From a virus (Duplodnaviria > Heunggongvirae > Uroviricota > Caudoviricetes): a stretch of 64,000 bases of DNA. Every line of letters begins with the position of its first letter. Position 1 is the stretch's first letter. Positions 1-64,000 of the stretch are shown here, piece by piece. A model generated the notes under the pieces. It saw only the letters and a program-made list of their open reading frames with translations. It was not told where the DNA came from and did not search any database. The stretch is taken from the IMG/VR virus record IMGVR_UViG_2861079508_000001. One strand, 5' to 3'. The translations under genes were made by a program, and so were the position numbers.

Positions 1-1095
1 ATGTCCACAAAAAATAAAAAAGGTAAAAATAACAAAGAAGTAGAAGATAACATCGACAACTTTGAAGAAGGTTCCCTTGAATTGTACACAGGGGAACTTG
101 TCCCTAATAGCAACAATACAGTCCAACCAATTGCGTTGATGCGACTGGGGTTGTTCGTCCCCACGCTTAAGGGAACAAAATACAGTAAACGTAACAAGCC
201 AAATGAGATCGATGCTTCAAAGGAGCTTGTCCAGCTCGAAGTAGCCCGTTCTGAAGGCTATTCCGATATCAAGATAACCGGTCCTCGTCTCGACATGGAT
301 CATGATTTCAAAACGTGGGTGGGCGTTGTGCGTTCGCTGGCAGAATACGGCGAACCTAACGGTCGTGTCGAGTTAAGCATCACGAAATTTGCGAAGTTTT
401 GTGGCTATCCATCGTCACAGATCCGCAAAACACTCCGCGACCGGCTTACAAACAGTCTTTTGAAGATCATGCGTACAACTCTGTCTTTCCAGAGAACGTA
501 TGAAGAAAAGAACGTCGACGGCTCTAACAAGATCTCGCTTCTGATGGTGCACCTCATCAATAGCGTGGACTACAACGAGCAGAAAGATACGGTGGTGTTC
601 TATGCAGAACCGAAGCTGGCCGAACTATATCGCTTTGACCATAAGGTTCTTTTGCAGTTAAAGGTTATCAATAAGCTACCACGCAAAGAAACAGCACAGG
701 CTCTGTACACCTTCATCGAAAGTCTTCCAACCAAGCCTGCGCCGGTATCGCTTGCTCGATTGCGTGCGCGACTCAATTTGAGTAGCAGGAATGTCAGCTC
801 GCAGAATCAGACTATACGTAACGGCTTAAAAGCTCTCCAAGATTTGGGCTATCTCGAATACAGCGAGATTAAGCGTGGGCGGTCGATCTATATCCAGATT
901 CACAGCCGCAATCCAAAACTCAAAGTCGCACCGCCAAAACCTGAAGACATCGAACCCAAAAAACCAGATGAGAAAGCCGGGGAAATTGATGCCAAACAGA
1001 ACATTATCAATAAGATAACCGAACTTTCGCAGAATTTGACGCCTGAAAATATCAAGATGATTGAGATCCTTTCCAATAGTCTCAAACTGCTTTGA
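1..1095 (+). CDS. repA: RepA-type iteron-binding plasmid replication initiator (P1/P7 RepA-like)
   Basis: 364-aa ORF starting at window base 1; segments SNNTVQPIALMRLGLFVP, DIKITGPRLDMD, ALYTFIESLP and HSRNPKLK match P1 RepA as I recall it; followed directly by iterons. Confidence 0.85.
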   Translation: MSTKNKKGKNNKEVEDNIDNFEEGSLELYTGELVPNSNNTVQPIALMRLGLFVPTLKGTKYSKRNKPNEIDASKELVQLEVARSEGYSDIKITGPRLDMDHDFKTWVGVVRSLAEYGEPNGRVELSITKFAKFCGYPSSQIRKTLRDRLTNSLLKIMRTTLSFQRTYEEKNVDGSNKISLLMVHLINSVDYNEQKDTVVFYAEPKLAELYRFDHKVLLQLKVINKLPRKETAQALYTFIESLPTKPAPVSLARLRARLNLSSRNVSSQNQTIRNGLKALQDLGYLEYSEIKRGRSIYIQIHSRNPKLKVAPPKPEDIEPKKPDEKAGEIDAKQNIINKITELSQNLTPENIKMIEILSNSLKLL

Positions 1096-1096
1096 T

Positions 1097-1212
1097 ATGC
1101 TGTCAGCGGTGAAATGTATGCTATCAGCGGCTATTTTTCTGAAAAGTATGCTGTGAACGGTTAAAGATATGCTACCAGCGGTATAGTGAGATGAACGTAT
1201 GCTGTGAGCGGT
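1097..1212. repeat. iteron array 1: five direct ~14-bp repeats ATGCT(G/A)(T/C)(C/G)A(G/A)CGGT, starts 1097/1118/1148/1169/1199
   Basis: read directly; same orientation; alternating 21/30-bp spacing; begins 2 bp after repA stop. Confidence 0.85.
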
Positions 1213-1374
1213 AAATCATCTATCACCACTCAATGCTCTGCCATACCTCCCCAGTGGTTACTAACCTCGAAGAGTGCATTCCATATAGGTTTGCGCTCAC
1301 TAACATTCTATTGCTATTGCGCTGATTGCTTGTAGTGAAAGGCATTTATTGCCTGCTACTCCCTGATAGAATGT

Positions 1375-1627
1375 ATGCTGTCAGCGGTGTTTTATTGAGG
1401 AATTTTTGTTTGGATATGCTATCAGCGGTAATTAATGGTATATGTCAGACCTTCGTATGCTGCCAGCGGTAATTTTGTTCTGGTTATACCCATACCGGGA
1501 CACATTATTCATGCAATGTCTTAAGTATGCTGTCAGCGGTAAAAAATCGAGTAAAGTATGCTGTGAGCGGTGAGATAGACTCTCGATATGCTATCAGCGG
1601 TAGTTGATTGTGTATGCTGTCAGCGGT
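1375..1627. repeat. iteron array 2: seven more copies of the same iteron (starts 1375,1416,1457,1527,1558,1588,1614)
   Basis: read directly; incA-like copy-control locus by analogy with P1. Confidence 0.8.
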
Positions 1628-1642
1628 GACGACTATGAAATA

Positions 1643-1666
1643 TGACTGCGGAACGTGCCGCAGTCA
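1643..1666. terminator. hairpin TGACTGCGG-aacgtg-CCGCAGTCA after the iterons; possible terminator
   Basis: perfect 9-bp inverted repeat; weak T-tract. Confidence 0.35.
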
Positions 1667-1674
1667 GTTTGCAT

Positions 1675-1887
1675 TTAGTGTATTTTCTTTAACAGACCCC
1701 AAAGTGTTCCGGCTTTTGTAGTCAGTTTTCCTGTTTCTGGATCGTACATACGCCATTCACGCCGCTGGTGGACGATATACCCATCTTCACGTTCCAGACG
1801 CTCAAGAATGCCAGGCTGCTTGAAACCCTTAGCACGCCAGTAGCCGCTTGTTTTCTCGATTTCCAGACCTGCCAGTGTTAATGCCAT
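1675..1887 (-). CDS. hypothetical protein (70 aa)
   Basis: ORF in track; stop overlaps start of upstream gene; no recognisable motif. Confidence 0.4.
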   Translation of the reverse strand: MALTLAGLEIEKTSGYWRAKGFKQPGILERLEREDGYIVHQRREWRMYDPETGKLTTKAGTLWGLLKKIH

Positions 1888-2222
1888 TACCCAACCTCCT
1901 TGCAGTCATCGAAAAGGTAGCTGTCGTTCTTCGCGTGAACGCCGTATACATCACCCGATTTGTTGTAAACGAACCTATCTTTACCTACGCCAGATAGTTC
2001 GCCGTTACGTTTAGTGAGAAACGGGGAAGACAGGACGCGATCATCGCGTACCACATAAAACTGTTCGCCACGGTCCACAACCATCGCGCCGTAATTAGCT
2101 TTAACGGCGTTGCGGATCAGGCCGTTTTTCGCTTCGACCACAAACATTTCGCACTCATAGACATGTGTGTCCGCAAAGACGGGGAGAGTGAGCAGCGCCA
2201 GTACCAGGGCTGTTTTCTTCAT
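1887..2222 (-). CDS. secreted hypothetical protein with N-terminal signal peptide
   Basis: N-terminus MKKTALVLALLTLPVFA is signal-peptide-like; 111 aa. Confidence 0.5.
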   Translation of the reverse strand: MKKTALVLALLTLPVFADTHVYECEMFVVEAKNGLIRNAVKANYGAMVVDRGEQFYVVRDDRVLSSPFLTKRNGELSGVGKDRFVYNKSGDVYGVHAKNDSYLFDDCKEVG

Positions 2223-2436
2223 GCCACGACTCCTTTGAAAACGCCTAATGCTGAGTCGAAGACCAGTACTACGGCCAGCGCATTGATCATCACATCATTA
2301 ACAGGCGCCAGCGCTTTACGGATTGCCCCTGTGAAGATGCAGTCGAGCACAAAGGCTATCGAGATAATAAGTAACGTGATATCTAATAAAATTTTCACGA
2401 TAGGTAAATGCTAACTTATATATTTTGCTGTAAATA

Positions 2437-2775
2437 TCACTCAAAAGTGCTGATACCCAAAATGCGCTCAAGATGGGCCGCGTCTTCATCGCTTACCAGC
2501 ATTGTGTCGTCTACGTACCAGCAGCTACCGTTGTGCCAACAAACACCGTCATCATCGATATAAATAGAATCCGCATCCATTCCTGTGTATTCAACTAGAT
2601 TGCGTTCAATTGCCGCTTGAATTTCTTCATCGTTCAGCCCGTCGCACTTGATCATGAACAACGGGTAAACGTCATAGTCGGTACTAGATGAAATGCGAAC
2701 CAAAGTCTTCATGTGTTTTCTCCTTGTTGGTAAGTACTTATCTATCTTAATGGGCGCTATAAGGCGCACAATCAT
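2437..2775 (-). CDS. hypothetical protein; real start probably ATG at 2712 (MKTLVRISS...)
   Basis: GGAG ribosome-binding site a few bases upstream of the ATG at 2712; track start is a longer alternative. Confidence 0.4.
   Translation of the reverse strand: MIVRLIAPIKIDKYLPTRRKHMKTLVRISSSTDYDVYPLFMIKCDGLNDEEIQAAIERNLVEYTGMDADSIYIDDDGVCWHNGSCWYVDDTMLVSDEDAAHLERILGISTFE
2729..2746. promoter_or_regulatory. motif B (inverted ATAAGT/ACTTAT hexamers) upstream of 2437..2712 gene
   Basis: GGTAAGTACTTATCTATC read directly. Confidence 0.4.
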
Positions 2776-2891
2776 TGTGTTCAGGCTGGTGGAAAGAACT
2801 TCTCCAGCGTGTGGTTGATAGCCTTATCAATGTGCATCAGGTGCCAGACGACCATATCTTTGCTTCCAATGCCGCGAGTGTAGATGAAGTG

Positions 2892-6610
<3,719 letters not shown>

Positions 6611-6624
6611 AATTGTAAGTTCCC

Positions 6625-7788
6625 TTAATCAAAATTCTTCTGTTTCATTGCCTCAGCCGCTTTTTGCAGCGGTCCTTTTAAGGCTTTTTCTAACTTTGTC
6701 ATCTGCTCTAAGTGCCACGCAACCGCTTGGGGCCAAGTCTCTTTGTTAAACCCGTCAGCTTTGGTCGAAAACTGGATACGGCAAGATTTCTTCTCATCCA
6801 GCCTCATCCACTCAAGTTCTGCACCAAAAGTATGCTCAATGTCTTGTTTGGACTGACTCAACAAATCAAAAAGGTATTTATTCTCTTCGGTAACCCCACG
6901 GCTGATCCAAAGCTCTACTCGAAGCTCTTTTTGCAGAAATATCAGGTTATACGGACATCCACTTAGCCCTGAGCCTGCTGATAACCAATGATCTTTGCTT
7001 GGGCTAATGTTGTTATAGAGTTGGCAAGAGCTTTTCTGAAACGCCTCTAAGGCACGCTCCCAGTACTCGCGACGCACGGTATGGCGGTTTTTTAGTACCA
7101 CTTCGGTGGTTTTTTCTTCCGCTTCCTTGGCATTAATGCCGATCATCAACTCTTTCGCTTCTGGCGTTGGAATGATCTGGTCAATATTAATCAGTAGCTG
7201 TTCACCCAGTGAATAAGGCGTGATTTTGAAGCAGGCAATGCTAATGCCTTGACCCAATAACCACAGCGCGGTGCTGGTCACTTCTTTGCGAAAGTTTGCC
7301 GCAACTAACATAATGCGCTGGCTGTTACCCAGGTTGAGCTTTAACTCATCGAGATCGGGCGCATCCAAAAACTCACATATTCTAGCAGAGGCACTTGCAG
7401 GGGTATTAAACAAGTCAACCTCTCCTGTTACAGGCTCATAGCGGTCTAAGTACTGCTGGTAAATTTCAACGATTTGCGCTTTGGTTAAACTTGCGCAGTA
7501 GGAGGCATATTTAAGCGCCTGCCACACCACATCGCGGCCACTGTCGTCCAGCTTGTTTTCAATAATGACCAAGTTGCCATCTTTATCCAGTGCCAGTAAA
7601 TCTAAGCGTTCACGGGTGTCATCAAAGCCATCGAACTCTTTTTGAATAATCAGCAGCTCTTCACCCAGTGCGGAAGGCTCGTGTGCCAACCATTCCTGAA
7701 GATTTTTGCGCTCAGTAAAGCCCAACTCACTGAATCTCTTCGTCTTAACCGGACTAATCCTGTTGGTCTGATGATTTACCGTGAACAT
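6625..7788 (-). CDS. PD-(D/E)xK nuclease-like protein embedded in the type I R-M operon (DUF4268-like)
   Basis: 387 aa; N-terminal LDLLALDKDGNLVIIENK fits a D...ExK nuclease motif; 9-14 bp gaps to hsdS and hsdR; family assignment from memory. Confidence 0.5.
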   Translation of the reverse strand: MFTVNHQTNRISPVKTKRFSELGFTERKNLQEWLAHEPSALGEELLIIQKEFDGFDDTRERLDLLALDKDGNLVIIENKLDDSGRDVVWQALKYASYCASLTKAQIVEIYQQYLDRYEPVTGEVDLFNTPASASARICEFLDAPDLDELKLNLGNSQRIMLVAANFRKEVTSTALWLLGQGISIACFKITPYSLGEQLLINIDQIIPTPEAKELMIGINAKEAEEKTTEVVLKNRHTVRREYWERALEAFQKSSCQLYNNISPSKDHWLSAGSGLSGCPYNLIFLQKELRVELWISRGVTEENKYLFDLLSQSKQDIEHTFGAELEWMRLDEKKSCRIQFSTKADGFNKETWPQAVAWHLEQMTKLEKALKGPLQKAAEAMKQKNFD

Positions 7789-7797
7789 ATTCGCTTC

Positions 7798-9126
7798 CTA
7801 TTGCTCAACCATTTCTGGGGTGATCTTGATTTTTCCTGTCACGGCGCTGTTGATCAGGGTGGTTTTATATTCTTTAAGCTTTTCGATTTGTATTTTTTGA
7901 TACTCTATAGCTCGCTCAACATCACCATTTAATCTGTTAATGTACGTAATAATTCCATCTCGTTCATTTTTAGAAGGGGGGAAAGGCACAAAAATGCTAT
8001 TAAGATTCCCCACTGTAAGCTGATTAATTGTTGATGTAAGAAATGTCCCTGATAACATTTTGAAAACATCACTATTTAGAATGCAAAATAAATACTCATT
8101 GTGTTTAGATCTGAATACCGTAGTAAAGGCCCCGAAGCTGTTTCCCTCATCAGCGTCAGATACAAATGCACACTTGCCAATTAGGTCTCGACTTCCATTC
8201 CTGGAGCATATCAAAATATCACCTTTTTTAAGCTTTAAGTGCTCAGGAATAAAGCAATTGACATAAACATTTTCCTTTTCACCATACTTAAACTTCCCTT
8301 CGTATAAGTTTGATGATCGCGCAACTAGAGTTCCGCCTTTTTCATCACTTAAATCATTTGGCGAATAAGTTAACCCAATGATCGATTTACCAAGATATTT
8401 TAACCTCTTAACGTCCCAATGCGCTGGAATCTTACCAATCCAATCCACACCGGAGTCTTTCATTGGCACATTGGGATCAAGCCCTTGGGTCACCGCCTGT
8501 TGGATGATGATCTGCTTACGCTCTTTCAGCAGGCTAATTTGCTGCTCTTTGATCGAAATCGCTTCGTCGATTAGAGCGGTTTTCTTGTCGAGGAAGCAGG
8601 CAATTAGAAGTTGTTCCTCGGTTGGTGGCAAAAATACCAAGGCTCGTTTTAATTGAGGCCAATATAGGTTTCTCTGAATTGTTCCTACACCTTTTGAGCT
8701 AACTAAGTAATTAGCCACCATTGCCCCATCTCTGAACAGATAGTTACCAAAGCGGGGAACTATATCTTCCGATAAAGAAAGAACTAAGTAAGCTGGGCTG
8801 ACTATTCCTCGGTAATCAGAAACACCGACTGAACCACGCCAAGCTTGCTGATTATTTAAAACAAAGTCACCTGGATCTACCAACTGATACTTAGTCAGAT
8901 CCGAACTGGTTGTATTTGTACGTTTTGCATCAACGTCATCGAATTTTATTACTCCTTTGTCCAAATAGACTGATAGAAGCTCTTCATTTTCATTATTAGA
9001 AATAGATTTTAATTTTGATTTTGCGCACAAAGGAAATGAATTCCAGTGAACTGGTATGGCCCCTATCCATTCAACACCTGAATCTTTATAAGCCTCATAT
9101 TTCGGCATTTCAGAAATCTTCATCAT
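7798..9126 (-). CDS. hsdS: type I restriction-modification specificity subunit (HsdS), two target-recognition domains
   Basis: 442 aa; duplicated (V/I)(E/D)WIG.IP.HW signatures at N-terminus and mid-protein; between hsdM and hsdR. Confidence 0.85.
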   Translation of the reverse strand: MMKISEMPKYEAYKDSGVEWIGAIPVHWNSFPLCAKSKLKSISNNENEELLSVYLDKGVIKFDDVDAKRTNTTSSDLTKYQLVDPGDFVLNNQQAWRGSVGVSDYRGIVSPAYLVLSLSEDIVPRFGNYLFRDGAMVANYLVSSKGVGTIQRNLYWPQLKRALVFLPPTEEQLLIACFLDKKTALIDEAISIKEQQISLLKERKQIIIQQAVTQGLDPNVPMKDSGVDWIGKIPAHWDVKRLKYLGKSIIGLTYSPNDLSDEKGGTLVARSSNLYEGKFKYGEKENVYVNCFIPEHLKLKKGDILICSRNGSRDLIGKCAFVSDADEGNSFGAFTTVFRSKHNEYLFCILNSDVFKMLSGTFLTSTINQLTVGNLNSIFVPFPPSKNERDGIITYINRLNGDVERAIEYQKIQIEKLKEYKTTLINSAVTGKIKITPEMVEQ

Positions 9127-9132
9127 AACGAC

Positions 9133-11592
9133 TTACCCCTGAACCTTTTTTACTTCCGCACCAAGAATCTGCGCAATCAAACCTTCGGCTTTTTGTTCTA
9201 GGTTGATGATGTCGGTTGCGACCTCTTCTAAACTACGCAGCGGTTTATGACGGTAGAAATACTTATTGAAGCTGATTTCATAGCCAATTTTTACCGTATC
9301 TAGGTTTATCCATGCTTCATCGACATGAGGCTTCACTTCATCTAGGAAGTACTGGTAAATGCTTTGCTTTAATGGAACAGATTCTGTATCTCGCAGGTCT
9401 GAATTGGTCTCGTAAGTGATATACTCGCCTTTTTTACCGCCTTCTGCTGAAGGAACGGGGTAATAACCAAAATCTGGCAAGTCAGCGACTTCACACTCAT
9501 AGCGCTCCAGCAGGTCGTTTAATTTATCACCCGTTAATTTAACTACCTTTTTAACCACTTTCTTGGCGGTTTCGTCATACCAGCTCACCGCGTGAAGAAT
9601 GGCATTTTTCTCAGGTGCTGAAAGCTTAATAGCATGGGCTTTTAGCGATTTATCAACTTGGGTTTTAAAGCTATTGAAGTCATCAAATTCAATGCTACCG
9701 ATGTCAGCCATCAGCGTTTGTGCAGTTTCAAGCAATGCTTTTAGCGCCAGCCAGTGTTTCACATCAAGCAGTTTGGCCTTAGCCTTAGCATTGAGACTGA
9801 TGTCGTTATCTTCACACCAAGAAAGAATGTCTTTCTCGATGGATTTTAAGAAGCTCTTTTTCTGATCTGACCCGTAGCCAGTTTTTTCGTAAACACGTTC
9901 GCCGTGCTCTGCGTACACGTACTCCATCACTTCACTAAGTTGCTTATCAAAACGCAGTGGGGCTATGGCATCTTGAGTAAACTTGGCTTTGCGGCGATCT
10001 GGGCGCTCGATAGTGACTTTGTAGTAGCCAAAATCGTCATTGCTGAATACCTTACTGGCGATGCCAACAGGATCATTGTTTGCATCCAGTGCTCTTTCAA
10101 CATCCTTACACGCGAGGTAAGTATCGGTAATTTCCGTGATGTGCTCAGGCGCAAATTCGCAGTTTTTGTTACCTAAGTTCTTGCGCAACTTACGGTAGAG
10201 CAAGCTGGCATCAATTAATTGCACCTTACCTTTACGCGCCTCAGGTTTATTGTTGTTCAACACCCAAATGTAAGTGGTAATGCCAGTGTTATAGAACAGG
10301 TTATTAGGTAACTGAACGATGGCATCTAGCATGTCGTTTTCAATGATGAAGCGACGAATATTACTTTCGCCACCGCCCGCATCACCGGTAAAGAGCGATG
10401 AGCCGTTATGAACAGAGGCAATCCGGCTGCCTAATGGACTTACGCTCGGATCTTTCATCTTGTTGACCATCTCCATTAAGAAAAGCAGCTGGCCATCACT
10501 CGAACGTGGCGTGGCATCCACCACTTCGAGATTTCCCCAATAGTCTTTCAGGCTAACCTTAAAACGCGGGTCAATCACATCGCTGCCGTCTTTAATGTAC
10601 TTCTGTTCAGACGCCCAACTCTTACCGTATGGCGGGTTAGACAACATAAAGTCAAAGCGAGAAGCCGCAAACTCGTCGGTAGACAAGGTTGAGCCTACCT
10701 TGATGTTCTCAGGGTTGTTACCTTTGATCATCATGTCCGATTTACAAATCGCGTAGGTCTCGTCATTGATCTCTTTGCCGTAAAGGTAAATATCTCGGCT
10801 GTCGTTCGGGTATTTCTCTTCAATGAAGTTTTGAGATTCAGTGAGCATACCACCGCTACCACACGCAGGGTCGTAAACGGTCATGGTCAATGGTAGCTGC
10901 TCTTTCACTGGGTCAAAAACCAAGTGTGTCATCAGCTCAATCACTTCCCTAGGTGTAAAGTGCTCACCGGCTTCTTCGTTATTCTCCTCGTTGAACTTAC
11001 GGATCAACTCTTCGAACACGTACCCCATACCCAGGTTAGTAAGGGCTGGCATCTTGTTGCCATCTGGGTCTTCGATCGTTTCATGAGTTAAGTTGATGTA
11101 AGGGGAAACAAACTTTTCGACGACATCAAGAAGGACTTGCTTTGAGGCCATGTGACGAATTTGCGACTTGAGGTTAAAGCATTCAATGATTTCTTTAACA
11201 TTATCGCTAAAGCCAAGCAGGTACTCTTCAAAGTTGGCGAGTAATATCTGTTGGTTATTCGTTGCGGTGTTGAACAGGGATTTCAGGGTCCATTTAGATG
11301 TATTGTAAAAAACATAACCACTAGCCGCCTTCAATGGTTCATCATCAAGCTCCGTGGCTTGCATCTCTTCTTTTTGGAACTTGACCTCTTCAAGCACGGC
11401 TTCTTTGGTGGGTTCAAGTAACGTATCTAAACGTCGTAATACCACCATAGGTAAAATCACATCGCGGTACTTACCGCGAACGTACACATCACGTAAACAG
11501 TCGTCGGCAATGTTCCATATAAATGAGATGAGCTTGTTATGTACACTATGATCCATTTTCTTTTCCTGTTCAGTGTTGGTTGCACCCCACAA
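9133..11592 (-). CDS. hsdM: type I R-M N6-adenine DNA methyltransferase (HsdM) with long C-terminal extension; start probably MDHSV (about 11556)
   Basis: AdoMet motif DPACGSGGML and catalytic NPPYG; N-terminal IWNIADDCLR HsdM-N signature; about 800 aa versus roughly 520 typical. Confidence 0.85.
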   Translation of the reverse strand: MWGATNTEQEKKMDHSVHNKLISFIWNIADDCLRDVYVRGKYRDVILPMVVLRRLDTLLEPTKEAVLEEVKFQKEEMQATELDDEPLKAASGYVFYNTSKWTLKSLFNTATNNQQILLANFEEYLLGFSDNVKEIIECFNLKSQIRHMASKQVLLDVVEKFVSPYINLTHETIEDPDGNKMPALTNLGMGYVFEELIRKFNEENNEEAGEHFTPREVIELMTHLVFDPVKEQLPLTMTVYDPACGSGGMLTESQNFIEEKYPNDSRDIYLYGKEINDETYAICKSDMMIKGNNPENIKVGSTLSTDEFAASRFDFMLSNPPYGKSWASEQKYIKDGSDVIDPRFKVSLKDYWGNLEVVDATPRSSDGQLLFLMEMVNKMKDPSVSPLGSRIASVHNGSSLFTGDAGGGESNIRRFIIENDMLDAIVQLPNNLFYNTGITTYIWVLNNNKPEARKGKVQLIDASLLYRKLRKNLGNKNCEFAPEHITEITDTYLACKDVERALDANNDPVGIASKVFSNDDFGYYKVTIERPDRRKAKFTQDAIAPLRFDKQLSEVMEYVYAEHGERVYEKTGYGSDQKKSFLKSIEKDILSWCEDNDISLNAKAKAKLLDVKHWLALKALLETAQTLMADIGSIEFDDFNSFKTQVDKSLKAHAIKLSAPEKNAILHAVSWYDETAKKVVKKVVKLTGDKLNDLLERYECEVADLPDFGYYPVPSAEGGKKGEYITYETNSDLRDTESVPLKQSIYQYFLDEVKPHVDEAWINLDTVKIGYEISFNKYFYRHKPLRSLEEVATDIINLEQKAEGLIAQILGAEVKKVQG

Positions 11593-11764
11593 AGTTGCTG
11601 CAACGGCTTCACTATAAATTTAAAATTCTGTTCTTTCTGTAACGCCTAAATGGCCGCTACATCGTTCGATTAACTTGTTCTACCCGGCGCTAGATTTAAG
11701 TTTATGACACCATAAAGTGAATCGCCACAGGTTTAACAGACACCTCAGAGTCATTTAAGATGAC

Positions 11765-11956
11765 TTAAAGAGAGGTGTACAGCTCGGTATTCAGACCAGT
11801 CCACTGACGGCCAACGCCGACAACTTCACCGATACCTTTGTCTTCACCCAATTTGTTTACTTTGATGCCAACGTACCCAGGCTCAACACGATCGCAGCCT
11901 GTAAGACCCATTGTGCAAACAGCAGCCACGATCACTGCCAGTAAACCTTTCTTCAT
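11765..11956 (-). CDS. small lipoprotein (63 aa)
   Basis: N-terminus MKKGLLAVIVAAVCTMGLTGC has a lipobox. Confidence 0.5.
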   Translation of the reverse strand: MKKGLLAVIVAAVCTMGLTGCDRVEPGYVGIKVNKLGEDKGIGEVVGVGRQWTGLNTELYTSL

Positions 11957-11959
11957 TAC

Positions 11960-12160
11960 TTACTTCCCCTTCGAATTAATTAGTGACTTCAGAAAGTTAC
12001 GACCAACATTAAAGCCGATAACAGGAGCGCCAAAAGCAACAATGATTCCAAGCATTACGGCAATATCGCTTTTAGCCGAGATCAGCGACGGAACCAGCAA
12101 ACAGTAGATGAAAACTACAGATATACCTGTAGCCACTGCCATCAGATAGAGTTTGATCAT
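11960..12160 (-). CDS. small integral membrane protein (66 aa)
   Basis: two hydrophobic helices; 4 bp from the lipoprotein gene. Confidence 0.45.
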   Translation of the reverse strand: MIKLYLMAVATGISVVFIYCLLVPSLISAKSDIAVMLGIIVAFGAPVIGFNVGRNFLKSLINSKGK

Positions 12161-12250
12161 GTGTTTTCCTATGTGGCTATTGTGTGTAGATGGTGAGTAA
12201 GTGTTTATATATTTTCAAGGTATAAAGGCGTCCATTCGGACGCCTGAAAA

Positions 12251-13324
12251 TTAATCTTCTAATTCATCTGTCGGTGATGTCTTCTCGCGCCTGTCATCTA
12301 TTGCCTGTAACGCAGCAATGATTTCAGCTAATGGCTTCTCCCGGTACATCTCGACGATCTGTGATTTGGTGTATTTCTTCTCGCCAATTTCCACACGCCC
12401 GCTGGCGCTCTTGGGCAGGTATCCTTCCTCCAGCATGTATTCAACCAGAGACTCGACGACGTCCAGCCCGCGAGTCGGGTCGAAGTAGAATTTCCATGAG
12501 CATTTGCCAAACGGAGGCGCGACTTTGTTTTTAATGCACTCGGCGCCAACGTCCTGTCCGATCTTCTCTTTGCCATCCTTCATGACGGATGCACCCAGAC
12601 GGATGCGCACCGACGCGTAGAACTTCGGAGAGTCGCCACCCGGAGACGTAGTCGGATCGCCAAACATCACACCAATTTTGGTACGCACCTGGTTCAAGAA
12701 GATGATGCACGCGTTGTACTTACGCGCCCAAAGCGCCAGAGTAGGGAAGTTCGCACTTGTCGCGCGCGCCAGCGCCGTGTTGTCGTTCATGTTCAGCTGA
12801 TCTTTGTCTTTCGCAGTGCCTTCTGCCATCTTGTCGAACTTCTCAGCCTTCGAGTTCGGAACCATCGACGCCAGAGAGTCGGCTACGATGCAGATAGGGG
12901 CTGTTTCCGGAATAAGCTCTTCGTCGCGCACCAGCTTGAGGATTGTGCCGATCAGCTCTACGGAGTCTTCGAAGGTATCCGGCTGTTTGTAGACCCACTG
13001 ACCGTCATCCTCATCTGCGTTCAGGCCATTGGCTACAGCCAGGCCAACGTCAAAACTGTTTTCATGATCGAGGAATACCGCCAGACCATCTTGTTTTTGA
13101 GCGGAGATCATCGCTGCTGTTGCAAGGAACGTTTTCCCTGCACTTGGAGGACCGAATACTTCGACGATACGACCACATGGGAAGCCGCCATCGTAACGAC
13201 CAGAAATAGCTTTGTTTAACGGTGGAAAGCCTGTATCAATCCAATAAGTTACTTTCTGAATTTCGTCGTTGCTACCGATTTTCTTTTTCAGAGCAAGTGC
13301 CAGTGCGGATTTTCCTTTTGCCAT
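12251..13324 (-). CDS. RecA-family recombinase (UvsX/Sak4-like)
   Basis: 357 aa; Walker A GPPSAGKT; RecA-like core. Confidence 0.7.
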   Translation of the reverse strand: MAKGKSALALALKKKIGSNDEIQKVTYWIDTGFPPLNKAISGRYDGGFPCGRIVEVFGPPSAGKTFLATAAMISAQKQDGLAVFLDHENSFDVGLAVANGLNADEDDGQWVYKQPDTFEDSVELIGTILKLVRDEELIPETAPICIVADSLASMVPNSKAEKFDKMAEGTAKDKDQLNMNDNTALARATSANFPTLALWARKYNACIIFLNQVRTKIGVMFGDPTTSPGGDSPKFYASVRIRLGASVMKDGKEKIGQDVGAECIKNKVAPPFGKCSWKFYFDPTRGLDVVESLVEYMLEEGYLPKSASGRVEIGEKKYTKSQIVEMYREKPLAEIIAALQAIDDRREKTSPTDELED

Positions 13325-13326
13325 GA

Positions 13327-13599
13327 TCAGGCTCCTTTTGTTTCGTTGATTCGTTTTAAAGCGGCGGATTCGTCGAATACAATCGCATCGTGGTTAAGGA
13401 GTCTGGATACACGAGCGAGGATTTTTACGACCTGCTCGCTGACTAATCCAAACTCGCGATCTGTCGCTTTCATTCCGGCAGCGCCTAGAATTGACGGCAG
13501 TGCGATGACAGCGTACTCACCGTGATAAAAGACAATCTCTTTTGCCAGTTGGGCAGGGGTGGTTGTAGCGCCATTGATAATCGATTTAAGCATTAGCAA
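13327..13599 (-). CDS. hypothetical protein (90 aa)
   Basis: ORF between exonuclease and recombinase genes. Confidence 0.35.
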   Translation of the reverse strand: MLMLKSIINGATTTPAQLAKEIVFYHGEYAVIALPSILGAAGMKATDREFGLVSEQVVKILARVSRLLNHDAIVFDESAALKRINETKGA

Positions 13600-14588
13600 T
13601 ACCTTTCGAATGGAAGAACAAACACTTCAAGGTCTTCAAGGAACGAACGGAAATTCAGCTCGTAGCACAGTTGCTCGAATGCTTTCACGTCACGATTGCC
13701 TTTGATTGTTTCGATTTCGGTAGGCGGAAACTTCGTCTCAATCAGGTTCATTAGCGTGATGTTTCTCTTGAACGCTTCGAGCATTCGACAGCCTGTTTTC
13801 TCGTTGAAGGCATTCTTCGCTAGTTTGTTGAAGGCGGTCTTATGGCGTCCTTTGTCAACCACGATTGAGCCGTCGTTGATGCCGCGTACCATCGTTGCGA
13901 CACTTCCCCATTCATGCAGCAGCTCTTTCGCACCGCCAGCACCAATGCCACCAACACCGCTAATGTTGTCCGATTTATCGCCTTGTAATGCTTTTGCTTC
14001 CAAAAATGCGCGAGGAGTAGCGAATCCTGTCAGCTCCGCAAATTGCTCAAAATTAACCTGCTTGTTTTTGGCGTCTTCGCGCAGGCTTACCCAGCTTACG
14101 TTTTCGCGAACTAACTGAAGCCAGTCGCTATCGCCTGTTAACAGATAGATGTGTTCAACGATTGGCTGCGGTGCAATGCTGGCTACCAGCAGCCCGGCCA
14201 GATCATCCGCTTCTGCATCTTTTGCAATGAGTTGGGTAACTCCAAGCGCGGTCATCATTTTGAGGATGTATGGCTTCTGGATAGCAAAGCCTTCCTTCAT
14301 CTTTTTCATATCAGGATCGTCGTCGCGATTTGCTTTGTAGTCCGGGTAAAAGTCGCGACGCTTGTCACTAAATCCATCCCAAAGAATCATAGGTCGGGCA
14401 TGGAGGATGGAGGCATAACGACGGACGTTCTTAACAAAGCCGAAAGCAGCCTGTACTTCCATTTCGCCGTTGTGCAATTTGTCAGATTGTTGGTGGTAAT
14501 AACCCAGGCTATTGCCATCTACGAAGAGATAATTCACCGGTACATTCCTTCCAAAAAGTAAGGCGTCCGTAGACGCCTTACTGGTCAC
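13593..14588 (-). CDS. 5'-3' exonuclease / flap endonuclease (T5 D15 / T4 RNase H-like); real start probably downstream of track start
   Basis: NYLFVDGNSLGYY N-terminal, LLTGDSDWLQL and GDKSDNISGVGGIGAGGAKEL helix-hairpin-helix motifs. Confidence 0.8.
   Translation of the reverse strand: MTSKASTDALLFGRNVPVNYLFVDGNSLGYYHQQSDKLHNGEMEVQAAFGFVKNVRRYASILHARPMILWDGFSDKRRDFYPDYKANRDDDPDMKKMKEGFAIQKPYILKMMTALGVTQLIAKDAEADDLAGLLVASIAPQPIVEHIYLLTGDSDWLQLVRENVSWVSLREDAKNKQVNFEQFAELTGFATPRAFLEAKALQGDKSDNISGVGGIGAGGAKELLHEWGSVATMVRGINDGSIVVDKGRHKTAFNKLAKNAFNEKTGCRMLEAFKRNITLMNLIETKFPPTEIETIKGNRDVKAFEQLCYELNFRSFLEDLEVFVLPFERYC
14551..14580 (-). terminator. intrinsic terminator after SSB gene (stem TAAGGCGTC-cgta-GACGCCTTA, then CTTTTTGG on the minus strand)
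   Basis: read directly; lies inside the over-extended 5' end of the track exonuclease ORF. Confidence 0.55.
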
Positions 14589-14597
14589 GTAATGGGA

Positions 14598-15626
14598 TTA
14601 CAGAGAGTCCAGCTCTCTCAGTAGGTCATCCAGACCTTCATCTTCCGTCGCAGATGCGGCTGCTACAGATGTCGCTGCGACTGCTTCAGACTCTTTGACT
14701 GATACTGCAACGGCAGCGGGACTTGCTTCTGGTTTAAATTCAGTTTCAACGGCACGGAGGATTTCTTCATCAACCAGACTGGTTGGTTCAGAAGCTGGGG
14801 TATGAGCGGTAGCTACAGCAGTCGCACCCTCCGTATGACCAGTGACAGAGCCAAATCCAGGTAGTGCCGCAGCCGATGTTTTCGCGGTTGAGGAAATTGC
14901 TGGTGCAGATGCTGCGGCAGTTGGTGCAGCGATGCCAATCAGACGACCCATAGTGCGAACTGTCGACAGAAGACGAGTTTCATCAGCCTGATTTGCGTAT
15001 GCGATCAGATCATGCTGGGTGTTCCAGAATTTATCTTCGATATCGCCTTTGTAGACTTTACGCTTAGGCGAGACGTCATATTTGGTATCGCGACCAGAGC
15101 CAGTACGTTTAATCAGGAATGCGTAGCCTTCCTCTTTGCTCAGTGGATTGCCGATATCATCAGCGATGTCTTCGGTGATTGCTTTGCAGATATCATCGAA
15201 TACAGTAGACGGCAGCTCGATTAACTGGCATTTCTCAGCATCTGCGAAATCCTCACGAGCAGAAAGAATGCCGTTGACCAGGTAGCGAGGAGTGGCACGC
15301 ATTTGACCGATGCGTTCTTCCATTGCTTTGTTACCCTTGTGACGAGCGCGACCTTCCATCACCATTTCGCATAGCTGACAAGCGCGACCGTGAGTATGTT
15401 GCTCACAAATATAAGCGTTGGTTGCTTCTTTACCTTCCTCGTTCTGATACTTAACGTAGTGCATACCGAAAGTCTGGAAGAACTTACCGTTTGGGTCGTC
15501 TTTATTCGGGAAGATGCGGATATAGTTGACGCCGTCTTTTAAGCGAGTCAGATCAACGTTGTTACCACGTTTGGCGGCAATGTCTTCACGAGTTTTGTTA
15601 AGCAAATCAAGTAATGTCTTAGACAT
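14598..15626 (-). CDS. single-stranded DNA-binding protein, T4 gp32-like
   Basis: GVNYIRIFPNKDDPNG and zinc-site-like CEQHTHGRACQLC resemble gp32; Ala/Ser-rich linker; acidic C-terminus EDEGLDDLLRELDSL. Confidence 0.55.
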   Translation of the reverse strand: MSKTLLDLLNKTREDIAAKRGNNVDLTRLKDGVNYIRIFPNKDDPNGKFFQTFGMHYVKYQNEEGKEATNAYICEQHTHGRACQLCEMVMEGRARHKGNKAMEERIGQMRATPRYLVNGILSAREDFADAEKCQLIELPSTVFDDICKAITEDIADDIGNPLSKEEGYAFLIKRTGSGRDTKYDVSPKRKVYKGDIEDKFWNTQHDLIAYANQADETRLLSTVRTMGRLIGIAAPTAAASAPAISSTAKTSAAALPGFGSVTGHTEGATAVATAHTPASEPTSLVDEEILRAVETEFKPEASPAAVAVSVKESEAVAATSVAAASATEDEGLDDLLRELDSL

Positions 15627-15709
15627 GTGTTTCTCCTTGTTGTGATTTGGCCGATGGCGCTATGCGCGTTGGGCTTTCGTTCATTCGTGGCTCTTTCGAG
15701 CTGTTAAAT

Positions 15710-15738
15710 GATAGATCAGTACTTACTTATTATCTATC
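15710..15738. promoter_or_regulatory. motif B upstream of SSB gene
   Basis: GATAGATCAGTACTTACTTATTATCTATC. Confidence 0.4.
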
Positions 15739-15743
15739 AAAAA

Positions 15744-16199
15744 TCAACGGGGAGTAATAAAGCGTTCAGAGCCTAATCGCTCTAATTCAACGATGGCCAT
15801 CTTTGACGCCTGAACGATCATGTCTCGGCGATGCGAAAAGGCGGCGACAGCATGTTTGTATATGTCTGCGATGTGCCGTGCTTCATCCAACTTCTGCCTT
15901 TTAGACAGATACTGTGGGTTTGTTTTAACCTTAGCGTCCAGTACAGATTCGTTGAACTTAATGCCGTTCATACTCAAGTTCTTACGCTCTGTGTCGTATA
16001 GCTTTGCTTCAACAGCTTCAAGGTTAAGTTTTGCCTCTGCGACACTTCTTTCTGCATGAGCGAGTTTTGAGCCATACTCCATTAAAAGGCGGGGTTGTCT
16101 ACGCCAGACTTCCTCCAGATTGTCTCGGTCAAACTCGAGATCAGACATTATTTTCTCGTAAATATCGGCGATCATGCACATTTCCTTATCACTTATCAT
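15744..16199 (-). CDS. hypothetical protein (151 aa, predicted helical)
   Basis: ORF in replication module; no motif recognised. Confidence 0.4.
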   Translation of the reverse strand: MISDKEMCMIADIYEKIMSDLEFDRDNLEEVWRRQPRLLMEYGSKLAHAERSVAEAKLNLEAVEAKLYDTERKNLSMNGIKFNESVLDAKVKTNPQYLSKRQKLDEARHIADIYKHAVAAFSHRRDMIVQASKMAIVELERLGSERFITPR

Positions 16200-16300
16200 T
16201 TTGTATTGATTATATCATTGTAATGATGAGGCAATGAGCTTGAAGATAGGGGGGTGAGGGGATAAGGGAAAACATGGCCTTTATGGCCATGTTTATTGGA

Positions 16301-17470
16301 TCACGTCTTAATAGTTTCTGCTACGTCGGCTAATATCGCTTCTAGTCGTTCTCCCTCTTCAGGTCTGAAGTAAAGAATGTTGGGGTTAAACCCGTAAAAG
16401 ACAGTAACGTCAAGGTCTGGAAGATACTCCTTCCTGCCGACCAAATCGGATGGCTTGTTTTTGTTGTTAAACAATGAAGTTGCCCGGCTGCCACACGTCA
16501 GCACATAGGTCGGACGCACCAGATTGATCTCTTCACGCATAAAGTCGGTGAACTGGCCGATCTCGTCTTTGGTGTAGTCTTTTTCTTTGTCTTTAACCTT
16601 CTTGCAAACACCTGTGACATAGAGATCGCCCATGCGTAAATCTCCAGCCGTCAATAGCTTGGCCTTAAAGTCGTCGTATCCGTTCTCCATAAAGTAACCG
16701 GTTCGAGCATCATTGCCGTTCGCATTGTCCAGAATGATCATGATTTTCGGCTTAATACCAATGCTGGGGCGGATTAGTTCATCACCTAAGCCCATTTCAG
16801 CCGCCATCCGCGTCATGAGTACGTTAATTTCAGCCGAACGTTTGGGGTTCATCTCAAACGGACGTGAGGCTTTAACTGCGTCTATGACAAGGTTTCCCAT
16901 CAATTCAGCCTGGTCGCGTAGGCGCTCTGGATCAGTTGCTGGCAGACTGCCTGGCTCGATGGATGCAAACGCCCCTACTTTTTGCAGCGATTCGCGCACT
17001 CGACTATTACAGGCACGTTTCTCGACAGCTTCTTCGAATTGCGCCAGTGACTCGAATTTGCCGCCAACTTTTTCTCGCGCTCTCATGATGGCTTGGCAGC
17101 CATTCTCAGAACACCCCTTCACAGCAGAGAAGGGCGCATACAGCACCTGGCTGCCATCTTCAAGCGTGCGGATCTCGATTCGGTTAGATGACACGTTAAC
17201 GTCTGGTGGCAATACGCGAATGCCATAGGTCAGCGCATCTTTAACCAGCCCCTGGTGTTTATCTTCGCCAAGAATAGTGAGAGCAGCAGCGAAAAACTCT
17301 GCGGGATAATGAGTTTTCAACCACATAGATTGATAACTGATTAAGGAGTAAGCAACAGAGTGTGATTTGTTGAAGGCATACGCGCCGGATTTCTCAAACA
17401 TATTCCAGATTTCTTCGGCTCGTTCGTGCGTCAGGCCATTGCTCTCTTCGACAACACCGGTAATTTTCAT
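16301..17470 (-). CDS. dnaE: DNA polymerase III alpha (DnaE) C-terminal fragment
   Basis: starts at the conserved FNKSHSVAYSLISYQSMWLKTHYPAEFFAA region; ATG overlaps HNH stop (ATGA). Confidence 0.8.
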   Translation of the reverse strand: MKITGVVEESNGLTHERAEEIWNMFEKSGAYAFNKSHSVAYSLISYQSMWLKTHYPAEFFAAALTILGEDKHQGLVKDALTYGIRVLPPDVNVSSNRIEIRTLEDGSQVLYAPFSAVKGCSENGCQAIMRAREKVGGKFESLAQFEEAVEKRACNSRVRESLQKVGAFASIEPGSLPATDPERLRDQAELMGNLVIDAVKASRPFEMNPKRSAEINVLMTRMAAEMGLGDELIRPSIGIKPKIMIILDNANGNDARTGYFMENGYDDFKAKLLTAGDLRMGDLYVTGVCKKVKDKEKDYTKDEIGQFTDFMREEINLVRPTYVLTCGSRATSLFNNKNKPSDLVGRKEYLPDLDVTVFYGFNPNILYFRPEEGERLEAILADVAETIKT

Positions 17471-18201
17471 GCAGTCACCTCATCAATCTTCACGAACTCA
17501 TACCCATTGGAGGCCAGCCAGTTCCGTTGGCGCTCCCAGCTCCATATCTCTTCACGCATTTCACTATGCAGGCGAATGTGGGCGTCTTCTGGAAGTGCTA
17601 CAAGATTCCCAGGGGCGTTATCTATCGTATCGCGGTTAATATGGTGGACATGTTCATCGTCACGTAGCTCCCGACCGAGACGTTCTTTCGCTATCAATCG
17701 ATGAACGTATTCGTATTGCGAAACGCCATTGTTACCAACCAGCTGCATCATGTAGCCGTTGGTTTTTACGATGATGCCACCTTTGTAGTTGTTCGCTTCT
17801 TCTCCGATCTTTCCGCGTTTGGCAGCCGCCAGCTTTTCCTTCGTCTCCGCGCGGATTGTTCTGCCGGTTAGCTTTTTCGAAACGGTAGCCACTCGCTCAT
17901 CGATATCAGCACGCAGACCGGCATTCCACGAGGTTTTCCCATACATAGGGTTGCCAGTGCCAGTCCGGGCTTCGGAGAGACGCTTCATACGTTCGTCATT
18001 ATTTTTGTTTTTGCCACGATTCCAGGCTGGGGTAGCGGAGATCCGCGCGCTTCCGCGCCTGATCCCCCATTTGGCTAATAAGCGGTCAATATTTGCCTTG
18101 CTGCAACCAGCTTCGGCGGCAATGTCTTCTTTTCTCATCAGGTCAACCATGTAACGCTGACGTAACCATTCTTCTGTGATTTTGTACTTCGTACTCGGCA
18201 T
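17467..18201 (-). CDS. HNH homing endonuclease, free-standing, inserted within dnaE
   Basis: C-terminal HNH motif EHVHHINRDTIDNAPGNLVALPEDAHIRLH; N-terminal helix-turn-helix-like and NUMOD-like segments. Confidence 0.8.
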   Translation of the reverse strand: MPSTKYKITEEWLRQRYMVDLMRKEDIAAEAGCSKANIDRLLAKWGIRRGSARISATPAWNRGKNKNNDERMKRLSEARTGTGNPMYGKTSWNAGLRADIDERVATVSKKLTGRTIRAETKEKLAAAKRGKIGEEANNYKGGIIVKTNGYMMQLVGNNGVSQYEYVHRLIAKERLGRELRDDEHVHHINRDTIDNAPGNLVALPEDAHIRLHSEMREEIWSWERQRNWLASNGYEFVKIDEVTA

Positions 18202-18215
18202 TTCTAAGACTCACT

Positions 18216-18232
18216 AAACAAATTGTTTTCTT
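18216..18232. promoter_or_regulatory. motif A (AAACAAATTGTTTTCT) upstream of HNH / dnaE-C operon
   Basis: near-palindrome 15-30 bp upstream of start codon. Confidence 0.4.
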
Positions 18233-18249
18233 ATCTTATAAATTAATTC

Positions 18250-20613
18250 TCAAATATCGAAGCTCGTTATGTCGGCATTTATTGCCATTGCTTCGGCATA
18301 AGTGCGACGCTCACCATCAGCACAAAGTAGGCGTGCTGCTTTATGGATTTTTCTCGTAGAACCATCATCCAGTGACACTGTCACCCAGCCTTCCTCCGCT
18401 CGCTTAATGAAGTCGCCGCCAATGGATTTCATTTTCTCCATATCTTTTTTCCCGATCGCTTTCCTGACCGAGTCTGCTTCCGCCATTGAGAACCCCGCCA
18501 AGATTCGCGTAGCAGCCATGATCTGTTCCTGATAAATCAGAACTCCGTTTGTGTCGCGAGAGATGTCGTCCAGCATTGGGTGTAAGGAATGTGGGGCCAT
18601 GAAGCCTTTGGCCACGGACACATAATCGTCCAACATGCCGGATTGAATCGGGCCAGGTCGGAAGAGCGCAGTTGTAGCGACGACCGTTTTAAAGCTCATT
18701 GGCTCAATTCCACCACCTAAATCTTTAAGCAGCTTGCGCATTGGGCCTGATTCAAGCTGGAATACGCCCTGTGTATACCCTGCAGCAAAACCATCCAGCA
18801 CCTTGCGATCTTCAAGAGAAATGGCATCAAGATTGATATCTTCACCTGTGTTCTCTTTTATGTAGCGTTTTGCACTATCGAGCAAATCGAGAGTTGCCAG
18901 GCCAAGCACGTCCAGCTTAATTAGGCCCATAGCCTCGCAGTAACGCTTGTCAAATGCGATACAACGCGCGTCACCACGGCGTTCAACCGGTGTACGTTCT
19001 GTCAGAGGAACACCTGCTACGATCATCCCTGCCGCATGTCTACCAAAGCCACGCATAAGGCTTTGTAACTTGCAGGCTGCATTGAATGCATCAGGATATT
19101 TTGTTGCGTATTTGTCGAGACTTGCCAGTTGTTCGCGCAGCTCTTCCAATGGAAGGCTATCATCCTCGACGTTCTTCAGTTCTTTTGATACCGCCATATC
19201 TGCGGACTCCACACCATAAATACGAGCGGTGTCACGTAGTGCAGAGGCTGCGCCCAGGTAGGTGAAGTTCGGAATGCCTGCAACGTAATCTTCGCCGTAG
19301 CGTTCATTCAGATACTCGATCACCTCATGGCGACGTGCCTGGCTGAAGTCCAAGTCCGCATCCGGCAAGTCGAGACGCTCAGGGTTGATGAAACGCTCAA
19401 ACAGAAGACCGTGACGGATTGGGTCGACGTTGGTTATGCCTATGCACCACGCCACCAGAGAACCGGCAGAGGAACCACGACCAGGCCCGACAGGAATGCC
19501 AGTTTCACGGCTGTGATTCATCAGATCGCGTACCATCAGGAAGTAACCACAAAATCCCAGGCGAGTAAGCGTGTCCATTTCGTACTTAAGTCGCTCAACA
19601 TAAACCCTGTTCTCAGAAGCAGGTGGTGTGTATCCAAACTCTTTTGTGGTAAGACGTTTACGCAGCCCTGCAACAGCCAGTTTCATCAGCGTTGCAGGTT
19701 CGTCGTCTGCCATCTTGGGCAGTGCTGGTGGCAATTCATGCCAGCGCCATGTGCAGGCATCGATAATGGAGTCCTGCGTTGTTGAGGCCATTGCAGCTGT
19801 TACCGGCACATCCATGCGAACGGAGAAGGCTTTAAGCGCCTCAAGGAGATGGCGACGACCATTGATGGCGTTATCTCGCTGGTGGGGGATACGCAGACGA
19901 TGCGGCTGGTCGATTTTTATGTTGTTCGTAACCATGTGCGCAATGTCTTTAATGTCTGCATCGTCGATCGATTCGTAATAAGCGGGATAGAACGCTACTG
20001 GCTCTATTTTCAGTGCGCTGGCGACTTTCATCGCCCGGACGTTAATCTGGTCGTAGAATGGGGTAGGGTGCGGATAAACCACACTATAGAAGTTGTCTTT
20101 TCCACCCGCTGTAATCAGTGTGCTTATGATTTTTGCAAAATCGTTGCGTTGGAACACGCTACCGATGTCGGAAGTAAGCAGGATGATGTTGCCTTTGGCA
20201 TATGTAGAAACCAACTGTTCGAGCGAGAGACGCGGTACAAAGTAGAACTGTTCTCGTGTGTTGGCCGCCGTCATTAGTTCGCAGATGTCGCGATATCCTT
20301 TCTCATTTTTAATTAGAGCGGTAAACGAGTAGTTACGTCCTCGCTCTAATGATTCCATACATCTCATAGATTCTTTAGCAAGTTTAGCCCGGTGCTCGTA
20401 TGTGGGATCATCAACAATGTTTAGTTTCACACCACAAATAACCGCCATGTCGTCACCAGCGGCACGTTGTAGTGGAATAACGCTCGCAATATTCATGCTA
20501 TCTGCTGAAATTACAGCGGTGTAGCCAGCTTCTCTGGCAATCTTCACCGCGTTTTCTGCTTTTAGAGCCGACTCCCCAAGTGAGAAGTCAGTTCGAACCA
20601 TCAGTGCCTTCAT
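18250..20613 (-). CDS. dnaE: DNA polymerase III alpha (DnaE) N-terminal fragment (PHP domain plus polymerase core)
   Basis: 787 aa; GRGSSAGSLVAWCIGITNVDPIRHGLLFERFINPERLDLPDADLDF and FQLES...LFRPGP...YQEQIM match the DnaE core; last ~45 aa have no DnaE counterpart. Confidence 0.85.
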   Translation of the reverse strand: MKALMVRTDFSLGESALKAENAVKIAREAGYTAVISADSMNIASVIPLQRAAGDDMAVICGVKLNIVDDPTYEHRAKLAKESMRCMESLERGRNYSFTALIKNEKGYRDICELMTAANTREQFYFVPRLSLEQLVSTYAKGNIILLTSDIGSVFQRNDFAKIISTLITAGGKDNFYSVVYPHPTPFYDQINVRAMKVASALKIEPVAFYPAYYESIDDADIKDIAHMVTNNIKIDQPHRLRIPHQRDNAINGRRHLLEALKAFSVRMDVPVTAAMASTTQDSIIDACTWRWHELPPALPKMADDEPATLMKLAVAGLRKRLTTKEFGYTPPASENRVYVERLKYEMDTLTRLGFCGYFLMVRDLMNHSRETGIPVGPGRGSSAGSLVAWCIGITNVDPIRHGLLFERFINPERLDLPDADLDFSQARRHEVIEYLNERYGEDYVAGIPNFTYLGAASALRDTARIYGVESADMAVSKELKNVEDDSLPLEELREQLASLDKYATKYPDAFNAACKLQSLMRGFGRHAAGMIVAGVPLTERTPVERRGDARCIAFDKRYCEAMGLIKLDVLGLATLDLLDSAKRYIKENTGEDINLDAISLEDRKVLDGFAAGYTQGVFQLESGPMRKLLKDLGGGIEPMSFKTVVATTALFRPGPIQSGMLDDYVSVAKGFMAPHSLHPMLDDISRDTNGVLIYQEQIMAATRILAGFSMAEADSVRKAIGKKDMEKMKSIGGDFIKRAEEGWVTVSLDDGSTRKIHKAARLLCADGERRTYAEAMAINADITSFDI

Positions 20614-20791
20614 GTGTTTTTACCTTTCTGGTTTTTTTGATTTTGTCATTGGGGAAGCCTACGAACTTCCCATGCATCGAAATCGCAACTTCTTTTGCTG
20701 ATTGGTGACAATCGGGCTTGTCTGGACACACCAGACAAGCCTTACCTGTTTCAGAAGCAGCGATAAGAGAGCCGAAACATCCTTTACGCAC
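20588..20791 (-). CDS. small Cys-rich hypothetical protein (67 aa)
   Basis: CLVCPDKPDCH zinc-ribbon-like cluster; overlaps dnaE start by 26 bp. Confidence 0.3.
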   Translation of the reverse strand: MRKGCFGSLIAASETGKACLVCPDKPDCHQSAKEVAISMHGKFVGFPNDKIKKTRKVKTHEGTDGSN

Positions 20792-20793
20792 GA

Positions 20794-22029
20794 TTAACCA
20801 AATATTTTTTGAACAACTTCACGAGCCGCTTGTGCAGAAGCTGAAGGGAGTTTGTTAATGAAAGAACGCTCAATACCTGTCACAAAGTCGCCTCGCATCA
20901 TTCCAATCTTGGCTGACAACAAAAGTTCACGAGGGCCAATTGGCTGACTAATAAGGTGTTCTTCGTATCCATCGCGAACGATACCGGCAAACTTAACCAT
21001 CTTTTCAGCGTATTCATCCACGATGCCTGCATTTGTCAACATGTTGATCTCTGCGTCTTTGCTCATGTATTTCACATTCGAAACGATGCCAAAACGCGAA
21101 AAGTTCGCGGCGTTCTGGATGTTTGTACCCTGGTACAAGCCGGTTTCATCACCAGATCCGTTCGTGTTGCCAGTGCCAATGAAAGCAAACCGTTCATGCG
21201 GAGTAATGCGACGCCATTCTGGAGTTGCCTCTTTGATGACCAACGCTTCACCTTCCAGCACTGGCTGATACACGCCAAGAATTTGTGGAAACGCAAAGTC
21301 GTATTCATCCGCGAGGTAAACCCAGCCATGCTTCATTGCGAGCGCAAGCAAGCCAGGTTCGAAATACGTAGAGCCATCACGCGCCAGAATTTGCCCCGTA
21401 ACATGTGCCTCTTCCATTGATGCTGTATGTTGGGCACGGATCAACGGACGATTGAGCAAAGCACATAGCTGTGTAGGCAATGACGATTTGCCTGTTCCTG
21501 CATGACCCCACAAATAGCCAGGTATGCCAAGTTCAAGCATCATGAAAATATCTTTGATCAGTTCGAAGTCGCCATATACGTAGCCCTTCTTCACTTCTGG
21601 AACGAACTCTGGATACGGCGTATTGACGTTGACGCTAACCATGAGCGGCGTCCCACGTTTTGTTCCGAGTTCTTCCACCGTTACGTTTAGCAGTTCGTGA
21701 GCTGCGACCAGATCTGTCTTGTACTCAACTGTGCCTGTGTAGCCAGGGCTACTGGTCAAGACAGAAGATTTGGCCATTTCGCTTTTTTGCTCGGCACGTT
21801 TAGCTTGAATTGCATCAAGTGCCTTTTTCGATAGCGTTGGTTCATCTGGAAACTGCGTTGTGTACATTTTCAGTACGGTGTCAGGATCGGCATCTTTTAC
21901 TGACTCAGGAATGCCCTCGCAATTACCATTGGCTACATGGGACTTAAAATAGTGAAATGATTTGCCGCACCACTTGCAAACAAGGTAATCAGAAGGATTT
22001 TTTTCATTTTGCAGTGCAGTAGTCGTCAT
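20794..22029 (-). CDS. CobS-like MoxR-family AAA+ ATPase
   Basis: 411 aa; Walker A LWGHAGTGKSSL; paired with a downstream VWA protein as in pHCM2-type phage-plasmids. Confidence 0.7.
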   Translation of the reverse strand: MTTTALQNEKNPSDYLVCKWCGKSFHYFKSHVANGNCEGIPESVKDADPDTVLKMYTTQFPDEPTLSKKALDAIQAKRAEQKSEMAKSSVLTSSPGYTGTVEYKTDLVAAHELLNVTVEELGTKRGTPLMVSVNVNTPYPEFVPEVKKGYVYGDFELIKDIFMMLELGIPGYLWGHAGTGKSSLPTQLCALLNRPLIRAQHTASMEEAHVTGQILARDGSTYFEPGLLALAMKHGWVYLADEYDFAFPQILGVYQPVLEGEALVIKEATPEWRRITPHERFAFIGTGNTNGSGDETGLYQGTNIQNAANFSRFGIVSNVKYMSKDAEINMLTNAGIVDEYAEKMVKFAGIVRDGYEEHLISQPIGPRELLLSAKIGMMRGDFVTGIERSFINKLPSASAQAAREVVQKIFG

Positions 22030-22090
22030 GCGTTTTTCCTTTGTTCTCTAATGAGCGTTCAACTTCTTATATAAATATATCATTATATAT

Positions 22091-22109
22091 CGTAAGTGGT
22101 TACTTATCG
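22091..22109. promoter_or_regulatory. motif B upstream of cobS-like gene
   Basis: CGTAAGTGGTTACTTATCG. Confidence 0.4.
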
Positions 22110-22124
22110 TTAAGGCTGTTTTGT

Positions 22125-24233
22125 TCACTTTAAAATGATACGAGATAGTTCAGTAACTACAGATGAACCAAGACTATCAACGCTCGTTACCAGGGCATGA
22201 TTTGAGTAAAATCTCTCCGGTGCGTCAGTCATGATGCCAATTGCCATCAAATCAATATCAGTCTGCGTTTCAATTTGCTTCGCAACTGAACGCAAATGAG
22301 CGTCAAAACCTCTCCCAACAGCCCACGGCGCGCCATCACTCAGAACAAGCATGATCTTCCTGTCCTCCATGCGACCGGAAAATAACGATGCAAGGCTGGC
22401 TATGCTTTCACCATCCACGTTATTAAGAAGTGGGAATGTGTAGCCTACGCACCCCATACGTGAGCGAACTTCGCGAGAATTTACCTTTTCATTCCAATTT
22501 TTGATGATAGGTAGCATTAAAGATTCAAAGCGAGAGAACTCATACTTGACAGCCTTAAGTTCTCCTGCCGCCATATGACTACCAAATGTAGTGAAGCCGG
22601 TGATAATGTTGGGAACATTTATTCGATCAAGGGCATCGGCGATGGTATATGCACTTGCAAGAGCCAGTTTAATCGTTATACCACTCATTGAACCTGATAA
22701 ATCAATCACTTGTTGAACACAGGCGTTAACGGCTTTAGATTCTTCTTTTTTACGAAACACGCGAGCATCATTCATTGCTAATCTGTAGATACTAGAACCA
22801 TGAATGCGCCCCCGACGCTGGCCCGGTATAAACTGAACTCTGTTTCTGCTTGCTATTGCTCGCTCCAGGTCTTTTGCCAGCGTCGACGAAACACCTGACG
22901 AAAGATGCTTTTCAATATATTTGTCGAAGAGCTGGTTGCCTTCAGGAACGATGCGATAGCGGCTGATTGGATATCCTCCCAAATCAATATCGGAGAATGT
23001 TTTAATAAGCCGTTTGATATGGGCTTCTGCCTGATCAATCGAGCCGATGAAGTCGTATGAGCGATTGTATGGCCTGTATTCGCTTTTCGAGCTTTCTGTT
23101 AACTCGCTTTTAATCGTTTCGGATAGAGCATCTTCTGTCATGCCTCCGACTTCATCTTCTATGCTATCCAGCTCCTCTAAAGCCTCTTCCAGACTCATTT
23201 TTGACGGAGTTGGGATATCTGAAGAGCCATCTTCTGTCGTTTTTCTTTTTTCGTGGTCAGCGGTTAATGATTCTGACGCCGCGTTATCAGAAGCATCAGA
23301 ATCTGATACCTCTTTATCATTTTCTGTATCATCGAATATTGTTTCTGATGATTCAGAATTATCTGAATCATCACTGTCGCTATTATCATGTTTGTACTTA
23401 CTATGTGATTCTGATTTGATAGATTTGTGATTATCTAACACTGAGGGTGTCTCATGATCTTCGTTGTCTTCATTGTTTTCTCCAGAGGCATCCGTCTGGT
23501 CAGCGTCTGAAGGATCGGAAGTTTTTCCCGGAGCTGACTCCTTACCTTTGCTTTCACTTTCAGTGTCTTTGAGGATCTTAGCTATGGTCGCAGCCACCTT
23601 TACACAATCCTCGGTGCAAGACATGTTACGCACGGCCACATCGATACCATGTTCTTTTAATAATGAAATTGGTTTCTCAATGACAGGCCAATGTTCATCC
23701 ATGAAATCTACGAACGGTGCTTGGCCATCCCAGGCTCTTACAACCGGACAGAGAAAGAAGTTTAGAAAAAGCGCGCGCTGATCTTTGCCACAATAAGCAA
23801 TAGCCTCTGAAGCCTTTGGTTTAAAGACTTTTTCGATTATAAGGCGCTGAGTTGCCATCAGATTACGTCTTGTTCCGTTAAAGACCTGACCCATTTTTCG
23901 CTCGATGAACACGTCTTCTAAGGCATTCCATAGCGACCAGGAAGGAACGCGTCCTTTTTCTCTCATTTTGTTGGACACACGAATATCGGTAAACAAAATG
24001 TGAGCAACCTCATGATCGAGAAATCCGCGCACAGCATTCATCAATGCCGGTGTTGCGTTATCCGGGATTGATGGGATGTTTACGAAAATTGGCTCTCCAT
24101 CATCGTTATAGCGTACATAAGCGTCGTCCCCTCGTTCTGCAACAGGGATGTTTTTACCTGAAAGGAGAGCGACTACTCGTTTTACACTGTCACGGAAGTC
24201 CTGAACCTCTTTGATGGAACGTTTTTTAGACAT
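22125..24233 (-). CDS. CobT-like von Willebrand factor A domain protein
   Basis: 702 aa; VWA/MIDAS-like IDLSGSMSG; long acidic Ser/Asp-rich linker. Confidence 0.65.
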   Translation of the reverse strand: MSKKRSIKEVQDFRDSVKRVVALLSGKNIPVAERGDDAYVRYNDDGEPIFVNIPSIPDNATPALMNAVRGFLDHEVAHILFTDIRVSNKMREKGRVPSWSLWNALEDVFIERKMGQVFNGTRRNLMATQRLIIEKVFKPKASEAIAYCGKDQRALFLNFFLCPVVRAWDGQAPFVDFMDEHWPVIEKPISLLKEHGIDVAVRNMSCTEDCVKVAATIAKILKDTESESKGKESAPGKTSDPSDADQTDASGENNEDNEDHETPSVLDNHKSIKSESHSKYKHDNSDSDDSDNSESSETIFDDTENDKEVSDSDASDNAASESLTADHEKRKTTEDGSSDIPTPSKMSLEEALEELDSIEDEVGGMTEDALSETIKSELTESSKSEYRPYNRSYDFIGSIDQAEAHIKRLIKTFSDIDLGGYPISRYRIVPEGNQLFDKYIEKHLSSGVSSTLAKDLERAIASRNRVQFIPGQRRGRIHGSSIYRLAMNDARVFRKKEESKAVNACVQQVIDLSGSMSGITIKLALASAYTIADALDRINVPNIITGFTTFGSHMAAGELKAVKYEFSRFESLMLPIIKNWNEKVNSREVRSRMGCVGYTFPLLNNVDGESIASLASLFSGRMEDRKIMLVLSDGAPWAVGRGFDAHLRSVAKQIETQTDIDLMAIGIMTDAPERFYSNHALVTSVDSLGSSVVTELSRIILK

Positions 24234-24252
24234 GGCTAATCCTTTGTTATGA

Positions 24253-24268
24253 AAACAAATTATTTACT
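24253..24268. promoter_or_regulatory. motif A variant (AAACAAATTATTTACT) upstream of cobT-like gene
   Basis: 20-35 bp upstream of ATG 24233. Confidence 0.35.
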
Positions 24269-24331
24269 AGTGTGTTTAATGTAGCACTGCGCGAACAGGG
24301 AACTAAGCCATTCGCGCAGGGAGAAGAGGGG

Positions 24332-24544
24332 TTAACAGATTCTGACGGCTAAAGACCCGGAGCCGATATTGAGAAGCGTGAAGCGTTTGTTGTTAAGTTC
24401 GAATATAAAGCCAGTTGTGTCATTCACACCAACCTGAATCTGCTCATTCGGTAGATCGGTGAGGATGTCAGCTACACACTCATCAGCTAATTTCTGTACG
24501 TGTCCGATCTCAAGAGCGATTAGGCTGGAAATAGTGGTGTTCAT
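24332..24544 (-). CDS. hypothetical protein (70 aa)
   Basis: ORF only. Confidence 0.3.
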   Translation of the reverse strand: MNTTISSLIALEIGHVQKLADECVADILTDLPNEQIQVGVNDTTGFIFELNNKRFTLLNIGSGSLAVRIC

Positions 24545-24795
24545 TCAATCAATCCATTCTAACTTATACTATGGTAAGGAATACTACTAAAATTTATATC
24601 AATACTGAATACATTCATATCATATGCAAGTTAATTTTCTTACCTGTTTTGGGCTAATTTTTCTCCGTGCAATGGCCTTTAACCGGTCTTTTAAGTGCCT
24701 ATCGAAAAAAATGATAATAGCTTTACAACCCTAACCTTTGATGTAATATCGGTAAGCACTTACCAGAGAGAATTGAACGCGCAAAGGTTGTAACA

Positions 24796-25182
24796 ATGTC
24801 TGACAACAAGATTGAATTTATAGAAAGTCGCTATGCTGCTTTTATCGCAGGGCTGATTGAATCCTCACCTATGAGTCAGGCCCAAATAGCCAGACTTATT
24901 GGTTATAAAAATGCCAACAACCTTTCTTTAATTAAAAGTGGCAAAATTCCTTTGCCTATCGATAAGGTTCGTCCGTTGGCGCTGGCGCTGGGTATTGAGC
25001 CAAGTCGTCTTATGATGATGGTGCTGGAAGAACGCCAACCTGAACTCGCAGCATTTTTATACAAAGAAGGCACCGCTCCTCTTAACGAGGACGAAAAACA
25101 GGTTCTTGCTGCATATAACGAGCGATTCGGTAAAGAGAAAGGCGCATCACAAAAGGTTGTTGAGGCCATAAAGTCTCTATGA
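24796..25182 (+). CDS. helix-turn-helix (XRE-like) transcriptional regulator
   Basis: 128 aa; SQAQIARLIGYKNANNLSLIKSGK helix-turn-helix; AT-rich 250-bp upstream region. Confidence 0.55.
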   Translation: MSDNKIEFIESRYAAFIAGLIESSPMSQAQIARLIGYKNANNLSLIKSGKIPLPIDKVRPLALALGIEPSRLMMMVLEERQPELAAFLYKEGTAPLNEDEKQVLAAYNERFGKEKGASQKVVEAIKSL

Positions 25183-26280
25183 AAAATTTACACGAATAAG
25201 CTCTGTTGATAGACGATCTCCCTTGAATTTGTGGTCAATTTCGTCTAAATCCGGTTGCTCTACGATTGATGCGATGTACGTCGAGAAACTTTCTAAGGCG
25301 TCTCGCATCTCGTCCATATAATCGTGCCGGTCGTAGACTCGATCTATCCCCTCAAGACTGTGGTTCATGATTTTGCGTGATACCTCCTGGCTTATGCCTA
25401 ATGCTGGGAAGTAACTACGCGCAGTGCGGCGCAAGTCTCGGGGTGTAAATGGCTCAAGCTCCATCAGTTCTGGTCGTTCCAGAATACGACGTAATGCCTG
25501 GGCTATTGCCACTTTAGACATAGGAAGGTCTTTCCCGATTTTTTTATTCGAAGGCACGAGCCACTGGCTGCCTTTACCGTATTCGAACAACTCTTCAATG
25601 CATGTGCGCATTAATGAGCTTAAAGGCAGAGAATGCTCACGGGCAGATTTGTTCCTCTTGCCTTGATTCCAAACCCCACGCTTAAGATTGAACTCACTTT
25701 TTTTAGCCCGCAGTACTTCGTCAGGTCGTCTTGCGGATACAAGACATAGCCTGGCCGCCCATTTTGTACCAGCACACACATTGAAGTAGTCCCATATATT
25801 CCAGAACACCCATACCTCTGCGTCGGTTAGCTTCCGCTCGCGAGGTGTGGGCTTTGCGCCACCGGCAACTTTGTTAAGTGACATATCGTTTAACGGTGAC
25901 ACGTCGATCATCCCCTGGAAGGCGCACCAGCTGAGGAACTGCTTCATCAGAGAGAAAACGCGGCGACCCATAACAATTTTGCCATCCAGTATTAGTGGGT
26001 TGACCAGTTGGTTCACCATGAACCTATTAATATCACTTACTTTTACATCGGCAATGTGCGGCAAAACATGTATCAAAATACAATGAACAGCGATCTCTGG
26101 CCGACGTCTTGTTATCAGCAGAGATAAGCGAGTGAATAACATGAATGCGTCCGAGAATCTCATGTCATTGCTGACCTGGGAGATCATAACGGCCTGCATT
26201 TGAGATGCTCTTTCGAGATACTCAATCGCCTCTTTTGAGGTGTTCTCCGCAGCGCGTGCTCTGTCAAAGCTATTTTTCAT
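25177..26280 (-). CDS. tyrosine recombinase / integrase (lambda Int-like catalytic domain)
   Basis: 367 aa; C-terminal TPRDLRRTARS and NHSLEGIDRVYDRHDY (box II, His, Tyr nucleophile). Confidence 0.7.
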   Translation of the reverse strand: MKNSFDRARAAENTSKEAIEYLERASQMQAVMISQVSNDMRFSDAFMLFTRLSLLITRRRPEIAVHCILIHVLPHIADVKVSDINRFMVNQLVNPLILDGKIVMGRRVFSLMKQFLSWCAFQGMIDVSPLNDMSLNKVAGGAKPTPRERKLTDAEVWVFWNIWDYFNVCAGTKWAARLCLVSARRPDEVLRAKKSEFNLKRGVWNQGKRNKSAREHSLPLSSLMRTCIEELFEYGKGSQWLVPSNKKIGKDLPMSKVAIAQALRRILERPELMELEPFTPRDLRRTARSYFPALGISQEVSRKIMNHSLEGIDRVYDRHDYMDEMRDALESFSTYIASIVEQPDLDEIDHKFKGDRLSTELIRVNFS

Positions 26281-26530
26281 ATGACAATCACCGAGTTACG
26301 CCGATGCACTGTATAAGTAAACAGTATATTAGGCATAGATTCTTATAGGATCAAGAGTAAAAGTAACTCATTTTCAGTAATGATTCCATACATAGTAGGT
26401 ATGGAATCATTGTAGGCCTTTTTTATAAAATCTGTGATTCTTCTCAGGATAAATTATCTAAACTAAAAATTGTGTTTTGTGTTGGCATCTGCTTGAATAG
26501 ACGCATGTTTATTCAGATATGGAATAATCA

Positions 26531-27067
26531 GTGAACAACCAAATTCATTGGGACTACCCATTCTCAGAAGAATTCGGCAGTGGGATGGTACACAGACAAT
26601 TCACTGTGGGAAGCACTATTTATGCCGTTGGGTTTGAACAAATATTGACGATGGATGATTTCACACGTAAGGGAGTTGATATCCTAAATGTACATCCAAC
26701 ATTCCGGTTTCCTCTGAGTGGTGTATGGGGAGTGATTTTTGACGAAATTGACCCTGTAGAAATGGATTTCAAAGGATTTCGGCATATCCAACATCAAGGC
26801 TTGGCAGGTGGTCAAGTGCTTTTGAATGTTGCAAGTATAATCTTTGACCATTATACTGTTTGTAACGCAGGAGCTTATGTCTTCTCCGCCGCAGACGACC
26901 ATCAGCATTTACGCAGAACTGACTTGGTAGACATTTACTGTAAGATACTAGGTCTAAATGGAAAACGTAAAAGTAGATTGTTCGCCAATGGTTTTCCTGG
27001 ATGGGAGGCATACTGTGATGTACCAACAGGAGGAAGAGGCTATGTCGTCACGACTGAAAGTTATTAA
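26531..27067 (+). CDS. hypothetical protein (178 aa, GTG start)
   Basis: plus-strand ORF in a minus-strand backbone; overlaps next small gene by 26 bp. Confidence 0.35.
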   Translation: MNNQIHWDYPFSEEFGSGMVHRQFTVGSTIYAVGFEQILTMDDFTRKGVDILNVHPTFRFPLSGVWGVIFDEIDPVEMDFKGFRHIQHQGLAGGQVLLNVASIIFDHYTVCNAGAYVFSAADDHQHLRRTDLVDIYCKILGLNGKRKSRLFANGFPGWEAYCDVPTGGRGYVVTTESY

Positions 27068-27269
27068 TTATTACCCCACCTCTGCAGAACGTTTGAGCCT
27101 TGAAATGGGCGAAAGACTACAGAAAGCTGCTGGTCAGGATTTAAAGAACAAGTTGGGTTCAGGGGAAATTAAACTGATTAACGGTAAATATGTAGGTGAA
27201 AGCCTGAAAGTTAATAGCACCTCTATGCTAAAAGCGCGGTTGCGTAAAGCGTATATCCCCGCTAAATGA
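27042..27269 (+). CDS. small hypothetical protein (75 aa, MSSRLKVINYYPT...)
   Basis: strong ribosome-binding site AGGAGGAAGAGG before ATG 27042; ends at an intrinsic terminator; track shows a longer ORF from 26958. Confidence 0.45.
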   Translation: MSSRLKVINYYPTSAERLSLEMGERLQKAAGQDLKNKLGSGEIKLINGKYVGESLKVNSTSMLKARLRKAYIPAK

Positions 27270-27298
27270 AAAGGCCTATATGGGCCTTTTCATTTTTA
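27270..27298. terminator. bidirectional intrinsic terminator (AAAGGCC-tatat-GGGCCTTTT plus T-run)
   Basis: read directly between convergent genes ending at 27269 and 27296. Confidence 0.6.
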
Positions 27299-27541
27299 TA
27301 GTGTACTCACCAGCGCCGCAAATTCCGTATACCCCCCAATATGCTCTCCATGTATGAATATCTGAGGTATGGTATCCACTGGTTTACCAACCTGGTTGCT
27401 CAACGTTTCTTTGTTGATCCCCGCAGATGTAATATCTATATACTCATAATCACCGTAGCCATGTCCCTTTAGTTGCTTCGCCAACTCGACCGCACGTTTG
27501 CAGTATGAGCAGTTATCTCGTCCGTAGATAGTGATCGTCAT
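27296..27541 (-). CDS. glutaredoxin-like protein (NrdC/GrxA-type)
   Basis: 81 aa; CSYC active site near N-terminus; thioredoxin-fold size. Confidence 0.7.
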   Translation of the reverse strand: MTITIYGRDNCSYCKRAVELAKQLKGHGYGDYEYIDITSAGINKETLSNQVGKPVDTIPQIFIHGEHIGGYTEFAALVSTL

Positions 27542-27608
27542 AACTTAACAAATACCTTTATAAATATTGATTCGAACATATCAGACTATACTACAAACAG
27601 ATTTTTTT

Positions 27609-27629
27609 GATAAGTATGTAGTAACTTAT
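27609..27629. promoter_or_regulatory. motif B upstream of the AT-rich orphan gene (plus orientation)
   Basis: GATAAGTATGTAGTAACTTAT; AAACAATTG half-site of motif A at 27643-27651. Confidence 0.4.
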
Positions 27630-27714
27630 TGATTGACTAGTAAACAATTGAAGTGATTACGACAATAGATTACAGTAAGGATTGCCTTGAAATGTACATT
27701 TTATAGAGGTTTTA

Positions 27715-28623
27715 ATGATTGGTAAGTTGTCTGATTCTTTGATTGAAAATAAATACAACGAATTTAGAGAAGAAATATCTTTACTTTTTGACTATTTAAA
27801 TCAGATAAATGATACAACAAAGAAAAATATAAAACGTCTTCTTAAAGAAGTGGAGTATGCACAAAATCCAGATACTATTATTAATATTAATGAAACTATT
27901 AAGATTAAGTGTGGCACAACGTTAGCTCGCCATTTATGTTCAAACCCATATACAGGTTCAACATTAGAGATAGGTAACAGCGCCATTGATTTAGAAGAAA
28001 AGATAAGATTGTGTAATACTTTGAAAAATAAACAATATCAGTGGGTTATTACTGAAGCCTATGAGTTACTGGAAGACTATATTGAGGCAATATATGTCTA
28101 TACTGTATGTGTTCGAAATGATTTATGGTCCTCAAGTGATTTTGGTAAGGTTGAAGATGATGAAATTGGGAAAAGGGAAGTTTATTACAGATTATTAAAA
28201 GCAAAAAGTAACCCATCGAAAAAAATAACTAAAATTTTCAGAAATAAAATACCTGGCTTCAAAGAGATAGAAACAAACAACAAGATTGGCAAAAACTATC
28301 GCTTTAACATCAAGCTAATTGAACTACTAAGACATACAATAGTACACAATAGTGGACGATTCAATGATACAGAAAAATTTATAAATAAGGTTTTAGATGA
28401 ATCTGAAATAAACGGTAAGAAAAGAGTTATTGGAGAAAGAGCTGTTAGAAGTTACATTACTAAAGTGCAAGAAGATGATATTGTGATGCTCTTAGAAAGA
28501 CCATCTGAAATTTTAGGTTCTTTTGGTGGGTATTTTAACAGAGCAAAATTTTTACTAAGTGATATTTTAGAATACTCACTAATCATTAAAGAAGAACTAA
28601 AATCATATCTAGGCAATCATTAA
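27715..28623 (+). CDS. AT-rich orphan protein with HEPN-like Rx4H motif; candidate Abi-like defence/anti-defence
   Basis: 302 aa; coding region visibly AT-rich versus flanks; motif LLRHTIVHNSGRF (R-x4-H); own upstream motif and own terminator; function is inference. Confidence 0.5.
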   Translation: MIGKLSDSLIENKYNEFREEISLLFDYLNQINDTTKKNIKRLLKEVEYAQNPDTIININETIKIKCGTTLARHLCSNPYTGSTLEIGNSAIDLEEKIRLCNTLKNKQYQWVITEAYELLEDYIEAIYVYTVCVRNDLWSSSDFGKVEDDEIGKREVYYRLLKAKSNPSKKITKIFRNKIPGFKEIETNNKIGKNYRFNIKLIELLRHTIVHNSGRFNDTEKFINKVLDESEINGKKRVIGERAVRSYITKVQEDDIVMLLERPSEILGSFGGYFNRAKFLLSDILEYSLIIKEELKSYLGNH

Positions 28624-28630
28624 CAAAAAA

Positions 28631-28658
28631 GGGGCCGAAGCCCCTTTGGATTTTGCGC
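28631..28658 (+). terminator. intrinsic terminator GGGGCCGAAGCCCC plus TTTGGATTTT
   Basis: read directly, 8 bp after the 27715..28623 stop. Confidence 0.65.
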
Positions 28659-28720
28659 TTAAAAAAGTGTTGCTAGGATGTTAGCAAGCTATGGTTAAGA
28701 ACGTCTGCCGTAATTGTCTA

Positions 28721-28799
28721 TCACAGCGTTGAGCGGTCTGGTTTATGTTAGCGGAGTCTTAATCGAGTTGATTAAAAGGCCAAACCGCTCAACGCTGTG
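28721..28799. repeat. long hairpin H0 (arms CACAGCGTTGAGCGGTCTGG / CCAAACCGCTCAACGCTGTG, ~38-nt loop)
   Basis: inverted repeat read directly, just 3' of tRNA-Ser on the minus strand. Confidence 0.5.
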
Positions 28800-28801
28800 T
28801 C

Positions 28802-28888
28802 TGGCGGAGAGTAATGGAATCGAACCATCATCGCTTGCGCAATGGGACGGTTTTCAAGACCGCTTGAGCACCATGCTCCCTACTCTCC
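28802..28888 (-). tRNA. tRNA-Ser (anticodon UGA), class II long variable arm
   Basis: folded by hand from the reverse complement: acceptor GGAGAGT/ACTCTCC, anticodon loop CTTGAAA, T-loop TTCGATT, 3' CCA. Confidence 0.8.
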
Positions 28889-28987
28889 AGCTATTGTGAT
28901 GGTCGGTGCTGAACTCCGACACAGGGTTGTAGCAAGCCCCGCAAAGCGCGCACTACTGTAGTTGCGGCACATCAGCCTGTGCATTCA

Positions 28988-29070
28988 TCACAACGGTAAG
29001 ATCACTACCTTTCGACCAGTCATTGTGCACATGAACGACGATTAACCGTAATGATCTTATCGTTGTGTTG
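28988..29070. repeat. long hairpin H1 (arms CACAACGGTAAGATCA / TGATCTTATCGTTGTG)
   Basis: inverted repeat read directly between tRNA-Ser and tRNA-Thr. Confidence 0.5.
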
Positions 29071-29115
29071 TGAAGCCAGATGCTTATCTTCTGGTTGCTT
29101 CAAAGAGCTGCACTT

Positions 29116-29208
29116 CCTCACAACGGTAAGAGCACTGGTCTGACTCTATCGATTTACGGCCTTGTGGGTCAGTATCGCCGATTCGCCCAATGCTCTTACC
29201 TGTTGTGT
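29116..29208. repeat. long hairpin H2 (arms CACAACGGTAAGAGCA / TGCTCTTACCTGTTGTG), paralogue of H1
   Basis: inverted repeat read directly; ends at tRNA-Thr. Confidence 0.5.
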
Positions 29209-29284
29209 TGGTGCCGGTTAACGGACTTGAACCGCTGGCCATTCGCTTACAAAGCGACTGCTCTACCAACTGAGCTAAACCGGC
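29209..29284 (-). tRNA. tRNA-Thr (anticodon UGU)
   Basis: hand fold: acceptor GCCGGTT/AACCGGC, D-arm GCTCAGTTGGTAGAGC, anticodon loop TTTGTAA, T-loop TTCAAGT, CCA. Confidence 0.8.
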
Positions 29285-29288
29285 AATT

Positions 29289-29375
29289 TGGTGGGGAGTG
29301 ATGGAGTCGAACCACCCGAGTCGCCATGACAGTAGATTTACAGTCTACACCGCTACCTCTACGGACTAACTCCCC
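29289..29375 (-). tRNA. tRNA-Tyr (anticodon GUA), class II
   Basis: hand fold: anticodon arm CAGACTGTAAATCTG-like (GACTGTAAATC), long variable arm, T-loop TTCGACT, CCA. Confidence 0.85.
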
Positions 29376-29380
29376 TAAAT

Positions 29381-29455
29381 TGGCGATGGTGGGTGGATTC
29401 GAACCACCGACCAGTTGGTTAACAGCCAACTGCTCTACCGCTGAGCTACACCATC
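29381..29455 (-). tRNA. tRNA-Asn (anticodon GUU)
   Basis: hand fold: perfect 7-bp acceptor GATGGTG/CACCATC, anticodon loop CTGTTAA, T-loop TTCGAAT, CCA. Confidence 0.85.
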
Positions 29456-29717
29456 AATTCAGCACTGCCAGTATTTATTACTCAACAGTGCCAATCGCGA
29501 CGGTTTAGTTTCTGCCAGGAAACGCACCGCTACTTGCACTTTTCGTTAGTGCCAGACGCTTTCGACTTCGCTCAATAGTAGAAGGCAAAATCTTTAAGTA
29601 GATGATGTTTCTGAGGACAGCACCTACTTTGTAATTTATACAATGTGATGTATGGAATCATTTGTTGTGAAAACAGGCACCAATGGCAACAGTGGTTAAA
29701 CCTACACAACAATCCCG

Positions 29718-29846
29718 TCTTCACAACGTTGAGGCCACTACTCCGATTGAATGTTTGCCCAACATGTTACATATCAACGCTCGCCGGTATCTCTGTGAAT
29801 AGAACCTTAGAATTGATAAAAATGTAATGGCCTCAACGTTGTGTGC
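29718..29846. repeat. long hairpin H3 (arms CACAACGTTGAGGCCAC / ATGGCCTCAACGTTGTG, ~93-nt loop)
   Basis: inverted repeat read directly in the non-coding region. Confidence 0.45.
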
Positions 29847-30004
29847 TGGCTAACCATACCAGCCGGGCTACGTCGCCGCTTTTTAACCCAGTATAAACGA
29901 CATAATTGAACAAAATGACGTAACAGGATGGGCGGTCAGTGGCTAAGAATCCGGGAGTCATATGGAGTTGAAAATATACCAACCGCCCATTCTGTTACTT
30001 CATC

Positions 30005-30028
30005 GGAGGGAACATGAATGTTCCCTCC
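30005..30028. other. perfect 10-bp stem hairpin GGAGGGAACA-tgaa-TGTTCCCTCC
   Basis: read directly; contains a GGAGG and ATG. Confidence 0.45.
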
Positions 30029-30202
30029 TGCGTTCTGCAATCACACTCGCTCAGTGTGTCCCATTTCGGTAACGAGGCTGGAAACTGACCTCGCTGGTGT
30101 TTGGCTTATTAGGCTACTGCCAGATAGACTTCTTCGTTTGCACTTGTATTTAAGTTCAAACAGTCGCGTCTCAACGAAAACAAAGTCATCTTATACATAA
30201 AA

Positions 30203-30225
30203 GATAGGTAAGTAAATACTTATCG
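30203..30225. promoter_or_regulatory. motif B at the edge of the 770-bp non-coding region
   Basis: GATAGGTAAGTAAATACTTATCG. Confidence 0.35.
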
Positions 30226-30233
30226 AAATGTTT

Positions 30234-30524
30234 TTATTCGGTTGTGACTTTTTTGATCAAGGCCACTCTACGATCAGGTGTTCTTGTGATGGTGGCAGTG
30301 AATCGTTTCGCTTGGATAGTAATGGTTTCGTTCTCATTAAGTTGCCCGTAGCGAGTTTCCACAAGGGTACCAAGACGCCACAGGCCATCATCAATACGTT
30401 TATGGCTAGCAAATTTAATCAGCAGCAGTTTTACGACTAACTGCCCTACGTAAAAAGCGAATGCGACTCCGGCTGCCATAAAATAGGTTGCCAACCACCA
30501 TTCCCAAGAAGTTAAATTGCTCAT
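30234..30524 (-). CDS. small membrane protein (96 aa)
   Basis: N-terminal hydrophobic helix WWLATYFMAAGVAFAFYVGQLVV. Confidence 0.4.
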   Translation of the reverse strand: MSNLTSWEWWLATYFMAAGVAFAFYVGQLVVKLLLIKFASHKRIDDGLWRLGTLVETRYGQLNENETITIQAKRFTATITRTPDRRVALIKKVTTE

Positions 30525-30669
30525 TTTCTCACCTTTGTTTCATGAACTACCCGATACACACGCTTTCCGATGCACAGTGTTTTGGTTTTAAGTTCCTGCT
30601 TAATTAAGTCACGACAGATGCCGAAGCCGATAAGGAAGCCACCCATAAAAGCTAATGAGATGTATGGAA

Positions 30670-30885
30670 TCATTTTAACACTCCTGATTCTACTAATTGC
30701 TGTAGCAATACTTTCCCTTTATCAGTTAACTGGTAGTTGGCCGAACACTTCGTTTCAGAAACGTTTGCAACCAACCCTAAACGCTCTAACTTAGCTCGCG
30801 TTTTAGGCTTCCAGTACTCAGGGAACTCCGGCCACTTACTGATTTCATGAAGCGTTTCCTTCTCCCGTTTACTTAATACGATCAT
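30670..30885 (-). CDS. hypothetical protein (71 aa)
   Basis: ORF only. Confidence 0.35.
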   Translation of the reverse strand: MIVLSKREKETLHEISKWPEFPEYWKPKTRAKLERLGLVANVSETKCSANYQLTDKGKVLLQQLVESGVLK

Positions 30886-31044
30886 CCTTAATCTCCTTCA
30901 CGGTGTTGGTTATTTCTACAATGCGATAAATGCGACCGCGTCTTTCTATAACACCGTTTTTAATGTAGTCATTAATGCAACTGGACATCACCACAATACC
31001 GATGAAAAAACCAACTGCTAAAAATGCAATCATCCAGCCGAGCA

Positions 31045-32367
31045 TCATTCTTTATCTCCGATTCGATCTTCTGTATCGCGTAAGCAACGCGGCCATTTCA
31101 GTCGTGGGTGGCGTAAGCTGCCATCAGGTGTTTTCTCGTGACAATGAACCTCGACAATACGACCACGGTACTTCTCTTTGTTGTTCCAGATCTCGTCCAG
31201 ATATTTATGCTTAATGCCGCTCGCACGAACGATGACGCCGTTTTCAAGACGAATAACAATTTTTCCAAGCGTGTTGGCAAAACCAGAGTCCGGGTCGCCC
31301 GGCTCAAAATCGATAATTTCACCATCTTCTGAATCTTCGTCTTTTAACTTCCACCAGCTGCGGGTACGTTTAAATTCGTAAACAGAGTTCGGATCTTTGC
31401 CCATCTCCCCTTCTTCGTTATCGTCCAGGCGTTTCATGAAGCGTTCGATGAAGTCTTCGTGGCTATGGATGATGTAGAACGGATGCAGGTGAATGTCTTG
31501 TGCGTAGCCTTCACTGCGATCGTTTTTGAACAACGCCACGAGCATAGCCAGGCGCTCTTTCAGCTTCATACCTGTCTTTGCATACTCTTTGGATTTAGCC
31601 TGTGCTCGCCATTCCGGTAGGAAGAAGTCGAAAACATGATAAATAGCGCCAATTGCCTGCACGTTCTTTTTGCGCAATGCAGATACGGACTGGTTAAATG
31701 AACCGGCTGTGCCTTCACCATCGAAGAAGATGTGTTTGTGGCCTGAAAGTTTGCCTAATTCGAGCATGGCTGGCTTTAGGTGATCGAGAGACGTGATTGG
31801 ATTACCAGTACGAGAAAGGAAGTTAACCTCTTCTTCGTCAACAATAACCTCGCAAATTACTCGCAAACCATCGAGCTTAAGGCTGCCAATCATCGGCCAT
31901 TTTGCTTTAGGGTTTGGCTTGAAGGGGTATTTGTCGCCTTTTTCTTTATACGGTGACGCCAGCTGCACCTCGAATTTCGGAATGGGATTTTCAAAAACCT
32001 TGTTACATAGGCTAATCCCAACGCCAGCTTTCGGATCTTTTAAGAGGAAACGACGGAAGACGTCCTGCCCATCGGCGCACATTGACGCCACGATAGACTC
32101 AACAGCAACTATTGCTGCGTTCCCCGTCAGCTCGCGAGAGGCCAGCTTATTCAGTATATCAATGGCTTTTTCGTCACTTGGGACGGACTCACTAAGCGGC
32201 TCTGCCACTTTGTATTTTTTTACCCCAAAACGGATGAAAGGGTTGAGCATCAATGAAACCATGCTTTGCTCGAAGTCATCCATGTTGGCCAATGCCTCTT
32301 TTTTTGCATTGGTTCCCATAGCTTTCATTTCGTCCAGCTTATGCTTAAGTGCGATCAACTTTTTCAT
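31045..32367 (-). CDS. ATP-dependent DNA ligase
   Basis: 440 aa; adenylation motif I SLKLDGLR (KxDG). Confidence 0.8.
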   Translation of the reverse strand: MKKLIALKHKLDEMKAMGTNAKKEALANMDDFEQSMVSLMLNPFIRFGVKKYKVAEPLSESVPSDEKAIDILNKLASRELTGNAAIVAVESIVASMCADGQDVFRRFLLKDPKAGVGISLCNKVFENPIPKFEVQLASPYKEKGDKYPFKPNPKAKWPMIGSLKLDGLRVICEVIVDEEEVNFLSRTGNPITSLDHLKPAMLELGKLSGHKHIFFDGEGTAGSFNQSVSALRKKNVQAIGAIYHVFDFFLPEWRAQAKSKEYAKTGMKLKERLAMLVALFKNDRSEGYAQDIHLHPFYIIHSHEDFIERFMKRLDDNEEGEMGKDPNSVYEFKRTRSWWKLKDEDSEDGEIIDFEPGDPDSGFANTLGKIVIRLENGVIVRASGIKHKYLDEIWNNKEKYRGRIVEVHCHEKTPDGSLRHPRLKWPRCLRDTEDRIGDKE

Positions 32368-32834
32368 TGTTGTTTTACCTCCATATGTTGATCGATTTGC
32401 TCATGTGTTTCTTTTGTTGTTTCTTCAAGCAACGCCGCATACACGTCAGTGATCGCTGTTTGTGATGTGGTGCTCTTCTTAACCATGCTATTAATCGTTA
32501 CACTGTCACGTTTTCGTTTTATAGTTCTGGCTTGTTTATTCCGTTCTTCAACCTCCTTAATGAGCGCGGTCATATCTTCGAAATACAGAGATTCTCCTTT
32601 ACGAATCTCTTCAACCATCATTTTTAACGCCTTGCATTTGCCTGCTTTAATAGCGGTTGCGCACGACTGGAAAGAAGTTCGAGGAAGACGGTTTTCTTTG
32701 AAGGCAAGAATGGTGTGCTGGCAAACGGAATAGCTGCAATATGTCGACTCACCGTTTATCTTTACTTCCTCACAACGAAGTGAATAACCGTTATTTCCTG
32801 AAATAGAAGGGATTTTTGACAAATCAGCTTTCAC
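32364..32834 (-). CDS. hypothetical protein (156 aa)
   Basis: ORF; stop overlaps ligase start. Confidence 0.4.
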   Translation of the reverse strand: MKADLSKIPSISGNNGYSLRCEEVKINGESTYCSYSVCQHTILAFKENRLPRTSFQSCATAIKAGKCKALKMMVEEIRKGESLYFEDMTALIKEVEERNKQARTIKRKRDSVTINSMVKKSTTSQTAITDVYAALLEETTKETHEQIDQHMEVKQQ

Positions 32835-32900
32835 AATTACCGCCAGAAATAATCTTGTGCTTACCTATCATTATTTGCGTAAAAACGACACACAGAGAGC

Positions 32901-33677
32901 TTACCAACTTCCCCAGCTAATCATCTTGCGCTGATCGCTTTCTAAGCGATAAGGGGCAAGAAGCTCTGTGACATGATTGGTGGCGTATGATTTAGCCTCT
33001 TGCTTAATCATCGGTAATTCGTTAGCAATCCTGACCATCTTCCCAGCAAATTCCGCCATTACGCCATCACAAGCCTTCCCCGCATCAACAACGATATGCA
33101 CAAGATCCAACTGGCTTTTGCACATATCCCAAAGAGACGCGTATTCACTCTCTCTGATTACATTTACGGCACTATTAGCCCCTTTATTAATCAAAACTTC
33201 CAACAGATTTTTCGGGGTAACGAAATCTGCTTTCAGAGATAATGTCTTTTCACCACTTATCGAACGCAAGTACTCTTCGTAGTTATTCTTCATCAAACCG
33301 CTGCTGCGCATTGCTAGAACTGCTTCTTGAATGGCCGCTTCAATAGTTTCGTCGTTTGAAAGACAAAAAACGGTATTTGTGTAGATCACTCTGCCATCAA
33401 GCCATGCTCCAACCTGCACTTTAAGACTGAGCGGGTTTTCTTTGCTAATAAAAACAACTAATGCAGAACGCCGTGCACAAGAAGGTTCGCCCCATACGTG
33501 TAACTCAACCTTCAGATAAGGCAACCCTGGTAGCGGGATCTCGTCCATACGAGCAGCGATATGATTCATTGCTGTATTGACGGCCTTTCCAATGATGTCT
33601 AGTCGACTGCCCTCGCTGATTTCTAAACCTGTTTTATCAATGATGTCACAGGCCAATTTCTGAATTTCGTCTTTCAT
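32901..33677 (-). CDS. hypothetical protein (258 aa)
   Basis: ATG at 33677 checked in sequence; motif B site 45 bp upstream. Confidence 0.45.
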   Translation of the reverse strand: MKDEIQKLACDIIDKTGLEISEGSRLDIIGKAVNTAMNHIAARMDEIPLPGLPYLKVELHVWGEPSCARRSALVVFISKENPLSLKVQVGAWLDGRVIYTNTVFCLSNDETIEAAIQEAVLAMRSSGLMKNNYEEYLRSISGEKTLSLKADFVTPKNLLEVLINKGANSAVNVIRESEYASLWDMCKSQLDLVHIVVDAGKACDGVMAEFAGKMVRIANELPMIKQEAKSYATNHVTELLAPYRLESDQRKMISWGSW

Positions 33678-33719
33678 ACCAACTCCTAGCTAACAGATGA
33701 AAGTATTCTTACAAAAAAC

Positions 33720-33739
33720 TAAGTATGTATCTACTTATC
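33720..33739. promoter_or_regulatory. motif B upstream of 32901..33677 gene
   Basis: TAAGTATGTATCTACTTATC. Confidence 0.4.
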
Positions 33740-33802
33740 ATTTTAGGCGCAATAGTTCCCTATACGAAGATGCCGGGCTTATAGTCTGCCCGGCATTCAC
33801 CA

Positions 33803-34216
33803 TTAATGAGCTACAGCCTCACTGTTGCACATCTTTCTGTAGACCTGCTTATAACGCTGTAAGTCATGAGGATCATTAGGTGCCAACGACTTCGATAGGA
33901 TTTTGTATACCACCCCTTTCGAAAACATGCCCTTTGGCTTCATTTCGAGTTCAACAACATATGAGTGATAGCCCACGTATGCACCAAAGCCATTTTTGGC
34001 GTTCAATTCTCCGCACACAAAGCCTGTCACACTCCCATCGTCATGATCAGTCCTGACAAACTTATCTTTCCTAAACATCACCGACGTGGGATCTTTCATA
34101 TCATCCGCAATTGCTTGTTGGCCCAGAGCAATAGCCTTCTCGTCTGTAGGCTTACACCCCACTAAAGCAAACAAAGACAATAAAGCTCCTGTTAAAATCA
34201 GCTTATTTTTGCTCAT
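33803..34216 (-). CDS. lipoprotein (137 aa)
   Basis: N-terminus MSKNKLILTGALLSLFALVGC has a lipobox. Confidence 0.55.
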   Translation of the reverse strand: MSKNKLILTGALLSLFALVGCKPTDEKAIALGQQAIADDMKDPTSVMFRKDKFVRTDHDDGSVTGFVCGELNAKNGFGAYVGYHSYVVELEMKPKGMFSKGVVYKILSKSLAPNDPHDLQRYKQVYRKMCNSEAVAH

Positions 34217-34449
34217 GTTGGCTTCCCTTTATTTATATTTATCGCAGGTATTAGTTAATCAAAACACGAGCAGTGCCACAATAATTAAATGGCGTACTAT
34301 TTCTTATGGTTATTAGTTTCCTAGTAACTTTACCGACCATAAACTAAATCAACAAAGCTGACATATTAACTAAATTTAAGTACCATTTTTCGCACACTTG
34401 ACACTTGCCGCGTCTAAACTGTTCATCCTATATCAACAGAACAAAAAAT

Positions 34450-35595
34450 ATGAAATACATAAAATCTTCATCGTTGCTGGCATTAACTTTGCTTTTTAGC
34501 TCTGGATTCGTTAACGCAGACAATAAACAAACGCTGATAGAAGCCGCTACCGCAGGGGATACCGCAGCACAAAGTGAGTTAGGGACAAATTATTTTGATG
34601 GTATCAATGGTTTTGATAAGGATGTAGTTGAGGCCAAGAAGTGGATTGATCTCGCTGCAGAAAAGGGAGACAAAGTAGCATATTATGCACTTGGGGTTAT
34701 GTACACATTTGGCGAGGGTGTAGATAAAGACTTAAATAAAGCAGTTGAGTACTACAAACTTGCGGGAGATGCTCGTGAAGGTAGAGCCTATAACAATCTT
34801 GGTGCTATTTATCAAAAGGGGATGCTTGGTAAAGTAGATCATGCGCTCGCCATTAAATACTTCAAACTAGCCTCTGATGCCGGGTATGTTAAAGCTAGCT
34901 ACCTTCTTGGTGCGTATTACCAATATGGTAAAGGTGTACAAAAGAGTTATAAAAAAGCTTTTACTTATTACAAAAAAGCGGCGGATCAAGGTAGTTCAGA
35001 TGGCATGTTCGCATTAGGCACCTTATACGATGACGGTTTAGGTGTTAAACGCAACGATGCCGAAGCAATTAAGTGGTATAAAAAAGCTGCTGAACTCGGA
35101 AACGCCGATGCCATGACAAATCTTGGCATTATGTATGAGTATGGTGAAGGGGTTAAAAAAGACTATAAAAAAGCAGCTGAGCTTTATCAGGCTGCTTGTG
35201 ATAAAGAAGATAAAAATGGCTGTGATTACATTGCAGAACTGAAAGAAAGCGGCAAATATCGAGCGCCGGCTTCCAAAGCCAAAACAAAATCCGCCACCCA
35301 GCGACTTATTGCTAAATCCATTGATAAGGGCGTTAACGCTACATTTACCTGGCAGGGTGATGATGCTACCTTCACCGCTAATGATGGCAAAGTTGACTGC
35401 ACCTTCCTGAAGGATTTTTCAGAGAAAGGAGGCAATCTGGCTACCTCGTTTGTTTGCACCGATAACGTTCAAATCATACTGAAGCAATTCAGAGATACCA
35501 AGAATGCCTACCTCGCGGTAATGACTGACAACTTCAACACAGAAGTTAAATCATTTTCGGTCAATGTGTACGTGACTAATACTGGTTCAAACTAA
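34450..35595 (+). CDS. secreted Sel1-repeat (TPR-like) protein
   Basis: signal peptide MKYIKSSSLLALTLLFSSGFVNA; repeated A..YY.LG.MY..G.GV.KD...A..W Sel1 units; ATG at 34450 preferred over track start 34405. Confidence 0.75.
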   Translation: MKYIKSSSLLALTLLFSSGFVNADNKQTLIEAATAGDTAAQSELGTNYFDGINGFDKDVVEAKKWIDLAAEKGDKVAYYALGVMYTFGEGVDKDLNKAVEYYKLAGDAREGRAYNNLGAIYQKGMLGKVDHALAIKYFKLASDAGYVKASYLLGAYYQYGKGVQKSYKKAFTYYKKAADQGSSDGMFALGTLYDDGLGVKRNDAEAIKWYKKAAELGNADAMTNLGIMYEYGEGVKKDYKKAAELYQAACDKEDKNGCDYIAELKESGKYRAPASKAKTKSATQRLIAKSIDKGVNATFTWQGDDATFTANDGKVDCTFLKDFSEKGGNLATSFVCTDNVQIILKQFRDTKNAYLAVMTDNFNTEVKSFSVNVYVTNTGSN

Positions 35596-36840
35596 TGCTG
35601 CTATGCCTTTTACCTTGCTTAAAAGTTCAAGCTGTCGTGAGTAAGGTTTTGCGCAATAGTAGGCTTTGATAATCTGCCCCGGGGTCGCATCGCCGGGGTC
35701 GAGTCCTTCCTCGCCCAAACATGCAATTTTCACATTAAGACCGATACTGGTCAGTCGCCTGGCTGCGGCCATAGTGTTTCGTATAGCTTGCTTTTCACTA
35801 TCCCACATCATGATCACATTACGTAATCCACGCGCCTTGAGCGTCAGGAACGCGCCCAACTGATCTTCTGCATCCTGAGTGGTGTTACCAGATAGATGCA
35901 TCCCGAACGTTCCTATTGGTTCCACGTAATCGCGTAATGTTTCTTCGTCAAAAATAGCTCGTTTGACCCCCATAACATCGAACGCCCCCTCACAGACAAC
36001 TACAGTCTGTTTGCCGACTGCATTGTGGCCGTTGTAGAGAAACTTACCTGAAGCTGGAAGCTGCATAGGAAAGAGGTAGCGGCGTTCTGCTGTACCGGTA
36101 ATGTCTCGTCCTTGAAATGTCTTCATTACCCCATCCAGATCGTAAACCGGTATCAGTATTCGCATATCGAAAATCTGTCCTTTAACCTGATCTGTATACG
36201 GATCTACATAAGCGTGCTTGCCTTCGACGCAGTATCGTAGGTCAAAATACTTTGCCATTTCAGGCGATATATTTCGTTCAACCAGATAGTCTGGAAGATG
36301 GCCATCTATAGGAAGATCGTAATGACGAGGGAGTGCAACTGGTCCCTCTAACTCGACTGTGCTTGCAAGCACTATCTCTTCTTTCTTTGGTGCCCACCCC
36401 TGGGAAAGAAGAGCGTTCTGCACATATTCCTCGAACTGTCGTCGTGATTTACCGCTGTAGTGCTTGAGGAAGACCAGCTTATTGAACTGAATCTCTTCGG
36501 GATGATCACCAGCGAAGCATTTACCGACGCCACTGGTCAGATTGAAATATACCTTCCAGTTGGAGCTGCCGCATACCGGACACTCCTTGATATTCACTTC
36601 ACGACCGCGAGTACTCACGCCTCCACGTCGATAAACGATACCTTCAGTATCCAACCATTGTTCAAAATCTAATTCGGTAATTAGCTCTTTCAGCTCGCTC
36701 ACGATAATTCCACTTTTAACAGGCAATATTGTGACCAACCTAAATGTTGATATAACATAAAGGCTCATGTGTTTTTCTTTTGTGGTTTGGCAAAAGAAAA
36801 GTTGTTTCACCAATGAATCAAGCGTGGAGGTGTTCTCCAC
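35587..36840 (-). CDS. DNA primase (zinc-ribbon plus TOPRIM)
   Basis: CPVCGSSNW...C..GDH zinc ribbon; TOPRIM-like VVVCEGAFDVMG; start uncertain (ATG at 36768 possible). Confidence 0.7.
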   Translation of the reverse strand: MENTSTLDSLVKQLFFCQTTKEKHMSLYVISTFRLVTILPVKSGIIVSELKELITELDFEQWLDTEGIVYRRGGVSTRGREVNIKECPVCGSSNWKVYFNLTSGVGKCFAGDHPEEIQFNKLVFLKHYSGKSRRQFEEYVQNALLSQGWAPKKEEIVLASTVELEGPVALPRHYDLPIDGHLPDYLVERNISPEMAKYFDLRYCVEGKHAYVDPYTDQVKGQIFDMRILIPVYDLDGVMKTFQGRDITGTAERRYLFPMQLPASGKFLYNGHNAVGKQTVVVCEGAFDVMGVKRAIFDEETLRDYVEPIGTFGMHLSGNTTQDAEDQLGAFLTLKARGLRNVIMMWDSEKQAIRNTMAAARRLTSIGLNVKIACLGEEGLDPGDATPGQIIKAYYCAKPYSRQLELLSKVKGIAALV

Positions 36841-36849
36841 GCTTATTTT

Positions 36850-38190
36850 TTAGGTAACGTCTAAGATTCGCTCAATGAAGCGCATTTGTTCGAGGTTTTG
36901 TTTAACGCGAATGCTGATCCCTCCCTGCTGGTTACGCGAACCAGCAAAGTAGAGACGAGCCTCTCCTTTCGCTTCTTCTTCTTCGGTTTTGTTGATCGTT
37001 ATTACCAGGTCAGCAATACGTACTTTTTCGATGTTGTCGGCAGCGTGCATCATTGTGGCAACTTCTGACGCGCCACCTTCACGGTTTGTTTGCGACGCCG
37101 TGATACCAGCAACGTTATGCTTGTCATAAAGAGCACGTAAATCGGTGTAGATACTACGAATGTTGGCGCGATCATCACGAAGGTCATAACTGGCACGCAT
37201 CAAATCTGCGTAGTCGACAACAACCATGTCAGGCACCATGCCATTGGCTTTCATACTGTTAAGCATACGGTCCAGATCTGCCGGTGACATACTTCCTGAC
37301 GGACGCTCAACAACCCACAAACTACCAATCCCCTTCGTGGCTCCCAACTCTGCCAACTTGCGATGAACTTCATCGCGCCGTTCCACCAGCTTGGACATTT
37401 CCGTCTCCGACAATCTTGCATCAAAACGGTCGGACAAAATGGTGGTGTGAACCTCCAGCGAGAGATACAGAACATTGTAGCCAGCAAGCGTAGCGTTTAT
37501 GGAAAACTCACCCATTGCGGTCGATTTACCGGATTTAGCAAAACCCATGAAGAGCACCATTTCGCGCTTTGCCCAGCCTTTTTGGTACAGCAATCTATCA
37601 AGCAGAGGGAGTCCAGTTGTAATGCTGTTTGGCACATACTCCTCTGAAGCCTCATATTCACGCGCTTTCAATCGCTCACTTGCGGAGGTGTAGTAGTCAT
37701 AGATTCCGGTCGCTTCGTTCGAGCCTATCTGCTGAACCTTGGCCATGATTGCCATCGCCCCCTGAAAGTCGCCCTTCTCTTTCAGTTCAGCAGCTTTAAT
37801 CAGAGCATCATCAAACGCTACACTTTTTGCGAATGTGGATACCTGGTCAACCATGTACGAGGTATCAGACAATTTTTCTGCAAGGATGCGCTTAAACGCA
37901 GCAACAACATCCGGGAAGAGTTCCTCACGGATGGTCTTATCGCGTTTCGCACGCTTAAGCATATCCAGAATCGCAGATGAAGAAGGCGCGCTCTTGTACA
38001 TACGGTAATAGCCCGAAACCATATTAACCAATATGGCATTGGCCGCATTGGCAAATTGGCTAGGCACAACCAGATCTCCCGCACGAGTAAGAAACTCGTG
38101 ATCACGACAAAAATATGCCGTCAGTCTGTTCTGGAAATCTTCATCAAACTCTTCGGACAGCCCGCGTCCTGTATGGCAAAGTTCGGTCAT
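36850..38190 (-). CDS. DnaB-like replicative DNA helicase
   Basis: 446 aa; Walker A GFAKSGKST in RecA-like C-terminal domain; ATG at 38190 with AAGGAAAG ribosome-binding site. Confidence 0.8.
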   Translation of the reverse strand: MTELCHTGRGLSEEFDEDFQNRLTAYFCRDHEFLTRAGDLVVPSQFANAANAILVNMVSGYYRMYKSAPSSSAILDMLKRAKRDKTIREELFPDVVAAFKRILAEKLSDTSYMVDQVSTFAKSVAFDDALIKAAELKEKGDFQGAMAIMAKVQQIGSNEATGIYDYYTSASERLKAREYEASEEYVPNSITTGLPLLDRLLYQKGWAKREMVLFMGFAKSGKSTAMGEFSINATLAGYNVLYLSLEVHTTILSDRFDARLSETEMSKLVERRDEVHRKLAELGATKGIGSLWVVERPSGSMSPADLDRMLNSMKANGMVPDMVVVDYADLMRASYDLRDDRANIRSIYTDLRALYDKHNVAGITASQTNREGGASEVATMMHAADNIEKVRIADLVITINKTEEEEAKGEARLYFAGSRNQQGGISIRVKQNLEQMRFIERILDVT

Positions 38191-38209
38191 GTGCTTTCCT
38201 TTGTTTTTT

Positions 38210-38225
38210 AAACAAATTGTTTTCT
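38210..38225. promoter_or_regulatory. motif A (AAACAAATTGTTTTCT) upstream of helicase gene
   Basis: 20-35 bp upstream of ATG 38190. Confidence 0.4.
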
Positions 38226-38233
38226 AGTATTAG

Positions 38234-38983
38234 TTAATTAGATAGGGGATCAATAAACCGCCGTGCTTCTTCCAGTTCTTCTGGAAAGTGGGCGGAAATA
38301 AGGCGCTCTGGAACGATTTCCATTAGCCAGATAGCGGAGAAAATTGCGCGTATGCGCTTGCTGCGGGGGATGGTGCGTAAACGCTCCAGAATCCACTCAA
38401 AATAGCTTTCCTGGATCGGGTTGAACTGCATGTCTCCCATATGCTTAAAGCTAACTAGAGAGTCATCCAGACGGGTTGTTGCGCGTCTGGCTAATTTCTC
38501 TTCGAATATCTCAACCAGCTCTGGCTGCCATAAATGCTGTGGGCGCGGCAGCTTGTCCCACAGCCGTCGTGCAGCTGCGGAAAGAACGGTGGAGATAAAG
38601 TAGTCGTATGAGCAGCAATAGCGGTCAGCAAACTGGCGTGCTTTCCATAGAGACGTTTTATTGGCAGTCGACAACTCCTGATAAGGCAGGCGTTTTAACC
38701 CGGTGGTGAACGGAGCTGTTTCAAAGTGTTCGCGACCGTGCGTCAGCATGATATTTGAGTACTGACGTTTGTATGCCTCCGTAAAAAGACAGGTGGCCAT
38801 GAGAGGATGCATGTCGCGGTAATCAAACCACTTCGTCTCGAAGAGTTCAGCCTCGTCTTTACAGCGCGACAAACCAATGTTTTCAGCGACCCACTTGTCC
38901 ATAACAGCGGTATTCCACTCTGTCATGAAGTCGTACTGGTCGTTGTCGATGGTATCGAAAAAGATTTGGCTCATGTGGCTCAC
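38234..38983 (-). CDS. hypothetical protein (about 246 aa; ATG probably at 38974)
   Basis: ORF with AGGTGA ribosome-binding site; motif B abuts it. Confidence 0.4.
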   Translation of the reverse strand: MSHMSQIFFDTIDNDQYDFMTEWNTAVMDKWVAENIGLSRCKDEAELFETKWFDYRDMHPLMATCLFTEAYKRQYSNIMLTHGREHFETAPFTTGLKRLPYQELSTANKTSLWKARQFADRYCCSYDYFISTVLSAAARRLWDKLPRPQHLWQPELVEIFEEKLARRATTRLDDSLVSFKHMGDMQFNPIQESYFEWILERLRTIPRSKRIRAIFSAIWLMEIVPERLISAHFPEELEEARRFIDPLSN

Positions 38984-38985
38984 CT

Positions 38986-39008
38986 GGTAGGTAGTTACTT
39001 ACTTATCA
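38986..39008. promoter_or_regulatory. motif B upstream of 38234..38974 gene
   Basis: GGTAGGTAGTTACTTACTTATCA. Confidence 0.4.
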
Positions 39009-39090
39009 CAATGAGCGGATGATAGCGACTGGTGGCAGTTTTTGGAAGTGGAAACGGAAGGGAGTTGTTCTGGTGGTGTCTTTTAAAAGA

Positions 39091-39144
39091 CCTGCTTCCG
39101 TATATATTTAATAAGTTACTTATTATTTATATATACAGAAGCAG
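39091..39144. promoter_or_regulatory. 54-bp imperfect palindrome (arms CCTGCTTC(C/T)GTATATAT...) centred on a motif B core AATAAGTTACTTATT
   Basis: read directly; intergenic upstream of the GIY-YIG-like gene. Confidence 0.5.
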
Positions 39145-39256
39145 GCATAACTTGTCGTCTTAGACGCCCAGAAGCTCTACACTTTGAGCCTGTTAAATTG
39201 ATTAAAAACTTATGTGTAAAATAGAACGCATTAGTCAGTAGCAAAGAGATGCAATA

Positions 39257-40024
39257 ATGGACGATTTATCGGTATACGCGAGATCATTGGATAAGGCTAA
39301 ATACTATGTTTACTGTCTCTATGATACAGAAGACAAGATGAAAAGACCGTTTTACATAGGAAAAGGCAAATCGACTCGTTGTCTCGATCACATCAAGTAT
39401 CCCGATGACTCTCCCAAATCCATGCGGATCAAAGAACTTTTGGCTAATAAAAAATTAGGCATAGATATACTTCGTCATGGTATGGATGAAACCACAGCCA
39501 AACTTGTTGAGGCGACATGCATCGACCTTATGGGGGTCGGAGAGCTTACGAATAAGGTACGAGGAAGTGGTTCCATGATGGGCAGAATATCACTGGACGC
39601 CTACCATCACTTAGTGCTGCAAGAGGAAACTGAAATTGCTCCTGAGCACGCCGGTCTTGCCTTCCTGCTAAACAGCACCTACAAGTCAGGAATGTCCGCT
39701 CTGGCATTATATGAGGCTACGCGTGGCGTATGGGCAAAGGTTCCAAGAGACGAGAATCTCAAATATGCCTACGCTACATATGGTGGGCTGATAATGGAAG
39801 TTTATCAGATTGAATGCTGGGTCAAAGCCGGTTCTCAGCAGTACTTTACAAGGGATATAGCTCTTGGCCCCGACACAAAACGTTATGAATTTGTTGGCAG
39901 AATAGCCGATGAGCATATTAGAAAACTGTATGTAGGCAAATTAATCAAGAAGCCACCAAGCTACGGTAGCCCTTTTGTGAAGGTTGGGGTGGTTAGGACT
40001 GAACATAGTGTTAGCGCGGCATAA
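39257..40024 (+). CDS. GIY-YIG-like nuclease domain protein (possible free-standing homing endonuclease)
   Basis: N-terminal KYYVYCLYDTEDKMKRPFYIGKGKSTRCLDH resembles the GIY...YIG...R...H pattern; plus-strand orphan behind a 54-bp palindrome. Confidence 0.4.
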   Translation: MDDLSVYARSLDKAKYYVYCLYDTEDKMKRPFYIGKGKSTRCLDHIKYPDDSPKSMRIKELLANKKLGIDILRHGMDETTAKLVEATCIDLMGVGELTNKVRGSGSMMGRISLDAYHHLVLQEETEIAPEHAGLAFLLNSTYKSGMSALALYEATRGVWAKVPRDENLKYAYATYGGLIMEVYQIECWVKAGSQQYFTRDIALGPDTKRYEFVGRIADEHIRKLYVGKLIKKPPSYGSPFVKVGVVRTEHSVSAA

Positions 40025-40076
40025 AGCTGACACTGTAGTTATGCATTGGCGCAATGTACGCGCCAATGCATGATTT

Positions 40077-40436
40077 TTAACCTTTCTTCATCAACTCTCG
40101 TTTGATTTCATCGGTACGCATCGTGACATCGGCAGCGGTGATCGCCTCATTCAATTTCACGATGTCCTCGATTTCCTGCGGTGACTTCTCTGCCAGATGG
40201 AAAATGGCTGCTCGAATCACGTCAGAACGAGTGAACTTCTCGAAGCGAGGGATGAACTTCATCATCTCCAGCAGTTCGAAGTATTCGTCCTCCAGTGACA
40301 TTGTGCGGCTTTTAATTTTCTCTTTGCCACGAGTCGGGCGTCCCTGTGGTCTGACTGGTTGGCGCAAAGGAGTTGTGTTCTTAGCCGGTGCATCAGGCTC
40401 TTTGCGCTTTGCTAGGTCACCCATTTTCATGGACAT
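40077..40436 (-). CDS. ParG-like centromere-binding protein (ribbon-helix-helix), partner of ParA
   Basis: 119 aa; basic N-terminal tail, C-terminal ribbon-helix-helix-like segment; 1-bp overlap with parA. Confidence 0.5.
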   Translation of the reverse strand: MSMKMGDLAKRKEPDAPAKNTTPLRQPVRPQGRPTRGKEKIKSRTMSLEDEYFELLEMMKFIPRFEKFTRSDVIRAAIFHLAEKSPQEIEDIVKLNEAITAADVTMRTDEIKRELMKKG

Positions 40437-41104
40437 TATTCTTCTTCCTCCAGACTCAACAGATAATCTACAAATTCTTCAAACTCGGCTTCCGCCTTTT
40501 TGTCGCGCTCGCTACCGGTCATTTCAAAGATAGAACGACCAGACTCTTCCGCATCATCATAGACGTTGCGGTTATATAGATTGACTGGCGCAGACTCGAT
40601 GCCAAACGTCTCAACAATCTCTTTAGCCGCCAGAATGCGAGACACTTGTGATGGCAAAGCCGGGCACTGGTTCATGACCGCGCGGACCTTCACTTTATCG
40701 TTTACATTACGAACATTGTCGATAATAGGATCGATGTCACGCAGAGATTTCAAATCACGACGCTTAGGACGAAGCGGGATAATGATAACGTCGGCCATCA
40801 GCATCGCTTGTCGCTGAATTTCGGAGTCAAAGCCACCAGCATCTACCACTACATACTCAGCTCTACCCTGAAGCGATTTTAGGTGCTTAATGATGTCATC
40901 CTGAACGTATGCAAAAGGAATCAGCTCAAGGTCTTCGTTCTGTCGACGGTCTTCACACCAGCTCGTTGTCGTGCGCTGAATATCTATATCGGTGATATAA
41001 ACCTTCTTCTTCTTTTTGACTTTCAGGCAAACGGCAATTTGCTGGGCAACGGTGGATTTGCCAGGCCCGCCCTTTGTGCCGCCAACCACAAAGATCTTGG
41101 TCAT
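40436..41104 (-). CDS. parA: ParA/ParF-type partition ATPase
   Basis: 222 aa; deviant Walker A GGTKGGPGKST. Confidence 0.85.
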   Translation of the reverse strand: MTKIFVVGGTKGGPGKSTVAQQIAVCLKVKKKKKVYITDIDIQRTTTSWCEDRRQNEDLELIPFAYVQDDIIKHLKSLQGRAEYVVVDAGGFDSEIQRQAMLMADVIIIPLRPKRRDLKSLRDIDPIIDNVRNVNDKVKVRAVMNQCPALPSQVSRILAAKEIVETFGIESAPVNLYNRNVYDDAEESGRSIFEMTGSERDKKAEAEFEEFVDYLLSLEEEE

Positions 41105-41139
41105 TGGAGAGTTCCCTTTGCGTATATAATTATCGTCTG

Positions 41140-41155
41140 AAACAACTTGTTTTCT
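41140..41155. promoter_or_regulatory. motif A (AAACAACTTGTTTTCT) upstream of parA
   Basis: 36-51 bp upstream of ATG 41104. Confidence 0.4.
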
Positions 41156-41258
41156 TATATGTGATATAGCCTAAATGCCTACGGCTGTGGTGTAAAGGTT
41201 AAATGGTAGGTGCTGCCTTAGAATTTTTAGGCGAGAATCAATGGCTGTTAACAAAAAA

Positions 41259-41282
41259 GGCGACCAAAGTCGCCTGATTTTT
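41259..41282 (-). terminator. intrinsic terminator GGCGAC-caaa-GTCGCC flanked by A/T runs
   Basis: read directly; minus-strand reading ends in TTTTTTGT after the stem. Confidence 0.65.
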
Positions 41283-42033
41283 AATCTTTTAGGTATAAAC
41301 CTACTGGAGTTCTTGTTTTGCGGGAGATGATAAGTACGATAAATTTCTGAACGTTAACTTGCACTTTGTTTGGGAGCCAAGAGCTTAACTCTGCATCAAG
41401 CAACAATCCTCTGTTCCACGGCAAAAATCCGGTTTCTTTCCCCATCCCGTACTCGCCTAACACATCCTCGAACGTTTCTGTTTTGGCATTGTATATACGC
41501 ACATCGCCGGTTCGCATGAGAGGCCCTGCCCAGATCTTAGCACCAGGAATGGTTTGTGTATCGTCGCAGACTAAATGCTCATACCAATGAAGAAGAAAGA
41601 GATAGGTACGGTGACACAATCCTCGCTGACGACGCTCTCTGACAGTTTCGACACCGGCTACCTGGTAACATTCGATCTCATTACCGTCTTCAACAAAACT
41701 ATATTCACGCAGAGCTATCCTACCAGCGATCGTATTTTTGTTTTCGTCCAGAAGCCCGGACTGGAGCACCTCTTTGATAATCTCTTCTTCAGGGGCATCT
41801 TCATCCGCTCGATCTAAGATGAATTCGCTCAGGTCGCCTTGGTCGCGCGCACCTACAAGTTCCATAGAGACATACAGGCAAATGTCATCTTCTGGTTCAA
41901 TGATTTCAATTTCTGAGATTTTATAGAGGGAGGCTTCATTGATAAGAAAGCCAAAACGAACAACACGAGTCTCCCCTTTATGAGGAAACTCGCTTAGATC
42001 TTTTGAATATGCGCTATCTAGTGTAGGAGCCAT
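41281..42033 (-). CDS. hypothetical protein (250 aa)
   Basis: ORF only. Confidence 0.4.
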   Translation of the reverse strand: MAPTLDSAYSKDLSEFPHKGETRVVRFGFLINEASLYKISEIEIIEPEDDICLYVSMELVGARDQGDLSEFILDRADEDAPEEEIIKEVLQSGLLDENKNTIAGRIALREYSFVEDGNEIECYQVAGVETVRERRQRGLCHRTYLFLLHWYEHLVCDDTQTIPGAKIWAGPLMRTGDVRIYNAKTETFEDVLGEYGMGKETGFLPWNRGLLLDAELSSWLPNKVQVNVQKFIVLIISRKTRTPVGLYLKD

Positions 42034-42401
42034 TTTGTAGCAGAATCATCAGCCTTAACCGTGCTGACAATGCTACCATGATTGCGTAAGAAGCGGCGAA
42101 TAGAATGTTCAATAACCTCCGAAAAAGCCTCGATAAAACGAGACAGCTCAGGGTACTGTTTAGCTGGCTTGACTACAAAACGAACACGACCATTCAGGTA
42201 AATTGCTTCAGCTAATGGCTTCACGCTTGCACCAGCGCGCTCAACATCGTCTTTGAAGGTAACGATGAAGCGTGAGTCTTCCGGTTCAATAGCGTCATTA
42301 TTGAGCTTACGTACTTCAAGCTTGTGCTGATTCAGCACATGAGTCTCGATAATACTCGTGCAATCGCGAATAGTTTGTATAGAACGTTTCTCGTTCAGCA
42401 T
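42018..42401 (-). CDS. hypothetical protein (127 aa)
   Basis: ORF only. Confidence 0.4.
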   Translation of the reverse strand: MLNEKRSIQTIRDCTSIIETHVLNQHKLEVRKLNNDAIEPEDSRFIVTFKDDVERAGASVKPLAEAIYLNGRVRFVVKPAKQYPELSRFIEAFSEVIEHSIRRFLRNHGSIVSTVKADDSATKWLLH

Positions 42402-42625
42402 GTGTCCACCTTAGCCGTTAACACAAGTGTCATTGCGGCACCCCTCTCGGGGTTGAAGGCTACGAGGATGCGTAGCCTGTATGTGCCCACTTACGTGGAT
42501 GCCTAATAAATCTACATCAAATTACTAAATGATTCAACATGAGCTTGAGTGAACAGGCGTGTATATGAGTGAAGATGCCATCTTTAGGATAAAAGGTAAA
42601 CTGAGACCACTCATCAATCATCGAC

Positions 42626-42958
42626 TCAGTTCAGGTGCCCCCACTCACACAGCCTTTCACCTATCGTATTGTGGATAAGCAACTGTCGCTCCGTTTCCTC
42701 AGTCATAAAATCCTCTCTACTCACATAAATAGGATTTGCAGCATCGCAGAATAGCACGCCTGGAGCCTGCGTCTTAATCACGCACCCATTTATCAAACAG
42801 CTCGCGATGAACACCAGAGGCATCTTTTTGCCGCACTTCATTAACCGTTTCATTTTTGACATCCACTGTGCTTTGAAGTCGTTTTCTGTCTTCCTGTTTT
42901 GCCTTCTCTTCCATTGCTCGTCGCGCCGCATTTCCGCCCATCGTGTAAGCGCCGACAA
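42626..42958 (-). CDS. possible o-spanin (Rz1-like lipoprotein), probably starting at an internal Met
   Basis: lipobox-like FIASC within MKRLMKCGKKMPLVFIASCLINGC; out of frame within the upstream gene. Confidence 0.35.
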   Translation of the reverse strand: MSALTRWAEMRRDEQWKRRQNRKTENDFKAQWMSKMKRLMKCGKKMPLVFIASCLINGCVIKTQAPGVLFCDAANPIYVSREDFMTEETERQLLIHNTIGERLCEWGHLN

Positions 42959-43025
42959 GAACGAAAAGAACGGCAGCCAGCGTAATCAAAGCAACTTTTA
43001 GCTTTGTCATCAGGCTGCCTAGCAT
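42774..43025 (-). CDS. possible i-spanin (Rz-like) membrane protein
   Basis: N-terminal helix LKVALITLAAVLFVLVGAY then charged helical region; overlaps the putative o-spanin ORF. Confidence 0.4.
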   Translation of the reverse strand: MLGSLMTKLKVALITLAAVLFVLVGAYTMGGNAARRAMEEKAKQEDRKRLQSTVDVKNETVNEVRQKDASGVHRELFDKWVRD

Positions 43026-43026
43026 A

Positions 43027-43746
43027 TTAGACCATCCCTTTCTGGTGTTTTCTTACCTGCGACCAGGCAATGAATCCTGCCACAACAATAGTGGCAATAC
43101 CGAAGATGATGCGTACTGTATCCCCGCTAGAGATATGACCTTGTGCTTTATCCATAGCAGCGGAAACCTGCGGCATAACATCGGCAAGCTGCGCCAGACC
43201 AATACCTGCTGTGACAGTTGCGCCTGCGGTTTCTTTAGTTACAGGAACAGCCTTCACGGTTTTCACCGGCTTAACGACGCCGGCTCGACGCAGACCTTCC
43301 TCAATAACTTCTGCCGCATACCAGGTGTTCAGCGTTTTTAGTGGACCTCGACCATTCTCGTGGCGAATGATTGCCTCAACCAAAGGTCGAAGGATGTCGT
43401 AATCATGCAGATCGATGATCATGTCTGCGGTTACACCAACGGCTTTAGACACCTCATTAATGTAGGCGTCAGTGTTGTTTTCATTCGGCGGTGCCCAACG
43501 TTCAATAACTTCACGAATGGTATCGATACTTGAGCCGTCTTTTGCGCGACGTTTGTCGTGGTAGGTAATTAGAGTCACCGCCAGCGCACGAATCCCCCAA
43601 ACAGGGTCTTTAAACGTGCAAAAGCGCGGTTCGTCTGGATTCGCAACCAGACCTTGCCACGGTGATCCTTTATCAAGATTACCGGGGTTATTATTACGAA
43701 TGCCTCTCGGAGTCTTCATCCTTGATCTCCTGTTATTGCAGTCCAT
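43027..43746 (-). CDS. putative endolysin / cell-wall hydrolase with C-terminal transmembrane helix
   Basis: position between holin-like and spanin-like genes; N-terminal GIRNNNPGNL motif; C-terminal IIFGIATIVVAGFIAW; family not confidently recognised. Confidence 0.4.
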   Translation of the reverse strand: MDCNNRRSRMKTPRGIRNNNPGNLDKGSPWQGLVANPDEPRFCTFKDPVWGIRALAVTLITYHDKRRAKDGSSIDTIREVIERWAPPNENNTDAYINEVSKAVGVTADMIIDLHDYDILRPLVEAIIRHENGRGPLKTLNTWYAAEVIEEGLRRAGVVKPVKTVKAVPVTKETAGATVTAGIGLAQLADVMPQVSAAMDKAQGHISSGDTVRIIFGIATIVVAGFIAWSQVRKHQKGMV

Positions 43747-44068
43747 TTTTTACGCCATACGCGGCTAACCCCAAAAGCAGTGCAGTAATAATGAACGACG
43801 TTATTTTAGAAACAATGCCGCCAAAGAACCCACTGGAGATGGAATCTAACCGGTTAAGGAGTTTGTCCAGATTGGAGTGTTGAATACTATGTTGCGCCGG
43901 GGTCATATCACCAAAGTAGGTTTTCAGCTGATCATTGACCTCCTGGCCAATTTCTTCACGTAGCTCTTTACCTAATTTGCCAACAACCTCCCGAGCAACG
44001 ATCGCGGCAATACGCTCAACTTGCTCTGTTGTAACGCTCGCCATCTCGTTCGACATGTTTTCCTCCAT
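43733..44068 (-). CDS. holin-like protein with one C-terminal transmembrane helix (start probably ATG at 44057)
   Basis: GGAGGAAAAC then ATG at 44057; C-terminal ITSFIITALLLGLAAYGV. Confidence 0.4.
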   Translation of the reverse strand: MEENMSNEMASVTTEQVERIAAIVAREVVGKLGKELREEIGQEVNDQLKTYFGDMTPAQHSIQHSNLDKLLNRLDSISSGFFGGIVSKITSFIITALLLGLAAYGVKNGLQ

Positions 44069-44118
44069 GAAAAGTCAAATCGGGATGGCGGATTTATATC
44101 ACATTTCACCCTTTTATT

Positions 44119-44140
44119 GTAGGTGTGTACCTACCTATCA
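44119..44140. promoter_or_regulatory. motif B variant upstream of holin-like gene
   Basis: GTAGGTGTGTACCTACCTATCA. Confidence 0.4.
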
Positions 44141-44371
44141 TTCAGCATTGCAACGGACTGATGAGAAAGCACCTACTCCTACCCATCGCCAGTTATAGAT
44201 ACTACCCGCTTTGTATAAGGTATAGTCGTTCACTTTTTTAACAGCATATATGGGTATGACTGTCTCCTGTCCACCAATGATAGCCTCACCGTAACATATA
44301 GGTGTCGGCAATTTCTGGCAGCCAGTAAGAGAGAGAACAACAGCTATTATTAGAAATAATCTTTTCATCAT
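44138..44371 (-). CDS. small lipoprotein (77 aa), possible superinfection-exclusion factor
   Basis: MMKRLFLIIAVVLSLTGC has a lipobox; sits between lysis genes and tail-fiber genes. Confidence 0.5.
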   Translation of the reverse strand: MMKRLFLIIAVVLSLTGCQKLPTPICYGEAIIGGQETVIPIYAVKKVNDYTLYKAGSIYNWRWVGVGAFSSVRCNAE

Positions 44372-44378
44372 TTACTCA

Positions 44379-44987
44379 TCAGTTATACAGATTTCTATTT
44401 ATTACCGGTACTCTGCCATTTACGCTAAAACTATGGCCGCCATTAAGTTGGTTTACGAATATCGAGCTAACAGTATTTCCATATGCCGCATATCCATAAA
44501 CCATTGTCATGGCTCCGCCCGGTACTGGAACAGCGAACACATTCGCATATGTTGGGATTATCGCTGGTGGGTAATCAAAAACATGCCCTCCAGAGCTGTT
44601 CCACTCCGTATTATTAAGAAAGGTAAATGAAAGTGGGATATTTGCCGTATTATAGATTTCCTCCCCTTGTGCATTGAAAAAACTCATGCCCCAAGTTTCT
44701 TTTTTGGCTATACCTTTCGAAAATACGTATATCGTGGCACTAGAGTCGCTACCCTGACCTCCGAAACTGTAAATCACCTGGTTGTTACGCACTATTCTGT
44801 TGGCTATTAATGAAACAGCTTTCGAATAGGCAACAAAAATCATCGGTGAACGATCTGGAGATATTTGGGTGTTAAACTCTGTCCCGCCGGACAAAGAAAC
44901 AACCTGCTTTCTCTGAAAAACGATAGGAGACAAAGAAGGAGACATCCAGACCTTCCCGTCAGATCGATATATCTTGCTTCCGTACAT
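44379..44987 (-). CDS. hypothetical tail-fiber-associated protein (202 aa)
   Basis: ORF directly downstream of the tail fiber locus; Gly/Ser/Asn-rich. Confidence 0.35.
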   Translation of the reverse strand: MYGSKIYRSDGKVWMSPSLSPIVFQRKQVVSLSGGTEFNTQISPDRSPMIFVAYSKAVSLIANRIVRNNQVIYSFGGQGSDSSATIYVFSKGIAKKETWGMSFFNAQGEEIYNTANIPLSFTFLNNTEWNSSGGHVFDYPPAIIPTYANVFAVPVPGGAMTMVYGYAAYGNTVSSIFVNQLNGGHSFSVNGRVPVINRNLYN

Positions 44988-45241
44988 TATTTTTGAAAAA
45001 CCAATATGTTTAAATTACCACTAGCTCCAGACCACGAAATGGTATTTCCAGAAACCGTAAGACTTGTGTATTTTCCATTGGTTACGTCCATTATGTAATA
45101 GTCGATTCCCAATCCCGCCTCAACCTCATATGTTCTACTTCCTGAACCAGAGGGAGTAAAATAATCGAGGTAATAAACAGGGGCCAACGCATCGACCATC
45201 TCCTGTCTTGATGGCGACCAAACCTGTGCACCATAGCTCAT
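44987..45241 (-). CDS. hypothetical tail-fiber-associated protein (84 aa)
   Basis: ORF; 1-bp overlap with the next gene. Confidence 0.35.
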   Translation of the reverse strand: MSYGAQVWSPSRQEMVDALAPVYYLDYFTPSGSGSRTYEVEAGLGIDYYIMDVTNGKYTSLTVSGNTISWSGASGNLNILVFQK

Positions 45242-45266
45242 AAATATATCCTTATACTTTTAAGCA

Positions 45267-45289
45267 GGGGCTGGTTTAGTTCCAGCCCC
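45267..45289. terminator. hairpin GGGGCTGG-tttagtt-CCAGCCCC downstream of tail fiber gene
   Basis: 8-bp GC stem; no clear T-tract. Confidence 0.35.
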
Positions 45290-45301
45290 GATTGAAGTTG
45301 T

Positions 45302-48300
45302 TTATTCTTTAGGTGAATTTAACTTCGTTTCAAGCTCCTCAACCCTTTTGGTCAATTGCTGAATATGATGAATGAGTGGTACAACCAAACGCTCATACAT
45401 CACTCCTTCAGCGACCATACCATTTGAGGAAATATCTTCTGGAGAATCATTATTTGTTGGTTCACGCCAATGGACATATTGCGGGGCAATCTCACCAACC
45501 TCTTCAGCAATAAGGCCGTAATACCCCCAATCCTTTCGGTCACCTCGACAAATTGAACGATACCAAACAGGTCTTAATGACAAAAGTTCATCAGCATATC
45601 GATCTTGTAATGTTTCAATATCCTTTTTATAGCGCCTTGAAGAGGTTGAACGCCAAACTGTATTGATACCTGGGTTTGGATCAATGTACATATTGGCACC
45701 GCTAGTAGTTGTGCCAATATCCCATATAGCAAACCCTCCACTACCGCCTGATTTGACAACCAGTGTTTCAGCAATAATATCCAGGTTGCCACTATAGCCT
45801 GTCAGTGATGATCTGCTTGCATAGGAACTTAGAAGGTTTGTTACCTCTGTTTTCGTGTAAGCATTAAGGTTAGCCGCAGTCAAAGTTATATCGGCAGAGC
45901 CATCAAACGCCACACCAGCAATTTTCCTTGCTGTCTGCAATTTTGTGGCGGTTGCGGCATTACCAGTAGTGTTCTGATTACCAGTTGTATTCACACCAGG
46001 GATTGAATCCTTAGCGGTATATACCTGCGCCCACGCTGACCATGCCGCACCTGTGTTATCTCTTCGTGAGCGAATGAAAACTGGCGCATGTGCACCGCTC
46101 GTACCACTCCAGCCAATAAGCAACTCTCCCTCACCAGCAGCACTCGCACCTTTCATGTGCAATACGTTGCCATACATGGTCGGGTAGCTATTGTTGTACG
46201 CCTCGTACATTTGAATGCCAGCAGTGCCTTGAGTAGAGCCGCTTAACGCCGTAACTCGGCCACGAGATACCAATGTATTAATGTTGATATCGCCTGAGCC
46301 ATCAAACTTAACACCATTGATGTTTCTCGCTGTTTGCAACTTCGTAGCTGTTGAAGCATTACCGTTCAAACTACCATTTACGCCACCAGTCACATTTAGT
46401 CCATTACCAATTGATACAGCACCGCTGGTATTATTAATTGTAATAGGTCGCAAACCGTTCCATGAACCTAATGTGTCTCCTGATGCTGTTAGCATGAAAT
46501 ATGTGTTCGATCCATCATTACGGATAAAGAACCCAAAGCTACCGTAAGCAATGCGGAAACCATTTGCATATTTTGAAATGATCTCGCCAGAAGATGTCAA
46601 ACCTCCAGATAATGTACCACCGGTAAGAGGTAATGCACCGACATCAGAGGCTGTTGGTTTGTTTTTCGTGTTATATACTCTTCGCCATCCCGGAGAATAA
46701 TCTGTGCCATTAAATACATAGATAAACTCCGCATTAGTGAGAGCACCAGAGACACTCGTCGTTGTGGCCGTTGTTATACGGATCGTATAATTGTTTGAGC
46801 TACTACCGTTATTAAATACCTCTATAACAGCTCCTGCCAATGGAATAACGCCACAACCAGTTTCACTATTTGGTATGGTTGCACTATTGGCATAGGCCCA
46901 CGCACATCGAGCAATCCATGACTTTGTGTTAAATGCTCCATTATTTTGCAATAACGTCACTAACTGTGCTGTTGTTATTGCTCCGCCATTACTTCCTGTA
47001 GTTAACCAACCAGTAGGAGATGCCGGGCAACCTATATTTGCTGGCGACAAGGAAATATTTGCCGAGCCGTCAAACGACACCCCATTGATAGTACGCGCAG
47101 TCTGCAACTTCGTAGCAGTAGCCGCGTTGCCCGTTGTATTCTGATTACCAGTCGTATTAACACCTGGCAAATTAATATTCGCAGTACCATCAAAGCTCAC
47201 GCCGCCGATAGTTCTTGCCGTCTGAAGTTTTGTAGCAGTTGCAGCATTACCAGTGGTGTTCTGATTACCCGTAGTATTTACACCTGGAAGGTTGATATTT
47301 GCAGAACCGTCGAAACCAACTCCACCGATAGATCTTGCCGTCTGCAATTTCGTTGCTGTACTTGCATTACCATTTAATGTTCCGGTGATCCCACCAGTAA
47401 CAGACAACGGACCTGAAACTGTTCCTCCGGTTGTTGGCAGTGCTCCAATATCTAACGGCGTCGGTTTCTGATGTGTGCTATACATCGTATAAACAACACC
47501 ATCGGTAACGCTGGAAGGCTTACTAGCTGAATATGTTGGCGATGTATAAATAGAAACTGTCGCATTTGCAGTACAATCCCAATGGATATTTACACGAGTC
47601 GCATAATTGCCAATCTCAACGTAAATATCATATGTATCGCCGGATGTGTTGATCCAGGCGAAATTCGTTAATCCGACAGCTGTACGCTTCCACAAAGCAC
47701 CTGTAATCCCTTTGGGGTTTCCATTGCCTGCTCGTAGAACCAGTTCTGAAATGCCTGCCTGATGTGGGGAGCCGACGTTGTAACCAGCGCCACCAATCAA
47801 TGCGATGTAAACGATGGAACTCGCTTGTGGCATGGTAACCGTAGCCAGTTTGAACCACCCTGCCCCGCCAGAGAAAGACATCGTTACTGAATTTAAAGTA
47901 CCAATATCTTTCGGCGTTAATGTGATATCCGCAGTCAGTGCTTTACCGTTAACTTTTCGGTTAGATGGCACCCTGCTATTCGCATTGTCATTGGCTGCTT
48001 TAACTGCTTTTGGCGTTGCGGCCAGCGATTCACTGGTGCTGTCGACAGCACTGCTAAGTTTCACAACACCTTTAGTTGTAAGGCTTGCGTCTTCCATCGC
48101 AACTGCACCGGCAATCTCTTCAGCACGATCAGCAGCAGCTTCCGCACGGGTCGCAGCGGATTCAGCAGCAGTTTTGCTCTGAGATGCTGCCGTCGCACTG
48201 CCTGCCGCCTCTGTTGCTTTCGTGGATGCCGTCGTGGCGCTGCCCTTCGCTGCTGACGCCTGTCTGGTCGCCTCATCTTTTGAAGCAGACGCAGATGATG

Positions 48301-49459
48301 CCGATGACGCTGCCGAACTGGCGGACGATGCGGCTGCCGTTTTTGAGGATTCTGCACGGGTTTCCGACGCTTTCGCGTTCGTTTCGGATGTCTTCGCTGC
48401 GGAAGCAGACCTCGCTGCTGCGCTGGCCTGTTCAGTGGCTTCGCCAGCCTTCGTTGTGGCTGTTGAAGCAGACGATGCGGCACTTTCTGCCGATTTTCCG
48501 GCGGCTGTGGCACTGGCTGAGGCCTGCCCGGCACTTGTTGACGCGGCACTGGCAGACGACGCAGCCGCTGTTTTTGAGCCTGCTGCAGCCGAGGCGCTCT
48601 GTCCCGCTGCCGTTTCAGAAGACTTGGCGTTCGTCTCGGACGTTTTTGCCGCCTTCGCGGAATTTCCTGCCGCCGTTGCCGAGGAAGCTGCGCTACTGGC
48701 GCTCGAGGATGCGTTCGTTTCTGATGATTTCGCTGCCTCTTTTGAGGCCGCCGCATCCCGGGCTGAGGTGGCAGCTTCTGACGCTTTCGTGGTCGCGGTG
48801 GATGCAGAAGTGGCTGCTGATTGTTGTGACGCTGCGGCATTCGTTTCAGATTTTTTCGCAGCAGTTGCACTCGCACTTGCGGCACTTTGTGAGGATGCCG
48901 CAGCGGATGCACTTTGAGACGCTTGAGAGGCTTTTTCTCCAGCGGTATTGGCGCTTTCTGCTGCTGCGGCAGCACTGGCCGCCGCCTCACGAGCTTTGTC
49001 GCCAGCAGCATCAATCGCGTCAGTGTTATTTTTATACCACTCAACGTTTTCGTTGTGCTCGTTGACGATCTGCATTAGCGGCTTAACGGTTACTTCTGAA
49101 CCGTCTTCACGCTCGATTGTCACCTCATCCAGAGCAGTCAACCAACTGCGCATGGACTTGGAATCAGCCGACATACGCGACATTAGTGCTGTAAAGCGCG
49201 CGCTAAACTGTGTTAAGTCGCCTTCATAGGTCGTAATGATTCGGCACGGAACTTCAGACTGAGTTTCGCCGGTATAAGGTTCTGAGAGAACAATGTTCGT
49301 ATCACTGGTTACGCGCTTGATCTCATACAGCTTATTGTCGGGGCCAATGACGATCATCCCCGGCAACACACCATTAGCTGTTACGTTCCAGGCTGTCCCT
49401 GCCCCAACCAGAGTATTGCTGCCCTGTGTAAATGTGATAGTACCTTCCCTGTACCACAT
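45302..49459 (-). CDS. tail fiber protein with Ala/Ser-rich region, repeated NTTGNQNTTGNAATATKLQTAR modules and C-terminal S74-type self-cleaving chaperone domain
   Basis: 1385 aa; repeats visible in protein and DNA; C-terminal STSSRRYKKDIETL...LSLRPVWYR motif. Confidence 0.8.
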   Translation of the reverse strand: MWYREGTITFTQGSNTLVGAGTAWNVTANGVLPGMIVIGPDNKLYEIKRVTSDTNIVLSEPYTGETQSEVPCRIITTYEGDLTQFSARFTALMSRMSADSKSMRSWLTALDEVTIEREDGSEVTVKPLMQIVNEHNENVEWYKNNTDAIDAAGDKAREAAASAAAAAESANTAGEKASQASQSASAAASSQSAASASATAAKKSETNAAASQQSAATSASTATTKASEAATSARDAAASKEAAKSSETNASSSASSAASSATAAGNSAKAAKTSETNAKSSETAAGQSASAAAGSKTAAASSASAASTSAGQASASATAAGKSAESAASSASTATTKAGEATEQASAAARSASAAKTSETNAKASETRAESSKTAAASSASSAASSASSASASKDEATRQASAAKGSATTASTKATEAAGSATAASQSKTAAESAATRAEAAADRAEEIAGAVAMEDASLTTKGVVKLSSAVDSTSESLAATPKAVKAANDNANSRVPSNRKVNGKALTADITLTPKDIGTLNSVTMSFSGGAGWFKLATVTMPQASSIVYIALIGGAGYNVGSPHQAGISELVLRAGNGNPKGITGALWKRTAVGLTNFAWINTSGDTYDIYVEIGNYATRVNIHWDCTANATVSIYTSPTYSASKPSSVTDGVVYTMYSTHQKPTPLDIGALPTTGGTVSGPLSVTGGITGTLNGNASTATKLQTARSIGGVGFDGSANINLPGVNTTGNQNTTGNAATATKLQTARTIGGVSFDGTANINLPGVNTTGNQNTTGNAATATKLQTARTINGVSFDGSANISLSPANIGCPASPTGWLTTGSNGGAITTAQLVTLLQNNGAFNTKSWIARCAWAYANSATIPNSETGCGVIPLAGAVIEVFNNGSSSNNYTIRITTATTTSVSGALTNAEFIYVFNGTDYSPGWRRVYNTKNKPTASDVGALPLTGGTLSGGLTSSGEIISKYANGFRIAYGSFGFFIRNDGSNTYFMLTASGDTLGSWNGLRPITINNTSGAVSIGNGLNVTGGVNGSLNGNASTATKLQTARNINGVKFDGSGDININTLVSRGRVTALSGSTQGTAGIQMYEAYNNSYPTMYGNVLHMKGASAAGEGELLIGWSGTSGAHAPVFIRSRRDNTGAAWSAWAQVYTAKDSIPGVNTTGNQNTTGNAATATKLQTARKIAGVAFDGSADITLTAANLNAYTKTEVTNLLSSYASRSSLTGYSGNLDIIAETLVVKSGGSGGFAIWDIGTTTSGANMYIDPNPGINTVWRSTSSRRYKKDIETLQDRYADELLSLRPVWYRSICRGDRKDWGYYGLIAEEVGEIAPQYVHWREPTNNDSPEDISSNGMVAEGVMYERLVVPLIHHIQQLTKRVEELETKLNSPKE
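47040..47400. repeat. three tandem ~120-bp repeats inside the tail fiber gene (further diverged copies near 45890-46010 and 46270-46390)
   Basis: repeated ...gtattaacacctgg...gccgatagttcttgccgtctg... blocks seen directly. Confidence 0.6.
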
Positions 49460-49503
49460 GTTGAATATGCTCCTTGATTTGGTGGGCTATCCTTGCCCAC
49501 CAT

Positions 49504-49522
49504 TAAGTATGTACCTACTTAT
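49504..49522. promoter_or_regulatory. motif B upstream of tail fiber gene
   Basis: TAAGTATGTACCTACTTAT. Confidence 0.4.
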
Positions 49523-49551
49523 TTTTACCGATATAAATATTTTTTTCTACA

Positions 49552-52500
49552 TTACAGAAGGCCAATTCTTACTCGTAGGACGTTGTTATCGTCATAAACG
49601 TCAATCCGCTGACCATTTATGACCAGTCGCCCATTACCCCCGCTATTACCGTTGATCTCAAGCGTTCCATTTTTGCCGAACCGCCATCCAGATCTACCGC
49701 TAACAAAATTGGTAGATTGCAGATCGCCTACTTTTGCATTGGTGATTGTGCCATCCTTGATATACGCACCATTCATATAGGCGATACTGTTTTCGATAAC
49801 AAATGGCGTGGTGATCTTCCCGTTAACAGAGTTGACCAAACCAAACCTGTCAGCCTGCACCAAAAACTGAGAAAGGCCAGTGGTGTCGATACCAAGCGCA
49901 ATACCAGCAACATACTTCTGCCCTCCGCTCGTTGAAGTTTCCATTTTCAACGTCCACGCGGTTGACACTTTTTTGTTGGTATCAGCAATAGCTGTTGCCT
50001 GCTGTTGAATTGTCGCGGTATTTCCATCCACCTCTGCTTTCAGAGTATCGATTCGCCCACTCAGAGCATTATCTGCCTGCGTTCTCGCTGTCGTTTCAGT
50101 TGTTACCGCCGCGGAAATGTTGGCTGCCGTTTGAGACTCTAAGTTTGTGATTTGAGTCGCCAATGCAGCATCTTGCTCTGTACGCGTTTTCGTTTCGGTT
50201 GCTACAGCCGCTTTAATATCCTCTTTGTATTGAGAGGTCAGCTTGGTGATCTGAGACGACAACGCCGAGTCAGCATCAGTTCGAGCCTGCGTTTCAACTG
50301 CAACGGCCGCACTAATATCTTTCGCTGTCTGTGCTTTTAAACTTGAAACCTCTTTTGTTAAAGCGGTATCACCATCAGCACGAGCCGTTGTTTCTCTGGC
50401 AAGAGATGCCTCGAGATCATTAGCTTTTGCTGTAAGAGACGAAATCTGAGTGGACAATGCACTATCGGCATCAGTCCTTGCCTTTGTCTCTACAGCAACC
50501 GCTGCGGCAATATCAGTTCCGGTTTGTGCTCGCAGGCTGTTAATTTCTCGTGAGAGCGCCTGGTCAGCACTTGCTCTGGCCTCCTGCTCCTGAGTGATGG
50601 CAGCGGATATATCACCGTCAACCTTTGACTGAAGCTGGTTTATTTGTTTGGCTAACGCAGAGTCCCCGCTTGCTCGGGCCTCCTGCTCACTACGTATTGC
50701 AGCAGAAATATCATCATCAACCTTTGCCTGAAGTTGGGTGATCTGGCTTGCCAGAGCCGAATCTTCCGTTGCTCGGGCTTCTTGCTCTTCCTTAATAGCT
50801 GCGACGATATCGTTGCTTACTTTCGACTCAAGCTGAGTGATCTGTGTCGTCAGAGCTTCATCGGCAGATGTGCGAGCCTCCTGCTCTGTACTAATCGCCG
50901 CGCTGATATCTCCTTCAAACTTAGATTGCAGCTGAGTGACACGCTTTGCCAACGCTTCATCGCCATCGGCACGAGCGGTGGACTCTTCCAGAATACTGGC
51001 CTTAATGTCTTCGCCAATTTCTACGCGAATTTCCTCAACCTTCGTGGCCATTGCAGACATATCATCAGCAAAGGTTTTCTGTGTTGTTGCGATCTTCGCG
51101 TTATTGACCATCTGCTTGTGCTGGTCTTCATCTTGACGAAGAGCTAGGTCAATATTTGTTTTGGCTAACGCCTCAATGTTCGTAGTCAGTTCTGCACTGG
51201 CACGATCGACCTCTGCAACCGTCTTTTTCATTTCTTCAACGGCAGCGGAGCTTTCCTCTACCGTTGACTGCAACACTTCCAGTTGTTTAGCGTTTGCAGC
51301 ATCGCCTTCAACACGAGCCTCGCTTTCCTTAGCAATAAGAGCCGCCGCTTCATCTCTTGCAGCCTTTATTGCCTCGACTGTATTAGCGAGAGCTTTATCG
51401 TGTTCAGATACGGTGTTTTCGATTTCAACAATTGCAGCATCAGTAGCATCAATTTTTTCAAACGCTTCATTGACCTTGTCGATCGTTGCCGAAACCTCAC
51501 CTTTAAGCTCGGTTTGTGCGTTCTCCAAAGCATCGCTACGCTCGTTGAATTTTATTTCAAAACCCGCGAGGTTATCGCTGAACTGCTTATCTAATTCAGC
51601 TATATCTTCCTTAACGTCGTTTACCGACCCCTCCAAAGATTCGACGCTCTGGTTGATATGCTCATTTAACTCGTCAACTGCTTCTTGAGAGGCTTTGCTG
51701 TTGATGTCCTCAAGCAGAGCCTGACCAAGCTCGGAAGATGTAATTTTGCCAGCCAGGAACGACAGTACATCGCGAGTTGTCGCCTCTGTACCCAAGTTTG
51801 AGTTCGGAGGGCTTAACATACCTCGCTTGTTCGATGCTCGAACCCAGTAATACCACGTTTCGCTATCCCCAAGACCAGCATGTGTAAAGGTGGTGCTTGC
51901 AGACTCTGCGATCAGTTTCGCCGTATCCAGATTGTTGGTCTGGGATGCGTAAACATTAATGTGATCAAGGTCTACCGAATCTGGATTAACCCAATTCAGT
52001 ATCACATTACGATAGTCTCCAACGGCCGTTAATGACGTTGGTGCATCCGGCGGTGTCATTGTGCCCAGCACCTGATAAACGGTACTGATAATTTCTGTTT
52101 TTTTACCGTTGAATGAAACCGCATACAGTTGGAAGTCGTAGCGTCCATTCTCCGCGACATTAACGATTTCGTATTGTTCTTCGGTTACACGCGCCGATTG
52201 CCAGTTCGATACATTGTTTTCATCAGAACGTCGCCAACTGATCCAATACTCTGGAGATTTCCCTTCCCATGTTGCAGTCAGTTTTACTGACAGGTTGCCC
52301 GGGCTTGAGAGGTAAGTCCCTTCAGTGATTTGCAAATTAGACGGCTTGGAGTAAGTCGGGTCCAATACCGTCGTATTCTGCGGGATAAGCGTTGCACCAT
52401 TGTCGATCGCCTCATATTTAGACGGATTGTTTTCAACAGCGGTGATGTCAAAGCTACCCGACGTTTCCCCCTGAGCGATGTTAACGATGCGAACGCGCAT

Positions 52501-54270
52501 AGGTTCGAGATCTGGTTCTGTAATTGTCCAGACACCGTTCAAAACAGGCGTTTCCGCTGACGACAGAGCTTTTGAAAACGTAACCTTTGTTATGTTTTCG
52601 CCAGTTTCAAGAACATCGCGCTCAACGATTTTGCCTTCCTGATTCAATATCCGAATAAAGCTGCCGCTTTTAGCTAACGACACAGGCGCATCGAGAGTGA
52701 TGCTGTTTTTGGTAAACTCCACAATTCGACCGGAGTTACGTTTACCTGCACGATATTTGTTCTGAATCAGAACGGTTTCACCGGGCATCAGAAATGAGGC
52801 GTCTAAGCCGGCAGTAAATGTAATTACATCCGACTCCATTCTGGCGGTATACAAAAGCCACAAACCAACTCGGTGAGCCTGGCCTCGGCTTGTACATCCA
52901 AATGCTACGACTTCTGTTTTACGCTCACCATAACGGCGCATTGCGTCCTGATCTTCAACGTACTCGATGTTTTGCTTATAACCGTCCTCCTTGTTGTTGT
53001 AGGTTACGAGCGCAACGGATGGGCGATCTTTACGCGCAGAACCTTTATAGGTAAACAGTCCATCTTTGACGTTGGAGTTGGTAAACATCATTACTGGATC
53101 TGATGGGCTATCCTGCATGATGTTAACCATGCCACCAGCCCAAAACACCATGCCGCGGAATGCACCGGCAATATCCTGAATTAATCGGTATGCGTCTTGT
53201 CGACTGGTGATCTGCGTATTGATTGCAAAGCGTTTCTCTTTACCCCCAAAGCCATCATCGACCTCTTCGTCACAATATCGACCAATCTGGTAGAGCTGGC
53301 CGAGGTCAATCATGGATTCCGACACAAATTGCCCAAGACCATACCGAGTATTGGTAAGCAAATCGTAGAGAATCCACGCAGGGTTTGAAGAAGACAACAG
53401 CTTAAAAGTACCGTCCCATACGCCGACATAAGTATTGGTGTATTCGTTGTCTCGGATTTTGATACCGCGCACCAAATACGAACGGGAAGGCATTGTGCTA
53501 CCAAACTGCTCTGAATTGACCTTCAAGCCAACAAGAGCAGAGTTAGGGTAGTTCATTGGCGTGTCGACAATCTCACCTATGGAATCAACCCATGTGTCGT
53601 TGTAGAGGTACTGGCTACTGTTATCATCTGTAAGACGAATCACCCTAACCTTGTATGCACGACCAGGCTTAGGTAGTTTCAGCTCATAGCTACGGTAATA
53701 CACGCCGGTTTTCTTTGCCGTTAGCGTGATATCAACGCTTTTCTCACCTTCTGCCACTACATCAGAAAATGTTGCGTCTCCGTTGGCGATCTGGAATTTG
53801 TACTTCACCGTAGTGCCATTTGTATCGCCAGAGCTTTTATCAACGCTACGTAAAGAGGGGAATTTCATGATGACACGAACGCGATCAGCTTCATCGTTAT
53901 CGATTGAAACCGTAACGTCGTGTGTTTTTTTAAGCTGAATATTTACGGACTTAGGCGTTTCGACAAAATCAAAACCAGCCATTGGCGTCTGGTCTTGTGA
54001 GCCGTCACGAAAATCCCATGTAATACCGCTGAAGTTGGAAGAGCCATCTTCATTCAAGATCGGTAAATCGTCGATGAAGATCGACTTTGCGCCATTTACC
54101 AGGCCACCGATAACCCCCTCGCCAAGAAGGTCGAGGATGGCTGCCATAGCACGAGAATTGACAGTATCATCAGCTTCAACCGGGGTACGGCTGGAGCTTT
54201 TACTTTTCTTGCCACCAGCACCGGCAATAAGAAGCGGTAATTTTTTCTTCTTGAACTGTTCCATGTCCAA
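49552..54270 (-). CDS. lambda J-like tail tip / host-specificity protein with long coiled-coil repeat insertion
   Basis: 1572 aa; ILDLLGEGVIGGLVNGAKSIFIDD, YPNSALVGLKVNSEQFGS and VVAFGCTSRGQAHRVGLWLL match lambda J; ~330 aa of ~28-aa helical repeats. Confidence 0.85.
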   Translation of the reverse strand: MDMEQFKKKKLPLLIAGAGGKKSKSSSRTPVEADDTVNSRAMAAILDLLGEGVIGGLVNGAKSIFIDDLPILNEDGSSNFSGITWDFRDGSQDQTPMAGFDFVETPKSVNIQLKKTHDVTVSIDNDEADRVRVIMKFPSLRSVDKSSGDTNGTTVKYKFQIANGDATFSDVVAEGEKSVDITLTAKKTGVYYRSYELKLPKPGRAYKVRVIRLTDDNSSQYLYNDTWVDSIGEIVDTPMNYPNSALVGLKVNSEQFGSTMPSRSYLVRGIKIRDNEYTNTYVGVWDGTFKLLSSSNPAWILYDLLTNTRYGLGQFVSESMIDLGQLYQIGRYCDEEVDDGFGGKEKRFAINTQITSRQDAYRLIQDIAGAFRGMVFWAGGMVNIMQDSPSDPVMMFTNSNVKDGLFTYKGSARKDRPSVALVTYNNKEDGYKQNIEYVEDQDAMRRYGERKTEVVAFGCTSRGQAHRVGLWLLYTARMESDVITFTAGLDASFLMPGETVLIQNKYRAGKRNSGRIVEFTKNSITLDAPVSLAKSGSFIRILNQEGKIVERDVLETGENITKVTFSKALSSAETPVLNGVWTITEPDLEPMRVRIVNIAQGETSGSFDITAVENNPSKYEAIDNGATLIPQNTTVLDPTYSKPSNLQITEGTYLSSPGNLSVKLTATWEGKSPEYWISWRRSDENNVSNWQSARVTEEQYEIVNVAENGRYDFQLYAVSFNGKKTEIISTVYQVLGTMTPPDAPTSLTAVGDYRNVILNWVNPDSVDLDHINVYASQTNNLDTAKLIAESASTTFTHAGLGDSETWYYWVRASNKRGMLSPPNSNLGTEATTRDVLSFLAGKITSSELGQALLEDINSKASQEAVDELNEHINQSVESLEGSVNDVKEDIAELDKQFSDNLAGFEIKFNERSDALENAQTELKGEVSATIDKVNEAFEKIDATDAAIVEIENTVSEHDKALANTVEAIKAARDEAAALIAKESEARVEGDAANAKQLEVLQSTVEESSAAVEEMKKTVAEVDRASAELTTNIEALAKTNIDLALRQDEDQHKQMVNNAKIATTQKTFADDMSAMATKVEEIRVEIGEDIKASILEESTARADGDEALAKRVTQLQSKFEGDISAAISTEQEARTSADEALTTQITQLESKVSNDIVAAIKEEQEARATEDSALASQITQLQAKVDDDISAAIRSEQEARASGDSALAKQINQLQSKVDGDISAAITQEQEARASADQALSREINSLRAQTGTDIAAAVAVETKARTDADSALSTQISSLTAKANDLEASLARETTARADGDTALTKEVSSLKAQTAKDISAAVAVETQARTDADSALSSQITKLTSQYKEDIKAAVATETKTRTEQDAALATQITNLESQTAANISAAVTTETTARTQADNALSGRIDTLKAEVDGNTATIQQQATAIADTNKKVSTAWTLKMETSTSGGQKYVAGIALGIDTTGLSQFLVQADRFGLVNSVNGKITTPFVIENSIAYMNGAYIKDGTITNAKVGDLQSTNFVSGRSGWRFGKNGTLEINGNSGGNGRLVINGQRIDVYDDNNVLRVRIGLL

Positions 54271-54281
54271 AAAATCCTTGA

Positions 54282-54872
54282 TTACATAAGCTGGTCGATG
54301 GTGATAGAAGAACTCACGACCTGTGAGCCAACTAAAATTTCCTCGCCATAGATAAGCTGTACAGGGTTCCCCTGGTTTGTTGTGTTTTGAGGTCCATCAA
54401 AGTAATAAGAGTTCGAGTTATCCGCCTGCCTCACACTTTCGTTAGTGGCTTGCGGAGATATGATTTGCGCTATACCGCCCATCATCAGTGACAAACCGAG
54501 AGGCGCAAGAGCGGGCACCCATATCGAGGCAACCATTAATACTGCTCCAACAACCGTCTGAAACCATCCAAAAGCAGATCCACCACTTCCTCGCGGAACA
54601 GGGGTAATGCGGATTTTTGCAATATTGTCAGACTGCCCCATCATCTGATATTCACTCTCGTCCACAGACCACTTGTGGCCCTGTTTATTGGTGATCTGGA
54701 TGTGGTATCTGTCATAGGTTTTGATATTGCGCTTCATCCATGCTTTAAACCCAGGCTTGTTGGCCTCAATTAAATCCAGAGCCTGTTTTGTATTACGCAC
54801 CTTTAGATGCCAGTGGCGGCCAAAATGTTTGGCCATAGGGCCGCCAAGCTGCACATGAACTAACTCAGACAC
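54282..54872 (-). CDS. lambda I-like tail assembly protein
   Basis: 196 aa; position between K-like and J-like genes; C-terminal hydrophobic segment. Confidence 0.75.
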   Translation of the reverse strand: MSELVHVQLGGPMAKHFGRHWHLKVRNTKQALDLIEANKPGFKAWMKRNIKTYDRYHIQITNKQGHKWSVDESEYQMMGQSDNIAKIRITPVPRGSGGSAFGWFQTVVGAVLMVASIWVPALAPLGLSLMMGGIAQIISPQATNESVRQADNSNSYYFDGPQNTTNQGNPVQLIYGEEILVGSQVVSSSITIDQLM

Positions 54873-55684
54873 GTCTCATCTCCCTTGAGCAAGTCTCTGT
54901 GACGCAAGTGATGCGTCGTATGTTTCTGATACATTCCGCCGTAATAAGCACGACAACTTAGGCGGTCGATCTGGTGATGAAGAATCATTCCATCGCCGAT
55001 ATAAACCGCGCAGTGGTCAGGCATTTTCCCGTATTGGATAAAGAATACGTCCCCACGTTGAGGCTCTGTTCCGGGCGCAAGACGCACCAATCCCTCGTTA
55101 CGGTAGTTCTGATCGAGAATGTCGTTATCGCCGGTGTACCACGATGGAATATGCAGGTGTGCGTTCGGGTTTAGTTCGACGTTAAACTCACGCTTCAAAT
55201 AGTCCCGACACAACATCCAGCAATCAAATACGCCAAATACATACGGTCTGCCCAGGTATGGCATTTCGAAACCATCAGGTGTGATCACATTCATCTCGCT
55301 AAAATGGAAAGGGGCATCTCCCTCAACATTCTTGCGAATAGCCAGAATCATCCACGGAACTTCCGTCGCTTCGCAGCCTGCACGATCGGCATCAGATGCT
55401 TCTGCTGATTCATCAGTATGTGAATGCCAGATTGCGATAACATCACCCGCATCCTCTGCCGCCATAATGTCGTCAACGTGCATTACAAAAGTGTTCTGCG
55501 GGTTCTCCGAAACATTCCGCGCTTCCATAAAGCGATATTTGTCGCCATTAGTTCTAACCAGAAAGCCACACGCTTCATTAGGGTAGCGATTTATGGCGCA
55601 GAGATAGATTTGCTGCATAACGTCAGAGCCAAGCTCAGGGATTGCTTTATTACCCATACCGCGTAGCTCCAATAAATCCGCCAA
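54860..55684 (-). CDS. lambda K-like tail assembly protein (JAMM/MPN plus NlpC/P60)
   Basis: JAMM-like WHSHTDESAEASDAD and Cys/His C-terminal domain. Confidence 0.8.
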   Translation of the reverse strand: MADLLELRGMGNKAIPELGSDVMQQIYLCAINRYPNEACGFLVRTNGDKYRFMEARNVSENPQNTFVMHVDDIMAAEDAGDVIAIWHSHTDESAEASDADRAGCEATEVPWMILAIRKNVEGDAPFHFSEMNVITPDGFEMPYLGRPYVFGVFDCWMLCRDYLKREFNVELNPNAHLHIPSWYTGDNDILDQNYRNEGLVRLAPGTEPQRGDVFFIQYGKMPDHCAVYIGDGMILHHQIDRLSCRAYYGGMYQKHTTHHLRHRDLLKGDETCLS

Positions 55685-56381
55685 AATGGATCACACCGTC
55701 GGCAAAATAATTCCGACGCGCATTACAGGCGTCATAACGTTTTGTGCAGTAATCCGCACCAGACATAGACGTCTGCTGGTTATTTTTGTCGAAATATGGA
55801 CCGGTATAGCCGCATTCTGGCCCTCGGTATTTCCACGGGCAGGTGTTTTTAATGATCTGACGATACGGCAGTTGCACCCCCATCAAATCGAACACACTGG
55901 ACAATTCAAACTCGACAACCTGATGAGTTTCGAGAGTTTTCTGTTCGATAAACCACATTTCATCCGGGAAATGTTGGTTTGGATCTGCTGTTGGGTTGCC
56001 GTCTTTAAAATTAACGGCATCGAGGAAGCGAGCCAGCGTCATCTTGCGAATAATGCGGCAGCCAACAAGATCGTCGTTCGCCTGAACTTCCGCAGAGACG
56101 GTTCCGGCAAAGTTCGATACCTGAATTTTTGGACGTGGCAACGTTCCCTGGCCCGTTTTGTCAAAGCCTGATGCTTTTATTGGCCACGGCTCGTATGTCA
56201 CTCCTTGCCAGACGACCGGTTGCATCAGTTCGTTTGTTCCGGCGTGGAAGAATAGCTTCCCCCCTGAAGTTGTGTTCGACATATCCAGTACGAACAACTC
56301 AATGAGTGCAGAGGGAGATAAGCTCTGAATATCAGCTTTAATTCCCATTGTTTCATCCTTGAAATAAGTAGGCGCTAACAT
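55650..56381 (-). CDS. lambda L-like minor tail protein (real start probably ATG at 56348)
   Basis: KNTCPWKYRGPECGY matches the lambda L motif; AAGGA ribosome-binding site before 56348. Confidence 0.8.
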   Translation of the reverse strand: MLAPTYFKDETMGIKADIQSLSPSALIELFVLDMSNTTSGGKLFFHAGTNELMQPVVWQGVTYEPWPIKASGFDKTGQGTLPRPKIQVSNFAGTVSAEVQANDDLVGCRIIRKMTLARFLDAVNFKDGNPTADPNQHFPDEMWFIEQKTLETHQVVEFELSSVFDLMGVQLPYRQIIKNTCPWKYRGPECGYTGPYFDKNNQQTSMSGADYCTKRYDACNARRNYFADGVIHFGGFIGATRYG

Positions 56382-56403
56382 CCTGTCAGCGCCACAATGA
56401 TAG

Positions 56404-56424
56404 TAAATCAGTACTTACTTATCC
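56404..56424. promoter_or_regulatory. motif B upstream of L-like gene, followed by hairpin 56371-56393
   Basis: TAAATCAGTACTTACTTATCC then GGCGCT...AGCGCC. Confidence 0.4.
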
Positions 56425-56430
56425 AGATGC

Positions 56431-56766
56431 TTAAGCCTCAAATACTTGTCTGAATGTAGCAGTTAAGACACAGTACCCCTGATATCGCTTGACCGTATGA
56501 CTGTCACATACAACTACAATCTGCTTGCCTCTTGGATTAACCCAATAGAACGATTCAACGCCTGATCGCTCAGTCAGGAAGTCATCGATTGCATTAATTT
56601 CGTTGTATGATCTGGTAAAGGTTAACGACCATTCTTCTTTAATACGATTAAGACCTTGAGCCTGTCGCTGCTCGTAGTCATCACCAAAATTAAGTACCGT
56701 TACATTCGGTTTTACGCTTTTTTCAGATTCGTAATCTGGATACCAATTAAACGTTTGTCTTTCCAT
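56431..56766 (-). CDS. lambda M-like minor tail protein
   Basis: 111 aa; LNFGDDYEQRQAQGLN resembles lambda M; position. Confidence 0.75.
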   Translation of the reverse strand: MERQTFNWYPDYESEKSVKPNVTVLNFGDDYEQRQAQGLNRIKEEWSLTFTRSYNEINAIDDFLTERSGVESFYWVNPRGKQIVVVCDSHTVKRYQGYCVLTATFRQVFEA

Positions 56767-56808
56767 CTCACATCCTTGTGAGACTGCCCCGGTCGGGGCA
56801 GTCGATAG

Positions 56809-59800
56809 TTAGTTACGTTGAGTGTTTGGGTTGAGAGATCCGCCAGGGCGTTTCTCTTGAGCGATAGTCTCAAGCGCGATTGCTTTCATCCGTTGAGCGG
56901 CATTGTTCCATATGCTTTCTGTATCGCCGGATTCAGTTGTGCTACCGTCACTATGGACGTTGATCTCAATTGATACCGGAGAAAGAACATTTCCTCCTCC
57001 ACTCATACCATCGGTACTGAGCGTTACAGGGATTGTTCGACCATCAGGCAATGGAACATACGCCTCATTCATATCGCCTTCCCCAAACAACGCCAATTGA
57101 GGTGAGTTGGCGATACCGCCTTTCTGGTATGCCCGGAGCGGGATCACGCCGTCTTTTCCGAATATGCCACCATTTGCAAACTTCGGAATTGCAGGAATAC
57201 CATTCGTGCCATCGGCAGCAGAACTGGTCAGATTGTTGAACCCGGAAGTTGAGCCAGAAGAACCGGACATCAATCCATCGAATCCACCACCAGCCCATAC
57301 TGAAACCAAACCAGATGCAACTGTCGCGCCGAAATTCAACCACTTATTACCAGAGCCGGAAGCATTAGCTCCAAGCATTGCAAACGCGGCAGACAGAGCG
57401 CCGGTAACAGAGCTGAGGTTCTGCATCGAGAAGATGGAGTCCTTCACTGCTTTTGTCTCAGCATCTTTGGCTTCGGTGCTATCAAATAGCCCCGATACCC
57501 AGCTACCAATCGCATTTGTTGCTGTGCCAATTGCGCTGGTGGTCTGCTGTGTTGTTTGCCCCAATCCAGTTACCGAACTGGACGTCTCCTTCGTGGCTTC
57601 TCCTACCGACTTGTCGCCATTAACAGTGTTGCCCATTCGTACACCTTGATTGGCAACGGCAGAAGCAACTCCAGTGAGCAAATTGCCACTCTGTGAACTA
57701 CCAGCTGCGGTGGTTCCCATCCCCAACATGTTCATTAGAGGCAGCGTGATTTGCGACTTCACGACCATATTGGTGATATCTTTCAAAATGGACTGAGATA
57801 GGCTGGAGAAGCTCATCTTCCCGTTAATAACGAAATCAGTCAGGACATCAGTTAAGCCACTAAACAAATCAGTCCAGGTGCTTTCGATCTGCTCTGCCAA
57901 GTTTTCGTATTCCAGTGCCAACTTCTGCGTCGCAGTCCCCGTCTCTTTAATAAGCGCGGTATTGCCAGCAGCAATCAGTTGATTGATTTTCTTTGTATAA
58001 AGCGCCACAACTTTAGGATCAGACGCCTTATCACGAAGTTCTATCAACGCTTTGAGATTGCGGTTGTAGGTGTCTTCGAAATCGGCAACTTTCTCTTCGC
58101 GAGACGGCGTATAGCCAGCACTAATAATGGAATCCGCCTCCGGTGCCCAAGTGGAGATCATCTGCTCAACATTGCGGCGATTAAACATCTCACGATATTC
58201 AGGTGTCGCATTTTTGAGGTCTTCAAGACGTTTTTTCGCCTTGTCGATCATCTCTTGAGTGATGAACTCGTTAGGAACCGCATTAGCCAAATCTGTCAGC
58301 GATTTCGTTGTATCGCGAAGAGACTGATCAAACGATACCGTAGCCTTAGAGCTTTCACCCATTTGCCCCATAAGCTGATCGGCTTTGTCCAGAGCCTTCT
58401 GGTATCCGGCTGCCAGTTTCTGTTGCGCTGCCTGTTCCTTCTTGGCCGCACGCTGCGAGGCGTTAGCTGATCGTTGGGCTGCTTTCTCGGCAGCTGCTGC
58501 ATCCTGTTCACGAGCTTTAGTTAGTGCAGCAATGGCTGCGGCACGCTCTTCATCGCTCATTTTCTCCAGAGAGCTGGCGCTGGATGCTTTCTGCAAATTA
58601 AGCTGCGTCTTGAGTTGTTTAGGCCCAATAATCGGCTTACCTTCGAAGTCCATCATCGGAGTGCCGTCAGGCAAAGTACGCTGATAAGTCGCAGAATTCA
58701 TCTGGTTTCGCATATATTGCGCCAACGCCTTCTGAGCAGCTTTATCAGTTGTACCTAACCCAAGAACAGTCCCCTGGTTTGACATTACGCCCTTACCAGT
58801 TTTGGCCGCGTTATCTCTCTCGAACTCTGCCTGAGTAAGTTCCTGAGCAACGGCTTCCAAATGCTCCTGATAACCACGAATACTGCCTTGCAGTTTCTGG
58901 ATTTGCTCGGTATTGCCATCCTTTTTGGCTTTTTCAAGCTGATCATTAAGAGTCGCGATTTGCTTCTCGGTCGCATTCTTACGAGAAGAAAGTGAATCAA
59001 CCAGTTTTTGCGCAGGCTCCAGATAGCTTTTGTTTACCGTTTCACGTAACGGTGCCAATAGCTTGTTCTTTTCGTCATCTGAAAGTGAACCGTCATCATT
59101 GATTTTCTGGATCTTATCCAGAGCCTCCTGCCGGGCTTTCACGAATGTTGCCGCGAAAATCTGGTTTTCCGCTCGAATTTTCTCAATCTGAGATTCGGCA
59201 GCCTCTTTAGCCAAACGCTTTGCTACAGCGCCGTCACCAAGAGCTATCGTGCCGGTTATCTTTTGATACTCTTCCTGATTTTTTTTCAGGCGTGCTTCGA
59301 TGTCAGCCTTCGACTCTTTGTGAGTAATAACACCGGCAGAGTTAGATACGTAATTAACACCCTCACCAGTTTTTAATGCTCGTTGATCAGCAAGAATCTG
59401 CTTTTCGAGCTTTTCTGCGCGGTCGGCCATTTGTGCACGTTTGGCCGCCGTCATCGCCTCTGGTATTTTCCTAATCTCGTCAACGACCTTTGAAGTTTCG
59501 CTGCGGAGCATGGTCATGTACGTGATTAGGCCAGCAACAGCTACAGTGGCAACTGTAAATGCTGCCCCTATAGGGTTTGCTGCAATGAACGCCGTTAATC
59601 CAGCAAAAGCGCCTTTAAGCCCCGTAATCGCCCCACGGATGGCGAAAATAAGAGAGGGGATCGGAGCCAGCCCCATACGTGCCGCACGATTGAATCGGGT
59701 TACTGCTGTAGCGCCGAGGTTAAATGGAGTCTGTATGGCGGTCGCCATCGTGGCAAAGGTGCTAACCATCTGGCTGCCTGCGCCAACTACCCCCATGATC

Positions 59801-60547
59801 CCTGCTCGCATCAGTTTGAACGCAACCATCGCGGCCACGACCTTACCGAGATTAATTACCAGCTCTTGGTTCTTTGCTAACCATTGAGCAAGCTGACGCA
59901 ACCCATCAATTGCCGTCGTTAACCCCGAGCCTAAAGAATTGGCAAACGAAATCCCTTCGGCGCTATTCATGATTGAAGCCAGTTCTTTCATCCCCTTCGA
60001 TAGAGAATCCAGATATCCGGCCTGACCAACCCGATCAGCAAATAACGTGAATGACGTCTGAAGTTGCGCCAGCGCACCTGTGTAGGTTTGCATCATGTCT
60101 TTCGCTGCGTTCTCATTCTCCGCACGCAGACCAACAAACATCAGAGACAACGCCTGTTTTGCCTCAACCGTACCGCTGGCAACGGCTTTAGTCAGTTCCC
60201 CCATAGTGATGCCTGCGGCGTCTGCCATTGCCTGCATCGCGTTAGGAACGGCTTCACCTAATTGCTGACGTAGCTCTTCCATTGACACAACGCCCTTACC
60301 GGACATCTGCTGAACGGCCACAGCCGCACGTTTCAACAGCTCACTATCACCACCAAAACGAGCAACGGAGTCCACCAGCGCCTTCAGAGAACCATCGGTT
60401 GGATCTAAGCCAGCAGAACGAAACTTCACGAAGGAATCTGTTAACGCCTGCATCGCGAACGGCGCATTTTGCGCCATGTCTACGATGTACTTCATATCAT
60501 CAGCGGCAGCCTGGCCAGGGTTGGACTTCTCCTTATTCAACCCTCGA
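56809..60547 (-). pseudogene. tail tape-measure protein, C-terminal ~1245 codons, separated from its 5' part by IS629
   Basis: long helical Ala/Gln-rich ORF upstream of M; reading frame stays open up to the IS boundary at 60547. Confidence 0.8.
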
Positions 60548-60601
60548 TGAACCGCCCCGGGAATCCTGGAGACTAAACTCCCTGAGAAAGAGGTAAACAG
60601 G

Positions 60602-60928
60602 ATGACTAAAAATACTCGTTTTTCCCCCGAAGTCCGTCAGAGGGCGATTCGTATGGTTCTGGAAAGTCAGGGCGAATATGACTCACAGTGGGCGGCAATT
60701 TGTTCCATTGCCCCAAAGATTGGCTGTACACCGGAGACTCTGCGTGTCTGGGTACGCCAGCATGAGCGGGATACCGGAGGCGGTGATGGCGGGCTCACCA
60801 CCGCTGAACGTCAGCGTCTGAAAGAGCTGGAACGTGAAAATCGTGAACTGCGCCGCAGTAACGATATCCTTCGCCAGGCTTCCGCTTATTTTGCGAAGGC
60901 GGAGTTCGACCGCCTCTGGAAAAAATGA
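60602..60928 (+). CDS. IS629 OrfA
   Basis: 108 aa [23 protein letters not shown]...; A6 run at 60920-60925 at orfA/orfB overlap. Confidence 0.9.
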
Positions 60929-61815
60929 TGCCACTGCTGGATAAGCTGCGTGAGCAGTACGGGGTCGGACCGCTATGCAGCGAACTGCATATTGCCCCGT
61001 CAACGTATTACCACTGTCAGCAACAGCGACATCATCCGGATAAACGCAGTGCCCGTGCGCAGCGCGATGACTGGCTGAAGAAAGAGATACAGCGCGTATA
61101 CGATGAAAATCATCAGGTGTACGGTGTGCGTAAAGTCTGGCGTCAGTTGTTACGGGAAGGTATCAGAGTGGCCAGATGCACTGTGGCACGTCTCATGGCG
61201 GTTATGGGACTTGCCGGTGTTCTCCGGGGTAAAAAGGTCCGTACGACCATCAGCCGGAAAGCCGTTGCCGCAGGCGACCGCGTAAACCGTCAGTTCGTGG
61301 CAGAACGACCTGACCAGCTGTGGGTGGCTGATTTTACTTACGTCAGCACATGGCGGGGCTTCGTCTATGTGGCGTTCATCATTGATGTGTTTGCCGGATA
61401 CATCGTGGGGTGGCGGGTCTCATCGTCTATGGAAACGACATTCGTGCTGGATGCTCTGGAGCAGGCGTTATGGGCCCGTCAACCGTCCGGCACAGTCCAT
61501 CACAGTGATAAAGGTTCTCAGTATGTATCGCTGGCCTACACACAGCGGCTTAAGGAAGCCGGATTACTGGCATCAACAGGAAGTACTGGTGACTCGTATG
61601 ACAACGCGATGGCGGAGAGCATCAATGGCCTTTACAAAGCGGAGGTAATACACCGTAAGAGCTGGAAAAACCGGACAGAAGTGGAGCTGGCCACACTCAC
61701 GTGGGTGGACTGGTATAACAATCGACGATTGCTGGAAAGGCTGGGCCATATCCCACCGGCAGAAGCAGAAAAAGCTTATTATGCTTCCATCGGAAACGAT
61801 GATCTGGCAGCCTGA
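60925..61815 (+). CDS. IS629 OrfB (DDE transposase), -1 frame relative to OrfA
   Basis: 296 aa with rve core (WVADFTYV...HHSDKGSQY...YDNAMAES). Confidence 0.9.
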
Positions 61816-61857
61816 GTTCACAGATAAAACACTCTCCAGGAAACCCGGGGCGGTTCA

Positions 61858-62714
61858 CGAAGCATCACCCGCATACGTTCCATTTCGGCCGCAGCTTCAA
61901 CAATAGGCTTCTGCCACCCAAACATGATGTCAGTAACCGTTCTGGCTGCATCTCCGATCTCGCCAAGCAGGAAAATGTTGCCACGAAGGCCAGAGAACAT
62001 ACCTCCTTCGTTACTTTTACCGCTATGGCCAGAAGCGCCGCTACGCCGCCCGCTACCACCATCGCCACTTCCAGATGTACGAACGCGTACCGGCTTGCTA
62101 ATCAGTTGCTGACGTCCGATAACTTCGTCCATCTGCTCACGAACCTTTTTCAGTCCCTCGGCAGCCTGACTCGTTGTGACACCCCAATTACTGAGTCGCT
62201 TCGTCGTGGTATTAAGGCGCGTATTCATGCCACTCACGGACGCAGAGGCTTCTTTGACCTCCGTACCAAAGCGGCTTGCGCTTTTGCTTGCATAGGTCGC
62301 CCAATCAGAGAAATCATTTAGCTCTGATTGCACTTTACGTAATGACGCGGTGAGTTTATCTACTGAAGAAGTTGTCGTATCGACGCGCTCAATCAGGGCT
62401 TTAAGACCAGAATTGAGGCTGGTGATGTTGCCACGCATTTTACGCGTAGCATCTGAAGCAAGCTCAAAACCGGCAGCTACATCCTGTAGTTTATCTGCTG
62501 TAGAATCGAGCTTGCTTTCCAGAACGCCAATGATACGGGCGACCGAACCCAAAGAGCGTTCAAAGGTTTGGATTTTTTGAGCAGGCTTTGTTACCTGCTC
62601 ACCAAATCGAGTAAGCAGTTTCCCCGCACGATCGATTGACGCTGTAAACTGTTTGTCTTCCAGCGACAGGATAAACTCTACGTTTTGTGACATTCCCTTG
62701 TCATCCTCTGCCAA
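61858..62714 (-). pseudogene. tail tape-measure protein, N-terminal ~285 codons (track ORF continues into the IS to 61818)
   Basis: follows G/T chaperone genes; frame arithmetic shows continuity with 56809..60547 after removing IS plus one CGA. Confidence 0.8.
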
Positions 62715-62970
62715 ATATTTGCATCAGTTGCTCTTTGGCGTCAGGGTCTGCCTTATCCTGGCTTGGATCGTAGACTTTATCTGTTACGACTGGTCTTCCA
62801 ATCCTGAGTTGCAAACCCTCCATGAACGCCTTCACAGCCTCGCCATCCGCCTGGGACGCACGAGCGACTTGTAAGTTGCGGACATCCTCTTCCGCACGCA
62901 GACGGTCTATATTGCGACTGAGCATCCAGAACATCGTGAGAGGAACGTTCAGTAGCTCTAATGGCGACAC
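62701..62970 (-). CDS. tail assembly chaperone T-frame segment (GT-like, probably via -1 frameshift from G)
   Basis: in the -1 frame relative to G and overlapping the tape-measure start; lambda G/GT synteny. Confidence 0.45.
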   Translation of the reverse strand: MSPLELLNVPLTMFWMLSRNIDRLRAEEDVRNLQVARASQADGEAVKAFMEGLQLRIGRPVVTDKVYDPSQDKADPDAKEQLMQIFGRG

Positions 62971-63050
62971 GGCGTAGTGAGCAACTACACGACTGAAATA
63001 GAATCCGAGATCTATTGAGACGGTCCTTGTCCCGGATTCATCGCGGGAAA

Positions 63051-63368
63051 TTACTTTGCCCCTTCGCCAGCCGCTTTTTCGTTTTCTTCATCAATCACTT
63101 CCATAGCGAAGGTGAAGATCTGCTGGAGTTGCGGAACAGTCAGTTTTTCAAGAACTTCATCAGGCACTGAAGGGATAACCTTACGAACCAGATCTGCATA
63201 AGCTGTCACTTGCTCAACAGGAGACATGTTCATGAGATCTTTGCCTTCCATCTGCTTGATGGAAACGAACAAACCTACCGTCATTTCAACGATGGGATAT
63301 TCCTGACCGCCAAATTTGATGCTTTTCTTCGGAGGCAGAATGGAATCGAGATCGAGTAATTTGGTCAT
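63051..63368 (-). CDS. tail assembly chaperone (lambda G-like)
   Basis: 105 aa acidic protein between major tail gene and tape-measure gene. Confidence 0.6.
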   Translation of the reverse strand: MTKLLDLDSILPPKKSIKFGGQEYPIVEMTVGLFVSIKQMEGKDLMNMSPVEQVTAYADLVRKVIPSVPDEVLEKLTVPQLQQIFTFAMEVIDEENEKAAGEGAK

Positions 63369-63423
63369 TGGTTTAAATCCTTTTAAAAGAGAGGCTCATC
63401 CTGAGCCTCTGCTTAGTTACTGA

Positions 63424-64000
63424 TTAATCTGCGGAGTTAATCGTTACTGACTTAGTAGCCTTCTTAGAACCGCTATTGCTGGTGAAGGAGATGTTTGCAG
63501 TACCCTGCGCCACACCGCGCACAAGACCCGTTTGATCTACCGTGGCCTTTTCCTGGTCTTCGGATTCCCAAACACCGGTTTTGTCTGCGGCATCAGCTGG
63601 AGTGATTTCGGCTGTCAGTTGCACAGTTTCTCCAGCTTTTACGGTTGGAGATTCCGGTTTGATCGACACGGTTTTTACCGGTTTAGGGCCGCTCATTCTT
63701 CCCAGAACGCCTTCGTCATCAGGGTACGCACTGAACTGAACAGAGAACACACGAACATCATCAGACTGGTAAGTCATGGTGAAGTTACCTGCGGTCGCAG
63801 CTTTCGGGATGGTCAGAACGTAGTCGGTAGTGTCCTGCGGAGTCAGAACCAGCTCTTTGGCTACGTCGATCAGGTTGACACCCTGTGCGGAAGTGATGGT
63901 CACAGCGTTGTCGTCTTCGTTCAGAGTAGACCCCGGCATCAGATCGACCATATTTTTCAACACAGACTCGGCCAGCGGCGCAGTAATGGTAATGTTACGA
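63424..64000 (-). CDS. major tail protein (lambda V-like) with C-terminal Ig-like domain; 5' end beyond window
   Basis: frame stays open to base 64000; C-terminal VQLTAEITPADAADKTGVWESEDQEKATVDQTGLVRGVAQGTANISF is Ig-like. Confidence 0.7.
   Translation of the reverse strand, partial: RNITITAPLAESVLKNMVDLMPGSTLNEDDNAVTITSAQGVNLIDVAKELVLTPQDTTDYVLTIPKAATAGNFTMTYQSDDVRVFSVQFSAYPDDEGVLGRMSGPKPVKTVSIKPESPTVKAGETVQLTAEITPADAADKTGVWESEDQEKATVDQTGLVRGVAQGTANISFTSNSGSKKATKSVTINSAD

Follow-up and report, generated by a model that had tools for sequence, protein, structure and literature searches.

An apparently recent IS629-type insertion that splits the tape measure gene in an SSU5-like phage-plasmid of E. 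coli

The closest described relatives of the element analysed here are the SSU5-like phage-plasmids, which include SSU5, E. coli Cyrano/pLF82, and pSJC33-2. Their backbone and gene order are common to the window (the whole stretch of 64,000 nucleotides that was analysed); the shared genes comprise RepB, type I restriction–modification, genes for replication and for nucleotide metabolism, and a tail block of the lambda type with chaperone-position genes, the tape measure protein (TMP) gene, and M, L, K, I, and J. In lambda, the TMP gpH sets the tail length and is needed for tail assembly, and in-frame shortening of the TMP gives shorter tails. Cyrano, which has a TMP of 1525 aa, is inducible by ciprofloxacin and forms siphovirus particles with tails of ~259 nm, as measured by TEM and in keeping with the length of its TMP (PMC9928086). 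For this relative, both maintenance as a circular extrachromosomal element and inducible production of virions have been shown.

IS629, an IS3-family element with the isoforms IS1203 and IS3411, generates target-site duplications (TSDs) of 3–4 bp, its targets are not sequence-specific, and within O157 genomes prophages harbour 62% of its copies (PMC3271280). The window carries a complete element of this type within the TMP gene (Table 1), a prophage gene, as is the case for most copies in O157 genomes. The best explanation, to which we assign a rough probability of 0.9, is a recent simple insertion of an active IS629 isoform into the TMP gene of an SSU5-like phage-plasmid, by which the virion route was probably lost.

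Table 1. Coordinates of the insertion, the split TMP gene, and adjacent tail genes in the window
Feature	Position	Strand	Description
Minor tail protein, lambda M-like	56431..56766	-	Pfam Phage_min_tail PF05939, E=2.6e-35
3' TMP fragment	56809..60547	-	Native residues ~279-1523; no start codon of its own
TSD CGA, left copy	60545..60547	.	Single CGA in empty site
IS629-type insertion sequence, IS3 family, complete	60548..61857	+	1310 bp; boundaries and inverted repeats scripted
IS orfA	60602..60928	+	108 aa, HTH_Tnp_1 (Pfam PF01527), E=1.8e-12
ALIL frameshift-stimulating pseudoknot	60883..60999	+	Rfam RF01497; over the orfA/orfB overlap
IS orfB	60925..61815	+	296 aa, DDE/rve integrase core (Pfam rve), E=1.8e-27
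5' TMP fragment	61818..62693	-	279 native residues and 12 IS-encoded residues (EPPRVSWRVFYL), stop
TSD CGA, right copy	61858..61860	.	Single CGA in empty site
Small gene upstream of TMP	62701-62970	-	One of the pair phrog_1131/phrog_893, unknown function
Small gene upstream of TMP	63051-63368	-	Other of the pair phrog_1131/phrog_893, unknown function

SSU5-like backbone and tail gene neighbourhood

The window was collinear with pSJC33-2 and ~99.9% identical to it over the aligned blocks. pSJC33-2 carries head and tail genes besides those for RepB and ParB, and this collinearity ties the window to the SSU5/pHCM2-type backbone, in which a plasmid replication initiator is combined with a full siphovirus structural module; of repB, the window itself contains just the last 364 codons (C-terminal part), and ~50 kb of the replicon, including the partition, head, and packaging genes, falls outside it. 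These alignments identify the window as a segment of an SSU5-like phage-plasmid from E. coli, a siphovirus prophage kept as a RepB plasmid. The tail region showed 81% identity to Salmonella phage SSU5 and 97% identity to phage Cyrano.

The window differs from pSJC33-2 by its interrupted TMP gene, the absence of a RecA intein, and a different HsdS segment. Within the tail block, the sole difference besides the IS was an in-frame indel of 12 nt (four codons) in the J-like gene, and the IS is the only disruptive difference from pSJC33-2 in this block.

The TMP gene occupies the position expected in a siphovirus tail operon, between chaperone-position genes and minor tail genes. It is directly followed by the gpM-like gene and then by L, K (C40 peptidase), I, and J-like genes, and it is preceded by two small genes (together spanning 62701..63368, minus strand) and an Ig-domain tail gene. 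Gene order suggests that the two small genes are tail assembly chaperones. The restored TMP shares with lambda gpH-type proteins the domains Tape_meas_lam_C and TMP_3 and a location flanked by the chaperone-position genes on one side and the gpM-like gene on the other; it is much longer than gpH, and it is split here into two probably non-functional pieces. At 0.15 nm per residue, its 1523 aa correspond to a predicted tail of ~230 nm, in line with the length measured for Cyrano. Relative to the tail operon, the IS is in antisense orientation.

Identity and coding content of the IS629-type element

The initial annotation had described an intact IS629 of 1310 bp at 60548-61857 flanked by CGA repeats, and re-derivation of the coordinates by script agreed with it to the base. 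The termini read TGAACCGCCCCGGG...CCCGGGGCGGTTCA, and 22 of the first 25 positions of the terminal inverted repeats matched. The element thus has the length (~1.2-1.5 kb) and the inverted repeats ending in 5'-TG...CA-3' of IS3/IS629 elements, and it shares with known IS629 the 1310-bp size, the TG...CA termini, the imperfect inverted repeats of ~25 bp, the overlapping orfA and orfB, the A6 run, the ALIL pseudoknot, the DDE (rve) transposase, and the 3-bp TSD.

Isoforms are delimited in ISfinder by a nucleotide identity of ≥95%. Judged against copies annotated as IS629 in the Stx phages BP-4795 and Stx2_499, the element exceeded this value, with 97.4-97.8% identity over the full length. It was not identical to the O157 copies and showed ~95% identity over the first 200 nt to those labelled IS1203 by PGAP; it therefore appears to represent a further sub-type or isoform that stays inside the 4-5% spread described in the literature. 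Full-length copies with 100% identity were found in at least 25 records among complete E. coli genomes.

In addition to rve, orfB matched Pfam HTH_21 and rve_3. In the NCBIfam model NF033516 (transpos_IS3), orfA corresponded to positions 1-86 and orfB to positions 93-369 (315 bits). The two frames share ATGA after the A6 run, with orfB in the -1 frame relative to orfA, and together they span the 1214-nt slippage CDS annotated by PGAP in sibling copies, one of which is annotated "programmed frameshift". The pseudoknot matched RF01497 over model positions 1-117 of 117 with 120.2 bits (gathering score, 50). The arrangement of orfA (HTH) and orfB (DDE/rve) with predicted programmed -1 frameshifting is that of the IS3 family. 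With its inverted repeats, both reading frames, a full pseudoknot, and identical copies elsewhere, the IS looks functional, and the description of the element as intact was borne out.

Target site, split gene, and age of the insertion

The CGA repeat is a genuine target duplication and not a chance repeat because CGA occurs once at this site (...AACCCTCGAAGCATC...) in the uninterrupted sequence of the relative E. coli plasmid pSJC33-2 (NZ_CP080257.1). Its length of 3 bp is that expected for IS3/IS629, in which 4 bp occasionally occur. When the 56000-64000 segment was restored, 6685 of 6688 bases (6.7 kb) were identical to pSJC33-2. Deletion of 60548-61860, which corresponds to the IS and one CGA (1313 bp), gave 4593 nt, divisible by three and with a single terminal stop, and the restored protein junction read ...MERMRVML-RGL-NKEKSNPG.... 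The two fragments were thus in the same frame, as had been proposed, and no frameshift between them was seen. The DNA across a precisely excised site would read ...CCCTCGAAGCAT.... Any simple insertion leaves a continuous frame once it is excised, so that this continuity carries no information.

The restored TMP ORF encodes 1523 aa on the minus strand (coding sequence of 4572 nt), and the insertion point lies after nucleotide 833. Its product matched the TMP of the empty-site relative (WP_032328865.1 of pSJC33-2) at 1522 of 1523 residues, with D895N as the sole substitution, so that comparison with an uninterrupted homologue showed an intact gene differing by one residue. In phrog_1292 (1523 positions), the 5' fragment covered positions 1-284 (E=4e-156) and the 3' fragment positions 285-1523 (2402 bits). 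The exact abutment of both ORFs on this profile supports the claim that one tape measure gene was split. Two unrelated ORFs were rejected on these abutting coordinates, and a naturally bipartite TMP was rejected because hundreds of relatives carry the gene uninterrupted.

The reading frames assigned to the two fragments were confirmed, with a qualification on each start. Upstream, TTG at 62714 is merely the first possible start. The ATG at 62693 is preceded by an AAGGG Shine-Dalgarno-like motif, lies 7 nt past the TGA that ends the preceding gene, and is equivalent to the ATG from which the TMPs of relatives are annotated (1523 aa); it is the likely true start. Downstream, 60540 is no genuine start but a Leu codon inside the uninterrupted reading frame. 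The native coding part of the 5' fragment stops at 61858, leaving an N-terminal stub of 291 aa whose last 12 residues are encoded by the IS, and the 3' remainder comprises 1244 codons. This remainder retained Pfam TMP_3 (PF20155) at positions 24-190 of 192 and Tape_meas_lam_C (PF09718), both above their gathering scores; the insertion cuts through TMP_3, and Tape_meas_lam_C lies on the C-terminal fragment. The fitting annotation for the two ORFs together is a single tape measure pseudogene disrupted by an IS.

We attach almost no probability to the idea that the 3' fragment builds shorter working tails from an internal start or that the placement of the IS is an assembly error at a repeat. The short tails of lambda produced by in-frame TMP shortening are a precedent for the former, but here the conserved TMP_3 domain is split, 279 N-terminal residues are gone from the 3' fragment, no promoter-like site points toward it, and the GAGGG motif abuts the TTG at 60540 directly, which is poor spacing. 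IS copies are classic assembly trouble spots, yet an assembly artefact was rejected: pSJC33-2 has the target sequence only once, and misassembly would not yield an exact 3-bp duplication of it.

The same IS/TMP junction was absent from 5,426 complete E. coli genomes searched with a junction query, in which the IS was joined to TMP pieces in just two records, both at other positions, and PLSDB contained no insertion at the same TMP site. Exact-protein look-ups retrieved no match for the N-terminal chimera, in versions of 291 and 298 aa, or for the C-terminal TMP fragment (three start variants). The proposal of a recent insertion is supported because the TSD is perfect, the fragments are undecayed, the protein differs from that of the empty-site relative by one amino acid, and the allele is absent from the collections searched; recency is relative here, as it derives from lack of decay and database rarity and not from a dated phylogeny.

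Predicted consequences and insertions in sibling plasmids

IS3-family elements transpose by a copy-out-paste-in route via a circular intermediate. In the proposed course of events, staggered target cleavage would have produced the 3-bp CGA duplication. The insertion left the N-terminal stub and a 3' remainder without a start codon or promoter of its own. Siphovirus tails are assembled on the TMP as a scaffold, which also determines their length, and production of tailed, infectious virions was therefore very probably lost. The downstream tail genes, including the M-like gene next to the TMP gene, may suffer from polarity. No sigma-70-like promoter directed from the IS end toward the 3' fragment was found, and a scan for outward promoters and terminators around the IS ends gave nothing beyond the shuffled expectation; the 3' fragment might possibly be expressed through read-through and internal initiation. 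Plasmid replication should be unaffected, and the element would therefore be inherited vertically as a defective plasmid prophage. The earlier suggestion that it persists only as a plasmid was apt in pointing to plasmid life, but its wording needs to be changed since such elements are already plasmid prophages; it is the infectious route that would be lost.

Precise excision would restore the TMP gene, as the IS is intact and the TSD perfect. Such excision is normally rare and is promoted for IS629 by the IEE protein, for which IEE-mediated precise excision and reactivation of an IS-disrupted lacZ have been documented (PMC9330008; PMC9397093). On this basis, the IS could act as an on/off element for virion production, with restoration of the TMP in a subpopulation and a conditional defect. 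We consider this very unlikely, as restorability is common to every fresh simple insertion and is no evidence of a switch, and the window carries no iee-like gene (all of its genes match annotated pSJC33-2 genes, none labelled IEE or PrimPol).

Independent IS629-type insertions were present in sibling plasmids: in the TMP gene (B-1109 and NRZ96606 p2), in the small gene upstream of it (pSCU-306-2), in the Ig-domain tail gene (pRHBSTW-00176_2), in the J region (the 503440 family and pCUVET18-789.1), and in the head region (NZ_CP085184.1). Their varied sites, both orientations, and distribution over several virion genes resemble random hits and not a dedicated switch site. The same insertions, together with SSU5-group elements distinguished solely by the gain or loss of an IS (survey preprint), would fit selected domestication, in which IS knock-outs of virion genes are favoured as a first step to a pure plasmid and the tail module is the preferred target. 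The latter point was addressed with matched queries that had this IS at the centre of backbone segments of equal size, a design that detects one IS orientation only. Independent same-orientation events numbered five near the tail segment (380 full-length records), one for the head segment (267), and none for the packaging/partition segment (93), a difference that was not significant in a comparison of small, unequal numbers that is underpowered and biased by conservation and clonal records. No TMP-specific or tail hotspot was found in this three-segment comparison. A TMP knock-out has no obvious benefit for the host because it does not block induction or lysis, and the build-up of IS629 in prophages is general (PMC3271280). 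Selected domestication with a preferred tail target is accordingly given a very slight chance. In a broader and still speculative form, which we regard as unlikely, the insertion would be a snapshot of recurrent, possibly selected knock-out of virion genes by IS629-family elements, turning infectious phage-plasmids into vertically inherited plasmids, maybe reversibly in iee-positive E. coli hosts.

The recent simple insertion with probable loss of the virion route is real but of an ordinary kind. In the IS-disrupted prophages of STEC, E. coli O157 among them, an IS3-family element likewise knocks out a structural gene while the prophage is retained. Those defective prophages are integrated, whereas the one described here is an extrachromosomal plasmid, and loss of virions therefore leaves a fully autonomous replicon. 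The insertion can be used as a clean marker for strain typing. It is one more case of IS hits in virion genes of SSU5-like plasmids and could feed a census of their decay into plasmids. The element itself is probably a defective SSU5-like phage-plasmid, which affects its predicted spread through infection or transduction.

Insertion site and empty site

Every number of the initial annotation concerning the IS629-type element (the element ends, its length, and the flanking CGA direct repeats) was reproduced when the coordinates were recomputed. The element starts with TGAACCGCCCCGGG and ends with CCCGGGGCGGTTCA, and the two terminal inverted repeats share 22 of their first 25 bases. Window coordinates put the minus-strand ORF that ends inside the element (61818-62714) and the minus-strand ORF 56809-60540 in separate frames, since 1313 is not divisible by 3. 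Removing the element together with one CGA in silico left 4593 nt whose only stop is the terminal one and which read ...RVML-RGL-NKEKS... across the junction; thus, the re-derived coordinates gave one continuous ORF without a frameshift, as had been annotated. By chance alone, 3-bp repeats would flank an element in 1 of 64 cases, and an empty site was therefore sought. The near-identical SSU5-like phage-plasmid pSJC33-2 (NZ_CP080257.1; E. coli from chicken, 113,446 bp) was uninterrupted, with a single CGA at the exact insertion point, and the restored 56000-64000 segment was identical to it at 6685 of 6688 positions. Therefore, the CGA repeat is a true target-site duplication.

Features of the insertion locus and of the divergent restriction-modification (R-M) gene
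Feature	Coordinates	Length	Description
IS629-type element	60548-61857	1310 bp	From sequence reading and recomputed coordinates
CGA, left	60545-60547		Directly adjoining the element
CGA, right	61858-61860		Directly adjoining the element
orfA	60602-60928		HTH_Tnp_1 domain
orfB	60925-61815		HTH_21 and rve (DDE) domains
ALIL frameshift pseudoknot	60883-60999		Full-length; Rfam 120 bits (gathering score, 50)
Chaperone-position ORFs	62701-62970 and 63051-63368		Minus strand; phrog_1131 and phrog_893, function unknown
hsdS-like ORF	7798-9126		Minus strand; divergent at 8592-9167, towards the N terminus of the type I R-M S subunit

The fragments of the tail length tape measure protein (TMP) matched positions 1-284 (N-terminal) and 285-1523 (C-terminal) of phrog_1292, a 1523-position PHROG profile named "tail length tape measure protein"; they are abutting halves of one protein, in agreement with the earlier assignment of both ORFs to a single TMP. 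In Pfam, the TMP_3 match (PF20155, positions 24-190 of 192) begins right where the C-terminal fragment does, and this conserved domain is thus cut by the element; Tape_meas_lam_C lies further along. The start codon was revised: instead of TTG 62714, ATG 62693 is likelier, as relatives are annotated from the equivalent ATG (1523 aa) and it is preceded by AAGGG and begins 7 nt past the stop of the upstream gene. From this start, the restored TMP has 1523 aa and differs from that of pSJC33-2 only by D895N, and the insertion point follows nucleotide 833 of the coding sequence. In its present state, the 5' piece specifies 279 native residues followed by EPPRVSWRVFYL, which is translated from the element end, and the 3' piece lacks a native start. 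The two small ORFs upstream of the TMP gene, in the position of the lambda G/T chaperones, had no Pfam match.

Identity of the element and differences from pSJC33-2

orfA and orfB, which overlap at ATGA after an A6 run, together tile the NCBIfam IS3 transposase model (1-86 and 93-369, respectively), and sibling copies are annotated by PGAP as one 1214-nt CDS with a programmed frameshift. Among complete E. coli genomes, full-length copies at 100% identity were found in at least 25 records, and copies at ≥99% identity in 135 records; the element is a current variant and is presumably active. Its identity to copies annotated as IS629 in Stx phages was 97.4-97.8%. Published work counts IS1203 and IS3411 among the isoforms of IS629, whose sub-types differ by 4-5% (PMC3271280), and therefore the name IS629 given initially is fair at the isoform level. 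IS629 generates 3-4 bp duplications without a sequence-specific target, and 62% of its copies in O157 genomes sit in prophages (PMC3271280).

The window begins inside repB, stops in the Ig-domain tail gene, and is collinear with pSJC33-2 throughout (84439 to the end, then 1 to 34985; ~99.9% over aligned blocks). Many ~110-kb non-mobilizable E. coli plasmids matched its tail region at up to 100% identity outside the element; among phages, the identity was 97% for Cyrano (Escherichia) and 81% for SSU5 (Salmonella). The differences from pSJC33-2 were the element, the 8592-9167 stretch, a RecA intein, small indels, and a few dozen SNPs. The 8592-9167 stretch, the only one without a megablast alignment, suggests that the target-recognition domain of the S subunit was swapped and that the R-M specificity differs. 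The start of the neighboring methylase gene was SNP-dense. The RecA-like gene of the window (12251-13324, minus strand; breakpoint near 13130) is intein-free and encodes 357 aa, whereas that of pSJC33-2 has 779 aa and carries a 422-codon (1266-nt) intein with LAGLIDADG_3 and Intein_splicing domains (pSJC33-2 region 97594-98864); this is a homing-intein presence/absence polymorphism between sibling plasmids. The tip attachment protein J-like gene (49552-54270, minus strand), with FNIII-A_GpJ, Phage-tail_3, and Phage_Tail_Tip domains, has an in-frame 12-nt deletion at 53451 relative to pSJC33-2, which leaves the frame intact. Compared with pSJC33-2, the IS629-type element is the only disruptive lesion in the tail block. 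A minus-strand tRNA cluster (28802-29455; Ser-TGA, Thr-TGT, Tyr-GTA, and Asn-GTT) was called as four genes by ARAGORN and three by Rfam at the gathering score.

Age, reversibility, and recurrence

The intact element with its target-site duplication is a simple insertion into an otherwise essentially wild-type gene, neither TMP fragment shows decay, and searches of PLSDB, of 5,426 complete E. coli genomes, and by exact-protein look-up did not recover the insertion allele. Together, these observations indicate a recent event, as initially proposed. Continuous frames upon precise excision necessarily result from any simple insertion with a target-site duplication, and carry no further information on function. 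Ordinarily, precise excision is a rare event. A reversible switch of the TMP gene by such excision is possible, with no specific support: the IEE protein strongly promotes precise, transposase-dependent IS629 excision (PMC9330008) and an IS-disrupted lacZ was reactivated through IEE (PMC9397093), but no iee-like gene was found within the 64-kb window, and restoration of the frame is common to all such insertions.

Independent IS629-type insertions were observed in sibling plasmids: at other sites of the TMP gene in the B-1109 plasmid (duplication TTG) and NRZ96606 p2, in the small gene upstream of it in pSCU-306-2 (opposite orientation), in the Ig-domain tail gene in pRHBSTW-00176_2 (duplication TAA), and in the J region in the 503440 family and pCUVET18-789.1. 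Records of SSU5-like E. coli plasmids with IS629/IS1203-type or other insertions include NZ_CP117972.1, CP056801.1, NZ_CP085184.1, and NZ_CP124394.1. For matched controls, the same element was placed mid-way in equal-sized backbone segments, which were then searched. Five independent events among 380 records (tail), one new IS1203-type match among 267 (head), and no joined element among 93 full-length records (packaging/partition) are suggestive of a hotspot at most, as small counts with one detectable orientation, biased by conservation and clonality, and we claim none. The head search also returned an unrelated ~1.25 kb insertion in the portal gene position of one SSU5-like plasmid. The virion genes of this family seem to be hit repeatedly by insertions. 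A survey preprint described SSU5-group elements differing only by IS gain or loss, and AMR-carrying insertions that stay out of the structural block.

Consequences for the phage-plasmid

IS3-family elements transpose by copy-out-paste-in, by which the element would have arrived in the TMP gene. In siphoviruses, the TMP is needed for tail assembly and determines how long the tail becomes. An uninterrupted version of this tail module is functional in the close relative Cyrano, which has a 1525-aa TMP and upon ciprofloxacin induction yields siphovirus particles with ~259-nm tails (PMC9928086). A TMP severed at residue 279, inside its conserved TMP_3 domain, should not allow tails to form. The element is antisense to the tail operon, and a scan around its ends found no promoter-like site facing the 3' fragment. 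Plasmid replication would continue despite the split gene, and induction would probably still lyse the host without making infectious particles; the knock-out would therefore be of no obvious benefit to the host.

The initial finding is real and correctly interpreted, but ordinary: the IS, the gene it entered, and the plasmid-phage family are all known, and a relative with the empty site is publicly available. The annotation should be corrected to a single TMP pseudogene with its start at 62693 and to an isoform of IS629. The phage-plasmid should be flagged as probably defective for virion formation. The TMP knock-out would take away its horizontal route.
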